Notes under the pieces: model-generated
Told to the model about the DNA's origin: nothing
Database searches by the model: none
Seen by the model: only the letters and a program-made list of their open reading frames with translations
Shown here: positions 1 to 64,000 of the stretch, piece after piece
How positions within the stretch are numbered: the first letter of the stretch is position 1
Layout: every line of letters starts with the position of its first letter
Source of the DNA: Escherichia coli
Lineage (GTDB): Bacteria; Pseudomonadota; Gammaproteobacteria; Enterobacterales; Enterobacteriaceae
Assembly: GCF_046105845.1 (NCBI RefSeq)
Contig: NZ_CP151004.1
DNA length: 64,000 nt
Direction: 5' to 3' (one strand)
Position numbers and translations under genes: made by a program

Positions 1-1362
1 GTCCGTCACGCGGGTCACGGCGCTGACAATCTCCGCCATTGTTTCCCCGGCGCTTTCGACCAGCGTAGAGCCAACATCCACTTTCCCCACCGAGTCTTCA
101 ATCAGGCTTTTAATTTCACGAGCCGCCTGGGCGCTGCGCTGGGCCAGATTACGCACTTCTCCCGCGACCACCGCAAAACCGCGCCCTTGCTCACCCGCAC
201 GCGCAGCCTCAACCGCGGCGTTCAAAGCCAGAATATTGGTCTGGAAGGCAATGCCGTCAATTACGCTGATAATATCGGCGATTTTCTGCGAACTGGTGGA
301 GATATCGCGCATGGTCTGTACTACGTTATCCACCACTTTGCCGCCGCGTTGCGCCGTTTCAGAAGCACTTAACGCCAGATGGCTGGCCTGACGCGCATTC
401 TCGGCGTTCTGTTTCACCGTTGCGGTCAGTTGCTCCATGCTGGCTGCCGTCTCTTCCAGCGAAGCGGCCTGTTGCTCGGTGCGCGAAGAGAGATCGTTAT
501 TGCCGGTGGCGATTTCGCTGGCACCGCTATAAATGGCATTGGCCCCGTTGCGCACATCACCGACGGTACGCATCAGCTCTCCCTGCATATGGCGCAAACT
601 CTCTGCCAGTTGCCCCATCTCATTAGAGCCATCCACCTCAATCGGTTTCACCAGATCGCCGCCTGCAATATGACGAATGCTGTCAATCAGGCGATTCATT
701 GGCGCTACCAACGAGGCTTTAATACCGAACCAGACGGCGAAGATGACCGCCAGTACGACGATCATCACGCCCACCAGAATCCACATCGCCTGGCTGTAGG
801 AGGCATTATTATCGCTGACGGCGATATCATAGAGCCGATCGTTTTGCTCCATGTAAGCCACATACTGCTTCTCGAAACCGTCCTGATATCCCTGGGTCGG
901 CTGATCAAAGAACTCGTTGATTTTGCCTGCACCTAACAGTTGGATCAGCTCCGCCAGCGCATTGTGATAAATATCGTAATTACGTTTGATCTCTGACGCT
1001 GCGGCGGTGCTCTGACGCGGGTCACGCGGCAACGCTTCGTAATCCGCCCAGTTTTTTTCCGCCTGTTTCAGCGAAATACTGGCACTCTGCATTAGCTCAG
1101 CAACGGTTGAACCGCTACCAATATTATTCTGATCCATCATGTAGCGGATACCCGCGCGGTTGAGGGTGTTACGCGTCTGCAACAACGCAACCCAGCTGCC
1201 ATTCAGCGTGGATTGCTGCTGGCGAATGGTTTGTAAAACAGTGAAATTTTCTTTGTCATTCTTTAAGGCATTAAAGAACAGACCGCCTGATGTCAGTTGT
1301 AAAAGGCCAAAAACGGCCAAAACCAGCAGTAAGCTGGTCACAATTTTGATACGTTTTAACAT
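1..1362 (-). CDS. tsr: Methyl-accepting chemotaxis protein Tsr (serine chemoreceptor); 3' end truncated by the window edge, N-terminal ~454 codons present
   Basis: Reverse-strand translation from the ATG at 1362..1360 reads [27 protein letters not shown]..., continuing through the HAMP and methyl-accepting signalling regions. The ORF runs off the window start, which is why it is absent from the ORF track. Confidence 0.9.
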
Positions 1363-1392
1363 GGTTTCTCTTTCCTGTGGACCGATGCAAGA

Positions 1393-1419
1393 TTTTCGGC
1401 CTGGAAAGGAAAAACTTTA
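1393..1419 (-). promoter_or_regulatory. Putative sigma-28 (FliA) promoter of tsr
   Basis: Minus strand reads TAAAGTTT-N11-GCCGAAAA, against the FliA consensus TAAAGTTT-N11-GCCGATAA, about 30 bp upstream of the tsr start codon. Confidence 0.5.
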
Positions 1420-1591
1420 TAGTCAACGTCATTATCACCGTCGAACATAATTCGTTTTGTTTCATTTTTGTACAAAACTAAGAGCGTCATGAATAAAAAA
1501 ATTAATCTTGTTTATTTATTTCACGCTATTTATCGCAATTTTGCACAATGATGCATCGTATGATGCGCGTTTTAAAGAAAGGATATCTGAT

Positions 1592-2134
1592 ATGTTAAAC
1601 CGTGATTTTGATCATCTATCAACCCTGCTCCATCTTTTTTTTGAGCGTGACGATATTTGCCAAAAGCTTAATATTATTGATCAAAACGAGATCACCGGGT
1701 GGGAAGTTTGGTTCCAGGTGGAGTTTGCTAATATGCTTTGCTCAACAGACCATGAATGGTGGCGTGAACAAACACTATCCTGTGATATGCGCAAAAAGCC
1801 CGAACGCCCCACCCTACGTACAGATTTTTTATTACGCAAAAAAGGCTGGGCACAAGATAGCTATATTGCGCTTGAAATTAAACAGAACAGAGATGCGACA
1901 AGTTGTGTTAAAAATATGATCGCAGACTTAGAGAAAAGCGCCAAAATTAAACGTTCTGAGCTTGATTTGCGTAGTTTCTGGACTTTAGGTATTACCCCGA
2001 TGATCGACAGAGAAAGACTGAACTCTCTCATCGACAGTTATTTAGATGAGAAATTCTATCTTACTAAATCTCGTAAAAAACACGTTTTACTTAAAGAAAT
2101 AAAAAATACACCATATTGCTATATTGTTATTTAA
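1592..2134 (+). CDS. Hypothetical protein (~180 aa), AT-rich orphan ORF inserted between the divergent tsr and btsT genes; possible PD-(D/E)XK-like motif
   Basis: Long ORF in an AT-rich, lysine-rich block with AGGA 5-9 nt upstream of the ATG at 1592. The E...D...ExK spacing (WEVWFQVEF / RTDFLL / ALEIK) is only loosely nuclease-like. Start chosen by RBS; the ORF track start at 1508 is also possible. Confidence 0.45.
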   Translation: MLNRDFDHLSTLLHLFFERDDICQKLNIIDQNEITGWEVWFQVEFANMLCSTDHEWWREQTLSCDMRKKPERPTLRTDFLLRKKGWAQDSYIALEIKQNRDATSCVKNMIADLEKSAKIKRSELDLRSFWTLGITPMIDRERLNSLIDSYLDEKFYLTKSRKKHVLLKEIKNTPYCYIVI

Positions 2135-2242
2135 CATTTATGGCATGAATATAATTTTTAGATGAGTAACACAACTGAGGGCTAAAACTCGCCTTGGTTG
2201 TGATCATCATCACATAAATAGCCTTCATAAACCTTGCTCAAT

Positions 2243-2270
2243 ACCGCTCAACCGCAAAACTGACCGCTTA
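2243..2270 (+). promoter_or_regulatory. Putative BtsR (YehT) LytTR-type response-regulator binding site upstream of btsT: direct repeat ACCGCTCA-N12-ACCGCTTA
   Basis: Direct repeat of the ACC(G/A)CT(C/T)A motif seen in the sequence about 160 bp upstream of the btsT start. Assignment rests on recall of the published YehT motif. Confidence 0.4.
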
Positions 2271-2426
2271 CGTCCCTAAAATAACCACTCAGTTATTTAC
2301 CTTACTTTACGCGCGCGTAACTCTGGCAACATCACTGCAGGATAGCGGTCAATTTACCTCCTCAAACGCAACGCAAACCTAGAACGGCTTCGGCCAACTA
2401 TTAATCAATACATGCCAGGTTTTACT

Positions 2427-4577
2427 ATGGATACTAAAAAGATATTCAAGCACATACCCTGGGTGATTCTCGGAATCATCGGTGCATTCTGCCTCGCGGT
2501 AGTTGCATTACGTCGGGGGGAGCACGTCAGCGCCCTGTGGATCGTGGTCGCCTCTGTGTCGGTGTATCTGGTGGCGTATCGCTACTACAGTCTGTACATC
2601 GCCCAGAAGGTGATGAAACTCGACCCCACGCGCGCGACGCCTGCGGTTATTAACAACGACGGTCTGAACTATGTTCCGACTAACCGTTACGTGTTGTTTG
2701 GTCACCACTTCGCCGCTATCGCCGGTGCTGGTCCGCTGGTTGGTCCGGTTCTCGCCGCGCAGATGGGCTACCTGCCTGGCACGCTGTGGCTGCTGGCGGG
2801 GGTAGTGCTGGCCGGTGCGGTACAGGACTTTATGGTGCTGTTTATCTCCTCTCGCCGTAACGGCGCATCTCTCGGTGAGATGATCAAAGAAGAGATGGGA
2901 CCAGTACCGGGGACTATCGCGCTGTTTGGCTGTTTCTTAATCATGATCATCATCCTCGCCGTCCTGGCGCTGATTGTGGTTAAAGCCCTGGCCGAAAGTC
3001 CGTGGGGTGTCTTCACCGTTTGCTCAACCGTACCGATTGCGCTGTTTATGGGTATCTACATGCGCTTTATCCGTCCGGGGCGTGTGGGTGAAGTCTCTGT
3101 CATTGGTATCGTGCTGCTGGTTGCCTCTATCTACTTCGGTGGCGTGATTGCTCACGATCCGTACTGGGGTCCGGCACTGACCTTTAAAGACACCACCATT
3201 ACCTTCGCGCTGATTGGCTATGCGTTTGTTTCCGCACTGCTGCCGGTGTGGCTGATCCTCGCACCGCGCGACTATCTGGCAACCTTCCTGAAAATCGGCG
3301 TTATCGTCGGCCTGGCGCTGGGTATCGTGGTGCTGAACCCGGAACTGAAAATGCCTGCGATGACCCAGTACATTGACGGTACTGGCCCGCTGTGGAAAGG
3401 CGCTCTGTTCCCGTTCCTGTTCATCACCATCGCCTGTGGTGCGGTATCTGGCTTCCACGCGCTGATCTCTTCCGGTACGACGCCGAAACTGCTGGCTAAC
3501 GAAACCGACGCGCGTTTCATTGGCTACGGCGCAATGCTGATGGAGTCCTTCGTGGCGATTATGGCGCTGGTTGCTGCGTCCATCATCGAACCGGGTCTTT
3601 ACTTCGCGATGAACACCCCGCCTGCTGGCCTTGGCATCACCATGCCTAACCTGCATGAAATGGGTGGCGAGAACGCGCCGATCATCATGGCGCAGCTGAA
3701 AGACGTTACCGCACACGCGGCAGCGACCGTCAGCTCCTGGGGCTTCGTGATTTCGCCAGAGCAGATCCTGCAAACCGCGAAAGACATTGGTGAGCCTTCT
3801 GTCCTGAACCGTGCAGGTGGTGCGCCGACGCTGGCGGTAGGTATCGCTCACGTGTTCCACAAAGTGCTGCCGATGGCTGACATGGGCTTCTGGTATCACT
3901 TCGGTATTCTGTTCGAAGCCCTGTTCATCCTGACCGCGCTGGATGCGGGTACCCGTTCTGGCCGCTTTATGCTGCAAGACCTGCTGGGTAACTTCATCCC
4001 GTTCCTGAAAAAAACCGACTCTCTGGTTGCCGGTATCATCGGTACTGCGGGCTGTGTGGGTCTGTGGGGCTACCTGCTGTATCAGGGCGTGGTCGATCCG
4101 CTGGGCGGCGTTAAGAGTCTGTGGCCGCTGTTCGGTATTTCCAACCAGATGCTGGCAGCCGTAGCGCTGGTACTGGGCACCGTTGTGCTGATTAAGATGA
4201 AGCGCACCCAATACATCTGGGTAACTGTTGTTCCGGCTGTATGGCTGCTTATCTGCACCACCTGGGCGCTGGGTCTGAAACTGTTCAGCACCAACCCGCA
4301 GATGGAAGGCTTCTTCTACATGGCAAGCCAGTACAAAGAGAAGATTGCTAACGGTACTGACCTGACGGCGCAGCAGATTGCCAACATGAACCACATCGTT
4401 GTGAATAACTACACCAACGCAGGTCTGAGTATTCTGTTCCTGATCGTGGTGTACAGCATCATCTTCTACGGTTTCAAAACCTGGCTTGCGGTGCGTAACA
4501 GCGACAAACGTACTGACAAAGAAACACCGTACGTTCCAATCCCGGAAGGCGGCGTGAAGATCTCTTCGCACCACTAA
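2427..4577 (+). CDS. btsT: Pyruvate/H+ symporter BtsT (YjiY), CstA family transporter, 716 aa
   Basis: Translation MDTKKIFKHIPWVILGIIGAF... is a multi-TM CstA-family protein. Start set at the internal ATG (2427) matching the canonical N-terminus; the ORF track starts 15 nt upstream. Confidence 0.93.
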   Translation: MDTKKIFKHIPWVILGIIGAFCLAVVALRRGEHVSALWIVVASVSVYLVAYRYYSLYIAQKVMKLDPTRATPAVINNDGLNYVPTNRYVLFGHHFAAIAGAGPLVGPVLAAQMGYLPGTLWLLAGVVLAGAVQDFMVLFISSRRNGASLGEMIKEEMGPVPGTIALFGCFLIMIIILAVLALIVVKALAESPWGVFTVCSTVPIALFMGIYMRFIRPGRVGEVSVIGIVLLVASIYFGGVIAHDPYWGPALTFKDTTITFALIGYAFVSALLPVWLILAPRDYLATFLKIGVIVGLALGIVVLNPELKMPAMTQYIDGTGPLWKGALFPFLFITIACGAVSGFHALISSGTTPKLLANETDARFIGYGAMLMESFVAIMALVAASIIEPGLYFAMNTPPAGLGITMPNLHEMGGENAPIIMAQLKDVTAHAAATVSSWGFVISPEQILQTAKDIGEPSVLNRAGGAPTLAVGIAHVFHKVLPMADMGFWYHFGILFEALFILTALDAGTRSGRFMLQDLLGNFIPFLKKTDSLVAGIIGTAGCVGLWGYLLYQGVVDPLGGVKSLWPLFGISNQMLAAVALVLGTVVLIKMKRTQYIWVTVVPAVWLLICTTWALGLKLFSTNPQMEGFFYMASQYKEKIANGTDLTAQQIANMNHIVVNNYTNAGLSILFLIVVYSIIFYGFKTWLAVRNSDKRTDKETPYVPIPEGGVKISSHH

Positions 4578-4585
4578 CCGTGTTT

Positions 4586-4613
4586 AGCCCCGCTTCGGCG
4601 GGGCTTTGTTCTT
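4586..4613 (+). terminator. Rho-independent terminator downstream of btsT
   Basis: GC-rich hairpin AGCCCCGC-TTCG-GCGGGGCT followed by TTGTTCTT. Confidence 0.6.
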
Positions 4614-4626
4614 ATCAGAGTGAACT

Positions 4627-4830
4627 ATGTTTGGTAACTTAGGACAGGCAAAAAAATATCTCGGCCAGGCGGCGAAGATGTTGATTGGCATTCCAGACTA
4701 CGACAACTACGTCGAGCATATGAAGACCAACCATCCCGACAAGCCGTACATGAGCTATGAAGAATTCTTCCGCGAACGCCAGAACGCGCGCTACGGCGGC
4801 GATGGTAAAGGCGGTATGCGCTGTTGTTAA
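4627..4830 (+). CDS. yjiX: Small DUF466-family protein YjiX (67 aa)
   Basis: [70 protein letters not shown] directly downstream of btsT, a conserved pairing with cstA-like genes. Confidence 0.85.
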
Positions 4831-4840
4831 TGGAGAGAGC

Positions 4841-5797
4841 ATGAACCCGATTGCAGTTACCCTACTCACCGGTTTTTTAGGCGCAGGAAAAACCACCCTG
4901 CTGCGCCATATTCTTAACGAACAGCACGGCTACAAGATTGCCGTAATTGAAAACGAATTTGGCGAAGTCTCTGTTGATGATCAACTGATTGGCGACCGCG
5001 CCACGCAGATCAAAACGCTGACCAACGGCTGCATCTGTTGTTCGCGCTCCAACGAGCTGGAGGACGCGCTACTCGACCTGCTGGACAATCTCGACAAGGG
5101 CAATATTCAGTTCGATCGTCTGGTTATTGAATGCACCGGCATGGCCGATCCCGGCCCGATTATTCAGACCTTTTTCTCCCATGAAGTTTTATGCCAGCGC
5201 TACCTGCTGGACGGGGTGATTGCACTGGTGGATGCGGTACATGCCGATGAGCAGATGAACCAGTTCACCATCGCCCAGTCACAGGTTGGCTACGCCGACC
5301 GCATTCTGCTGACCAAAACCGACGTCGCAGGTGAAGCAGAAAAACTGCGTGAACGCCTGGCGCGCATCAACGCCCGTGCACCGGTCTACACCGTTACCCA
5401 CGGCGATATCGACCTGGGCCTGCTATTCAACACCAACGGTTTTATGCTGGAAGAGAACGTGGTCAGCACCAAACCGCGTTTCCACTTTATCGCGGATAAA
5501 CAAAACGATATTTCGTCGATTGTGGTGGAACTGGATTACCCGGTAGATATCAGCGAAGTTTCTCGGGTGATGGAAAACCTGCTGCTGGAATCGGCAGATA
5601 AACTGCTGCGTTACAAAGGGATGCTGTGGATTGACGGCGAACCTAACCGCCTGCTGTTCCAGGGCGTTCAGCGCCTCTACAGCGCCGACTGGGACCGCCC
5701 GTGGGGCGATGAAAAACCGCATAGCACGATGGTGTTTATCGGGATTCAGCTGCCGGAGGAAGAGATTCGGGCAGCGTTTGCGGGGTTGAGGAAGTAA
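4841..5797 (+). CDS. yjiA: COG0523 / G3E-family P-loop GTPase (putative zinc metallochaperone) YjiA
   Basis: GFLGAGKTTL Walker A, CICCS motif; start at the ATG at 4841 preceded by a GGAGAG RBS. The ORF track extension to 4757 overlaps yjiX and is probably not translated. Confidence 0.9.
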   Translation: MNPIAVTLLTGFLGAGKTTLLRHILNEQHGYKIAVIENEFGEVSVDDQLIGDRATQIKTLTNGCICCSRSNELEDALLDLLDNLDKGNIQFDRLVIECTGMADPGPIIQTFFSHEVLCQRYLLDGVIALVDAVHADEQMNQFTIAQSQVGYADRILLTKTDVAGEAEKLRERLARINARAPVYTVTHGDIDLGLLFNTNGFMLEENVVSTKPRFHFIADKQNDISSIVVELDYPVDISEVSRVMENLLLESADKLLRYKGMLWIDGEPNRLLFQGVQRLYSADWDRPWGDEKPHSTMVFIGIQLPEEEIRAAFAGLRK

Positions 5798-5805
5798 GGG
5801 GTTAT

Positions 5806-5835
5806 GGGCCGGATAAGGCGCAGCCGCATCTGGCC
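5806..5835. repeat. REP (repetitive extragenic palindromic) element
   Basis: GGGCCGGATAAGGCGCAGCCGCATCTGGCC, an imperfect palindrome of REP type between the convergent yjiA and mrr genes. Confidence 0.5.
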
Positions 5836-5842
5836 TGATATT

Positions 5843-6757
5843 TCACTCAAAATAGTCCATATCCAGTTTCGGCACCTTCAACAAACGTGAAGAAACCCCT
5901 ACTTCGTTTTCGATCATTAAGTGCACCAGGCGTTCCCCATCAACCAGCACCATACCCTCGACGGATTGGGCAAAGTCACGCGCCTGAGAAGTAAACCCAG
6001 AAGTGGTAATAAACACCCCACGTTTCGCTTTTTGCCCAGCCAGTGCGCCGTAAAATGCCTGTAATTCTGGCCTGCCTACAGTATTCTGCCAACGTTTTGC
6101 CTGAACATAAACTTTCTCCAGGCCAAGTTTATCAAGCGATATCACACCATCGATGCCACCATCTCCAGTACCGCCAACACGCTGCAAATCATCACGGTGG
6201 CCGCCATACCCCAGGCGATGCAAAACATCCAGAACAATGACTTCAAAGCGCGAAGGAGAAACCTGCAATAAGTTTTCCAGAACCTCATCAGCCACCGCAT
6301 CACGAAGCTCTTTTAGCGCCTGATCTAACCGATCGTCCGGGCTGCTCTTTGCAAGTTCTTCATGATCGGGAGAGTCGGCTTTCGGATCTAAATCGACGGC
6401 ATCCGGCCGTGACTTAAGTTTGACATTCACAAAAGCGAAGGCCAGATGGTTCGTCTCCTGCTCCGTCATTGGCTGGGGATGAGACGCAACCCAGTCAAAA
6501 CCCGCAGGAGTCAGGCACCATTTGCCACGCGACAAACTTTGCGACAACCCGGCACGTTTTAAACGGTCATGCGCCCAGCCTGCACGATTTTTATAAACAA
6601 GTTGTCCGCTGGTAATGACTTTCGCTCGCTGGCTGTCATCCAGTCCTAATGCATCCGCGGCAGCCTCATGAACATCACGCGCGGCTGCACCTTCCGGTTT
6701 TGTCGCCAGATAACGCAGAACAGGTTCAATAAATTTGTCATAGGTTGGAACCGTCAT
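5843..6757 (-). CDS. mrr: Type IV methylation-dependent restriction endonuclease Mrr (304 aa)
   Basis: Translation MTVPTYDKFIEPVLRYLATKPEGAAARDVHEAAADALGLDDSQRAK..., with an N-terminal winged-helix and C-terminal Mrr catalytic region; divergent from hsdR. Confidence 0.9.
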   Translation of the reverse strand: MTVPTYDKFIEPVLRYLATKPEGAAARDVHEAAADALGLDDSQRAKVITSGQLVYKNRAGWAHDRLKRAGLSQSLSRGKWCLTPAGFDWVASHPQPMTEQETNHLAFAFVNVKLKSRPDAVDLDPKADSPDHEELAKSSPDDRLDQALKELRDAVADEVLENLLQVSPSRFEVIVLDVLHRLGYGGHRDDLQRVGGTGDGGIDGVISLDKLGLEKVYVQAKRWQNTVGRPELQAFYGALAGQKAKRGVFITTSGFTSQARDFAQSVEGMVLVDGERLVHLMIENEVGVSSRLLKVPKLDMDYFE

Positions 6758-6944
6758 AGTACATCCTTGCAGAATCAGGTAGATGTTTTTCGGCTACTAT
6801 AACACTACAAAAATAGACGAACACGTTAGAAATGAGTCAGTTGCTGTGACTCCGGTCATTGCCCGGAAAGGTACAGAAAGCTAAGATAGGGCGTTATGGG
6901 CCTTAAATATTTGGACAGGCCCACACAGCAATGGATTAATAACA

Positions 6945-9900
6945 ATGATGAATAAATCCAACTTCGAATTCCTGAAGGGCGTCAACGACTTCACTTATGC
7001 CATCGCCTGTGCGGCGGAAAATAACTACCCGGATGATCCCAACACGACGCTGATTAAAATGCGTATGTTTGGCGAAGCCACAGCGAAACATCTTGGTATG
7101 TTACTCAACATCCCCCCTTGTGAGAATCAACACGATCTCCTGCGCGAACTCGGCAAAATCGCCTTCGTTGATGACAACATTCTCTCTGTATTCCACAAAT
7201 TACGCCGCATTGGTAACCAGGCGGTGCACGAATATCATAACGATCTCGACGATGCCCAGATGTGCCTGCGGCTAGGCTTCCGTCTGGCTGTCTGGTACTA
7301 CCGTCTGGTCACCAAAGATTATGACTTCCCGGTGCCGGTATTTGTGTTGCCGGAACGTGGCGAAAACCTCTATCACCAGGAAGTGCTGACGCTAAAACAA
7401 CAGCTTGAACAGCAGGCGCGAGAAAAAGCGCAGACTCAGGCAGAAGTCGAAGCGCAACAGCAGAAGCTGGTTGCCCTGAACGGCTATATCGCCATTCTGG
7501 AAGGCAAACAGCAGGAAACAGAAGCGCAAACCCAGGCTCGCCTTGCGGCGCTGGAAGCACAGCTTGCCGAGAAGAACGCGGAACTGGCAAAACAGACCGA
7601 ACAGGAACGTAAGGCTTACCACAAAGAAATTACCGATCAGGCCATCAAGCGCGCACTCAACCTTAGCGAAGAAGAGAGCCGCTTCCTGATTGACGCGCAA
7701 CTGCGTAAAGCAGGCTGGCAGGCCGATAGCAAAACCCTGCGCTTCTCCAAAGGCGCACGCCCGGAACCCGGCGTCAATAAAGCCATTGCCGAATGGCCGA
7801 CCGGGAAAGATGAAACGGGTAATCAGGGCTTTGCGGATTATGTGCTGTTTGTCGGCCTCAAGCCCATCGCGGTGGTAGAGGCGAAACGTAAAAATATCGA
7901 CGTTCCCGGCAAGCTCAATGAGTCGTATCGCTACAGCAAATGCTTCGATAATGGCTTCCTGCGGGAAACCTTGCTTGAGCATTACTCGCCGGATGAAGTG
8001 CATGAAGCGGTGCCGGAGTATGAAACCAGCTGGCAGGACACCAGCGGCCAACAACGGTTTAAAATCCCCTTCTGCTACTCGACCAACGGGCGCGAATACC
8101 GCGCAGCAATGAAGACTAAAAGTGGCATCTGGTATCGCGACGTGCGTGATACCCGCAATATGTCGAAAGCCTTACCCGAGTGGCATCGCCCGGAAGAGCT
8201 GCTGGAAATGCTCGGCAGCGAACCGCAAAAACAGAATCAGTGGTTTGCCGATAACCCTGGCATGAGCGAGCTGGGCCTGCGTTATTATCAGGAAGATGCT
8301 GTCCGCGCGGTGGAAAAGGCAATCGTCAAGGGTCAACAAGAGATCCTGCTGGCGATGGCGACCGGTACCGGTAAAACCCGTACCGCAATTGCCATGATGT
8401 TCCGCCTGATCCAGTCCCAGCGTTTTAAACGCATTCTCTTCCTTGTCGATCGCCGTTCTCTTGGCGAGCAGGCGCTGGGGGCGTTTGAAGATACGCGTAT
8501 TAACGGCGACACCTTCAACAGCATTTTCGACATTAAAGGTCTGACGGATAAATTCCCGGAAGACAGCACCAAAATTCACGTTGCCACCGTACAGTCGCTG
8601 GTGAAACGCACCCTGCAATCAGATGAACCGATGCCGGTGGCCCGTTACGACTGTATCGTCGTCGATGAAGCGCATCGCGGCTATATTCTCGATAAAGAGC
8701 AGACCGAAGGCGAGCTGCAATTCCGCAGCCAGCTGGATTACGTCTCTGCCTACCGTCGCATTCTCGATCACTTCGATGCGGTAAAAATCGCCCTCACCGC
8801 CACCCCGGCGCTGCATACGGTACAGATTTTCGGCGAGCCGGTTTACCGTTATACCTACCGTACCGCGGTTATCGACGGGTTTCTGATCGACCAGGATCCG
8901 CCTATTCAGATCATCACCCGCAACGCCCAGGAGGGGGTTTATCTCGCCAAAGGCGAGCAGGTTGAGCGCATCAGCCCACAGGGGGAAGTGATCAACGACA
9001 CCCTGGAAGACGATCAGGATTTTGAGGTCGCCGACTTTAACCGTGGCCTGGTGATCCCGGCGTTTAACCGCGCCGTCTGTAACGAACTCACCAACTACCT
9101 TGATCCGACCGGGTCACAAAAAACGCTGGTCTTCTGCGTCACCAATGCCCATGCCGATATGGTGGTGGAAGAGTTGCGTACCGCGTTCAAGAAAAAGTAT
9201 CCGCAACTGGAGCACGACGCGATCATCAAGATCACCGGTGATGCCGATAAAGACGCGCGCAAAGTGCAGACCATGATCACCCGCTTCAATAAAGAGCGGC
9301 TGCCCAATATCGTGGTAACCGTCGACCTGCTGACGACCGGCGTCGATATTCCGTCGATCTGTAACATCGTGTTCCTGCGTAAAGTACGCAGCCGTATTCT
9401 GTACGAGCAGATGAAAGGCCGCGCCACGCGCTTATGCCCGGACGTGAATAAAACCAGCTTTAAGATTTTCGACTGTGTCGATATCTACAGCACGCTGGAG
9501 AGCGTCGACACCATGCGTCCGGTGGTGGTGCGTCCGAAGGTGGAACTGCAAACGCTGGTCAATGAAATTACCGATTCAGAAACCTATAAAATCACCGAAG
9601 CGGACGGCCGTAGCTTTGCCGAGCACAGCCATGAACAACTGGTGGCGAAGCTCCAGCGCATCATCGGCCTGGCCACGTTTAACCGTGATCGCAGCGAAAC
9701 GATAGATAAACAGGTGCGTCGTCTGGATGAGCTATGCCAGGACGTGGCGGGGGTGAGCTTTAACGGCTTCGCCTCGCGCCTGCGGGAAAAAGGACCGCAC
9801 TGGAGCGCCGAAGTCTTTAACAAACTGCCTGGCTTTATCGCCCGCCTGGAAAAGCTGAAAACCGACATCAATAGCCTGAATGATGCGCCGATCTTCCTCG

Positions 9901-10457
9901 ATATTGACGATGAAGTGGTGAGCGTAAAATCGCTGTACGGTGATTACGACACGCCGCAGGATTTCCTCGAAGCCTTTGACTCGCTGGTGCAACGTTCCCC
10001 GAACGCGCAACCGGCATTGCAGGCGGTGATCAATCGCCCGCGCGATCTCACCCGTAAAGGGCTGGTTGAACTCCAGGAGTGGTTTGACCGCCAGCACTTT
10101 GAGGAATCTTCCCTGCGCAAAGCGTGGAAAGAGACGCGCAATGAAGATATCGCTGCCCGGCTGATTGGACATATTCGCCGCGCTGCGGTGGGCGATGCGC
10201 TGAAACCGTTTGAGGAACGTGTCGATCACGCGCTGACGCGCATTAAGGGCGAAAACGACTGGAGCAGCGAGCAATTAAGCTGGCTCGATCGTTTAGCGCA
10301 GGCGCTGAAAGAGAAAGTGGTGCTCGACGACGATGTCTTCAAAACCGGCAACTTCCACCGTCGCGGCGGGAAGGCGATGCTGCAAAGAACCTTTGACGAT
10401 AATCTCGACAACCTGCTTGATAAATTCAGCGATTATATCTGGGACGAGCTGGCCTGA
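6945..10457 (+). CDS. hsdR: Type I restriction enzyme R subunit HsdR (EcoKI family, type IA), 1170 aa
   Basis: N-terminus MMNKSNFEFLKGVNDFTYAIACAAENNYPDDP...; PD-(D/E)XK nuclease region followed by SF2 helicase motifs (LLAMATGTGKTRTAIA Walker A, VVDEAH DEAH box). Confidence 0.95.
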   Translation: MMNKSNFEFLKGVNDFTYAIACAAENNYPDDPNTTLIKMRMFGEATAKHLGMLLNIPPCENQHDLLRELGKIAFVDDNILSVFHKLRRIGNQAVHEYHNDLDDAQMCLRLGFRLAVWYYRLVTKDYDFPVPVFVLPERGENLYHQEVLTLKQQLEQQAREKAQTQAEVEAQQQKLVALNGYIAILEGKQQETEAQTQARLAALEAQLAEKNAELAKQTEQERKAYHKEITDQAIKRALNLSEEESRFLIDAQLRKAGWQADSKTLRFSKGARPEPGVNKAIAEWPTGKDETGNQGFADYVLFVGLKPIAVVEAKRKNIDVPGKLNESYRYSKCFDNGFLRETLLEHYSPDEVHEAVPEYETSWQDTSGQQRFKIPFCYSTNGREYRAAMKTKSGIWYRDVRDTRNMSKALPEWHRPEELLEMLGSEPQKQNQWFADNPGMSELGLRYYQEDAVRAVEKAIVKGQQEILLAMATGTGKTRTAIAMMFRLIQSQRFKRILFLVDRRSLGEQALGAFEDTRINGDTFNSIFDIKGLTDKFPEDSTKIHVATVQSLVKRTLQSDEPMPVARYDCIVVDEAHRGYILDKEQTEGELQFRSQLDYVSAYRRILDHFDAVKIALTATPALHTVQIFGEPVYRYTYRTAVIDGFLIDQDPPIQIITRNAQEGVYLAKGEQVERISPQGEVINDTLEDDQDFEVADFNRGLVIPAFNRAVCNELTNYLDPTGSQKTLVFCVTNAHADMVVEELRTAFKKKYPQLEHDAIIKITGDADKDARKVQTMITRFNKERLPNIVVTVDLLTTGVDIPSICNIVFLRKVRSRILYEQMKGRATRLCPDVNKTSFKIFDCVDIYSTLESVDTMRPVVVRPKVELQTLVNEITDSETYKITEADGRSFAEHSHEQLVAKLQRIIGLATFNRDRSETIDKQVRRLDELCQDVAGVSFNGFASRLREKGPHWSAEVFNKLPGFIARLEKLKTDINSLNDAPIFLDIDDEVVSVKSLYGDYDTPQDFLEAFDSLVQRSPNAQPALQAVINRPRDLTRKGLVELQEWFDRQHFEESSLRKAWKETRNEDIAARLIGHIRRAAVGDALKPFEERVDHALTRIKGENDWSSEQLSWLDRLAQALKEKVVLDDDVFKTGNFHRRGGKAMLQRTFDDNLDNLLDKFSDYIWDELA

Positions 10458-10658
10458 CACGTATACACTTCATCCTTCAGGCTACCTCTGCGTTGGCTGC
10501 GCTCGTTCACCCCGGTCACGTACTTCTGTACGCTCCCGGGGATTCACTCACTTGCCGCCTTGATGCAACCTGAATGATTTTGTGTATATTACCCTCGGCA
10601 ATTTCTTTTTCTGCGGCCCCAAACAATGCGGGCCGCTGCTTAATTTACGGAACTCACA

Positions 10659-12248
10659 ATGAACAATAACGATCTGGTCGCGAAGCTGTGGAAGCTGTGC
10701 GACAACCTGCGCGATGGCGGCGTTTCCTATCAAAACTACGTCAATGAACTCGCCTCGCTGCTGTTTTTGAAAATGTGTAAAGAGACCGGACAGGAAGCGG
10801 AGTACCTGCCGGTAGGCTACCGCTGGGATGATCTGAAATCCCGTATCGGTCAGGAGCAGTTGCAGTTCTACCGTAACCTGCTGGTACATCTGGGCGCCGA
10901 CAATCAAAAGCTGGTGCAGGCGGTGTTCCAGAACGTCAACACCACCATTACCCAGCCGAAACAGTTGACCGAGCTGGTCAGCAATATGGATTCACTGGAC
11001 TGGTACAACGGTGCGCACGGTAAGTCGCGCGATGACTTCGGCGATATGTACGAAGGGCTGCTGCAGAAGAACGCCAACGAAACCAAGTCTGGCGCGGGCC
11101 AGTACTTCACCCCGCGTCCGCTGATTAAAACCATTATTCATCTGCTGAAACCGCAGCCGCGTGAAGTGGTGCAGGATCCGGCAGCAGGTACGGCGGGCTT
11201 TTTGATTGAAGCCGACCGCTACGTTAAGTCGCAAACCAATGATCTGGACGACCTTGATGGCGACACGCAGGATTTCCAGATCCACCGCGCCTTTATCGGC
11301 CTCGAACTGGTGCCCGGCACCCGTCGTCTGGCGCTGATGAACTGCCTGCTACACGATATTGAAGGCAACCTCGACCACGGCGGCGCAATCCGTCTGGGCA
11401 ACACCCTGGGTAGCGACGGTGAAAATCTGCCGAAGGCGCATATTGTCGCCACTAACCCGCCGTTTGGCAGCGCCGCAGGCACCAACATTACCCGCACCTT
11501 TGTCCACCCGACCAGCAACAAACAGTTGTGCTTTATGCAGCATATTATCGAAACGCTGCATCCCGGCGGTCGTGCGGCGGTAGTGGTGCCAGATAACGTG
11601 CTGTTTGAAGGCGGCAAAGGCACCGACATCCGTCGTGACCTGATGGATAAGTGTCATCTGCATACCATCCTGCGTCTGCCGACCGGTATTTTTTACGCTC
11701 AGGGCGTGAAAACTAACGTGCTGTTCTTTACCAAAGGGACGGTGGCGAACCCGCATCAGGATAAGAACTGCACCGATGATGTGTGGGTGTACGACCTGCG
11801 TACCAATATGCCGAGCTTCGGCAAGCGCACGCCGTTTACCGACGAGCATTTGCAGCCGTTTGAGCGCGTGTATGGCGAAGATCCCCACGGTTTAAGCCCG
11901 CGCACTGAAGGTGAATGGAGTTTTAACGCCGAAGAGACGGAAGTTGCCGACAGCGAAGAGAACAAAAACACCGATCAGCATCTGGCTACCAGCCGCTGGC
12001 GCAAGTTCAGCCGCGAGTGGATCCGCACCGCGAAATCCGATTCGCTGGATATCTCCTGGCTGAAAGATAAAGACAGTATTGATGCCGACAACCTGCCGGA
12101 GCCGGATGTATTAGCGGCAGAAGCGATGGGTGAACTGGTGCAGGCGCTGGGCGAACTGGATGCGCTGATGCGTGAACTGGGGGCGAGCGATGAGGCCGAT
12201 TTGCAGCGTCAGTTGCTGGAAGAAGCATTTGGTGGGGTGAAGGAATGA
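10659..12248 (+). CDS. hsdM: Type I restriction-modification N6-adenine DNA methyltransferase subunit HsdM (529 aa)
   Basis: MNNNDLVAKLWKLCDNLRDGGVSYQNYVNELASLLFLKM...; contains the NPPF catalytic motif (ATNPPFGSA) and an AdoMet-binding region. Confidence 0.95.
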   Translation: MNNNDLVAKLWKLCDNLRDGGVSYQNYVNELASLLFLKMCKETGQEAEYLPVGYRWDDLKSRIGQEQLQFYRNLLVHLGADNQKLVQAVFQNVNTTITQPKQLTELVSNMDSLDWYNGAHGKSRDDFGDMYEGLLQKNANETKSGAGQYFTPRPLIKTIIHLLKPQPREVVQDPAAGTAGFLIEADRYVKSQTNDLDDLDGDTQDFQIHRAFIGLELVPGTRRLALMNCLLHDIEGNLDHGGAIRLGNTLGSDGENLPKAHIVATNPPFGSAAGTNITRTFVHPTSNKQLCFMQHIIETLHPGGRAAVVVPDNVLFEGGKGTDIRRDLMDKCHLHTILRLPTGIFYAQGVKTNVLFFTKGTVANPHQDKNCTDDVWVYDLRTNMPSFGKRTPFTDEHLQPFERVYGEDPHGLSPRTEGEWSFNAEETEVADSEENKNTDQHLATSRWRKFSREWIRTAKSDSLDISWLKDKDSIDADNLPEPDVLAAEAMGELVQALGELDALMRELGASDEADLQRQLLEEAFGGVKE

Positions 12249-13615
12249 GTGCGGAGAAATTGCCGGAGGGGTGGGTTGAGTGTGAATTATCCGAACTCGG
12301 TAACATTGTTACAGGGAAAACTCCCAGTACCAAGGAGCCTTCCAATTTTGGAGGCAGCATTCCTTTCATTAAACCAGGCGATCTTGATCTCGGTGGCTAT
12401 ATCATGAATACCGCCGATACTCTGACGGAGAAAGGGTTATCTCTTGTCCCCACTCTTCCTGCCAATTCAGTCGTTGTGACGTGTATTGGAAATTTAGGAA
12501 AAGTTGGAATTACCGCTAAAAAATCAGCATCTAATCAACAAATAAATGCATTGATCCCGTCAGAAAAGCTAAATGTAAAATTTGTTTATTACCAAATTTT
12601 AACATTAAAACCATGGTTAGAGTCTCAATCAGCAGCTACTACAATTGCGATTGTGAACAAGAGCAAATTTTCTCAGGCACCATTTAAATTCCCGTCGCTT
12701 GCCGAACAAAAAATCATCACTGAAAAACTCGATACGCTGCTGGCGCAGGTAGACAGCACCAAAGCACGTCTTGAGCAAATCCCACAAATCCTGAATCGTT
12801 TTCGTCAGGCTATTCTAGCTAATGCTGTGGAAGGAAAATTGACCGACGAATGGCGAGCCGGAAAATGTTATATTACAGAAATCAAAAAAATATCTGATAT
12901 TATTCAGAATGCTCAAGTCGGATTAGTTCGTTCAGCTTCAGATCAAAGCGAAATATGCACTCAAAAAATGAGAACGCCTTATATAAAAATGAATAACATT
13001 CACAATGTTCTCGGAACAAATTTAGAAAAACTCGCTTATGTCAACTGTGATAGCTATGAACTGGAAAAATATAGATTAAAAAATGGAGATTGGCTCTTTA
13101 ATACACGAAATAGTTATGAGTTAGTTGGTAAATCCTGTGTCTGGAATGGATGTAGCAATGCTGTATATAATAATAATATATTAAGAGTTAGACTAAAAGA
13201 AAACTACAATTCTGTTTTTTTAGATTATTGGTTTCACTCGTTCTATGGAGTGAGCATGCTTAATAGTATTAAATCCGCAACAACAAATGTTGCTGCGATA
13301 TATCAGAAAGAACTCTTAAGTAAAAGTGTTCCATTCCCCCCCCTTCCCGAACAAGCCGAGATTGTTCGCCGCGTCGAACAACTCTTCGCCTACGCCGACA
13401 CCATAGAAAAACAGGTCAACAACGCCTTAGCCCGCGTTAACAACCTGACGCAATCCATCCTGGCAAAAGCGTTCCGTGGTGAACTCACCGCCCAGTGGCG
13501 GGCCGAAAACCCGGATTTAATCAGCGGAGAAAACAGCGCCGCCGCGTTGCTGGAAAAAATCAAAGCTGAACGCGCAGCCAGCGGGGGTAAAAAAGCCTCG
13601 CGTAAAAAATCCTGA
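12245..13615 (+). CDS. hsdS: Type I restriction-modification specificity subunit HsdS (456 aa) with divergent AT-rich target-recognition domains
   Basis: ATGA start/stop overlap with hsdM. The conserved central (LAEQKIITEKLDTLLAQVDSTKARLEQIPQIL) and C-terminal (LPEQAEIVRRVEQLFAYADTIEKQVNNALARVNNLTQSILAKAFRGELTAQWR) regions frame two variable segments of visibly lower GC content. Confidence 0.9.
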   Translation: MSAEKLPEGWVECELSELGNIVTGKTPSTKEPSNFGGSIPFIKPGDLDLGGYIMNTADTLTEKGLSLVPTLPANSVVVTCIGNLGKVGITAKKSASNQQINALIPSEKLNVKFVYYQILTLKPWLESQSAATTIAIVNKSKFSQAPFKFPSLAEQKIITEKLDTLLAQVDSTKARLEQIPQILNRFRQAILANAVEGKLTDEWRAGKCYITEIKKISDIIQNAQVGLVRSASDQSEICTQKMRTPYIKMNNIHNVLGTNLEKLAYVNCDSYELEKYRLKNGDWLFNTRNSYELVGKSCVWNGCSNAVYNNNILRVRLKENYNSVFLDYWFHSFYGVSMLNSIKSATTNVAAIYQKELLSKSVPFPPLPEQAEIVRRVEQLFAYADTIEKQVNNALARVNNLTQSILAKAFRGELTAQWRAENPDLISGENSAAALLEKIKAERAASGGKKASRKKS

Positions 13616-13627
13616 TCATTATTTTCT

Positions 13628-13655
13628 GGCGCACCTTTCCGGTGCGCTTTTTATT
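13628..13655 (+). terminator. Rho-independent terminator after hsdS
   Basis: Hairpin GGCGCACC-TTTCC-GGTGCGC followed by TTTTTATT. Confidence 0.6.
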
Positions 13656-13749
13656 ATTTTACGCCAATCATAACTCACGCAAATATATTTAAATCATTCC
13701 AGAAATTGCCTATTTTATTCTATTTTTAGCTGGACTTTCCCTGTATTTA

Positions 13750-13765
13750 CTGATGATATATCCAG
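13750..13765 (+). promoter_or_regulatory. Putative LexA box (SOS operator) in the symE promoter
   Basis: CTGATGATATATCCAG against the consensus CTGT-N8-ACAG (2 mismatches), about 90 bp upstream of the symE start. symE is a known SOS-induced gene. Confidence 0.4.
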
Positions 13766-13771
13766 GTATTT

Positions 13772-13848
13772 AGCGCGGTGCGGATGTGCGCCAACACACC
13801 CGCACCGCTCATCACAATCACTATTCCAGGAGAATAGCAGTTATGACT
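13772..13848 (-). ncRNA. symR: Probable SymR antisense sRNA overlapping the symE 5' UTR, RBS and start codon (coordinates approximate)
   Basis: Placed from established knowledge of the symE/SymR arrangement (a ~77-nt cis-antisense RNA covering the symE translation initiation region). The inverted repeat GCGGTGCGG...CCGCACCGC at 13776..13809 lies within it. Exact ends are not determinable from sequence alone. Confidence 0.35.
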
Positions 13849-14184
13849 GACACGCATTTTATTGCACAACCGTTCGAAGCAGAAGTCTCCCCGGCAAATA
13901 ACCGTCAATTAACCGTGAGTTATGCGAGCCGCTACCCGGATTACAGCCGTATTCCCGCCATCACCCTGAAAGGTCAGTGGCTGGAAGCCGCCGGTTTTGC
14001 CACCGGCACGGCGGTAGATGTCAAAGTGATGGAAGGCTGTATTGTCCTCACCGCCCAACCCCCCGCCGCTGAAGAGAGCGAACTGATGCAGTCGCTGCGC
14101 CAGGTGTGCAAACTGTCGGCGCGTAAACAAAAGCAGGTGCAGGCGTTTATTGGAGTGATTGCCGGTAAACAGAAAGTCGCGTAA
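13843..14184 (+). CDS. symE: SOS-induced toxin-like protein SymE (113 aa; AbrB/SpoVT-fold endoribonuclease-like)
   Basis: [52 protein letters not shown]..., with AGGAG RBS upstream of the ATG at 13843. The ORF track start at 13786 is an upstream in-frame extension. Confidence 0.85.
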
Positions 14185-14345
14185 CAGCGTTTACTCCCGG
14201 TTAACCACCGGGAGCCTTCCACTGACTCAATAGAAACTTTCCCCCTCAGTAAATATTTACCTGCCTGATTGTGCAGTAAAAATCTATTGTTTCAGTACGT
14301 TGCGAAAGCGATAATAGAGGCTTAGCAATGAGGAAGGCACATCTT

Positions 14346-15725
14346 ATGGAATCAATTCAAGCCTGGATTGAAAAATTTATTGAGCAAGCACAGCAACAAA
14401 GTTCGCAATCCACTAAAGATTATCCAACGTCTTACCGTAACCTGCGAGTAAAAGTGAGTTTCGGTTATGGCAATTTTACATCTATTCCCTGGTTTGCATT
14501 TCTTGGAGAAGGTCAGGAAGTTTCTAACGGTATATATCCCGTTATTCTCTATTATAAAGATTTTGATGAGTTGGTTTTGGCTTATGGTATAAGTGACACG
14601 AATAAACCACATGCACAATGGCACTTTTCTTCTGACATACCTAAAACAATCGCAGAGTATTTCCAGGCAACTTCAGGTGTATATCCTAAAAAATACGGAC
14701 AGTCCTATTACGCCTGTTCCCAAAAAGTCTCACAGGGTCTTGATTATACCCGGCTTGCCTCCATGCTGGACAACATAATCAACGACTATAAATTAATATT
14801 TAATTCTGGCAAGAGTGTTATTCCACCTATGTCAAAAACTGAATCATACTGTCTGGAAGATGCGTTAAATGATTTGTTTATCCCTGAAACCACAATAGAG
14901 ACGATACTCAAACGATTAACCATCAAAAAAAATATTATCCTCCAGGGGCCGCCCGGCGTTGGAAAAACCTTTGTTGCACGCCGTCTGGCTTACTTGCTGA
15001 CAGGAGAAAAGGCTCCGCAACGCGTCAATATGGTTCAGTTCCATCAATCTTATAGCTATGAGGATTTTATACAGGGCTATCGTCCGAATGGTGTCGGCTT
15101 CCGACGTAAAGACGGTATATTTTACAATTTTTGTCAGCAAGCTAAAGAGCAGCCAGAGAAAAAGTATGTTTTTATTATAGATGAAATTAATCGTGCCAAT
15201 CTCAGTAAAGTATTTGGCGAAGTGATGATGTTAATGGAACATGATAAACGAGGTGAAAACTGGTCTGTTCCCTTAACCTACTCCGAAAACGATGAAGAAC
15301 GATTCTATGTCCCGGAGAATGTTTATATTATCGGTTTAATGAATACTGCCGATCGCTCTCTGGCCGTTGTTGATTATGCCCTGCGCAGACGATTTTCTTT
15401 CATAGATATTGAGCCAGGTTTTGATACACCACAGTTCCGGAATTTTTTACTGAATAAAAAAGCAGAACCTTCATTTGTTGAGTCTTTATGCCAAAAAATG
15501 AACGAGTTAAACCAGGAAATCAGCAAAGAGGCCACTATCCTTGGGAAAGGATTCCGCATTGGGCATAGTTACTTCTGCTGTGGGTTGGAAGATGGCACCT
15601 CTCCGGATACGCAATGGCTTAATGAAATTGTGATGACGGATATCGCCCCTTTACTCGAAGAATATTTCTTTGATGACCCCTATAAACAACAGAAATGGAC
15701 CAACAAATTATTAGGGGACTCATAG
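14346..15725 (+). CDS. mcrB: 5-methylcytosine-specific restriction enzyme McrB (GTPase / AAA+ DNA-binding subunit), 459 aa
   Basis: MESIQAWIEKFIEQAQQQSSQSTKDYPTSYRNLRVK..., with GPPGVGKT Walker A and a DEIN Walker B-like motif. AT-rich composition. Confidence 0.93.
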   Translation: MESIQAWIEKFIEQAQQQSSQSTKDYPTSYRNLRVKVSFGYGNFTSIPWFAFLGEGQEVSNGIYPVILYYKDFDELVLAYGISDTNKPHAQWHFSSDIPKTIAEYFQATSGVYPKKYGQSYYACSQKVSQGLDYTRLASMLDNIINDYKLIFNSGKSVIPPMSKTESYCLEDALNDLFIPETTIETILKRLTIKKNIILQGPPGVGKTFVARRLAYLLTGEKAPQRVNMVQFHQSYSYEDFIQGYRPNGVGFRRKDGIFYNFCQQAKEQPEKKYVFIIDEINRANLSKVFGEVMMLMEHDKRGENWSVPLTYSENDEERFYVPENVYIIGLMNTADRSLAVVDYALRRRFSFIDIEPGFDTPQFRNFLLNKKAEPSFVESLCQKMNELNQEISKEATILGKGFRIGHSYFCCGLEDGTSPDTQWLNEIVMTDIAPLLEEYFFDDPYKQQKWTNKLLGDS

Positions 15726-16771
15726 TGGAACAGCCCGTGATACCTGTCCGTAATATCTATTACATGCTTACCTATGCATGGGGTTATTTACAGGACATTA
15801 AGCAGGCCGACCTTGAAGCCATACCCGGTAACAATCTTCTTGATATCCTGGGGTATGTATTAAATAAAGGGGTTTTACAGCTTTCACGCCGAGGGCTTGA
15901 GCTTGATTACAATCCTAATACCGAGATCATTCCTGGCATCAAAGGGCGAATAGAGTTTGCTAAAACAATACGCGGCTTCCATCTTAATCATGGGAAAACC
16001 GTCAGTACTTTTGATATGCTTAATGAAGACACGCTGGCTAACCGAATTATAAAAAGCACATTAGCCATATTAATTAAGCATGAAAAGTTAAATTCAACTA
16101 TCAGAGATGAAGCTCGTTCACTTTATAGAAAATTACCGGGCATTAGCACTCTTCATTTAACTCCGCAGCATTTCAGCTATCTGAACGGCGGAAAAAATAC
16201 GCGTTATTATAAATTCGTTATCAGTGTCTGCAAATTCATCGTCAATAATTCTATTCCAGGTCAAAACAAAGGACACTACCGTTTCTATGATTTTGAAAGA
16301 AACGAAAAAGAGATGTCATTACTTTATCAAAATTTTCTTTTTGAATTTTGCCGTCGTGAATTACCATCTGTAAATACAACTCGCCCACATTTAAAATGGG
16401 ATGCATCAAGCATATCGGATCAATCACTTAGCTTGTTACCTCGAATGGAAACTGACATCACCATTAACTCATCAGGGAAAATACTTATCGTTGATGCCAA
16501 ATACTATAAAAGCATTTTTTCACGACGAATGGGTACAGAAAAGTTTCATTCTCAAAATCTATATCAACTGATGAGTTACTTATGGTCGTTAAAGCCTGAA
16601 AATGGCGAAAAAACAGGGGGGTTATTAATATACCCACACGTAGACACCTCAGTGAAACATCGTTATAAAATTAATGGCTTCGATATTGGCTTGTGTACCG
16701 TCAATTTAGGTCAGGAATGGCCGTGTATACATCAAGAATTACTCGACATTTTCGGTGAATATCTCAAATAA
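15725..16771 (+). CDS. mcrC: 5-methylcytosine-specific restriction enzyme McrC (nuclease subunit), 348 aa, GTG start overlapping the mcrB stop by 1 nt
   Basis: Reading from the GTG at 15725 gives (M)EQPVIPVRNIYYMLTYAWGYLQDIKQ...; a PD-(D/E)XK-type region (ILIVDAKYYK) lies near the C-terminus. The ORF track start (15695) is an upstream in-frame extension. Confidence 0.9.
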   Translation: MEQPVIPVRNIYYMLTYAWGYLQDIKQADLEAIPGNNLLDILGYVLNKGVLQLSRRGLELDYNPNTEIIPGIKGRIEFAKTIRGFHLNHGKTVSTFDMLNEDTLANRIIKSTLAILIKHEKLNSTIRDEARSLYRKLPGISTLHLTPQHFSYLNGGKNTRYYKFVISVCKFIVNNSIPGQNKGHYRFYDFERNEKEMSLLYQNFLFEFCRRELPSVNTTRPHLKWDASSISDQSLSLLPRMETDITINSSGKILIVDAKYYKSIFSRRMGTEKFHSQNLYQLMSYLWSLKPENGEKTGGLLIYPHVDTSVKHRYKINGFDIGLCTVNLGQEWPCIHQELLDIFGEYLK

Positions 16772-16793
16772 GCGGTAAGTTTTATAGAAAATA

Positions 16794-16820
16794 CCGCTCC
16801 CGACACCACATCGGGAGCGG
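16794..16820. terminator. Stem-loop between the convergent mcrC and large helicase genes (likely bidirectional terminator)
   Basis: CCGCTCCCGA-CACCACA-TCGGGAGCGG hairpin located between the mcrC stop (16771) and the helicase stop (16828). Confidence 0.5.
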
Positions 16821-16827
16821 CTCATCA

Positions 16828-19800
16828 TCAGGAGGCGATCACCTCCACCAGCACATCCGTTGCCCAACTCTCTTCGCTGTTGGCGACATTCCCTTCCTTG
16901 CAGGCCTGAGCCATTTTGACTAACTGGAAAGAAACGTCATCGCGGAAATCAAAGTAATGCCATTGCGATGCAAAGTTGATGCGCCAGTAGCCCATCCCCT
17001 GATCGAAGCGGATCTTCAATACCTGACCATCATCAAAAGTCACCGTCAGTTTACGATGGTGAGGGATATCGCGCGGCGAGTCGAACACCGTCAGTTCTAC
17101 CGGCCTGCCCAGCGCAGCAGCAAACCACTGATCAGCGAAATCCTGAAAATCCGCTATGCTCATCCAGTCATGGAAAGGCCGGTTACCGGGGCGATCTTTA
17201 TCTTTAAATAGCGTATCCAGCGTCACTTCAGCGCCATCGGTCAGCTTTGTTTTTAGCGGTCTCAAAATTGATCCCAACAACGCCAGCGCAACCGGGTTTT
17301 GCAGATAGCGATCGGTATAGTGAACGCCGGTAATTCGCGTGTTATTCATCAGTGACTGCGCTTCTTCATGGTCGTTAAACAGCACGTCCCAGAAGCGTTG
17401 CCCAAACTGCGACAGTGGTCCATTCAACTGTTTGTGGATCTGAATGTCTTTGACCCGCTCGACAGCGTTGGCGGCTTTAGCCGGCAGAATAAATTCGTTC
17501 AGCTCTACCGTTTTATAGCCGAGACTACGTACCACCAGTTCGTCATTCAGGTGCCACTCCGGCCCCGGAATCGTTGCCTGCTGGCTACGAGAGGCCAGCG
17601 TCATCACGCGATCGGCAAAGGTGACCTGAGCAACGATCGGTAATTTCAAATCCTGTTCAACATGGCATAGCCGCACACCCAGCGCAGTAAATTGCGATAG
17701 TTCGTGCAACAGGTCCGGGTCATCCACTCCCGCAGGAATAACAAGATCGACCTCGACGTTGTCTTTTAGCCGATAGTTCTGAACCGCCGCGCGGAACTGA
17801 CGTGCGTATAAATCCCACTCATTGGGCGCGCCGGTCATCCACAGGGTGAGCTTTTCAGCGCCTTCGTTAATCGCCCGGCGAATCGTATCGCCAATGGCGC
17901 CAGGGCAGTAGCGGGCATCCGGCAGCGAGAATGTCTCTTCATCCGGTAAACCGATGTAATACGTGAAGTCATCGCCAAGCCAGGCCAGCGCCGCTTTGCG
18001 ATCCAGCAAATCGTGATCGTGGCGAGTCTGGGAATCAAGCAGGCATTCACTACATGCAGTCTCACAATGGCGGCAGCCTAACTGTTTCACCATTCCCTGC
18101 AATATAGCTTCAATGTGTACCGGTGCGCTGGAGGCAAAACCTGCACCACCGCTGATCACATCATAAAGCTGTACGGCTAATACCGATTGCCCATCCTCCA
18201 GTCTGACCGGACGTACAGAATAGCCGAGTTCTGCGGCGGAGATACCCAGAACGCCCGCCAGCGCCTGACGCAGAGCAACCGCCAGAGTCATGGCAACAAT
18301 CCGCCCCTCCTCTGTGTTATCTGGCAGATACTCGCCGTTTTGCGGTTTGCGCAGAACCATTTCAAAGACATCGGTGCGCGCCAGTGCGCCCAGGGTGACG
18401 TTCTTCATGAGTGCCGTCGAACCGGGGCAAATCAGACGATGATTCTGGCTATCGCGGTCCGCTTTACCCGGACGCGGTGGATAGTGAGCTTCCATGCTTT
18501 TCGGCGCATCATTTTCATTCAGCATCGACTCAGCACGGCCACAGCTCAGACACAATGCATAACCGTGTCCACCTTCCCCCAAACTTTGCTGGAAAACATG
18601 CCCATCAGCCCCAGAAGCCATATAACCCATTAGCGGGTTAGGCAACGGTACGGGCTCTGCTTTAACAAAGACCCACGCGGGGACAACCGGGACGAATTTC
18701 ATGGTTTCAATATTGTTCGTTACCGGAGCGTGTGCATCGGTGACAAACCCGGCAGGCTGCAGCACCTGACGGCGATTATCCATGATTATTTTTTCGCCGC
18801 AGGCGCTATTGGAGCAAAAGAGCATCCCGGAACTGCTCATCCCCTCTTCATAGCCAATGGTCCCGCATTTGTGACAGCGCCAGGCGCAATCCAGACGCTG
18901 GGCTTCATTGGTATCAGCATTAATGTTGTGCCAGTGCAGTGAGACACCGGCAGAGCGGAAGACACGGCCATCAAGAATGATCTCTGCTCCCGGTGCATAT
19001 TCACGAATGGCAACACCGAGGTTACGGGAAGGTAATCCTTTATAACGGGAGACGTTATCTTCACGGTCCTTTTTATCACGACTTTTTTGCGATTTTTCGC
19101 GGATATAATCTTCCATTGTGAAGTTATCAAACGTCACTACATCTGTCGGGAAACCGTATCCCGGCAAGAAGGTTCTGGCAGCTAGATCGCGCAGCAGATA
19201 CTCGCCACAGTGCCGTTTCTTCTCCAGCTCTATGCGCTTACGATAAGGCGTTTGCGGCTGCGACTCACGCTCCTGTGTCACGAGATCGCGATAAACGGAG
19301 AGCCACCGCTGCTGCAGGAAGGTGATCGCGTTGATTGTTTTATCCCGCAGATATTCGGCTCTTGCACCATGCAACGCCGTACCTTTCACCAGCCGTTCCA
19401 GCGCCGTGTCGATATCAAGAACAGGGCGTTCCAGCCAGACTTTGAAGCGTTCGCATTTTGACTGCCCGTCATCTTCACCGAAAAACCAGAGGCTATCGAG
19501 GCTGGTTTTCTCTTTATCGGTTTCGCCAATAACGTTACATAAAAAGTCGGACAGTAATAATGCATTGACGTGACGTTGCACCAGTCGGGCGGAGTTCATC
19601 GCGACCATGGGTGCCGGGATCATGGTTTCAAATGGCCAGAGCGGGTTGGCAAAAACCTGCTGGTCGTGTGGGTTACCTTTACATAGGGTGTAAGAGATCG
19701 CACGTGATTCTTTACTACGCCCGGCTCGCCCGGCGCGCTGTAAATAGTTGGCCGGATGTGGCGGTACGTTGTTCATTACCACCGCAGTAATGCCCCCGAT

Positions 19801-22800
19801 ATCAACCCCCATTTCCATGGTGGTGGAACAGTTGAGAACATTTAGTTGCCCATTCTTGAACATCTTTTCATAGCTTTGCAGACGTTCTGACGACTGCTGG
19901 GCAGAGTGCTCGGCAGTGCGATAGTAGAAACCGCCTTCCACGACACGATCGTTGATGTCTGTCCAGACGTTTTCCGACCGCAATTGTGCGATCAGCGGAT
20001 CATTGCTGACCCAGTCGCGTGCTTTTGCCAGACCCTCTGCGTAGTCTTCCTGTGAACGATCCAGCTTCCAGATTTCCGGCATGGTGACTTTCTGCGCGAC
20101 AAAAGTGTCATATTGCGCCTGGGTAAGATGCTCGAACGAAATATGGGTAGGCAGATAAGGGGTTAAGCCTTTAAAAGCCGTATCCAGGATTTTATTGGTT
20201 ACCGGGCAAATCCAGGCATCCGTGATTAATGAAAAAGTCATATGCTCTTTCGGTAAATAAAAACGGTTGCCATCGGGTTTCAGTACTGCAAGCGGTCCGG
20301 TAAGTTGGGCCCATGCTTCTTTCAGCCATGTATTGATAATATCAATAGTCGCCGTATTGACGGTTTTGAATCCAGCCCCCAGCATCAGTAACTTCGCTAA
20401 ACGATGGGATACGTTGCCATTACGAATTTGAGGCCAGCGTCTGTTCTGATTATCTTCAGGATCTTTTGATTCCGGGTTACGGACGAATTTTGATGAAAAA
20501 CGGCTACCGATCCAGTTTTTCAGCTCATCATCCAGCTGTGTGAAGTTGCTCTCACGAACGTAATGATCCAGCGTAACTTTGAGAAAATCGCGCCAGTCAT
20601 CCAGCGTTAATCCTTTTTCCTGCCAGTGCAGAGGGATCTTATGTATTTTCTCCAGCCCCAGGTAACCAACCTGAACCAGCCCTTGTGTTTCCAGGCTGTT
20701 AGTCCGTTTAGGGCGACGCATGAATTCCCGGAATAACAACATTTCCGAAAGCTTTAGAGGCCCGCCGTTTTCATTAAACACTTCAGGCTTAAGATAATGG
20801 TTATATTGCAGAACCGGGCCACGGATATCGGCTCTCTCTTTAAGCTCGTTAACCATTTCTGTCCAGGTTCGGGATACCAGAGTAATTGCAGCTTTTCCAC
20901 CGATTGCAGACTGGTAAGCCTGTTCAAGCTGCTCGGCCTGCGCTTCTGATAATTTCGCTTGATCCGGCAATCCCCAGCTTCGATATTCTTCTGCCTGCTC
21001 ACGGGCTTGCTTTACCCTGGTCGCTAATTTTTCCAGATCGGCATTAGCGTTCGGCGCCGTGGGCGTTTGCGTTCGTTGATGCCAGCTCAGAATTTCGACT
21101 ACGCTTCCGCGTAAGCGACTACGTTCTGCTTCTTGCTGCATACGCACCGCCATCCGGGCTGTCCCTTGTCGACTATCCGTAAAGGTAATGAGTCGACGTC
21201 CTCGCCCTGGCAACGAATCTGGTCCGACGCCCTCTTTGCCTTCATCACTGGCAAAGTCCTGACAATACTCAAGAACGGTAGGCACGATGTTAGTAACGTA
21301 AAATGGCCCACCTAATAATGCACGCCGAAAGGGTTGTTTTCCGCTCATGCCTCGGTAGCCACAGCCGCTGGCGCTACAAACCTGTTCAATATCATTAATA
21401 ATCAGCGGAATGCTGTCATTATTAATAACGCCAATACGGCGCGTCTGACGGTCGAGGCGTTGTAGGGTATAGCCTGTCTCGCTGGTCTCTCCTGCGGCAA
21501 TAATCAACGGAGGCTGGAAACTGTTCTCTTTTTCGACTTTTTCCTCTGTAGTGTCATGTTCAACAGGTACTTCATCCTGCAAGGAGAACTCATCGCCACC
21601 TTTATTTTCCCATTGGACAAGTTTGCCCTTTTTGTCCTGCGCCAGAAGATGAGGCTCATTACAATCATTACAGAACGCCACTTCGTATACAGGGCTTCCA
21701 CAGTCACAATTTTGTCGCTGGTTCACATACACATAGCCAAAGGGCCAGCCTTTTTCGAGCGGTGTACCGTGCTTTAATCTGCAATCTTTATCAACACAAG
21801 CCCATATTCCCTGGGTATTACGCTGGAAGATATGCGCCCTGACTTTAAGAAATGCGGGATCCTTTGCATTAGGTTGAGTCCCTGAACAGACATCGATCCA
21901 ACGCAGTACTTCCTGCTGGCTGTAATGCTGTTTTGTCAGCACGTTTAACCGCTCTGTTATCTCATCCAGCTTCATCGGATTGGGCTGTTTGACCAACATC
22001 TCACGTATGTAACGCGCTTCGGGGGAATGCGTAAGCGCATAAAAGCGATCAGGACTTATACCTTTAATTTTATTATCATTTTTATCTCTTAGATCCAGAT
22101 CGGGTATTTGCTCTATTTCGTCTAACGGAAGAGAAACGTTTTTGGATGGTTCCAGTTCAGGAATCACCCGACTTCCGTCCAGAACATCGATGCGCTCCTT
22201 CGGGATACCGGATAATTCAGAGAGAAATTTTTTCAGCTGCTTTTCGACGTCGCTGCCGGCAATGGTCGCAGAGGTCGCTACAAAGCGCACATCATCTGGC
22301 GTCACGCCAAACGCTGTCATCACACGACGCAGCTGGAGCGCCAGTTCAGCGGCCTGCGACCCGACATAGGTATGCGCTTCATCCAGTACAATCCAGCGTA
22401 GTGATTTTTGTGCTTTGGATTGCTGGATAATCGGGGCGTCGACCTGGCGAACCATCATATATTCCAGCATCGTGCCGTTGGTCACCAGAATCGGGGCAGG
22501 TTCTTCACGCATTTTTTCGCGCGAGAGCACCTCATTCGGCCTTTTTGCCTGTTCGCTTTTTACCGAAGCGTGTAGGTTTTCGGTGTTACCGTTGTAAAGG
22601 CAGTAGCGGATCCCGGTACCAAAACCACGCGTCCAGGCATCCAGACGCTCGCGCTGTGAATTAATCAGGGCGTTCAATGGATAGAGAAAAAGGGCTCGGA
22701 CACCGACCAACGGATTGTTGCCATTTTCATGCAGTTCCCGGTAAAGATCTTCCAGCACCGGTACCATAAAACATTCCGTTTTACCTGAACCCGTACCACT

Positions 22801-23172
22801 GGTTACCACCACTGAATGTTTCTTTTCCAGCAAAGCTTTCCAACTGGCTAACTGGTGTGTAAAAGGCTTCCAGTCAGCACCAAATCGGTACCGGCCATTA
22901 CTCTGATCATCCAGTGAATCAACCACTGCTTTGCTCAACAATGCGTTGCCTTCCGTCAGACTGCGCATCGTGTGGTTTGACTCCTTCCAGCCAAACATTT
23001 GCTGGAATACCGGAGAAGCAAGGAATGAGCCCGGTTTCCCACAATCAGCCCCCATTTGTTGCGCGAGATGTTCACGCAGCTGCGGGTTGGTTACGCCCAT
23101 GATACTGAGCGTTGCTTCAGTTGAACGAGACAACGATTGTTCAATAAGTGACGAAAAATAGCGTGTAGTCAT
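16828..23172 (-). CDS. druE: Giant (2114 aa) SF2 DEAH-box helicase with MrfA-type Zn-binding (DUF1998/MZB-like) Cys clusters; candidate Druantia type III DruE-like defense helicase
   Basis: Walker [10 protein letters not shown] (~22780..22800), DEAH box VLDEAHTY (~22367..22384), SAT motif, motif [10 protein letters not shown] (~19718..19741), Cys4 clusters CHKCG...CSNSACG and [11 protein letters not shown] (~18040..18880). Forms an operon with the 1112-aa gene upstream (12-bp gap). The DruE name is inference from size, architecture and locus, not a verified hit. Confidence 0.75.
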
Positions 23173-23184
23173 CCTTATTCCTTT

Positions 23185-26100
23185 TTATTTTTTAGCAACA
23201 TAACGCAACAGGCTGCACTGAAAGATGGTCTTAAACCAGCGGGAATCGAAGTCCCTGACTTGCCTCAGGAAAAATACGGCACCGGGTTTACGGTCAAATA
23301 CAGCTTCAAAAGAAGTATTTCCGCTTGCCACAGCTGCAGCGAAGACGGGTAACCAGGCCACGGAATAGCGGTGATTTGCGTCAGGATTAATACCAATCAC
23401 TGGCTTTTTTTGTGACATCATCCATTTATACAGACGCTTGCAGCCATATTCAGGCCAGCGAGCTTCACTGTGCTCACGTAAAAGCTCCTGATACCACCCG
23501 TGGACACAAGATTCAGGAATAGACGGAGGGAGATATCCGTTACTTAACCATTTCTCAATTTCATCGGCATATGTCGGGAACACGAGCCCCAGCCGTTGAA
23601 ACATATTAGTAACCAGTAATTTCTGGGTTTCCTCCGGTGCACCTTTTTGGCTCAGGAACAATTTGAAACGCTCAGATGCAGCTTTGATCTCAAAGATGGG
23701 GAAAAACTCCCATAGAATAGGGAACTCATTCTCAATACGACTCAGGTACTCTGCTGACATTTCAAATTTGAAGAGCGACATTGCCAATGCCTGCGGATGC
23801 TGCACCAGTGCACGCCATACTTCAAAGGTTGCCAGTGGTAAATACCCGAATTGATCGTACAGGCTACGCATAAATTGCCAGCCGGAATGGGCAGGATCGT
23901 TAGCCATCTGTCCGAGAACCAGTGTGATGGTATTAACTTCTGCCTGTGGATTAAAAAGCTGGGTCGCTTTCTGCAATGAGCGGATGTTGCTTTCTTCTAC
24001 CGGTAACGAAGATTCGCCACGAATGAAGCAGGGACGAAAAGCCATCTCTTCACCCGGTTTAGGGACAACCAACCACGGTCCATTTTTGTTAACGATTGAG
24101 CTCAACTCATATTCACCGACAGGCACTCCCTCGCTCATTCTAGATGCTAAGGGAATGGATTTCCTCTCGGGTTCACTTAACAGCATGATAACGGGGGAAG
24201 GAATCTGCCCAGCACGATGGTTCACTGACTGGCTGAGTAATAGTTCTTTTTCATAATCATAGCGCAGGCTGTATTTATAGCGACGAATTTGCCAGGCCAT
24301 GACCACACCTGCCCCCGTAATACGCATCTCAACAACCTGATCAATACCTGCCTCAAGTGAAATCAGGTTCTCAATATGTTCGCGAAGACTATAGAGATTC
24401 AATTCAACAGGACGATCGCTCAACGCCGTATAACACCATTCATGCCATGCCTGTAATCCACTAACGGAGCGCAAATACAACTGCAATGTATATTTTGTCG
24501 GCTCACCATTTCTGGAGAACAGAAACGCTCTGGAACCCAGCAGATCATGCAGCGTAATGTTTTTATCCAGAGGACGTCCGTTTACATCAAGAGCGAGACA
24601 GCCTTTAGCGGGAAAAGGTAACTCAATGTCGATGGGGTCAGCCGCCAAATTAGGCAGAACTTGTAATGTAATAAATGCCGGAGGTACCCCTTCCGCTTTA
24701 AGTTGTATCTCTGTTCGCCCCTCAGTACGCTTACGTGTAGCCTCCAATGTTTTATCTTTAAGTTTTGCTACACAAGGATGCTGTGTGGTGATTAAGATAG
24801 TGCCTTCATTTGCGTGCATTCCACCTTTTATCTCAATACTGAAATCAGCAGGCAAGATACCGATTTTGCGACGCAAGAGCGTTTCATTGTTACTATTACG
24901 GATAGAAAGATATTGAGCCCCCAGCATCTCTTGTATATGACATTGCTCAATTGAAATTCCGCTCAGGTAACGCGTTACATCAATGCTTTGAATATCCGGT
25001 AGTGTAGAAATGACTTTTGGTACACCAATAAATGTTTCATCTGGATGACAAACCCAGCTTGCACGCTTTCCATTTAGAGCAAACCTTCCGATGCTGATTT
25101 GTTCTCTTCCGGTGCGAATCCGATAAGTTTCATTTGCTGTAACTGTAACGTCCTGACATCCCTTCACAGGTAGTGCTTTTAGTCCTAATACGTTTACTGC
25201 GCTCGATTGGCCATCAAAACCAGCAACATTGCTATTATCCCGAGGGAGTACAATCAGAACATCGCTGCTTCGCACACTGCAAGAAGCCTGTCCCTGTAAC
25301 AGCCATTGATCTGCATCAACGATGAAGGTTAACGGCACCTCACCAATGGCAATTTCACTGTCATCAAGTTTAATGCTCCCAACAATCATCCCTCCAGCAC
25401 GAGCCACTAATGACAAACCTGCCGATGGATTTTGCCTGACAAATCTCACTTCGCTTTTACGTAATCGAACTGTTGCCTGTCTGTTTTCCAGGGAAGCATA
25501 GGCTGGCCCAAGGCCAGAGACTTCCTCACCATCTTCACAAATGGCAAGTTCAAAGCGCGTAGTTGACGGCTCGCTTGTTACAGGAAAGGAAACTTCGTCC
25601 GGAAGAGATACTATCACCCTAAGCTCATCTGGATGCTTTTCTGACCAATAGAATTGGCAACGCGTACTCTTATTTTTTTGTAGTCGAGGCTTAGCCTCTA
25701 CAGAGGCTGCGCATAGCAGTCCATTCAAAAAATGCGTTCCTGTTTCATCATCTAACGGTATTGGAAACTCGCTTCGCCAGGTAGGGTGAACCTTCTCAAG
25801 CTGTTGTACTGGTTCTTTGTGATTTATTAGGTTGTGAGTAAGTACTAAGGAATTGAGGTTATCAGCCATATGACTGATAAGTTCTACAGAGGTATCTTCG
25901 CTAAAAACAGTTGGCAGCGCTGATTTTTCTATGACAGCTCTTGCCAGCGAAAGGGCAGAAAAACCTGACTGCTTTGCTTGCTCATATTGTCCAAGGATCC
26001 TGGAGAAAACAGCCAGAAAGCGACTGTCTGATTCTTTGAGTAGCCGGAAAGGTAAACCACCTTCACTGAATAATGTTCCGAGAAAATTGCGTCGTTCAGA

Positions 26101-26523
26101 TTCATAAAATCGAATTGGGCGCAGCCAGTAATCTTCCATCCCTTTCGGTACGATAGTACCAAGCTCTGTGGCGGTGAATGAAATCCCTATTTTTTTATAT
26201 ATAGGGTCCCACGTCCATCCGCATTGCCGTTCATAATCCCTGCGGTACCACTCAGAGCAAAAAAGAACAAAACAGGCAGCAAAGTCCCTATTACATATAT
26301 TAGATTGTGATTGATCGACCGCACGGAGTAGCTGCGTTAATTGGGTATATTCATCATTGGTTGCATGATATTCATAAAGAGGACGGCCATCCGGTTGTCT
26401 CAACCCTCTAAGATTCACAAAGTTACTTAGCCAGGAAGTACATTTTACCCATGAAATGTATTCTGATTGACCCAAAGCAAGCTCCTTAGAGATAAAAGAT
26501 ACAAAAACAAAACCCCACAACAC
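23185..26523 (-). CDS. druH: Large (1096-1112 aa) protein of unknown function encoded immediately upstream of the giant helicase; candidate Druantia type III DruH-like partner
   Basis: Uninterrupted 1112-codon ORF with no recognisable catalytic motifs, co-directional and near-contiguous with the helicase gene. Start is uncertain: GTG at 26523, or TTG at 26475 preceded by a strong AAGGAG SD. An AT-rich promoter region lies upstream (26524..26970). Confidence 0.65.
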   Translation of the reverse strand: MLWGFVFVSFISKELALGQSEYISWVKCTSWLSNFVNLRGLRQPDGRPLYEYHATNDEYTQLTQLLRAVDQSQSNICNRDFAACFVLFCSEWYRRDYERQCGWTWDPIYKKIGISFTATELGTIVPKGMEDYWLRPIRFYESERRNFLGTLFSEGGLPFRLLKESDSRFLAVFSRILGQYEQAKQSGFSALSLARAVIEKSALPTVFSEDTSVELISHMADNLNSLVLTHNLINHKEPVQQLEKVHPTWRSEFPIPLDDETGTHFLNGLLCAASVEAKPRLQKNKSTRCQFYWSEKHPDELRVIVSLPDEVSFPVTSEPSTTRFELAICEDGEEVSGLGPAYASLENRQATVRLRKSEVRFVRQNPSAGLSLVARAGGMIVGSIKLDDSEIAIGEVPLTFIVDADQWLLQGQASCSVRSSDVLIVLPRDNSNVAGFDGQSSAVNVLGLKALPVKGCQDVTVTANETYRIRTGREQISIGRFALNGKRASWVCHPDETFIGVPKVISTLPDIQSIDVTRYLSGISIEQCHIQEMLGAQYLSIRNSNNETLLRRKIGILPADFSIEIKGGMHANEGTILITTQHPCVAKLKDKTLEATRKRTEGRTEIQLKAEGVPPAFITLQVLPNLAADPIDIELPFPAKGCLALDVNGRPLDKNITLHDLLGSRAFLFSRNGEPTKYTLQLYLRSVSGLQAWHEWCYTALSDRPVELNLYSLREHIENLISLEAGIDQVVEMRITGAGVVMAWQIRRYKYSLRYDYEKELLLSQSVNHRAGQIPSPVIMLLSEPERKSIPLASRMSEGVPVGEYELSSIVNKNGPWLVVPKPGEEMAFRPCFIRGESSLPVEESNIRSLQKATQLFNPQAEVNTITLVLGQMANDPAHSGWQFMRSLYDQFGYLPLATFEVWRALVQHPQALAMSLFKFEMSAEYLSRIENEFPILWEFFPIFEIKAASERFKLFLSQKGAPEETQKLLVTNMFQRLGLVFPTYADEIEKWLSNGYLPPSIPESCVHGWYQELLREHSEARWPEYGCKRLYKWMMSQKKPVIGINPDANHRYSVAWLPVFAAAVASGNTSFEAVFDRKPGAVFFLRQVRDFDSRWFKTIFQCSLLRYVAKK

Positions 26524-26973
26524 TTCTAATTTGAAAGAAAACTTTTCAAAATATCGTATAATTAATCAGGCGGCAACAACTAATTTTTCAGGTCGGTACT
26601 ATAAATTAATTTTAGATAAAAATGATATCAACCATCTATTAATCACAACTCATTTATCACCTGGTTTTATAATTTCAAATGAAAATAAATCTCAAACAAT
26701 CAAAAAGTATGCAGTAGCTAACATTTAACTTTCCAGGATATAAAACAATTAGAGAAACTGCACAATAGCGAATAATGAAAGTTGTAAAGTCAGTCAAAAA
26801 ACACAAGCAATCAGTGTGCGTTTTTTGACCGTTATCGACATGAGTTTAAAGAGTTTAGTGAAGAAGATATTCCTGTACACTCCATACCTATTGATGAATT
26901 GTCTCGGGAAAATTTTTATAACTTAATTTAAAAACATAAAAACGTTTTATTATATATAAATCTATACCCCCCC

Positions 26974-27138
26974 TCACTCCACATCCTCCCTGCGTAACCC
27001 AATATCCCTCAACCGCTCATCACTCATCTGCTGTAACACCCGCCGGGCCTGCATTTGCCGCCGCCAACGCCTCACTGCCTGCCAGAGTTGCACAAGTCCA
27101 ATAAACGGTGCTTTAGCTTTGTTTTCGTGAAATTCCAT
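26974..27138 (-). CDS. yjiS: DUF1127-family small protein YjiS (54 aa)
   Basis: Translated by hand: MEFHENKAKAPFIGLVQLWQAVRRWRRQMQARRVLQQMSDERLRDIGLRREDVE, with a GAGGAGG RBS upstream. Below the 60-aa cut-off of the ORF track. Confidence 0.75.
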   Translation of the reverse strand: MEFHENKAKAPFIGLVQLWQAVRRWRRQMQARRVLQQMSDERLRDIGLRREDVE

Positions 27139-27314
27139 CTGCTGCCTCCTCATCTTTCAGAGGCTTCATCATCCGTCTTCTGGCAGTTCACAATACAGAT
27201 GCAAATATTAGTTTTATTTAACATACAGACAGGTTAAAACAGCATCTGCATCCGGTTTTTTAGCCTCATCTGTACCGGTTTTTCTCTCTGTATGGTCCAA
27301 ATAAGGAACACAGC

Positions 27315-28727
27315 ATGACGCGTTATCAACATCTGGCGACTCTACTTGCCGAGCGGATTGAGCAGGGGCTGTATCGTCACGGGGAGAAATTGCCGTCGGT
27401 GCGCAGCTTAAGTCAGGAGCACGGCGTCAGTATCAGCACCGTGCAGCAAGCGTACCAGACGCTGGAGACGATGAAGCTCATCACTCCGCAGCCGCGTTCG
27501 GGTTATTTTGTCGCACAACGTAAAGCCCAGCCGCCAGTGCCGCCGATGACGCGTCCGGTGCAGCGCCCGGTGGAAATAACCCAGTGGGATCAGGTGCTGG
27601 ACATGCTGGAGGCGCATAGCGACAGTTCCATTGTTCCGTTAAGCAAAAGCACGCCGGATGTCGAAACGCCCAGCCTGAAACCGCTCTGGCGGGAGCTAAG
27701 CCGGGTGGTGCAGCATAATCTGCAAACCGTTCTCGGTTATGACTTGTTAGCCGGTCAGCGGGTATTGCGCGAGCAGATTGCCCGCCTGATGCTCGACAGC
27801 GGCTCGGTAGTCACCGCCGATGACATCATCATTACCAGCGGCTGCCATAATTCGATGTCGATGGCGTTAATGGCGGTGTGTAAACCGGGCGATATTGTCG
27901 CGGTCGAATCCCCCTGTTATTACGGTTCGATGCAGATGCTGCGCGGCATGGGCGTGAAAGTGATTGAAATCCCAACCGATCCAGAAACTGGCATCAGCGT
28001 TGAAGCGCTGGAATTGGCGCTGGAACAGTGGCCGATTAAAGGCATCATTCTGGTGCCAAACTGTAATAATCCGCTGGGATTTATTATGCCGGACGCGCGC
28101 AAACGGGCCGTTCTCTCGCTCGCTCAGCGTCATGATATTGTGATTTTTGAAGATGATGTCTACGGCGAACTGGCGACGGAGTATCCGCGCCCGCGGACCA
28201 TTCATTCCTGGGATATCGACGGGCGAGTGCTACTGTGCAGCTCGTTCAGTAAAAGTATTGCACCTGGCCTGCGCGTGGGTTGGGTCGCACCGGGGCGTTA
28301 TCACGATAAACTGATGCATATGAAATACGCCATCAGCAGCTTTAATGTGCCGTCCACGCAAATGGCGGCGGCAACGTTTGTGCTGGAAGGTCACTATCAT
28401 CGCCATATCCGGCGGATGCGGCAGATCTATCAGCGCAATCTGGCACTTTATACCTGCTGGATACGGGAATATTTTCCCTGCGAAATCTGTATTACGCGCC
28501 CGAAAGGCGGATTTTTACTGTGGATAGAATTGCCTGAACAGGTCGATATGGTCTGCGTCGCGCGGCAGCTGTGCCGCATGAAAATCCAGGTGGCGGCAGG
28601 CTCGATTTTCTCGGCTTCCGGCAAATACCGTAATTGTCTGCGCATCAACTGCGCTTTGCCGCTCAGCGAAACCTATCGCGAAGCACTAAAACAAATTGGC
28701 GAGGCCGTGTATCGGGCAATGAAATGA
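27315..28727 (+). CDS. yjiR: MocR-family transcriptional regulator (GntR-type HTH fused to a PLP-dependent aminotransferase-like domain) YjiR, 470 aa
   Basis: N-terminal GntR HTH (LPSVRSLSQEHGVSISTVQQAYQTLE) followed by an aminotransferase class I/II-like domain (SFSKSIAPGLRVGW). Confidence 0.9.
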   Translation: MTRYQHLATLLAERIEQGLYRHGEKLPSVRSLSQEHGVSISTVQQAYQTLETMKLITPQPRSGYFVAQRKAQPPVPPMTRPVQRPVEITQWDQVLDMLEAHSDSSIVPLSKSTPDVETPSLKPLWRELSRVVQHNLQTVLGYDLLAGQRVLREQIARLMLDSGSVVTADDIIITSGCHNSMSMALMAVCKPGDIVAVESPCYYGSMQMLRGMGVKVIEIPTDPETGISVEALELALEQWPIKGIILVPNCNNPLGFIMPDARKRAVLSLAQRHDIVIFEDDVYGELATEYPRPRTIHSWDIDGRVLLCSSFSKSIAPGLRVGWVAPGRYHDKLMHMKYAISSFNVPSTQMAAATFVLEGHYHRHIRRMRQIYQRNLALYTCWIREYFPCEICITRPKGGFLLWIELPEQVDMVCVARQLCRMKIQVAAGSIFSASGKYRNCLRINCALPLSETYREALKQIGEAVYRAMK

Positions 28728-28843
28728 ATTCGAAATAGTGGCGAGCCCCCTGATTTCCTCTCACGAATAGCGTGTGACTCGTTTTAACTTTGCAGGGTCA
28801 TCTCCACGTTCCAGCATGGCTTAGGCAAAATGCGCTTCGTTCA

Positions 28844-28943
28844 TGCCGGATGCCATGTGAACGCCTTACCAGGGCTACAAAAATCTTTAAAATTCAATAT
28901 ATTGAATTAGTTATGTAGACCTGATAAGCGTAGCACATCAGGC
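28844..28943. repeat. Two REP-like palindromic elements in the yjiR–rpnD intergenic region
   Basis: TGCCGGATGCCATGTGAACGCCTTACCAGGGCTAC and CCTGATAAGCGTAGCACATCAGGC, which match REP-type consensus fragments. Confidence 0.45.
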
Positions 28944-28970
28944 AGCTTTGCGTTTGTCATCAGTCTCTGA

Positions 28971-29928
28971 TTAGTACTCGATCCAAGGATCGCGCTTGCT
29001 TTCAGGCAAGGGCTGCTCTAATGCCTGCATTTGCTCTGCCGAGAGTCCGGTATATCGTTGTATCCATTCAGGATCTGCCCCATTCTGCAACAACAATCGG
29101 AGGAGGCTCCGTTCCCCTTCTACTTTCCCTTCTTTCCTCCCCCTCTCCCTTCCCAACAGCCATCCATCATTATGAATTCGCTCTGCAATCGTCATTATTC
29201 GCTCCCTTTGTTGTGGCATTCGACTGGTTAGTTCGCTGATAAACTCTTTAAAACGCGCTTCATCGCCAGTCAGTAAAATGTAATTTAACAGCGCAGTTAT
29301 CTGGCTGTCATTAGTACACTCTGTAACCAGTAATACTACCAGTTGGTCGATAAGTCCCATCAGATCGCGCTGGCGAATATGCTTTTGGATCAACTCCAAC
29401 AGGGCGACTCTGCGATGCTGCACAATCTCGTCGTCTGGCACGACAGTGACATCCACCAGCGGGAACGCGGCGTTATAAACTTTCCGTGCGGTAGCCGGGT
29501 CGGCAAATTCGTCCAGCCAGCACAGGGACCAGGGATAAGGACTACGGCTACCGTGATAAAACAGCATCGGGATGACCAGCGGTAGCGGCCGGCGTTTATC
29601 ATGCTCGATATGGCGCTGCATCACCGCCATGGAATAGCGCATAAGGCGAAACGCCATATGAATATCCTCGCGGCTCTGATGTTCAATCACTACGTAAATA
29701 TAACCATCACCTTCACGGGTCTTTACCGACCACAGAAATATCGGAATGTAGCGCCCGCAATTTTTCATCGACAAAGCTGGCGGATTCCAGTTTTAAGCTG
29801 TCGAGATCGCACAGTTCACGTAAATCTTTGGGTAAGTGGATCTCCATAAAATCCCGCGCGGTGTCAGGGTGCGTGAGAAAGGATTTAAATAATGCGTCAT
29901 GCGGCGTGCTGGTTGTGAAGTTTGTCAT
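28971..29928 (-). pseudogene. rpnD: Rpn (YhgA-like, transposase_31 / PD-(D/E)XK) recombination-promoting nuclease, disrupted by a frameshift
   Basis: N-terminal fragment (29713..29928; [33 protein letters not shown]...) and C-terminal fragment (28971..29774; ...[21 protein letters not shown]...) are in different frames, overlapping around 29713..29774, consistent with a 1-nt indel. Confidence 0.7.
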
Positions 29929-30405
29929 GGCGATCCGTCACCTGTAGATAAGATGGCCCGACTGTAGCGACTAACAAAACCATTCTCACCCGGCAATTTC
30001 TCGTTCCCCGAGGCGCTTTCCAGGCTATTTTTATTCTTCTGCAAACGATACATTTTTCCGGAAACAGGCTCGCATTTTACATTTCCTGTACCCGGCAGAT
30101 ATTCCCCTTTCCACCGCGCTCTTTTGATTAACCGCAAATTTTAATTACACTTAAGGTGTATATTTTCTATGCAACCCATCAATTCAAGAGGTGTAATGTG
30201 CTGATGACTATTTGTAATCGTTATACATTCTGACCTGGAGTCAGAAGGTATTTCTCTGTCTGTGTGTTCACAGGCAGTGTGGTTGATTACATGAAATTCA
30301 GTACATTTGCAGTCTCGTTGCCCTTCTCGCCTGCCTTTCGTCATTACCGACGGTATTGAATTTCGTTTTCCCCGTTGGGGTTCTCCGGACAAGGAGTTGT
30401 TTGTT

Positions 30406-43200: not shown

Positions 43201-45463
43201 CTTCACGCTAAGTAGTGAAACCGCCCGCACCGATGCAAACGGCGATGCCGTGGTCACATTGCGTGGCACAAAAGCGGGTGAGTTTACAGTTACGGCGACG
43301 CTGACCAGAAATAATACCGTTGCTCATCAGCAAGTCACTTTTATTGGGGATACAAACAGCGCGCAGCTCCAGCCGCTGACTGCCTCATTAAATACCATTG
43401 TTGCGGGTAACAGTACGGGGAGTACCCTGACGGCAACGATCCTGGACGCTTACCAAAATCCGCTTAAAGACCAGCAGGTCACTTTCCAGAGTAACGATGT
43501 CACTCTAAGCGGAACAGAAGTCACCACCAATACGCTGGGTCAGGCGACAGTAACAATGACCAGCAATATTGCCGGGCAACATAACGTCGTGGTGAGCCGG
43601 AAAGCGCAAGCCTCCGATAATAAAACGTTTAGTTTATCAGTGCTGCCGGATGAAAGTTCGGCGAAGGTAATAAGTATAACCGGAGCCGAAAAAACGATAA
43701 CGGTTGGCGAAAACATCACGCTACGGATACTCGTCCAGGACGCGTTTAACAATGTAATAGCGGGTCAACGCGTCAGATTAAGTGCGCAGCCAACAGCTAA
43801 CATTACGATAGGCGATACGGCTTACACTGATAATAACGGTTACGCGTACGTTAACCTTCTCAGCACCCAGCCTGGGGTTTATCAGGTGACGGCAACGCTG
43901 GACAATAACAGTAGTAGTAAGGTTGATGTGAATGTGGCAAATGGCAAACTCGAGTTAACATCATCGAAGCCAGAAACCACGGTCCATAACAGTGAAGGTA
44001 TTACGCTGACCGCAACGGCGAGAAATGCACGGGATGAATTGATGCCAGGGCAAATTATCACCTTTAGCGTAACGCCTGAAGGTGCAACGCTAAGCAATAC
44101 AGGGGAAGTCCTTACTGACCAGTCTGGTCAGGCCAAAGTGACGCTGACCAGTAACAAAGTGAATGTCTATACCGTTACGGCCACAATGGGCAAAGATGTT
44201 CCCGTTCAGAGCCAGGTAACGGTTGCGGTTAAGGCAGATGCTAAAACGGCACATGTTGTGAGCGTCGTGGCTTCTCCTGACACCATAACCGCCGACGGCA
44301 TCGATAGCAGCACCGTCACGTCACGAGTAGAAGATGATTACGGATTCCCGGTTGAAGGTGTCGATGTTCGTTACGCCTTAGACACCAAAGGTCGCCCGGT
44401 AGTTAATATTCCAACTACGCGTACCGATCAGTCCGGGCAAGTCACGGCGACAATAACCAGTACATTGGCAGAAACCTTAACGGTCAATGTGCAAGTTCCT
44501 GGTACAGCCAACCAATCCGCAGCTATTACCTTGCTTGCCAGCACGGCGGATGAAAGTAAGTCATTATTGAAATCCGACGTTGGCACTCTGATGGCTGACT
44601 ACCAGCATAGCGCGAAACTTACGCTAACATTGCAAGACAAGTACGGTAACCCGATAGTGACGTCTGATCATCTGGAATTTGTCCAGTCAGGTCCCTTCGT
44701 GAACTTTCTCAAGTTGAGCGATATTGATTACAGCCAAAGAAATTATGGCGAGTACACCGTGACTGTCACTGGCGGAAAAGAGGGAACAGCGACCCTCATT
44801 CCCATGCTGAACGGGGTTCATCAGGCAAAATTAAGCGTATCGCTGAATCTCATCCAATCGATAAAAGAAATGTCCGGTCATGTCACTGCAAACAACCATA
44901 CCTTCTCCACGGCTAAATTCCCGAGCGAAGGTTTTGCAGGAGCGTATTACACACTCAACAATGATAACTTTGAAGCGGGTAAAACCGTTGATGATTATAT
45001 GTTTTCAAGTTCACAGAGTTGGGTGTCTGTCGATGCGTCAGGTAAAGTTTCTTTCTCAAATATCGGCGATCAAACGTCAGTCACAATAAGTGCTGTTCCC
45101 CGACAAGGAGGTACAACCTACCAGACCTTAATTAAGCTGAAAGGCTGGTGGGTGAATAATGGAAATCATACCAATATCTGGCTAGCTGCCAATGCGCTCT
45201 GTCATGCGAAAAATGATGGATATAATCTTCCTGGCATCACACATTTGACGTCTGGCGAAAACAAACGCACGCAGGGATCACTGTATGGTGAATGGGGGAA
45301 CGTTGGAGCGTTTTCCAGTAATTCGCAATTTACACAAGGTGCTTACTGGACAAATGAATCTGATGATTACAATAGGCACTACTATGTACAGATGCTAACG
45401 GGTATGACCGGAAGCGACGCTGATTCCAGCCCCCAACTGACCGCCTGCCGTAAATCACTTTAA
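40223..45463 (+). CDS. Giant (1746 aa) inverse autotransporter adhesin of the intimin/invasin family: LysM, beta-barrel, tandem Big_1 Ig-like domains, C-terminal lectin-like domain
   Basis: N-terminal signal region; LysM (YTLGALESAQSVADRFGISLEELRRLNQF); intimin/invasin-type barrel (FDFLHPWYDTPDYLLFSQHTLHRTDDRTQINTGLGWRHF...); more than ten repeats of the ...TLTATVTD...NPL...V.F... Big_1 pattern; C-terminal Cys-containing domain. Confidence 0.85.
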   Translation: MASTNAHQIKNNDQNSLCGLGDKIRRLTAGVCLFTQIFFPVMATAQNVVHAKPQTTVSSPSPLIENNTVPYTLGALESAQSVADRFGISLEELRRLNQFRTFARGFDNVRQGEELDVPATTLQKSHEQQNAVPPANGENTLENQIASTSQRVGTLLSQDMNSEQASGMARGWASSEASGAMTNWLNNFGTAKISLGVDEDFSLKNSQFDFLHPWYDTPDYLLFSQHTLHRTDDRTQINTGLGWRHFTPSWMSGINLFFDHDLSRYHSRAGLGAEYWRDYLKLSSNAYIGLTGWRSAPELDNDYEARPANGWDLRAEGWLPAWPQLGGKLVYEQYYGDEVALFDKNDRQSNPHAITAGLNYTPFPLLTLSAEQRQGKQGENDTRFAVDLTWQPSSSMQKQLNPDEVAGRRSLASSRYDLIDRNNNIVLEYRKKELIRLSLLDPVKGKSGEIKPLVSSIQTKYALKGYNIEAAALEAAGGKVSTSGKDITVTLPGYRFTNTPETDNTWSIDVTAEDVKGNLSRHEQSMVVIQAPTLSQKDSLLSVNPLTVAADKKSTTTLTVTAHDSDGTPVPGLALQTRSEGVQDITLSDWTDNGDGSYTQMLTAGTTSGSVTLTPQINGESAVKESIVVNIVPVVSSRDHSSITIDNVSYYAGDDIKVRVELKDDSNQPVAYQKEELVKAVTVENSKPGATIVWHEERPGVYTANYPAHKQGTALRAQLSLHNWNAPLQSHIYNIEANQNKARVATLSATNNDVYADKKTFNTLTINVTDESDNPLTNHQVTFKNEKGSAEFVEPPQQNTDAYGVATINMVSQVAEENTISATLPNGFSQRIIAKFVSDSSTPKFKQLVADPDTIIAGNSQGSTLTATVTDFHNNPLKDMKVNFVAPGGSQLDNTSATTDQSGIVRVHLTSSKAGSYSVDASLEANKNIHQSVTITVVPNREQSVMTLNAGSGSAIANNTNTVILTASVKDVYGHPLPDEDVKFTLPASMTGNFTLSSETARTDANGDAVVTLRGTKAGEFTVTATLTRNNTVAHQQVTFIGDTNSAQLQPLTASLNTIVAGNSTGSTLTATILDAYQNPLKDQQVTFQSNDVTLSGTEVTTNTLGQATVTMTSNIAGQHNVVVSRKAQASDNKTFSLSVLPDESSAKVISITGAEKTITVGENITLRILVQDAFNNVIAGQRVRLSAQPTANITIGDTAYTDNNGYAYVNLLSTQPGVYQVTATLDNNSSSKVDVNVANGKLELTSSKPETTVHNSEGITLTATARNARDELMPGQIITFSVTPEGATLSNTGEVLTDQSGQAKVTLTSNKVNVYTVTATMGKDVPVQSQVTVAVKADAKTAHVVSVVASPDTITADGIDSSTVTSRVEDDYGFPVEGVDVRYALDTKGRPVVNIPTTRTDQSGQVTATITSTLAETLTVNVQVPGTANQSAAITLLASTADESKSLLKSDVGTLMADYQHSAKLTLTLQDKYGNPIVTSDHLEFVQSGPFVNFLKLSDIDYSQRNYGEYTVTVTGGKEGTATLIPMLNGVHQAKLSVSLNLIQSIKEMSGHVTANNHTFSTAKFPSEGFAGAYYTLNNDNFEAGKTVDDYMFSSSQSWVSVDASGKVSFSNIGDQTSVTISAVPRQGGTTYQTLIKLKGWWVNNGNHTNIWLAANALCHAKNDGYNLPGITHLTSGENKRTQGSLYGEWGNVGAFSSNSQFTQGAYWTNESDDYNRHYYVQMLTGMTGSDADSSPQLTACRKSL

Positions 45464-45480
45464 TTTCAGCAGGTAATTAA

Positions 45481-45510
45481 GGATACCCTTGTGCGAGGGT
45501 ATCCTTTCAG
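45481..45510 (+). terminator. Rho-independent terminator after the adhesin gene
   Basis: Hairpin GGATACCCT-TGTGCGA-GGGTATCC followed by TTTCAG. Confidence 0.5.
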
Positions 45511-45532
45511 ACTGATAACAAACGCTACATTA

Positions 45533-45560
45533 CCTGATGCGCTGCGCTTATCAGGCCTAT
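45533..45560. repeat. REP-like palindromic element
   Basis: CCTGATGCGCTGCGCTTATCAGGCCTAT. Confidence 0.45.
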
Positions 45561-45583
45561 ATAACCCCTGCAATATATTGAAT

Positions 45584-46168
45584 TTATTGTTTTTGTCGCC
45601 CAGCCGACATGAACGACCACTCAAGAAACTCAACAGCAACCGTTGATGTCAGCCAGACCCCATTTTCCGCTTGCCAGAAAGGGATGCCTCGTTTCGCCAT
45701 TTCCTGTGCTTTGACGGTTAAGATAACCGGCGATCCGTGTCTTGCTCCCACTTTGCGTGCCGTTGCTTCATCAGCAGAGAGATGCACGTAATGACGCTCC
45801 CCTGCAATCAGCCCCTGTTTTTTTATCTCGTCAAGGAAACGGCTTGCCGTACCGTGGTAAAGAAACTGTGGCGGTATTTTTTCGGCAAAGGAAATGGCGA
45901 CCTGCGAAGTCGAATGCCCCTGAACCGCGCGAATGCACCTACCATCACTGGAATAACTAAAACGCTTTTTATCGCTGGTGGCGACAACGGTATCCAGCAA
46001 TGCACGGGTTAACCGCTTGCCCGCTTTTTGGGCACAAAGTATGAGCTTATCGATATCCGCCCATCCTTCACGGTCCAGTACGATACCAATCGCCTCCGGT
46101 TTGTGTCGGAGGACATAACTTAAAAACTTGCTCGTATCCGCCAGCTCTTTTTCGTTGTACTTTGCCAT
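45584..46168 (-). CDS. kptA: RNA 2'-phosphotransferase KptA (Tpt1 family)
   Basis: [43 protein letters not shown]...[16 protein letters not shown]...; start set at the Met matching the Tpt1 N-terminus. The ORF track extends 34 codons upstream. Confidence 0.85.
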
Positions 46169-46417
46169 CGCGTTTTCGTCCCTGGATTTTCTGTTTTTAT
46201 TTACTGATGTCATTGTCACCGGGTTTATGAATTTACTGCAACTCAATCCTGCGCAGAACCTTTTCCCCATAGCGTAATTTTTCCGCTATGCAAAAAACGC
46301 ATAGCCAGAAACATACTTGCATTTTCCCCATACCCACATGGCTGATAAGGTTTTTCAGCTCCAGGAATTTTCCTGGCTCAAGCAACACACAAACACAAAA
46401 AAACAATGGGGATTGTT

Positions 46418-47101
46418 ATGACACAACAAGGGGATGCTGTAGCCGGGGAGCTGGCGACAGAAAAAGTGGGCATTAAAGGGTATCTGGCTTTTTTTCTCAC
46501 CATAATCTTTTTTTCCGGTGTTTTTTCCGGGACAGACAGTTGGTGGCGCGTTTTTGATTTTTCCGTGCTGAACGGATCGTTTGGGCAACTGCCTGGTGCG
46601 AACGGAGCCACCACCTCGTTTCGCGGCGCGGGTGGCGCGGGGGCTAAAGATGGCTTTCTCTTTGCGCTGGAGCTGGCACCGTCAGTCATTCTCTCTCTGG
46701 GGATTATTTCAATTACCGATGGTCTTGGTGGATTACGCGCCGCGCAGCAGTTAATGACGCCAGTGCTAAAACCGTTGTTGGGCATTCCAGGGATCTGCTC
46801 GCTGGCGCTGATCGCTAACCTGCAAAACACCGATGCCGCCGCCGGTATGACCAAAGAGCTGGCGCAGGAAGGTGAAATTACCGAACGCGATAAAGTGATT
46901 TTCGCCGCATATCAAACCAGCGGTAGCGCCATTATCACCAACTACTTCTCTTCCGGCGTCGCGGTGTTTGCCTTTCTGGGCACGTCCGTAATCGTACCTT
47001 TAGCAGTCATCCTGGTGTTTAAATTTGTCGGAGCCAACATTTTGCGCGTCTGGCTTAACTTCGAAGAACGTCGCAACCCAACGCAAGGAGCGCAAGCATG
47101 A
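46418..47101 (+). CDS. yjiH: YjiH-family inner membrane protein (nucleoside-recognition / SpmA-like domain)
   Basis: MTQQGDAVAGELATEKVGIKGYLAFFLTIIFFSGV...; its stop overlaps the yjiG start (ATGA). Confidence 0.85.
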   Translation: MTQQGDAVAGELATEKVGIKGYLAFFLTIIFFSGVFSGTDSWWRVFDFSVLNGSFGQLPGANGATTSFRGAGGAGAKDGFLFALELAPSVILSLGIISITDGLGGLRAAQQLMTPVLKPLLGIPGICSLALIANLQNTDAAAGMTKELAQEGEITERDKVIFAAYQTSGSAIITNYFSSGVAVFAFLGTSVIVPLAVILVFKFVGANILRVWLNFEERRNPTQGAQA

Positions 47102-47559
47102 CAACTCAGGTCCGCAAAAACGTCATGGATATGTTTATCGATGGCGCGCGCCGTGGCTTTACTATCGCCACCACCAACCTGCTGCCGAACGTGGTGATGG
47201 CGTTTGTCATCATTCAGGCGCTGAAAATTACCGGCCTGCTCGACTGGGTGGGGCATATCTGTGAACCGGTAATGGCGCTGTGGGGATTGCCCGGTGAAGC
47301 GGCAACCGTCCTTTTAGCCGCATTAATGAGTATGGGCGGCGCAGTCGGTGTTGCCGCCAGTCTGGCAACCGCTGGCGCATTAACCGGTCACGATGTCACC
47401 GTTTTACTGCCCGCGATGTATTTAATGGGCAACCCGGTGCAAAATGTCGGTCGCTGCCTGGGGACAGCCGAAGTGAATGCCAAATATTACCCGCATATCA
47501 TTACGGTTTGCGTGATTAACGCATTGCTGTCGATCTGGGTTATGCAGCTTATTGTTTAA
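47098..47559 (+). CDS. yjiG: YjiG inner membrane protein (SpmB-like), 153 aa
   Basis: MTTQVRKNVMDMFIDGARRGFTIATTNLLPNVVMAFVIIQALKITGLLDW...; translationally coupled to yjiH. Confidence 0.85.
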   Translation: MTTQVRKNVMDMFIDGARRGFTIATTNLLPNVVMAFVIIQALKITGLLDWVGHICEPVMALWGLPGEAATVLLAALMSMGGAVGVAASLATAGALTGHDVTVLLPAMYLMGNPVQNVGRCLGTAEVNAKYYPHIITVCVINALLSIWVMQLIV

Positions 47560-47571
47560 CAAGGAGTTACC

Positions 47572-48744
47572 ATGATTGATTATACCGCAGCCGGTTTTAC
47601 CCTGCTGCAGGGAGCGCATTTGTATGCGCCGGAAGATCGGGGAGTTTGCGATGTCCTCGTCGCTAACGGCAAAATTATCGCCGTTGCCAGTAATATCCCT
47701 TCTGACATTGTACCGGACTGCACGGTTGTCGATCTCAGCGGGCAGATCCTCTGCCCAGGTTTTATTGATCAACACGTTCATTTGATTGGCGGTGGCGGTG
47801 AAGCAGGTCCCACGACGCGCACGCCGGAAGTGGCGTTAAGTCGTCTGACGGAAGCGGGCGTCACGTCAGTGGTTGGTCTGCTGGGCACCGACTCTATCTC
47901 TCGTCACCCGGAATCCCTGCTCGCCAAGACCCGTGCGCTCAATGAAGAAGGCATCAGCGCCTGGATGCTGACCGGCGCTTATCATGTCCCTTCCCGCACC
48001 ATTACAGGTTCCGTGGAAAAAGACGTGGCGATTATCGATCGCGTGATTGGTGTGAAATGCGCCATCTCTGATCACCGTTCTGCCGCACCGGACGTTTATC
48101 ACCTGGCTAATATGGCGGCGGAATCCCGCGTTGGCGGTTTGCTCGGCGGTAAACCTGGCGTCACCGTGTTCCACATGGGCGACAGCAAAAAGGCGTTACA
48201 GCCTGTCTATGACCTGCTGGAAAACTGCGATGTGCCGATCAGCAAGCTGCTGCCGACCCACGTTAACCGCAACGTTCCGTTGTTTGAGCAGGCGCTGGAG
48301 TTTGCGCACAAAGGCGGCACTATCGACATCACCAGCAGCATTGACGAACCGGTCGCCCCTGCCGAAGGTATTGCCCGCGCCGTTCAGGCCGGTATTCCGC
48401 TGGCACGCGTCACCCTCAGCTCCGACGGCAACGGTAGCCAGCCGTTCTTCGATGATGAAGGGAATTTAACCCATATCGGCGTTGCAGGTTTTGAAACATT
48501 GCTGGAAACCGTGCAGGTGCTGGTTAAAGACTATAATTTCAGTATCAGCGATGCCCTGCGCCCGCTCACCAGTAGCGTAGCCGGTTTCCTTAACCTGACC
48601 GGGAAAGGCGAAATTCTGCCAGGCAATGACGCAGACTTACTGGTCATGACGCCAGAATTGCGCATTGAGCAGGTATACGCTCGCGGCAAACTGATGGTCA
48701 AAGACGGCAAAGCCTGCGTGAAAGGAACGTTTGAAACGGCTTAA
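47572..48744 (+). CDS. iadA: Isoaspartyl dipeptidase IadA (amidohydrolase superfamily), 390 aa
   Basis: MIDYTAAGFTLLQGAHLYAPEDRGVCDVLVANGKIIAVAS...PGFIDQHVHLIGGGGE (metal-binding HxH motif). Confidence 0.9.
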   Translation: MIDYTAAGFTLLQGAHLYAPEDRGVCDVLVANGKIIAVASNIPSDIVPDCTVVDLSGQILCPGFIDQHVHLIGGGGEAGPTTRTPEVALSRLTEAGVTSVVGLLGTDSISRHPESLLAKTRALNEEGISAWMLTGAYHVPSRTITGSVEKDVAIIDRVIGVKCAISDHRSAAPDVYHLANMAAESRVGGLLGGKPGVTVFHMGDSKKALQPVYDLLENCDVPISKLLPTHVNRNVPLFEQALEFAHKGGTIDITSSIDEPVAPAEGIARAVQAGIPLARVTLSSDGNGSQPFFDDEGNLTHIGVAGFETLLETVQVLVKDYNFSISDALRPLTSSVAGFLNLTGKGEILPGNDADLLVMTPELRIEQVYARGKLMVKDGKACVKGTFETA

Positions 48745-48808
48745 ACGGTTGTCAGCCGCCCGAATGGACGTAGAATGCCCGCAAGGGCGGCTGACAGAGT
48801 AAAACGTA

Positions 48809-49720
48809 ATGGATGACTGTGGTGCGGTTTTGCATAATATTGAAACAAAATGGCTTTATGATTTTCTGACCCTGGAAAAATGCCGCAACTTTTCCCAGGC
48901 GGCAGTCAGTCGCAACGTCTCGCAACCGGCATTCAGCCGCCGCATCCGTGCACTGGAACAGGCGATTGGCGTTGAATTGTTTAACCGCCAGGTGACGCCG
49001 CTGCAACTCTCGGAACAAGGGAAAATCTTTCATTCGCAGATCCGCCATCTGTTGCAACAGTTAGAAAGCAACCTGGCAGAGCTGCGTGGCGGCAGCGATT
49101 ACGCGCAACGTAAAATCAAGATTGCCGCTGCACACTCTCTTTCCCTCGGTCTGTTACCGTCCATTATCAGCCAGATGCCGCCGCTCTTTACTTGGGCGAT
49201 TGAAGCCATTGATGTCGATGAAGCGGTCGATAAACTGCGTGAAGGGCAAAGTGACTGTATTTTTTCCTTTCACGACGAAGATTTGCTGGAAGCACCGTTT
49301 GACCACATTCGCTTATTTGAATCTCAATTGTTCCCCGTCTGCGCCAGTGACGAACACGGAGAAGCACTGTTTAACCTCGCGCAGCCACACTTTCCGTTAC
49401 TGAATTACAGCCGCAACTCCTACATGGGGCGATTGATTAATCGCACCCTGACGCGCCACAGTGAGTTGAGTTTCAGCACCTTTTTTGTCTCTTCGATGAG
49501 CGAGCTTTTAAAGCAGGTTGCCCTCGACGGCTGTGGGATTGCCTGGCTGCCGGAGTACGCCATCCAACAAGAAATTCGCAGCGGGCAGCTCGTTGTACTG
49601 AATCGGGAAGAACTGGTGATCCCGATTCAGGCCTACGCATACCGGATGAATACCCGCATGAATCCAGTTGCCGAACGCTTCTGGCGTGAACTGCGCGAGC
49701 TGGAGATTGTGCTTAGCTGA
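48809..49720 (+). CDS. hypT: LysR-family hypochlorite-responsive transcriptional regulator HypT (YjiE), 303 aa
   Basis: N-terminal LysR HTH ([35 protein letters not shown]) followed by a substrate-binding domain. Confidence 0.9.
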
Positions 49721-50105
49721 CATTCTCCAGCGTCGCACTACGCCAACCGCCATTATCCCAGACCAGATCAAACGTTAGCGGTTCATCGTCGTGGTACAGC
49801 ATTATCTCAAGGCTGATAGCCAGCGTGTGGCTGTACGCTTCTTTCAAATTGACCTGCAACGCCGCAATCCGTGGCTCATGAAATAACAGTGCAGAACGCA
49901 GCTGACGGCAATACCAGCTCTGGAGATGTTTGTCGCTCTGGTTATGCACTTGCCACTCGGGCATGCCTGAAACAAGTAATGACGGTAATGCCGAATGAGG
50001 AGAATTAAAAAGAGTGAGGAGATCGCTGCATACCGATTTACGCAGCAATGACGTTTTATTGCCTGAAATTTCAGGTAAAACAGCCTGAAGTGATTGGCGC
50101 ATCAT
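49713..50105 (-). CDS. iraD: Anti-adaptor protein IraD (RpoS stabiliser), 130 aa
   Basis: [55 protein letters not shown]...; its 3' end overlaps the hypT 3' end by 8 bp (convergent). Confidence 0.85.
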
Positions 50106-50777
50106 TTTGCGCACTCCTGACGTTTAGCAACATATGCGGCTTGCCCTGAACACCGGGCACCACTGTATTGATGCTCATTTTCCATAGCCATTCCCTTTTG
50201 TTCATTACATCCATGTCAGTCTGAGACAGGCCTGAATCCTGTCAGCAAAGTATAAAACCTTACTTGCCTATGAATATCTACTGACTTTTCAGGAAAAAAG
50301 TCATGATTTGATAAAAATCATCAAACTCAAAAAAAAACCGCTAGTATATTCTGAATATTCCGAATAGTTACGTAGATGAAAATACTTGTCACCGCCGCTG
50401 CTTAATTCCGGTGGGAAATTATTTATTTCCGCATAATCAGCCATGTATTATTTGAAACAATTAGTTTGTAAATAATATAAATTGATAACATGTCAAATAC
50501 ATCAAAAATACCATTCACAGGCATTATTAATATAGACATCAATATAGCAACATCAAATTCCAATTAGTAATAAGATATGCTTTTAAATTGCATGCAAATA
50601 ATTTTAAATGAGCGTTTTTTGATACTTTATAGTGTTTCCTACCCTTTAATATCACTGTGTAGAGTTGATATCACTACAACAGAAACATGCATGTCATTTG
50701 TTTACTTCTCTTTTTACTACAGAAAAATTTATCTATTTTTCTAAACATCAGTGAAATACTCATAAAAGGTAACTATT

Positions 50778-51608
50778 ATGTCTATGCCATTAAGCAATGC
50801 CCTTCAGAGTCAAATTATTACAGATAATCACTTCCTTCATCATCCAAAAGTCGACAGTGAGTTAACACGTAAATATGAACGTGCACGCCTGGATACGGAA
50901 AATATCTATCTTCTACCTCTTGCTCGTGGCAATAACCATAATTACGATGGAAAAAGCGTTGTCGAAATTAGAAAACTTGATATTAGTAAAGAGTCCTGGC
51001 CATTTAATTATGTGACAGAAACATGCAGAGAATCCGATGGTATTACAACAACAGGACGTATGCTCTATCGAAATTTGCGAATCACCACAGTTTTAGACGA
51101 AATATATGGTGGTATATGTAAAAAGGCGCATGCTGCCACAGAGTTAGCAGAAGGATTACGGCTAAATTTATTTATGAAGAGCCCTTCCTATCCTGTTGAG
51201 GACTATACAGTTCATGAAATAACATTAGGCCCTGGTTGCAATGTTCCTGGTTATGCCGGAACCACGATAGGATATATTTCAACCCTTCCAGCTTCTCAGG
51301 CAAAAAGATGGACCAATGAGCAGCCAAGGATTGATATCTATATTGATCAGATAATGACGGTAACAGGGGTAGCAAATTCTTCCGGATTCGCCCTTGCCGC
51401 ATTACTTAATGCTAATATTGAAATGGGAAATGACCCAATAATTGGTATAGAAGCCTATCCCGGTACCGCGGAGATCCATGCAAAAATGGGGTATAAAGTT
51501 ATCCCCGGTGATGAAGATGCAAAACTCAAACGTATGACTTTGCAACCGTCATCTCTTCCAGAACTGTTTGAATTAAAAAATGGTGAATGGAATTATATTG
51601 GTAAATGA
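50778..51608 (+). CDS. yjiC: Uncharacterised protein YjiC (276 aa), preceded by a long AT-rich leader
   Basis: MSMPLSNALQSQIITDNHFLHHPKVDSELTRKYERARLDTENIYLLPLARG...; AT-rich gene and upstream region (50110..50777). Confidence 0.8.
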   Translation: MSMPLSNALQSQIITDNHFLHHPKVDSELTRKYERARLDTENIYLLPLARGNNHNYDGKSVVEIRKLDISKESWPFNYVTETCRESDGITTTGRMLYRNLRITTVLDEIYGGICKKAHAATELAEGLRLNLFMKSPSYPVEDYTVHEITLGPGCNVPGYAGTTIGYISTLPASQAKRWTNEQPRIDIYIDQIMTVTGVANSSGFALAALLNANIEMGNDPIIGIEAYPGTAEIHAKMGYKVIPGDEDAKLKRMTLQPSSLPELFELKNGEWNYIGK

Positions 51609-51707
51609 CTACTGAGAAGAATGAGTACTCACGTTCAGGTTATACAGATAGTTAAACAATACCCTGCAATTTAGAAAGTAATACTCATTGCGACTTCTTA
51701 ATTTAAG

Positions 51708-51738
51708 AAAGCGCAAGGAATGTTTACCCTTGCGCTTA
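51708..51738. terminator. Bidirectional terminator hairpin between the convergent yjiC and uxuR genes
   Basis: GCGCAAGG-AATGTTTAC-CCTTGCGC flanked by A/T-rich sequence on both sides. Confidence 0.5.
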
Positions 51739-51748
51739 TCATAATAAG

Positions 51749-52522
51749 TCAGGCGTCGACTTTATCCAGCGGCCATGAATCAAACAGATAGCCGTCAAAA
51801 TAAATATCGTCAACGTTCGAGAATTCCAGCAGACGTTGTTTAACGTTTTCCAGATGCTGCCACATTGCCAGCTTCGCCGCTCGGGCATCTTTTTTGATTA
51901 ACGCGGCGAGGATCTGTTTGTGATCGCCCAACCACTCTTTGCGATACAGGCTGTCATCGAGATGGCTGTGCAATTGGATCCACATTGGATTGTTTTCCCG
52001 CCACTGCCAGGACTGACGGAATAACTCCACCAGCATGCTGTTATGCGTTGCTTCGGCAATGGCGAGATGGAACTGCATGTCACCACTTTCGCTGCTACCC
52101 GGCGCGCTGGAAGCCAGTTCACGCTCTTCCAGTTGCAATGCCTGACGCATTTTGACGATATCTTCGCGGGTAGCCTGCAGGGCGGCAAATTCCGCGATGT
52201 TACTTTCCAGTAACTGACGCGCCTGTAACAGCTCAAAAGGACCCGCATCATTGCAGACGTTGGCATCCGGACTGTCTGTGTTGTGGCTGCCTGAGCTATC
52301 AAGAACATAAATACCGGCACCCCGGCGCACTTCCACCAGCCCTTTGATCTCCAGCATGATCAGCGCTTCACGTACCACCGTCCGCGTGACATCAAGCATT
52401 TCTGCAATTTCACGCTCCGGCGGCAGCCGTTCGCCAGGATTGTACGGCGTCTTTATGATCAGATCGCGGATCATCGCCCCGACTTCCTGGTAAGGTCTTT
52501 GCGCAGAGGTGACAGATTTCAT
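51749..52522 (-). CDS. uxuR: GntR/FadR-family transcriptional repressor UxuR (257 aa)
   Basis: MKSVTSAQRPYQEVGAMIRDLIIKTPYNPGERLPPEREIAEMLDVTRTVVREALIMLEIKGLVEVRRGAGIYV... Confidence 0.93.
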   Translation of the reverse strand: MKSVTSAQRPYQEVGAMIRDLIIKTPYNPGERLPPEREIAEMLDVTRTVVREALIMLEIKGLVEVRRGAGIYVLDSSGSHNTDSPDANVCNDAGPFELLQARQLLESNIAEFAALQATREDIVKMRQALQLEERELASSAPGSSESGDMQFHLAIAEATHNSMLVELFRQSWQWRENNPMWIQLHSHLDDSLYRKEWLGDHKQILAALIKKDARAAKLAMWQHLENVKQRLLEFSNVDDIYFDGYLFDSWPLDKVDA

Positions 52523-52559
52523 GGTGTTGTGTCCGTTAGGTGCGGTTAATCAAATTTTT

Positions 52560-52593
52560 GCCGGATGCGGCGTGAACGCCTTATACGGCCTAC
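52560..52593. repeat. REP element between uxuR and uxuB
   Basis: GCCGGATGCGGCGTGAACGCCTTATACGGCCTAC, a near-canonical REP sequence. Confidence 0.55.
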
Positions 52594-52736
52594 AACGGGC
52601 AATTTTACGGCACCCGTTAATCTCAAACTATACCATTAGCACTGGAAGTTGGCACGTACAGGTGGGCAAAAAAACGAAAACTGGTCAACCAAATATGCGT
52701 TTGATTGACCAGTAAGTCTGTAGGGTAATCAGTTAG

Positions 52737-64000: not shown

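What the first reader, a model, noticed from the sequence alone, without database searches (positions are those of the whole stretch)
23185..26523. Partner protein has no recognisable motifs and an ambiguous start (GTG at 26523 or TTG at 26475 with a strong SD)
The 1112-codon ORF begins with GTG. A TTG 16 codons downstream is preceded by a perfect AAGGAG at 6-nt spacing, which would give a 1096-aa product starting MGQSEYISWVK. I cannot find any nuclease, ATPase or other catalytic signature by eye. The effector role in this system, if any, is therefore unassigned.
Basis: seen in the sequence. Interest (0 to 1): 0.5.

Follow-up and report, generated by a model that had tools for sequence, protein, structure and literature searches.

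The report
DruH (YjiT) of type III Druantia
This ORF is druH (yjiT), the already catalogued partner of the giant helicase DruE in a two-gene type III Druantia anti-phage system of E. coli; it starts at the TTG, and it has no known enzyme fold, as 2026 structural papers on relatives also report.

Summary
A 1112-codon ORF runs from GTG 26523 to the stop at 23185. An in-frame TTG at 26475 follows AAGGAG (26487-26482) by 6 nt.

The start is the TTG. AAGGAG-N6-TTG is invariant in orthologues from Salmonella Typhi, Cronobacter and a fourth, unnamed assembly, while the sequence upstream diverges. S. Typhi has a stop 6 codons upstream. RefSeq and the K-12 annotation use the same TTG.

The 1096-aa product is DruH/YjiT: PADLOC DruH3 1830 bits end to end, NCBIfam NF038336 1261 bits. 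It lies 12 nt upstream of druE (2114 aa) in the immigration control region, next to mcrBC and hsdRMS. K-12 keeps only the first 503 codons.

No Pfam domain, catalytic motif or enzyme fold was found. [quoted passage not shown]

Five 2026 papers on distant relatives (the solved E. coli DruH is about 24% identical) disagree: 3'-5' exonuclease, ATP-gated ssDNA binder, or phage sensor.

New here: the mutationally essential N-terminal patch is near-invariant family-wide. The published ATP/nucleobase pocket is confined to the O-island 172 subclade and absent from this protein.

Already known; modest interest.

The parts
23185..26475 (-). druH (yjiT) coding sequence: TTG start 26475-26473, TAA stop 23187-23185, 1096 aa
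   Evidence: PADLOC DruH3 PDLC00049 scores 1830.5 bits over residues 1-1096 of a 1100-position model. NCBIfam NF038336 scores 1261.5 bits against a cut-off of 150. RefSeq annotates yjiT as 3291 nt in a 99.8% identical genome. dN/dS is about 0.1 against an orthologue of 77% identity.
26482..26487 (-). Shine-Dalgarno AAGGAG, 6 nt upstream of the TTG start
   Evidence: Read directly. Invariant in all four orthologous loci aligned.
26476..26523 (-). 16-codon upstream extension of the mechanical ORF (GTG 26523); non-coding leader, not part of the protein
   Evidence: It is not conserved, and the orthologues differ there by indels. In-frame stops lie 6, 15 and 18 codons upstream of the TTG in the orthologues. 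K-12 has ATG in place of the GTG, yet its annotation still starts at the TTG.
25672..26475 (-). N-terminal all-helical domain, residues 1-268 (Pfam YjiT_N); the most conserved part, with near-invariant E42, E75, R78, R79, Y81, W87, W89, W117, R119 and E138-G-G-L-P
   Evidence: AF2 model. Conservation. Residue mapping onto the patch mutated by Wu et al. is.
23995..25671 (-). Central beta-rich region, residues 269-827: tandem Ig/FN3-like domains; the most variable part
   Evidence: AF2 secondary structure. Foldseek hits only tandem Ig/FN3 proteins. Only 3.9% of columns are near-invariant.
23188..23994 (-). C-terminal all-helical domain, residues 828-1096; the domain that docks on the DruE stalk in the P. 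aeruginosa complex
   Evidence: AF2 model. The role is inferred from 10.64898/2026.05.13.724313. Near-invariant H863, W866, E923 and D1077.
23173..23184 (-). 12-nt druH-druE spacer (AAAGGAATAAGG) carrying the druE ribosome-binding site; the two genes form one operon
   Evidence: Sequence read.
16828..23172 (-). druE, 2114 aa: SF2 DExH helicase (GTGSGKT 126, DEAH 264, RAGRAGR 1146), MZB zinc domain, and a C-terminal region with DRY 1954-1956 and HHR 2038-2040
   Evidence: PADLOC DruE3 PDLC00037 scores 2696.7 bits over residues 1-2110. Motifs. MZB Pfam hit. It is 33% identical to the O-island 172 DruE.
16793..16821 (-). Terminator-like hairpin (13-bp stem, 8 GC pairs) just after the druE stop

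Best explanation
The ORF is druH (E. coli gene name yjiT), the first gene of a two-gene type III(-A) Druantia anti-phage operon, druH-druE. The operon sits in the E. coli immigration control region between yjiS and mcrBC/hsdRMS. Translation starts at TTG 26475 behind the AAGGAG, giving 1096 aa. [quoted passage not shown] These points are shown here (about 0.95).

The mechanism is inferred from experiments on homologues plus conservation mapping done here (about 0.45). DruH is not the main killing enzyme. It is the licensing subunit of the DruE helicase-nuclease. Its family-invariant N-terminal domain engages exposed ssDNA or 3' ends at forked phage replication or recombination intermediates, and possibly trims them 3'-5'. 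Its C-terminal helical domain docks on the DruE stalk, which breaks the auto-inhibited DruE dimer. DruE can then translocate 3'-5' and unwind and degrade phage DNA. The variable Ig-like middle acts as a scaffold or a specificity module. ATP-competitive gating of ssDNA binding, described for the O-island 172 DruH, probably does not operate in this protein. The single confidence value given (0.7) is a blend of these two levels.
For: Identity. Full-length hits to DruH3 and DruE3 models and to the YjiT family model NF038336. Precomputed Pfam families YjiT_N and YjiT_2nd on homologues, with YjiV_N, DEAD, Helicase_C and MZB on their neighbouring gene. The window sequence is 99.8% identical to RefSeq yjiT. 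The gene order matches the K-12 immigration control region, where yjiT is a 505-aa remnant 99% identical to residues 1-503.

Start codon. AAGGAG-N6-TTG is invariant across four loci, at least three of them from different genera, while the upstream sequence diverges. Upstream in-frame stops are present in the orthologues. Most of the listed homologues begin at the equivalent position.

Real gene. dN/dS is about 0.1 in all three domains. 1534 cluster representatives at 50% identity match with E<=0.001.

Architecture. AF2 mean pLDDT is 86.8, matching the cryo-EM descriptions read.

Mechanism. DruH and DruE are both required for defence in homologous systems. PaDruH degraded ssDNA and 3' overhangs and bound DruE only on forked DNA, through its C-terminal domain. 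The N-terminal patch whose mutation abolishes defence in the O-island 172 DruH maps to F69, E75, R78, R79, W89, W117, L132, G139, G140 and P188 here. Each of these columns keeps its consensus residue in 94-108 of 109 diverse homologues. The N-terminal domain has the highest density of near-invariant columns, 12.3% against 3.9% in the Ig-like region.
Against: The biochemistry of DruH is contested. Hu et al. detected no DruH nuclease activity under any condition and no DruE-DruH complex. Himpich et al. saw no stable complex and no effect of DruH on helicase activity. Wu et al. saw nuclease activity mainly in a dimeric fraction and favour a protein-sensing role.

A contaminating exonuclease is not excluded by what I read in Loeff et al.; no catalytically dead DruH control in vitro is described in the sections read.

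The experimentally studied E. coli DruH (O-island 172) is only about 24% identical to this protein. PaDruH could not be retrieved for comparison. No experiment on this clade turned up in the papers I found and read.

The PLD-like domains of DruE were reported dispensable in one study and essential in another.
Confidence: 0.7

Rival explanations
1. DruH is an ATP-gated ssDNA clamp. At normal ATP levels a nucleobase pocket between Ig5 and the C-terminal domain is occupied by ATP. When ATP falls during infection, DruH binds the ssDNA spooled out by DruE and immobilises the phage genome without cutting it (Hu et al., 10.64898/2026.05.12.722862).
For: Cryo-EM structures of the O-island 172 DruH with ssDNA and with ATP in the same pocket. 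R1031A, H1062A and R1064A each reduce defence about 10-fold. An ATP/Mg-bound dimer using R1064, K1067, N672 and Y733 was seen independently.
Against: MAFFT and hhalign profile-profile alignment agree on the mapping. The pocket residues Y670, N672, Y733, D735, H1062, R1064 and K1067 map to T663, Q665, T720, A722, A1033, H1035 and S1038 in the window protein. R1031 lies in an insertion that this clade lacks. Those residues are conserved only in relatives at least 48% identical to ECs_5259, and are variable in the rest of that clade and in the window clade. Residue-level alignment at 18% identity could be off by a few positions, and a non-homologous pocket cannot be excluded.
Confidence: 0.15
2. 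DruH is primarily a sensor of a phage protein. Its Ig-like or baseplate-J-like scaffold recognises a structural phage protein such as a baseplate or minor tail protein. That recognition switches DruH into an active, dimeric and possibly nucleolytic state that triggers DruE.
For: Wu et al. report a weak co-immunoprecipitation with baseplate protein Bas37_0273, positive selection in the Ig-like domains, and gain- and loss-of-function mutations in the N-terminal patch. Li and He report activation of the M. smegmatis system by minor tail protein Gp25 (abstract). Here the Ig-like region is the most variable part of the protein. This is compatible with the best explanation rather than exclusive of it.
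Against: The Foldseek search of the full model against viral structures returned only generic tandem-Ig proteins at TM<=0.13, with no baseplate J/gp6-type hit in the top 50. There was no significant PHROGs match. dN/dS in the Ig-like region is about 0.10, the same as in the other domains in the one pair that was not saturated. Defence against very different phage families is easier to explain by a DNA cue.
Confidence: 0.3
3. Translation starts at GTG 26523 (or TTG 26520), giving a 1112-aa (or 1111-aa) protein with a hydrophobic N-terminal extension, VLWGFVFVSFISKELAL.
For: The reading frame is open from 26523. K-12 carries an ATG at that position. A few gene callers extended homologues in the same way (P0017, P0021).
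Against: There is no Shine-Dalgarno sequence in the 20 nt before either codon. The extension is not conserved and is interrupted by stops in the orthologues. PADLOC and NCBIfam models begin at or after the TTG-initiated residue 1. RefSeq and K-12 annotations start at the TTG.
Confidence: 0.03
4. The ORF is a decaying or unexpressed remnant, as in E. coli K-12, with no current function.
For: K-12 and about 400 other complete E. coli genomes retain only part of the gene. IS insertions are seen in some strains. No sigma-70 consensus promoter was picked up upstream by the simple scan.
Against: In this window both druH and druE are full length against their profile models, and the helicase motifs are intact. 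dN/dS is about 0.1. 222 complete E. coli genomes carry a match covering at least 80% of the druH query. The promoter scan is a crude consensus search and the 5' region is AT-rich (36% GC).
Confidence: 0.02

Closest known systems
[not shown]
   Same: Same family: NF038336 'STY4851/ECs_5259', Pfam YjiT_N and YjiT_2nd. Profile-profile probability is 100% over about 1070 columns. Same length class (1119 vs 1096 aa). Same order of N-helical, Ig-like and C-helical domains. Same gene order, druH then druE. The N-terminal patch is conserved (F69, E75, R78, R79, W88/89, W115/117, EGGLP).
   Different: Only about 24% identical over the N-terminal half, and not alignable by BLAST or phmmer beyond it. The partner DruE proteins are 33% identical. 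The ATP/nucleobase pocket residues are not conserved, and the R1031 insertion is absent. The genomic setting also differs: the chromosomal immigration control region next to mcrBC and hsdRMS here, against a phage-like island with Zorya II and ARMADA II there.
PaDruH-PaDruE of Pseudomonas aeruginosa (ERY33375.1/ERY33374.1; Loeff, Chanez and Jinek 2026)
   Same: A two-gene type III system with the same described DruH architecture. The putative functional cleft is in the N-terminal helical domain. DruE carries C-terminal PLD-like domains. The window DruE has DRY (1954-1956) and H-x-R (2038-2040) about 84 residues apart, as in PaDruE D1917-R1918-Y1919 and H1999/R2001.
   Different: Pseudomonas homologues that I did retrieve are 44-46% identical. 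The exonuclease activity is reported by this group only.
E. coli K-12 yjiT (b4342) and yjiV (b4486)
   Same: Same locus and same TTG start. K-12 YjiT is 99% identical to residues 1-503 of the window protein.
   Different: K-12 carries a truncated yjiT of 505 aa and a yjiV pseudogene of 2.7 kb. The window carries the intact 3.3-kb druH and 6.3-kb druE.
MrfA/MrfB (B. subtilis) and DISARM DrmAB
   Same: DruE is a YprA/MrfA-type SF2 helicase with an MZB (DUF1998) domain. MrfA works with a separate 3'-5' exonuclease, MrfB, a division of labour analogous to the proposed DruE plus DruH pairing.

Membership tests
Druantia type III (DruH + DruE) | A DruH-family protein (PADLOC DruH3; NCBIfam NF038336 YjiT_fam above its curated cut-off) | tested here: met
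   PDLC00049 scores 1830.5 bits over residues 1-1096 against model positions 1-1099 of 1100. NF038336 scores 1261.5 bits against a cut-off of 150.
Druantia type III (DruH + DruE) | An adjacent, co-oriented druE encoding a protein of about 2000 aa: a YprA/MrfA-type DExH helicase with an MZB/DUF1998 domain | tested here: met
   PDLC00037 DruE3 scores 2696.7 bits over residues 1-2110. The intergenic gap is 12 nt. GTGSGKT, DEAH and RAGRAGR motifs are present. MZB domain E=1.4e-9.
Druantia type III (DruH + DruE) | A two-gene system with no druA-D, druF or druG genes | tested here: met
   The flanking genes are mcrC and mcrB on one side and yjiS and yjiR on the other, in the 99.8% identical annotated locus. 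A terminator-like hairpin directly follows druE.
Druantia subtype III-A (as opposed to III-B) | A long DruE with tandem C-terminal PLD-like domains | tested here: inconclusive
   The length of 2114 aa and the DRY/HHR motifs at the expected spacing fit this subtype. However, Pfam detects only MZB in the last 514 residues, and no structure of DruE was predicted here.
DruH architecture as solved by cryo-EM | [quoted passage not shown] | tested here: met
   The AF2 model has mean pLDDT 86.8, with helices in 3-267, strands in 272-818 and helices in 834-1095. Foldseek hits are all tandem Ig/FN3 proteins.
DruH functional N-terminal patch (Wu et al.) | Conserved F69, E75, R78/R79, W88, Y114/W115, L129, T131/L132 and G136/G137 (O-island 172 numbering) | tested here: met
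   All are present in the window protein as F69, E75, R78, R79, W89, Y116, W117, L132, T134, L135, G139 and G140. Most of these columns keep one residue in 94-108 of 109 sequences.
ATP-gated ssDNA-binding DruH (Hu et al.) | Nucleobase/ATP pocket formed by Y670, N672, H689, Y733, R1031, H1062, R1064 and K1067 | tested here: not met
   These map to T663, Q665, A684 (MAFFT only), T720, an insertion absent here, A1033, H1035 and S1038, by MAFFT and by hhalign. The residues are conserved only in close relatives of ECs_5259. This is sequence-level evidence at low identity.
Characterised nuclease / ATPase superfamilies | A recognisable catalytic domain or motif (Walker A, DExD/H, PLD HxK, HNH, GIY-YIG, PD-(D/E)xK, DEDD fold) | tested here: not met
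   [not shown]
Phage baseplate J-like (gp6) fold | Structural similarity of the N-terminal ~670 residues to baseplate wedge J-family proteins (claimed for the O-island 172 DruH) | tested here: inconclusive
   No baseplate J-type protein appears among the top 50 BFVD hits, which are all generic Ig repeats at TM<=0.13. No significant PHROGs hit. A whole-chain Foldseek search is a weak test for a 171-residue shared core.
Druantia type III (DruH + DruE) | Confers resistance to phages, with both genes required | not testable with these tools
   Shown only for homologous systems from E. coli O-island 172, P. aeruginosa and M. smegmatis.

The most novel reading that the evidence does not exclude
The invariant N-terminal helical domain of DruH (E42, E75, R78, R79, R119, E138-GGLP) is a previously unclassified DNA-end-processing (3'-5' exonuclease) fold common to all of the roughly 1500 DruH lineages. 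The ATP/nucleobase pocket described for the O-island 172 protein would then be a lineage-specific regulatory add-on. On this reading the YjiT clade in the E. coli immigration control region is an ungated, differently regulated version of the same machine.
Probability: 0.25. Interest if true: 0.6.

Novelty: already known. Interest (0 to 1): 0.27.

Why it matters
The gene itself is routine to annotate. It is DruH/YjiT, present in PADLOC, NCBIfam and Pfam, and annotated in hundreds of E. coli genomes.

What may be useful is the comparison. Three 2026 structural studies give incompatible roles for DruH, and all E. coli work used the O-island 172 clade. This window carries the intact form of the K-12 yjiT-yjiV remnant, a clade about 24% identical to the studied one.

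This clade keeps the N-terminal patch shown to be essential but lacks the published ATP/ssDNA pocket. It is therefore a natural test case for which DruH features are general to the family and which are lineage-specific.

The analysis also settles the start codon, a conserved weak TTG behind a strong Shine-Dalgarno sequence. That matters for cloning, because N-terminal tags on DruH were reported to abolish defence.

Tried and rejected
1. Pfam-A scan of DruH gave nothing. The tool's Pfam copy appears to predate the YjiT families that are listed as precomputed hits.

2. PHROGs search found no significant match.

3. Full-length Foldseek searches against the PDB and BFVD returned only generic tandem-Ig hits at TM about 0.1. 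The PDB fold library stops on 2026-04-08 and did not return 9tud.

6. I tried to identify PaDruH among the 310 held sequences by requiring R22, K28, E64 and E220. None matched, so the Jinek-lab mutant residues could not be mapped.

7. N-terminal fusions in homologues were inspected for functional hints. They are Q-rich coiled coils or short unknown domains and were uninformative.

8. The simple promoter scan found no consensus sigma-70 site upstream of druH. I did not take this as evidence against expression.

9. dS was saturated for the S. Typhi and Cronobacter comparisons, so only the L004 pair gives a usable whole-gene dN/dS.
Full report
**Observation.** The mechanical ORF 23185..26523 (-), 1112 aa and starting with GTG, exists. 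On the minus strand I read GTG at 26523-26521, AAGGAG at 26487-26482, a 6-nt spacer (CTTGCT) and TTG at 26475-26473. Between the upstream in-frame stop and this TTG the only other candidate starts are GTG 26523 and TTG 26520, and neither has a Shine-Dalgarno sequence. AAGGAG-N6-TTG occurs once in the 64-kb window, with 0.57 expected by chance. The motif alone therefore proves nothing; its position and its conservation do.

**Start codon.** I fetched orthologous loci from another enterobacterial assembly (L004, protein 77% identical), Salmonella Typhi (L005, STY4851, 63%) and Cronobacter sakazakii (L006, 71%).
- In the alignment, AAGGAG, the spacing and the TTG itself are invariant, while everything upstream diverges and carries indels.
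- In-frame stops lie 6 (S. Typhi), 15 (L004) and 18 (Cronobacter) codons upstream of the TTG. The 16-codon extension therefore cannot be part of the protein in those species.
- Most of the 120 listed homologues begin at the equivalent MxQSE... position.
- PADLOC's model aligns from residue 1 of the TTG product.
- RefSeq annotates a 3291-nt yjiT in a 99.8% identical genome.
- The K-12 annotation starts at the same TTG, even though K-12 has an ATG where this window has GTG 26523.

I conclude that TTG 26475 is the start and the product is 1096 aa. A weak start codon behind a perfect Shine-Dalgarno sequence is a conserved property of this gene.

**Identity.** The product matches PADLOC DruH3 (PDLC00049, 1830 bits, residues 1-1096 against model positions 1-1099 of 1100). 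It also matches NCBIfam NF038336, 'STY4851/ECs_5259 family (YjiT_fam)', at 1261 bits against a cut-off of 150. The ORF 12 nt downstream (16828..23172, 2114 aa) matches DruE3 end to end at 2697 bits. It has intact helicase motifs I, II and VI and an MZB zinc domain, and a strong hairpin follows its stop.

The neighbours are mcrBC, symE and hsdRMS on one side and yjiS and yjiR on the other. This is the E. coli immigration control region, whose proximal border gene is yjiT (PMC4498929). K-12 retains only a 505-aa YjiT, 99% identical to residues 1-503 here, plus a yjiV pseudogene. The window thus holds the intact ancestor of those remnants. Of 5426 complete E. coli genomes, 634 have a match and 222 carry at least 80% of the query.

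The gene is under purifying selection: dN/dS is about 0.10 in each of the three domains against L004. The family is large, with 1534 cluster representatives at 50% identity and E<=0.001, nearly all about 1100 aa.

**Is there a catalytic signature?** None was found.
- Pfam-A gives nothing. Newer Pfam families named YjiT_N and YjiT_2nd appear only as precomputed hits.
- A motif scan finds no Walker A, DExD/H, PLD, HNH or GIY-YIG motif.
- AlphaFold2 with a 64-sequence alignment gives a confident model (pLDDT 86.8). It has helices in 3-267, beta strands in 272-818 and helices in 834-1095.
- Foldseek against the PDB and viral structures finds only tandem Ig/FN3 proteins.

It also agrees with what three cryo-EM studies of homologues report.

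**What is known about DruH.** In the held library the papers that deal with DruH in depth date from late 2025 to mid 2026.
- Loeff et al. (10.64898/2026.05.13.724313) report that P. aeruginosa DruH is a Mg-dependent 3'-5' ssDNA exonuclease. Its putative site is in the N-terminal domain, and its C-terminal domain binds the DruE stalk only on forked DNA, opening an auto-inhibited DruE dimer. DruE's PLD-like domain then degrades DNA.
- Hu et al. (10.64898/2026.05.12.722862) find no nuclease activity and no complex. They solve E. coli DruH with ssDNA or ATP in one pocket and propose an ATP-gated ssDNA clamp.
- Wu et al. (PMC13192584) propose a phage-protein sensor with dimer-dependent nuclease activity, and define an essential N-terminal patch.
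- Himpich et al. (10.64898/2026.05.13.724758) see only an indirect in vivo association with DruE that is lost on infection.
- Li and He (PMC13316683) report activation by a minor tail protein in mycobacteria.

All the E. coli work used the O-island 172/SPIDER variant (ECs_5259, 1119 aa; PDB 9tud).

**How this protein relates to the studied ones.** It is a distant clade. Identity to ECs_5259 is 24% over the N-terminal half and is not detectable by BLAST or phmmer beyond that. The DruE proteins are 33% identical. Profile-profile alignment nevertheless aligns about 1070 columns with 100% probability.

I mapped the published functional residues with two independent alignments, MAFFT on 109 sequences and hhalign on two clade profiles.
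- The N-terminal patch is retained: F69, E75, R78, R79, W89, Y116, W117, L132, T134, L135, G139, G140 and P188 in window numbering. Most of these columns are near-invariant in 109 diverse homologues.
- The ATP/nucleobase pocket is not retained. Y670, N672, Y733, D735, H1062, R1064 and K1067 correspond to T663, Q665, T720, A722, A1033, H1035 and S1038. R1031 sits in an insertion that this clade lacks.
- Within the O-island 172 clade itself those pocket residues are conserved only down to about 48% identity.

Family-wide polar invariants are Y36, E42, E75, R78, R79, Y81, R119, E138, R234, D712, R814, H863, E923 and D1077. The N-terminal domain has the highest density of invariant columns and the Ig-like region the lowest.

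**Most likely mechanism.** This part is inferred. DruH is the obligatory licensing partner of the DruE helicase-nuclease rather than the main effector. The conserved N-terminal domain engages ssDNA or 3' ends at forked phage replication or recombination intermediates, and may trim them. The C-terminal helical domain recruits DruE and relieves its auto-inhibition. The variable Ig-like array acts as a scaffold or a specificity module.

I put about 0.95 on identity and start codon and about 0.45 on this mechanism. The protein-sensor model (0.3) is partly compatible with it. The ATP-gated clamp model (0.15) is disfavoured for this clade by the pocket analysis. The window DruE has DRY (1954-1956) and HHR (2038-2040) at the spacing of the PaDruE active-site residues. 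Pfam does not recognise a PLD domain there, and one study found the PLD domains dispensable.

**Verdict.** The start ambiguity is resolved, and the absence of a catalytic signature is real and shared with the whole family. The one result that goes beyond the literature I could read is that the published ATP/ssDNA pocket is lineage-specific, whereas the N-terminal patch is universal. That makes this immigration-control-region clade a useful comparator, with modest interest.

Noticed in passing
window 26521-26523 vs L008 6367-6369: The upstream in-frame GTG of this window is an ATG in E. coli K-12 (attagaaATGttg vs attagaaGTGttg). The K-12 annotation nevertheless starts yjiT at the downstream TTG.
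   Followed up: partly
window 26473-26487; L004, L005, L006 around position 1501: A TTG start codon behind a perfect AAGGAG is conserved in druH across the four loci compared, at least three of them from different genera. This suggests selection for a particular, possibly low or regulated, translation level of DruH relative to DruE.
   Followed up: partly
window 35579-37669 (+): A 696-aa ORF with pentapeptide repeats (weak NCBIfam hits to HetL, PipB2 and Qnr-type repeat proteins). No gene of that size is annotated between ytiA and yjiK in the otherwise collinear reference locus of strain MS1170.
   Followed up: no
window 40223-45463 (+): A 1746-aa inverse autotransporter adhesin. The IatC-like N-terminal domain scores 1120 bits, below the curated cut-off of 2400. 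An 'invasin' is annotated at the corresponding place in O157 Sakai.
   Followed up: no
P0244, P0252, P0258 (also P0208, P0254, P0257): Some DruH homologues carry a 350-430-aa Q-rich coiled-coil N-terminal extension, or an extra N-terminal segment of about 150 aa. These could be fusions with an additional component or gene-calling artefacts.
   Followed up: partly
L004 4801-5166 and 5166 onward: In this orthologous locus a 121-aa ORF sits between druH and a 1984-aa DruE. The DruE N-terminus appears split there, by a frameshift or by a genuine separate small gene.
   Followed up: no
L004 1-845; L005 45-920: Orthologous druH genes in other genera also neighbour restriction-type nucleases: Mrr_cat in L004, and HNH_2 with a ScoMcrA DNA-binding domain in S. 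Typhi. This placement in type IV restriction islands matches the window, where mcrBC lies next to druE.
   Followed up: no
window 28971-29774 (-): The Rpn-family recombination-promoting nuclease ORF is 267 aa and aligns from about position 60 of the RpnA-type models, so it may be N-terminally truncated. K-12 has the pseudogene rpnD at the equivalent place.
   Followed up: no
profile_search library vs precomputed Pfam hits: The Pfam-A copy used by profile_search returns nothing for DruH. The precomputed tables list PF27201 (YjiT_N), PF27205 (YjiT_2nd) and PF27116 (YjiV_N). A 'no Pfam hit' from that tool should therefore not be read as 'no Pfam family exists'.
   Followed up: yes

Follow-up and report, generated by a model that had tools for sequence, protein, structure and literature searches.

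Rpn-family genes encode a nuclease that can be toxic and, within their 3' end, a second and much smaller protein. When such a gene is found divided between two reading frames, the question is whether it is dead, unusually decoded or incorrectly sequenced, and what becomes of the small protein encoded inside it. This question was examined for a gene at 28971..29928 (minus strand) in a 64,000-nt stretch of Escherichia coli DNA, referred to hereafter as the window. The gene is the rpnD (yjiP) pseudogene, assigned from synteny, its PF04754 domain and alignment, and measures 958 nt versus 957 nt in intact alleles. Our answer, in which we have high confidence, is that rpnD is present here as a real null allele, passed on by inheritance, that would have arisen once and was then recombined, and from which the small C-terminal product RpnD-S is probably still made.

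The region 28971-29928 was present in 4,245 of 5,426 complete E. coli genomes (megablast), and the annotation at the matched loci was always [quoted passage not shown]. The gene order in annotated E. coli records was yjiN - mdtM - rpn - yjiR - yjiS; since the rpn gene sits between mdtM and yjiR, it is rpnD, formerly named yjiP (PMC5350276). The position was thus established on both sides: between mdtM and yjiR in the annotated genomes, and beside an hsd/mcr/mrr region among the window's own neighbours. The PF04754 profile (Transposase_31, YhgA-like) was split between two ORFs, positions 1-57 falling on a 71-aa ORF (E 2.7e-22) and positions 58-202 on a 267-aa ORF (E 1.9e-57), so that both fragments carry the Transposase_31 domain of the family; an intact RpnD orthologue matched the same profile with E 3.7e-86. 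The first-pass annotation, made from the sequence alone, had named the gene rpnD, an Rpn/YhgA-like PD-(D/E)XK nuclease, and the domain match, the synteny and the alignment of alleles all agreed with this name. No second rpn paralogue was found in the window by tblastn. PADLOC contained no model matching RpnD, whether intact or fragmented, and therefore gave no independent support for its assignment to a defence system.

Within the window, rpnD neighbours a Druantia type III system, a McrBC-like gene pair, hsdRMS and mrr; this block is the immigration control (defence) region of E. coli, which rpnD is known to border. The restriction block (5843-16771) consists of mrr (5843-6757, minus strand), hsdR (6945-10457), hsdM (10659-12248), hsdS (12245-13615) and a pair of genes for a McrB-like AAA_5 protein and McrC (14328-15725 and 15695-16771, respectively). 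KTE66, which has the same rpnD frameshift, differs in its restriction block, where GmrSD and another type I system are found. The Druantia type III system of the window is complete (16828-26523, minus strand), with DruH (23185-26523, minus strand; 1112 aa; PADLOC DruH3, 1829 bits) and DruE (16828-23172, minus strand; 2114 aa; DruE3, 2697 bits; DEAD, Helicase_C and MZB domains). DruH and DruE are the intact forms of the yjiT and yjiV remnants of K-12 (Pfam YjiT_N and YjiV_N). A match to the SymR antitoxin sRNA just after hsdS (13772-13848, minus strand; Rfam RF01809, 93.5 bits, E 5.5e-17) implies a symE/symR type I toxin-antitoxin pair. The rpnD-yjiR intergenic spacer contains GCCTGATGTGCTACGCTTATCAGGTCTAC at 28915-28943, which we take to resemble a REP (repetitive extragenic palindrome) element. 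Elsewhere in the window, a very long ORF of 1746 aa (40223-45463, plus strand) lies downstream of yjiK/yjiJ-like genes.

Alignment with the 957-nt HS-01 allele and with K-12 located the lesion: the sequence GATATTCTGTGG of intact alleles has become GATATTTCTGTGG in the window, that is, one T has been added to a T-run (TTT versus TT) at 29736..29738 (minus strand; gene nt 191-193), between codons I64 and L65. The 5' fragment ORF (29713..29928, minus strand; 71 aa; from the ORF listing and PF04754) carries D11 and D63 and ends at a premature TGA in the shifted frame (29713..29715, minus strand). The 3' fragment ORF (28971..29774, minus strand) holds E82, Q84, the rest of PF04754 and a variable tail; it is 267 aa long when read from a TTG or 265 aa from an ATG at 29768, and visual inspection showed no Shine-Dalgarno sequence ahead of either of these codons. 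The two ORFs overlap at 29713-29774 (62 nt) in different frames, and no single continuous ORF covers the whole PF04754 domain, because the T added behind codon 64 shifts the frame, which then closes at a stop once 71 codons have been read. When one T was deleted, a 318-aa protein was obtained that was 97.8% identical to HS-01 RpnD over the full length, with no further lesion. These results reproduced the earlier description of parts of 71 and 267 codons that overlap out of frame, of a junction after ...LHSDI and of a single-nucleotide indel, with one correction: the intact length is 318 aa and not the approximately 300 aa expected there.

The consequence for the long protein (RpnD-L) can be judged from its paralogue, since D11A, D63A, E82A and Q84K each abolish the activity of RpnA (PMC5350276). 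The residue numbering of RpnD is identical to that of RpnA for these four catalytic residues, and in the repaired translation D11, D63, E82 and Q84 stood at the same positions, encoded in two frames. Because D11 and D63 lie on the 71-aa peptide and E82 and Q84 in the other frame, the PD-(D/E)XK site cannot form on one chain. Owing to the single T that follows codon 64, translation beginning at the usual start ends after 71 residues, neither product can form the active site, and the toxic RpnD-L is gone. On the basis of the RpnA mutagenesis, we infer that the nuclease activity of RpnD-L is lost. The first-pass annotation had considered the gene probably inactive; this stands for RpnD-L only, and does not extend to the nested C-terminal ORF of RpnD-S, which is untouched by the lesion.

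The exact 71-aa and 265-aa products were found on 18 and 11 contigs, respectively, by the cluster table (NCBI, ENA and Logan records), and on 24 and 18 contigs by contig look-ups; KTE66 carries both (ELE46177.1 and ELE46178.1). The distinct samples included GCA_000351625.1, SRR10499460, SRR17689971, SRR12643344, SRR12605517, SRR27242220 and one metagenome scaffold. Over 6 kb, the identity of these +T loci to the window ranged from 100% down to ~96-97%, the contig of SRR10499460 being 100% identical across the 6.2 kb compared, and their defence-island neighbours varied, some loci having Druantia III and others GmrSD together with SymE and type I R-M. None of the 5,426 complete RefSeq E. coli genomes matched the 101 nt around the site exactly: 4,189 complete genomes matched there, all differing from the window, and the three best matches differed by exactly the one-base gap. 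The +T allele is rare and lineage-restricted. For the segment 24000-36000, the best match among the 5,426 genomes was only 98.0% identical, in contrast to the 100% of SRR10499460, indicating that the source lineage is poorly represented among complete genomes.

All +T alleles had one haplotype over nt 1-285, except for G72A, which was specific to one of them (L005). This haplotype, including T183, was common to the +T alleles and the intact L007 and L008 alleles; apart from these alleles, T at nt 183 was found in strain NRZ14408 and isolate 362, in both cases in an intact allele. Beyond nt 285, in the downstream part of the gene, the +T alleles diverged at differing points and bore three types of RpnS tail (74, 70 and 62 aa), the differences among them being recombinational blocks and not new mutations. 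Since a common 5' haplotype is combined with three 3' tails, the simplest reading is that the insertion would have arisen once, in a haplotype resembling that of NRZ14408, and that recombination with intragenic breakpoints then took place at least twice. As the haplotypes suggest, recombination with breakpoints inside the gene would have moved the +T allele to different backgrounds. The shared haplotype with different tails in independent samples also means that the extra T is not an artefact, since an artefact could not give that pattern.

What remains of such a gene depends on its second product. According to Zhong et al. 2023 (PMC10400941), rpn genes have an internal in-frame start that produces a small C-terminal protein, RpnS, which specifically blocks its cognate long toxin, RpnL, and an internal transcription start is reported in all rpn genes. 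In K-12, five of five RpnS proteins were detected, RpnD-S among them, and RpnD-L was undetected (same source). Like those systems, rpnD encodes a PF04754 nuclease and has an in-frame internal Shine-Dalgarno sequence and ATG in its C-terminal tail, its four-amino-acid repeats begin ~12-15 residues past the internal Met, and the tail is homologous to the crystallised RpnA-S. Unlike them, the toxin half is broken, as judged from the sequence in the window, so that the combination of toxin and cognate antitoxin is incomplete. Antiphage defence by RpnD itself is not shown in the passages of PMC10400941 consulted.

The nested ORF, named RpnD-S by analogy with the published RpnS antitoxins, is intact (28971..29195, minus strand; 74 aa; stop at 28971). 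Its predicted translation start, in frame with the 3' ORF, lies at 29193..29207 (minus strand) and comprises the Shine-Dalgarno sequence AGGGAG (29202-29207), a 6-nt spacer and ATG (29193-29195), which would provide the window rpnD with the in-frame internal ribosome-binding site and start codon of this family; this motif was invariant in all 13 of the 13 alleles that retain the region. A candidate internal promoter of the sigma-70 type (29282..29311, minus strand; ATGACA, an 18-nt spacer and TG-TAAATT), which might drive the short transcript, lies ~90 nt ahead of this start; it is a weak consensus match, and the number of sigma-70-like sites was near chance (3 found versus 2.2 expected). A block of four-amino-acid repeats (29106..29153, minus strand) was defined from 12- and 36-nt indels between alleles. 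Tandem Repeats Finder, applied to 28900-30000, returned no repeats, since this array of 12-nt units is too short and degenerate. The RpnD-S alleles of 62, 70 and 74 aa differed by 4 and 12 residues, from residue ~12-15, and thus vary in repeat number as do the RpnL-RpnS systems of PMC10400941.

When a profile of RpnD-S variants was compared with crystallised RpnA-S (7TH0), hhalign gave a probability of 94.6% (E 7.3e-8; 41% identity over 37 columns); by this sequence comparison, the tail of RpnD-S is homologous to the three-helix domain of RpnA-S. The phmmer match between RpnD-S and RpnA-S was weak (E 0.69). The AlphaFold model of RpnD-S, of low confidence (pLDDT 63), had a long first helix and two short ones, and 7TH0 ranked first among the PDB matches to this model in Foldseek, at a non-significant E of 1.7. 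The Pfam scan of the 74-aa RpnD-S gave noise only, HTH_Rpn_C being without a match, and the precomputed tables held a weak PF27070 HTH_Rpn_C match on the 265-aa ORF.

K-12 rpnD has a premature stop, yet its RpnD-S was detected, and on this ground production of RpnD-S from the window allele, as in K-12, appears reasonably probable. Keeping its Shine-Dalgarno sequence, ATG and ORF, RpnD-S would probably be transcribed from the internal promoter and translated, resulting in an orphan antitoxin-type protein. We regard it as unlikely, if well worth weighing, that the whole locus is dead, with RpnD-S either unmade or without a role once its toxin partner was lost. An antitoxin without a cognate toxin has no obvious job, and RpnS acts in a manner specific both to its own RpnL and to the number of repeats (PMC10400941); however, all five RpnS proteins of K-12, including that of the rpnD pseudogene, were detected in the same study. 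The region is not always kept, since a related allele (L012) lost its tail to an IS66 insertion and the P0030 allele is frameshifted within the repeat block, but the +T allele, the 10-bp-deletion allele and the K-12 amber allele all keep the Shine-Dalgarno sequence, ATG and ORF. Within a short evolutionary time, an ORF of 225 nt can also be expected to stay open by chance, and intactness is no proof of function. Continued production of RpnD-S from an otherwise null allele is the reading that we prefer.

Early loss of RpnD-L was found in other alleles as well. A premature stop has been described for yjiP/rpnD of K-12 (PMC4498929). Like the window allele, K-12 rpnD (yjiP/yjiQ) occupies the mdtM-rpnD-yjiR locus, has its long nuclease truncated early and keeps the nested ORF; the lesions differ, C310T (Q104 amber) without an indel in K-12 versus one T added after codon 64 in the window, and the K-12 tail is shorter, its repeat block lacking 36 nt and its RpnD-S measuring 62 aa versus 74 aa. 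The exact K-12 61-mer was present in 338 complete genomes, presumably for the most part laboratory derivatives of K-12. Another null allele has lost 10 bp and encodes a product of 64 aa (for example EMW13271.1, strain 88-3493); it resembles the window allele in the early, independently acquired knock-out of RpnD-L and in the intact RpnD-S, but is a deletion rather than an insertion, at nt 167-176 (~15 nt upstream of the window lesion), and has a different haplotype. Its 64-aa product was found on 214+ contigs and is commoner in draft assemblies than the +T allele; the count in complete genomes (~4) is approximate, being an identity-band count confounded by half-length perfect matches. In one locus (L012; GCA_013354885.1, 3723-6118), the 10-bp-deletion allele also contains an IS66-family element (TnpA/TnpB/TnpC) in the 3' part of rpnD, and the RpnD-S region has been removed. 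Among intact alleles, RpnD of HS-01 (WP_203030697.1, 318 aa) resembles the repaired window protein in length, synteny and tail type as well as in identity (97.8%). The intact RpnD of most E. coli is a continuous ORF, presumably giving an active RpnL toxin plus RpnS, whereas the window ORF is split.

The three independent lesions (+1 T, 10-bp deletion and K-12 amber) all fall within the first third of rpnD and spare RpnD-S. Overexpressed K-12 RpnD, once repaired, was one of the most toxic paralogues (PMC5350276), and recurrent loss is therefore unsurprising. That the early knock-outs spare RpnD-S, and that the 5' end of the +T allele has been joined by recombination to three different tails, may reflect either selection on the orphan RpnS or the larger mutational target upstream, the alleles examined being few. 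A stronger proposal, that E. coli repeatedly drops RpnD-L while selection keeps and diversifies the orphan RpnD-S, seems to us doubtful. Under that proposal, the orphan RpnD-S might serve as an anti-addiction factor or as a cross-neutralising factor against incoming Rpn toxins.

A different way of saving the long protein would be recoding: a programmed +1 ribosomal frameshift, or transcriptional slippage, giving full-length RpnD-L at a low level and so regulating a toxic protein. Low-level expression of a toxin would make biological sense, and the frames overlap by 62 nt, so that they could be joined by a +1 shift at any point of 29713-29774; however, the site AUU-UCU-GUG matches no known +1 slippery motif, no Shine-Dalgarno-like stimulator was seen by eye upstream of the site, and the 101 nt around it folded no better than shuffled sequences (z = +0.96). 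For RNA-polymerase slippage, the T3 run of the window is far too short. All 4,189 matched complete genomes differ at the site, the closest three just by being without the extra base, and since the orthologues are single-frame, there is no conserved requirement for a frameshift. Compared with prfB-type frameshifting (slippery site, stimulators and a conserved shift requirement), the site thus lacked motif, structure and orthologue support alike. Programmed frameshifting, which the first-pass annotation had left open, accordingly found no backing in either slippery and stimulatory motifs or local RNA structure, and we consider it very improbable.

Even less credit is due to a sequencing or assembly error, by which the gene would really be intact and the extra T a homopolymer miscall: the lesion is indeed a one-base length change within a short T run, at a 101-nt site without an exact match in any complete RefSeq E. 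coli genome, but a three-base run is not a typical place for such errors, the identical frameshift products recur in many independent assemblies and SRA runs (18-24 contigs), and these include loci that differ from the window by 1-4% in the surrounding DNA and have different 3' tails, so that this second reservation of the earlier annotation is effectively excluded.

Published work already covers the gene family and the locus, as well as the tendency of that locus to become a pseudogene and the gene-within-gene layout; the allele is an ordinary null of a known gene. By itself it matters little: the gene is non-essential, toxic on overexpression and a pseudogene in the reference strain K-12 too, and this is one more null of it. 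For annotation, the two ORFs, which are labelled "hypothetical protein" and "transposase" in KTE66, would be better merged as one rpnD pseudogene, and the 74-aa ORF of RpnD-S should be recognised as possibly still coding. Beyond the single allele, the repeated occurrence of early knock-outs in which the small gene survives could serve as a population-genetic test of a role for RpnS that is independent of its toxin.

Follow-up and report, generated by a model that had tools for sequence, protein, structure and literature searches.

Convergent overlapping gene pairs have been counted in Escherichia coli K-12, where there are 75 of them (PMC4161906). Two real genes on opposite strands have a few 3′ bases in common, and the loss or movement of a stop codon extends one reading frame to the next in-frame stop within the neighbor. 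Two other described systems concern the ends of transcripts. Hairpins that lack a U tract and are located between convergent genes position termination in a collision model, which works best at highly expressed pairs (10.1101/2022.10.23.513370). The collisions of RNA polymerases at convergent pairs have been documented in E. coli, according to the accessible parts of two studies (10.1101/2022.10.23.513370; PMC10349824). RNAs terminated by Rho are trimmed back to stem-loops, as stated in the accessible part of Dar and Sorek 2018 (PMC6061677). The genomic site considered here has itself been described: the accessible text of Homeier et al. 2010 places GimA between yjiD (iraD) and yjiE (hypT) and distinguishes GimA-positive, remnant, and GimA-negative patterns (PMC2878320).

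The hypT and iraD genes face each other in the window, which is the whole 64-kb stretch of E. coli chromosomal DNA that was analyzed. The genes and their overlap are:

48809–49720, plus strand: hypT (yjiE/qseD) coding sequence, 303 aa, LysR-type HOCl-responsive regulator; stop codon TGA at 49718–49720.
49713–50105, minus strand: iraD (yjiD) coding sequence, 130 aa, RssB anti-adaptor with gp25/TssE fold; stop codon TAA, the reverse complement of TTA at 49713–49715.
50102–50185, minus strand: idlP, the iraD leader peptide open reading frame, translationally coupled to iraD (RefSeq annotation mapped via a constant offset; PMC5574718).
49713–49720, both strands: overlap of the hypT and iraD coding sequences, TTAGCTGA, 8 bp (sequence, list of open reading frames, and RefSeq).

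The preliminary description had reported an 8-bp convergent overlap of the two 3′ ends at 49713–49720, and the sequence, the list of open reading frames, and RefSeq confirm it. The hypT gene ends with GTG CTT AGC TGA, and iraD ends, on the minus strand, with AAT GTC AGC TAA. The identical overlap is annotated in RefSeq for MG1655 (iraD 4556993..4557385, hypT 4557378..4558289), for the closest genome, NZ_CP100530, and for one K-12-like strain. Both genes are real and neither is a misprediction: IraD matches chain B of PDB 6OD1 and has a Pfam GPW_gp25 domain at residues 21–106, and HypT contains the Pfam domains HTH_1 and LysR_substrate, which reach up to residue 297. With 3′ bases in common and both genes real, hypT and iraD form a convergent overlapping gene pair. 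As judged from the domain boundaries, the overlapping codons belong to C-terminal tails beyond the conserved domains of both proteins, so the overlap probably costs little. The pair resembles the K-12 convergent overlaps in all of these respects, including the loss of a stop codon. It differs from them in that the change of stop codon coincides with the boundary of the GimA indel, and in that a long palindrome holds the overlap in its loop (PMC4161906).

The closest relatives of IraD outside Escherichia (52–54% identity) are tssE genes from two Citrobacter-like metagenome scaffolds (positions 4001–4372 of the loci), which sit in complete T6SS clusters composed of tssB, tssC, hcp, tssE, tssF, tssG, and clpV. 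By this resemblance, iraD looks like an orphan, repurposed tssE. In E. coli strain 9000, which is O157-like, hypT is annotated with 855 nt instead of 912 nt; the 3′ end and the 8-bp overlap are the same, and the N-terminus is apparently truncated. We take this short hypT to correspond to the truncated QseD reported for EHEC.

The arrangement is widespread. A 1.6-kb query around the junction matches 5,395 of 5,426 complete E. coli genomes, and the junction itself is present in 4,880 of the 5,426, as defined by at least 80% coverage of a 71-nt or a 37-nt query. Approximately 247 genomes match the short junction queries only as far as 49724, and approximately 198 match only to the hypT stop codon and have a different hypT tail. 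The pair is the sole overlapping one among eight convergent pairs in the window. The overlap is genuine but ordinary: it is not statistically remarkable as such, and it is already present in the standard annotation of K-12. As one of dozens of similar pairs, it has little significance alone, and the incremental additions to it presented here are the origin of the junction, the altered protein tails, and the hairpin inside the coding sequence. The same 8-bp overlap was encountered in NZ_ABFU01000118.1, a 605-nt contig labeled Bacillus coahuilensis m4-4 that encodes the C-terminus of E. coli HypT with 100% identity and, with 97.7% identity, the complete iraD; the Bacillus assembly is almost certainly contaminated with E. 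coli DNA here.

The position of the junction relative to GimA is marked by four bases:

49721–49724, no strand assigned: CATT, the last bases in common with GimA-positive strains; the boundary of the indel is at 49724/49725 (sequence comparison).

The GimA-positive strain JA0266 is identical to the window through TGACATT, which ends at 49724, and then diverges. Its hypT gene is followed by nhaC(ibeT)-ibeA-dhaR...dhaKL and a ptsP-like gene, and only then by iraD. In the GimA-positive form, a hairpin, GCCGGATGGAGATTAATCCATCCGGC, is positioned directly after hypT. The GimA-positive IraD has 127 aa and the C-terminus WHRTMPQ, and its gene ends at a TAA of its own, which is followed by the hairpin AACGCGATACG...CGTATCGCGTT. 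Each gene of this form is thus accompanied by one hairpin that appears terminator-like. In the remnant form, found in E. coli 536 and Escherichia sp. E1V33, HypT ends with EIEPG, and a 372-bp ptsP-like fragment separates the genes. The separation of hypT and iraD amounts to ~20 kb in GimA-positive strains and ~0.4 kb in remnant strains. Compared with JA0266 and 536, the window conforms to the GimA-negative pattern, with iraD adjacent to hypT and no GimA-derived sequence between them. The flanking genes are the same as those of the published GimA-negative pattern, and complete genomes also yielded the GimA-positive and remnant patterns (PMC2878320). The accessible text of the same article does not describe the overlap, the altered C-termini of IraD and HypT, or the palindrome at the junction.

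In an alignment in the iraD sense, K-12-type iraD has no stop codon where the GimA-positive allele has TAA. The last three codons of K-12-type iraD and its stop codon (AAT GTC AGC TAA, 49713–49724) are the antisense of the hypT stop region, and the K-12-type iraD tail AATGTCAGCTAA aligns as the reverse complement of hypT TTAGCTGACATT. By comparison of these alleles, the hypT/iraD junction is identified as the site of the GimA (ibeA) locus, and the 8-bp overlap as the GimA indel junction.

Relatives of E. coli carry other versions of the locus. E1V33 retains the ptsP-like remnant of GimA. E. whittamii has an EPG scar at the end of HypT, an IraD allele that resembles the GimA-positive type, and a 21-bp overlap (hypT 2501..3412, iraD 3392..3805 of the locus), which was created independently; no notable hairpin is present at this overlapping junction. 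In E. albertii, iraD encodes 128 aa, has its own stop codon, resembles the GimA-positive allele, and directly faces iadA, and hypT is reduced to a remnant of ~40 nt and its upstream spacer (4387–4531 of the locus). The K-12-type junction also occurs in Escherichia sp. MOD1-EC7003, in which iraD is a remnant. In E. coli O111:H2 strain 12A, the hypT stop codon is mutated from TGA to AGA, HypT is 32 codons longer, and RefSeq annotates a 104-bp overlap of hypT and iraD (634–737 of the locus). The hypT orthologues of Salmonella and Citrobacter (81% identity) have a different convergent neighbor, which ends ~7 nt past the hypT stop codon, and no iraD beside them. The scan of genome contigs for homologues was not exhaustive, as the E. 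coli representative genome itself is absent from its matches.

The separated state of the two genes is probably the older one, because E1V33 has the remnant, E. whittamii the scar, and E. albertii the GimA-positive-like IraD. On the basis of these few lineages rather than of a complete phylogeny, we infer a deletion as the origin of the GimA-negative junction. The reversed polarity, in which GimA was inserted at CATT into an ancestral empty site with the 8-bp overlap, giving iraD a new stop codon and both genes new terminators, is considered unlikely. It draws on the presence of CATT at both ends of the GimA block in JA0266 (TGACATT/ATTCTGC and CCCGTCATT/TACTGC), which could be a 4-bp target duplication, but a repeat of four nucleotides may be due to chance and is weak evidence. 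The lower G+C content of GimA (46.2%) and the occurrence of the K-12-type junction in another lineage, MOD1-EC7003, are also in keeping with an insertion. However, the accessible text of Homeier et al. reports that GimA has no flanking direct repeats and that GimA-positive genomes lack mobility and insertion elements in and around it, and its authors consider GimA ancestral to phylogroup B2 and the evolution of the locus reductive (PMC2878320). The GimA remnants, scars, or GimA-positive-like IraD alleles of E1V33, E. whittamii, and E. albertii also speak against an insertion.

The second property of the junction is its potential to form a hairpin over both stop codons. The elements near the gene ends are:

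49695–49736, either strand: imperfect palindrome, predicted to form a 16-pair hairpin on either strand (inverted-repeat search and folding).
49721–49798, plus strand: C-rich, G-poor tract after the hypT stop codon, candidate rut-like, within iraD antisense (C 35%, G 19%, C/G 1.8).
49591–49637, no strand assigned: hairpin with an 11-bp perfect stem (CTGAATCGGGA / TCCCGATTCAG) inside the hypT coding sequence (inverted-repeat search).

The core of the palindrome consists of arms at 49699–49710 and 49720–49731, which are complementary in 11 of 12 positions according to the inverted-repeat search. Four outer pairs connect 49695–49698 with 49733–49736, and the apical loop of 6 nt comprises 49713–49718. 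The iraD stop codon is inside the loop, and that of hypT straddles the loop and the inner stem. The predicted stability of the 33-nt core is −16.2 kcal/mol on the plus strand and −14.9 kcal/mol on the minus strand, and there are 16 comparable loci in the window, several of them at or near the convergent junctions iatD/kptA, yjiC/uxuR, and gntP/fimH. For 45 nt, the predicted values are −24.2 and −22.9 kcal/mol, respectively. Only three loci in the 64 kb are this stable on both strands, the other two being the symR region and the iadA-hypT spacer, and among 45-nt windows the junction hairpin belongs to the top 0.025% by two-strand stability. Given its predicted strength, its centering on the stop codons, and the comparable hairpins near convergent junctions, a coincidence of position is unlikely.

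Three observations were made on other structures of the window. The hairpin in the iadA-hypT spacer (48750–48796; spacer length 64 nt) has an 11-bp stem (GTCAGCCGCCC...GGGCGGCTGAC) and encloses TTGTCA-16-TAGAAT, the one strong match to a promoter upstream of hypT. Its stem is conserved in E. albertii despite the mostly deleted hypT, and the hairpin could either terminate iadA transcription or occlude the promoter of hypT. The hairpin at 49591–49637 is positioned 75–120 nt downstream of the iraD stop codon on the minus strand, the surrounding fold of which has a z-score of −2.7; the repeat is specific to Escherichia, including GimA-positive strains, and is absent from the Salmonella and Citrobacter orthologues. 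The symR region contains the SymR antitoxin sRNA at 13772–13848 on the minus strand (Rfam match of 93.5 bits), and collinearity of the window with its best-matching strain is lost in this part, around hsd and symE.

The stem is not followed by a U tract on either strand: the plus strand continues with ACUACGCCAACC and the minus strand with AGUUCACGCC. The hairpin is G+C-rich, but since it lacks a U tract on both strands, it is not a canonical intrinsic terminator, and a scan with a terminator consensus found no site at the junction. The preliminary description had stated that no terminator intervenes between hypT and iraD. This stands insofar as the genes leave no space between them and the junction lacks a canonical intrinsic terminator, but it overlooks the strong hairpin that spans both stop codons. 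A hit of the scan on the plus strand inside iraD (49816–49834) was attributed to chance, as it is not conserved in O111:H2 or in the GimA-positive and remnant-type iraD alleles, and the hits in total are no more numerous than expected from shuffled sequence. No Rfam family was found at the junction at gathering thresholds or at E ≤ 1. The junction sequence is single-copy, with a median of one place per genome and at most two, and it was therefore rejected as a REP-like repeated palindromic element. The idea of a recombination site or another repeated element was abandoned for the same reason and because, according to the accessible text on GimA, this locus and its surroundings are free of mobility and insertion elements in GimA-positive genomes (PMC2878320). 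The canonical bidirectional terminators of yjiC/uxuR (51706–51740) and iatD/kptA (45473–45512) are similar to the junction hairpin in being G+C-rich palindromes of similar stability at or near a convergent junction. However, they have A-rich 5′ and T-rich 3′ flanks, whereas the hypT/iraD hairpin has neither and consists of coding sequence.

The 78-nt tract after the hypT stop codon has a C/G ratio in the top 5% of the window, and its composition is compatible with Rho-dependent termination. On the iraD side, the ratio is 0.9–1.3, and there is no C-rich tract. The succession of a stable stem-loop without a U tract and a C-rich, G-poor stretch on the hypT strand is similar to the Rho-dependent ends with a protective stem-loop in the accessible part of Dar and Sorek 2018 (PMC6061677). 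The locus departs from that type in that the iraD strand has no C-rich tract and the Rho table of Adams et al. 2021 is empty at these coordinates. In that table, no Rho termination region is given near MG1655 4,557,1xx–4,557,6xx, which may reflect low expression. The 3′-end supplements of the same study contain no entry for iraD, hypT, or yjiE and no coordinate near the junction.

The collision-type bidirectional terminators (Ju et al. 2019, as presented in the accessible part of Wang et al. 2022) have in common with hypT/iraD a non-canonical hairpin element at a convergent boundary. They are characterized by sharp, overlapping SEnd-seq 3′ ends and perform best at high expression, whereas the hypT/iraD element is known from sequence only, belongs to weakly expressed genes, and is located inside both coding sequences (10.1101/2022.10.23.513370). 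The junction hairpin is thus a candidate for either a collision-type bidirectional terminator or a Rho-associated protective stem-loop. Both hypT and iraD are weakly expressed. The transcript of a wild-type iraD′-′lacZ fusion was undetectable by Northern blotting in a csrA+ background, and iraD is known to be controlled from its 5′ end, by way of the promoters P1 and P2, CsrA, and idlP (PMC5574718). The accessible literature on iraD together with hypT or yjiE, including the CsrA/idlP paper, contains nothing on 3′ ends, and the study of transcriptional interference includes neither gene in its supplement. Transcription of both genes through their stop codons would necessarily yield RNAs with a complementary stretch of at least 8 nt.

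The 16 stem pairs were compared across eight distinct variants of the junction. Ten pairs are invariant, two are changed on one side only, and four are broken in some strains. No pair is changed on both sides, so compensatory changes are absent from the eight variants, the low diversity of which gives the comparison little power. In sampled strains, uncompensated synonymous mismatches disrupt central or outer pairs of the stem, at 49728 (C>A in one O157-like strain; C>G in O39:NM, ET915, F41, and O111:H2) and at 49699 (G>A in DG343-1). These mismatches argue against strong purifying selection on the hairpin, and the evidence for selection is weak. In MOD1-EC7003, the two changes in the right arm of the main stem still permit G-U pairs, although on the hypT strand alone, and the inner stem loses two pairs; the sample is too small for this to count. 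At the position of the arm, related iraD alleles carry GCCGGAAA, GCCGCAGT, or ACCGG-GA. A single arm change is specific to the K-12 type, a C>T that converts a wobble pair into a Watson-Crick pair. Directional evolution, with three K-12-type changes in the right arm each improving the pairing, was considered and dropped, as the addition of MOD1-EC7003, E. whittamii, and E. albertii left only this one specific change. The IraD tail is hypervariable between lineages. Of the distant hypT homologues in other genera, most have ordinary terminators, and the tight convergent junctions of the Salmonella and Citrobacter orthologues show a hairpin inconsistently.

The explanation that accounts best for these observations, and that we hold to be probable by a small measure, is an ordinary overlap at the boundary of the GimA deletion, with the hairpin as the only 3′-end structure and with Rho acting downstream. 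Upon deletion of the GimA block, iraD would have been left without its stop codon; it reads three codons through the antisense of the hypT stop region and ends 8 nt inside hypT. The joined tails form the imperfect palindrome of 16 pairs, the apex of which holds the two stop codons. Both ancestral terminator-like hairpins would be gone, and the hairpin at the junction would be the sole 3′ structure for either mRNA. It is a guess that the hairpin acts as a pause or roadblock element for the polymerase, or as a barrier to 3′ exonucleases. Rho would end the read-through from hypT in the C-rich tract just downstream, and the mature 3′ ends of both mRNAs would be complementary over about the length of the hairpin (~40 nt). 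Given the poor expression of both genes, hypT and iraD would interfere with each other weakly, if at all.

The main competing reading, a real possibility to which we nevertheless give less credence, treats the palindrome as a neutral by-product that has no function. Drifting, unconstrained tails would have become partly complementary by chance or via a quasi-palindrome template-switch mutation, and the transcripts would read into the partner gene and be ended diffusely by Rho and decay. The missing covariation and the uncompensated synonymous mismatches in several of the sampled strains fit this reading, as do the hypervariable IraD tail, the near-matching arms of related iraD alleles, from which a single C>T suffices, the hairpin-free overlap of E. 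whittamii, and the absence of a U tract. It does not readily explain why a structure in the top 0.025% for stability on both strands is located exactly on the stop codons, or why several comparably stable hairpins of the window occur at gene ends; the main-stem changes of MOD1-EC7003 also retain G-U pairing, although only on the hypT strand and with the loss of two inner pairs. A regulatory device along the lines of the interference suggested in the preliminary description, in which interference or antisense pairing couples the response to HOCl through HypT to the stabilization of RpoS through IraD, appears very improbable. The geometry does force complementarity of the RNAs over at least 8 nt and probably more, no canonical terminator is present, and polymerase collisions are known from E. 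coli convergent pairs. However, the two genes are not conserved as a neighboring pair: they are far apart or separated in GimA-positive and remnant strains, E. albertii has lost hypT, and in Salmonella and Citrobacter hypT has another convergent neighbor. Weak expression of both genes, their absence from the interference-study supplement and the Term-seq tables, and the 5′ location of the known iraD regulation (PMC5574718) also count against such a device. It would similarly come as a surprise if, after the loss of GimA and the flanking hairpins, selection had shaped the fused tails into a hairpin without a U tract that defines both 3′ ends and makes the expression of HypT and IraD mutually dependent.

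The hypT/iraD junction provides a clean natural case of a convergent overlap arising at the boundary of a large indel. Intermediates and alternative forms of the junction still segregate in Escherichia, comprising the GimA-positive and remnant forms and overlaps of 8, 21, and 104 bp. For comparisons of alleles, it is relevant that the C-termini of IraD and HypT differ between the pathotype-associated GimA patterns. In GimA-negative E. coli, neither gene has a canonical terminator, and the sole structure present is a hairpin that consists of coding sequence. With natural stem variants at hand, the locus is a convenient test case for models of bidirectional termination without a U tract.
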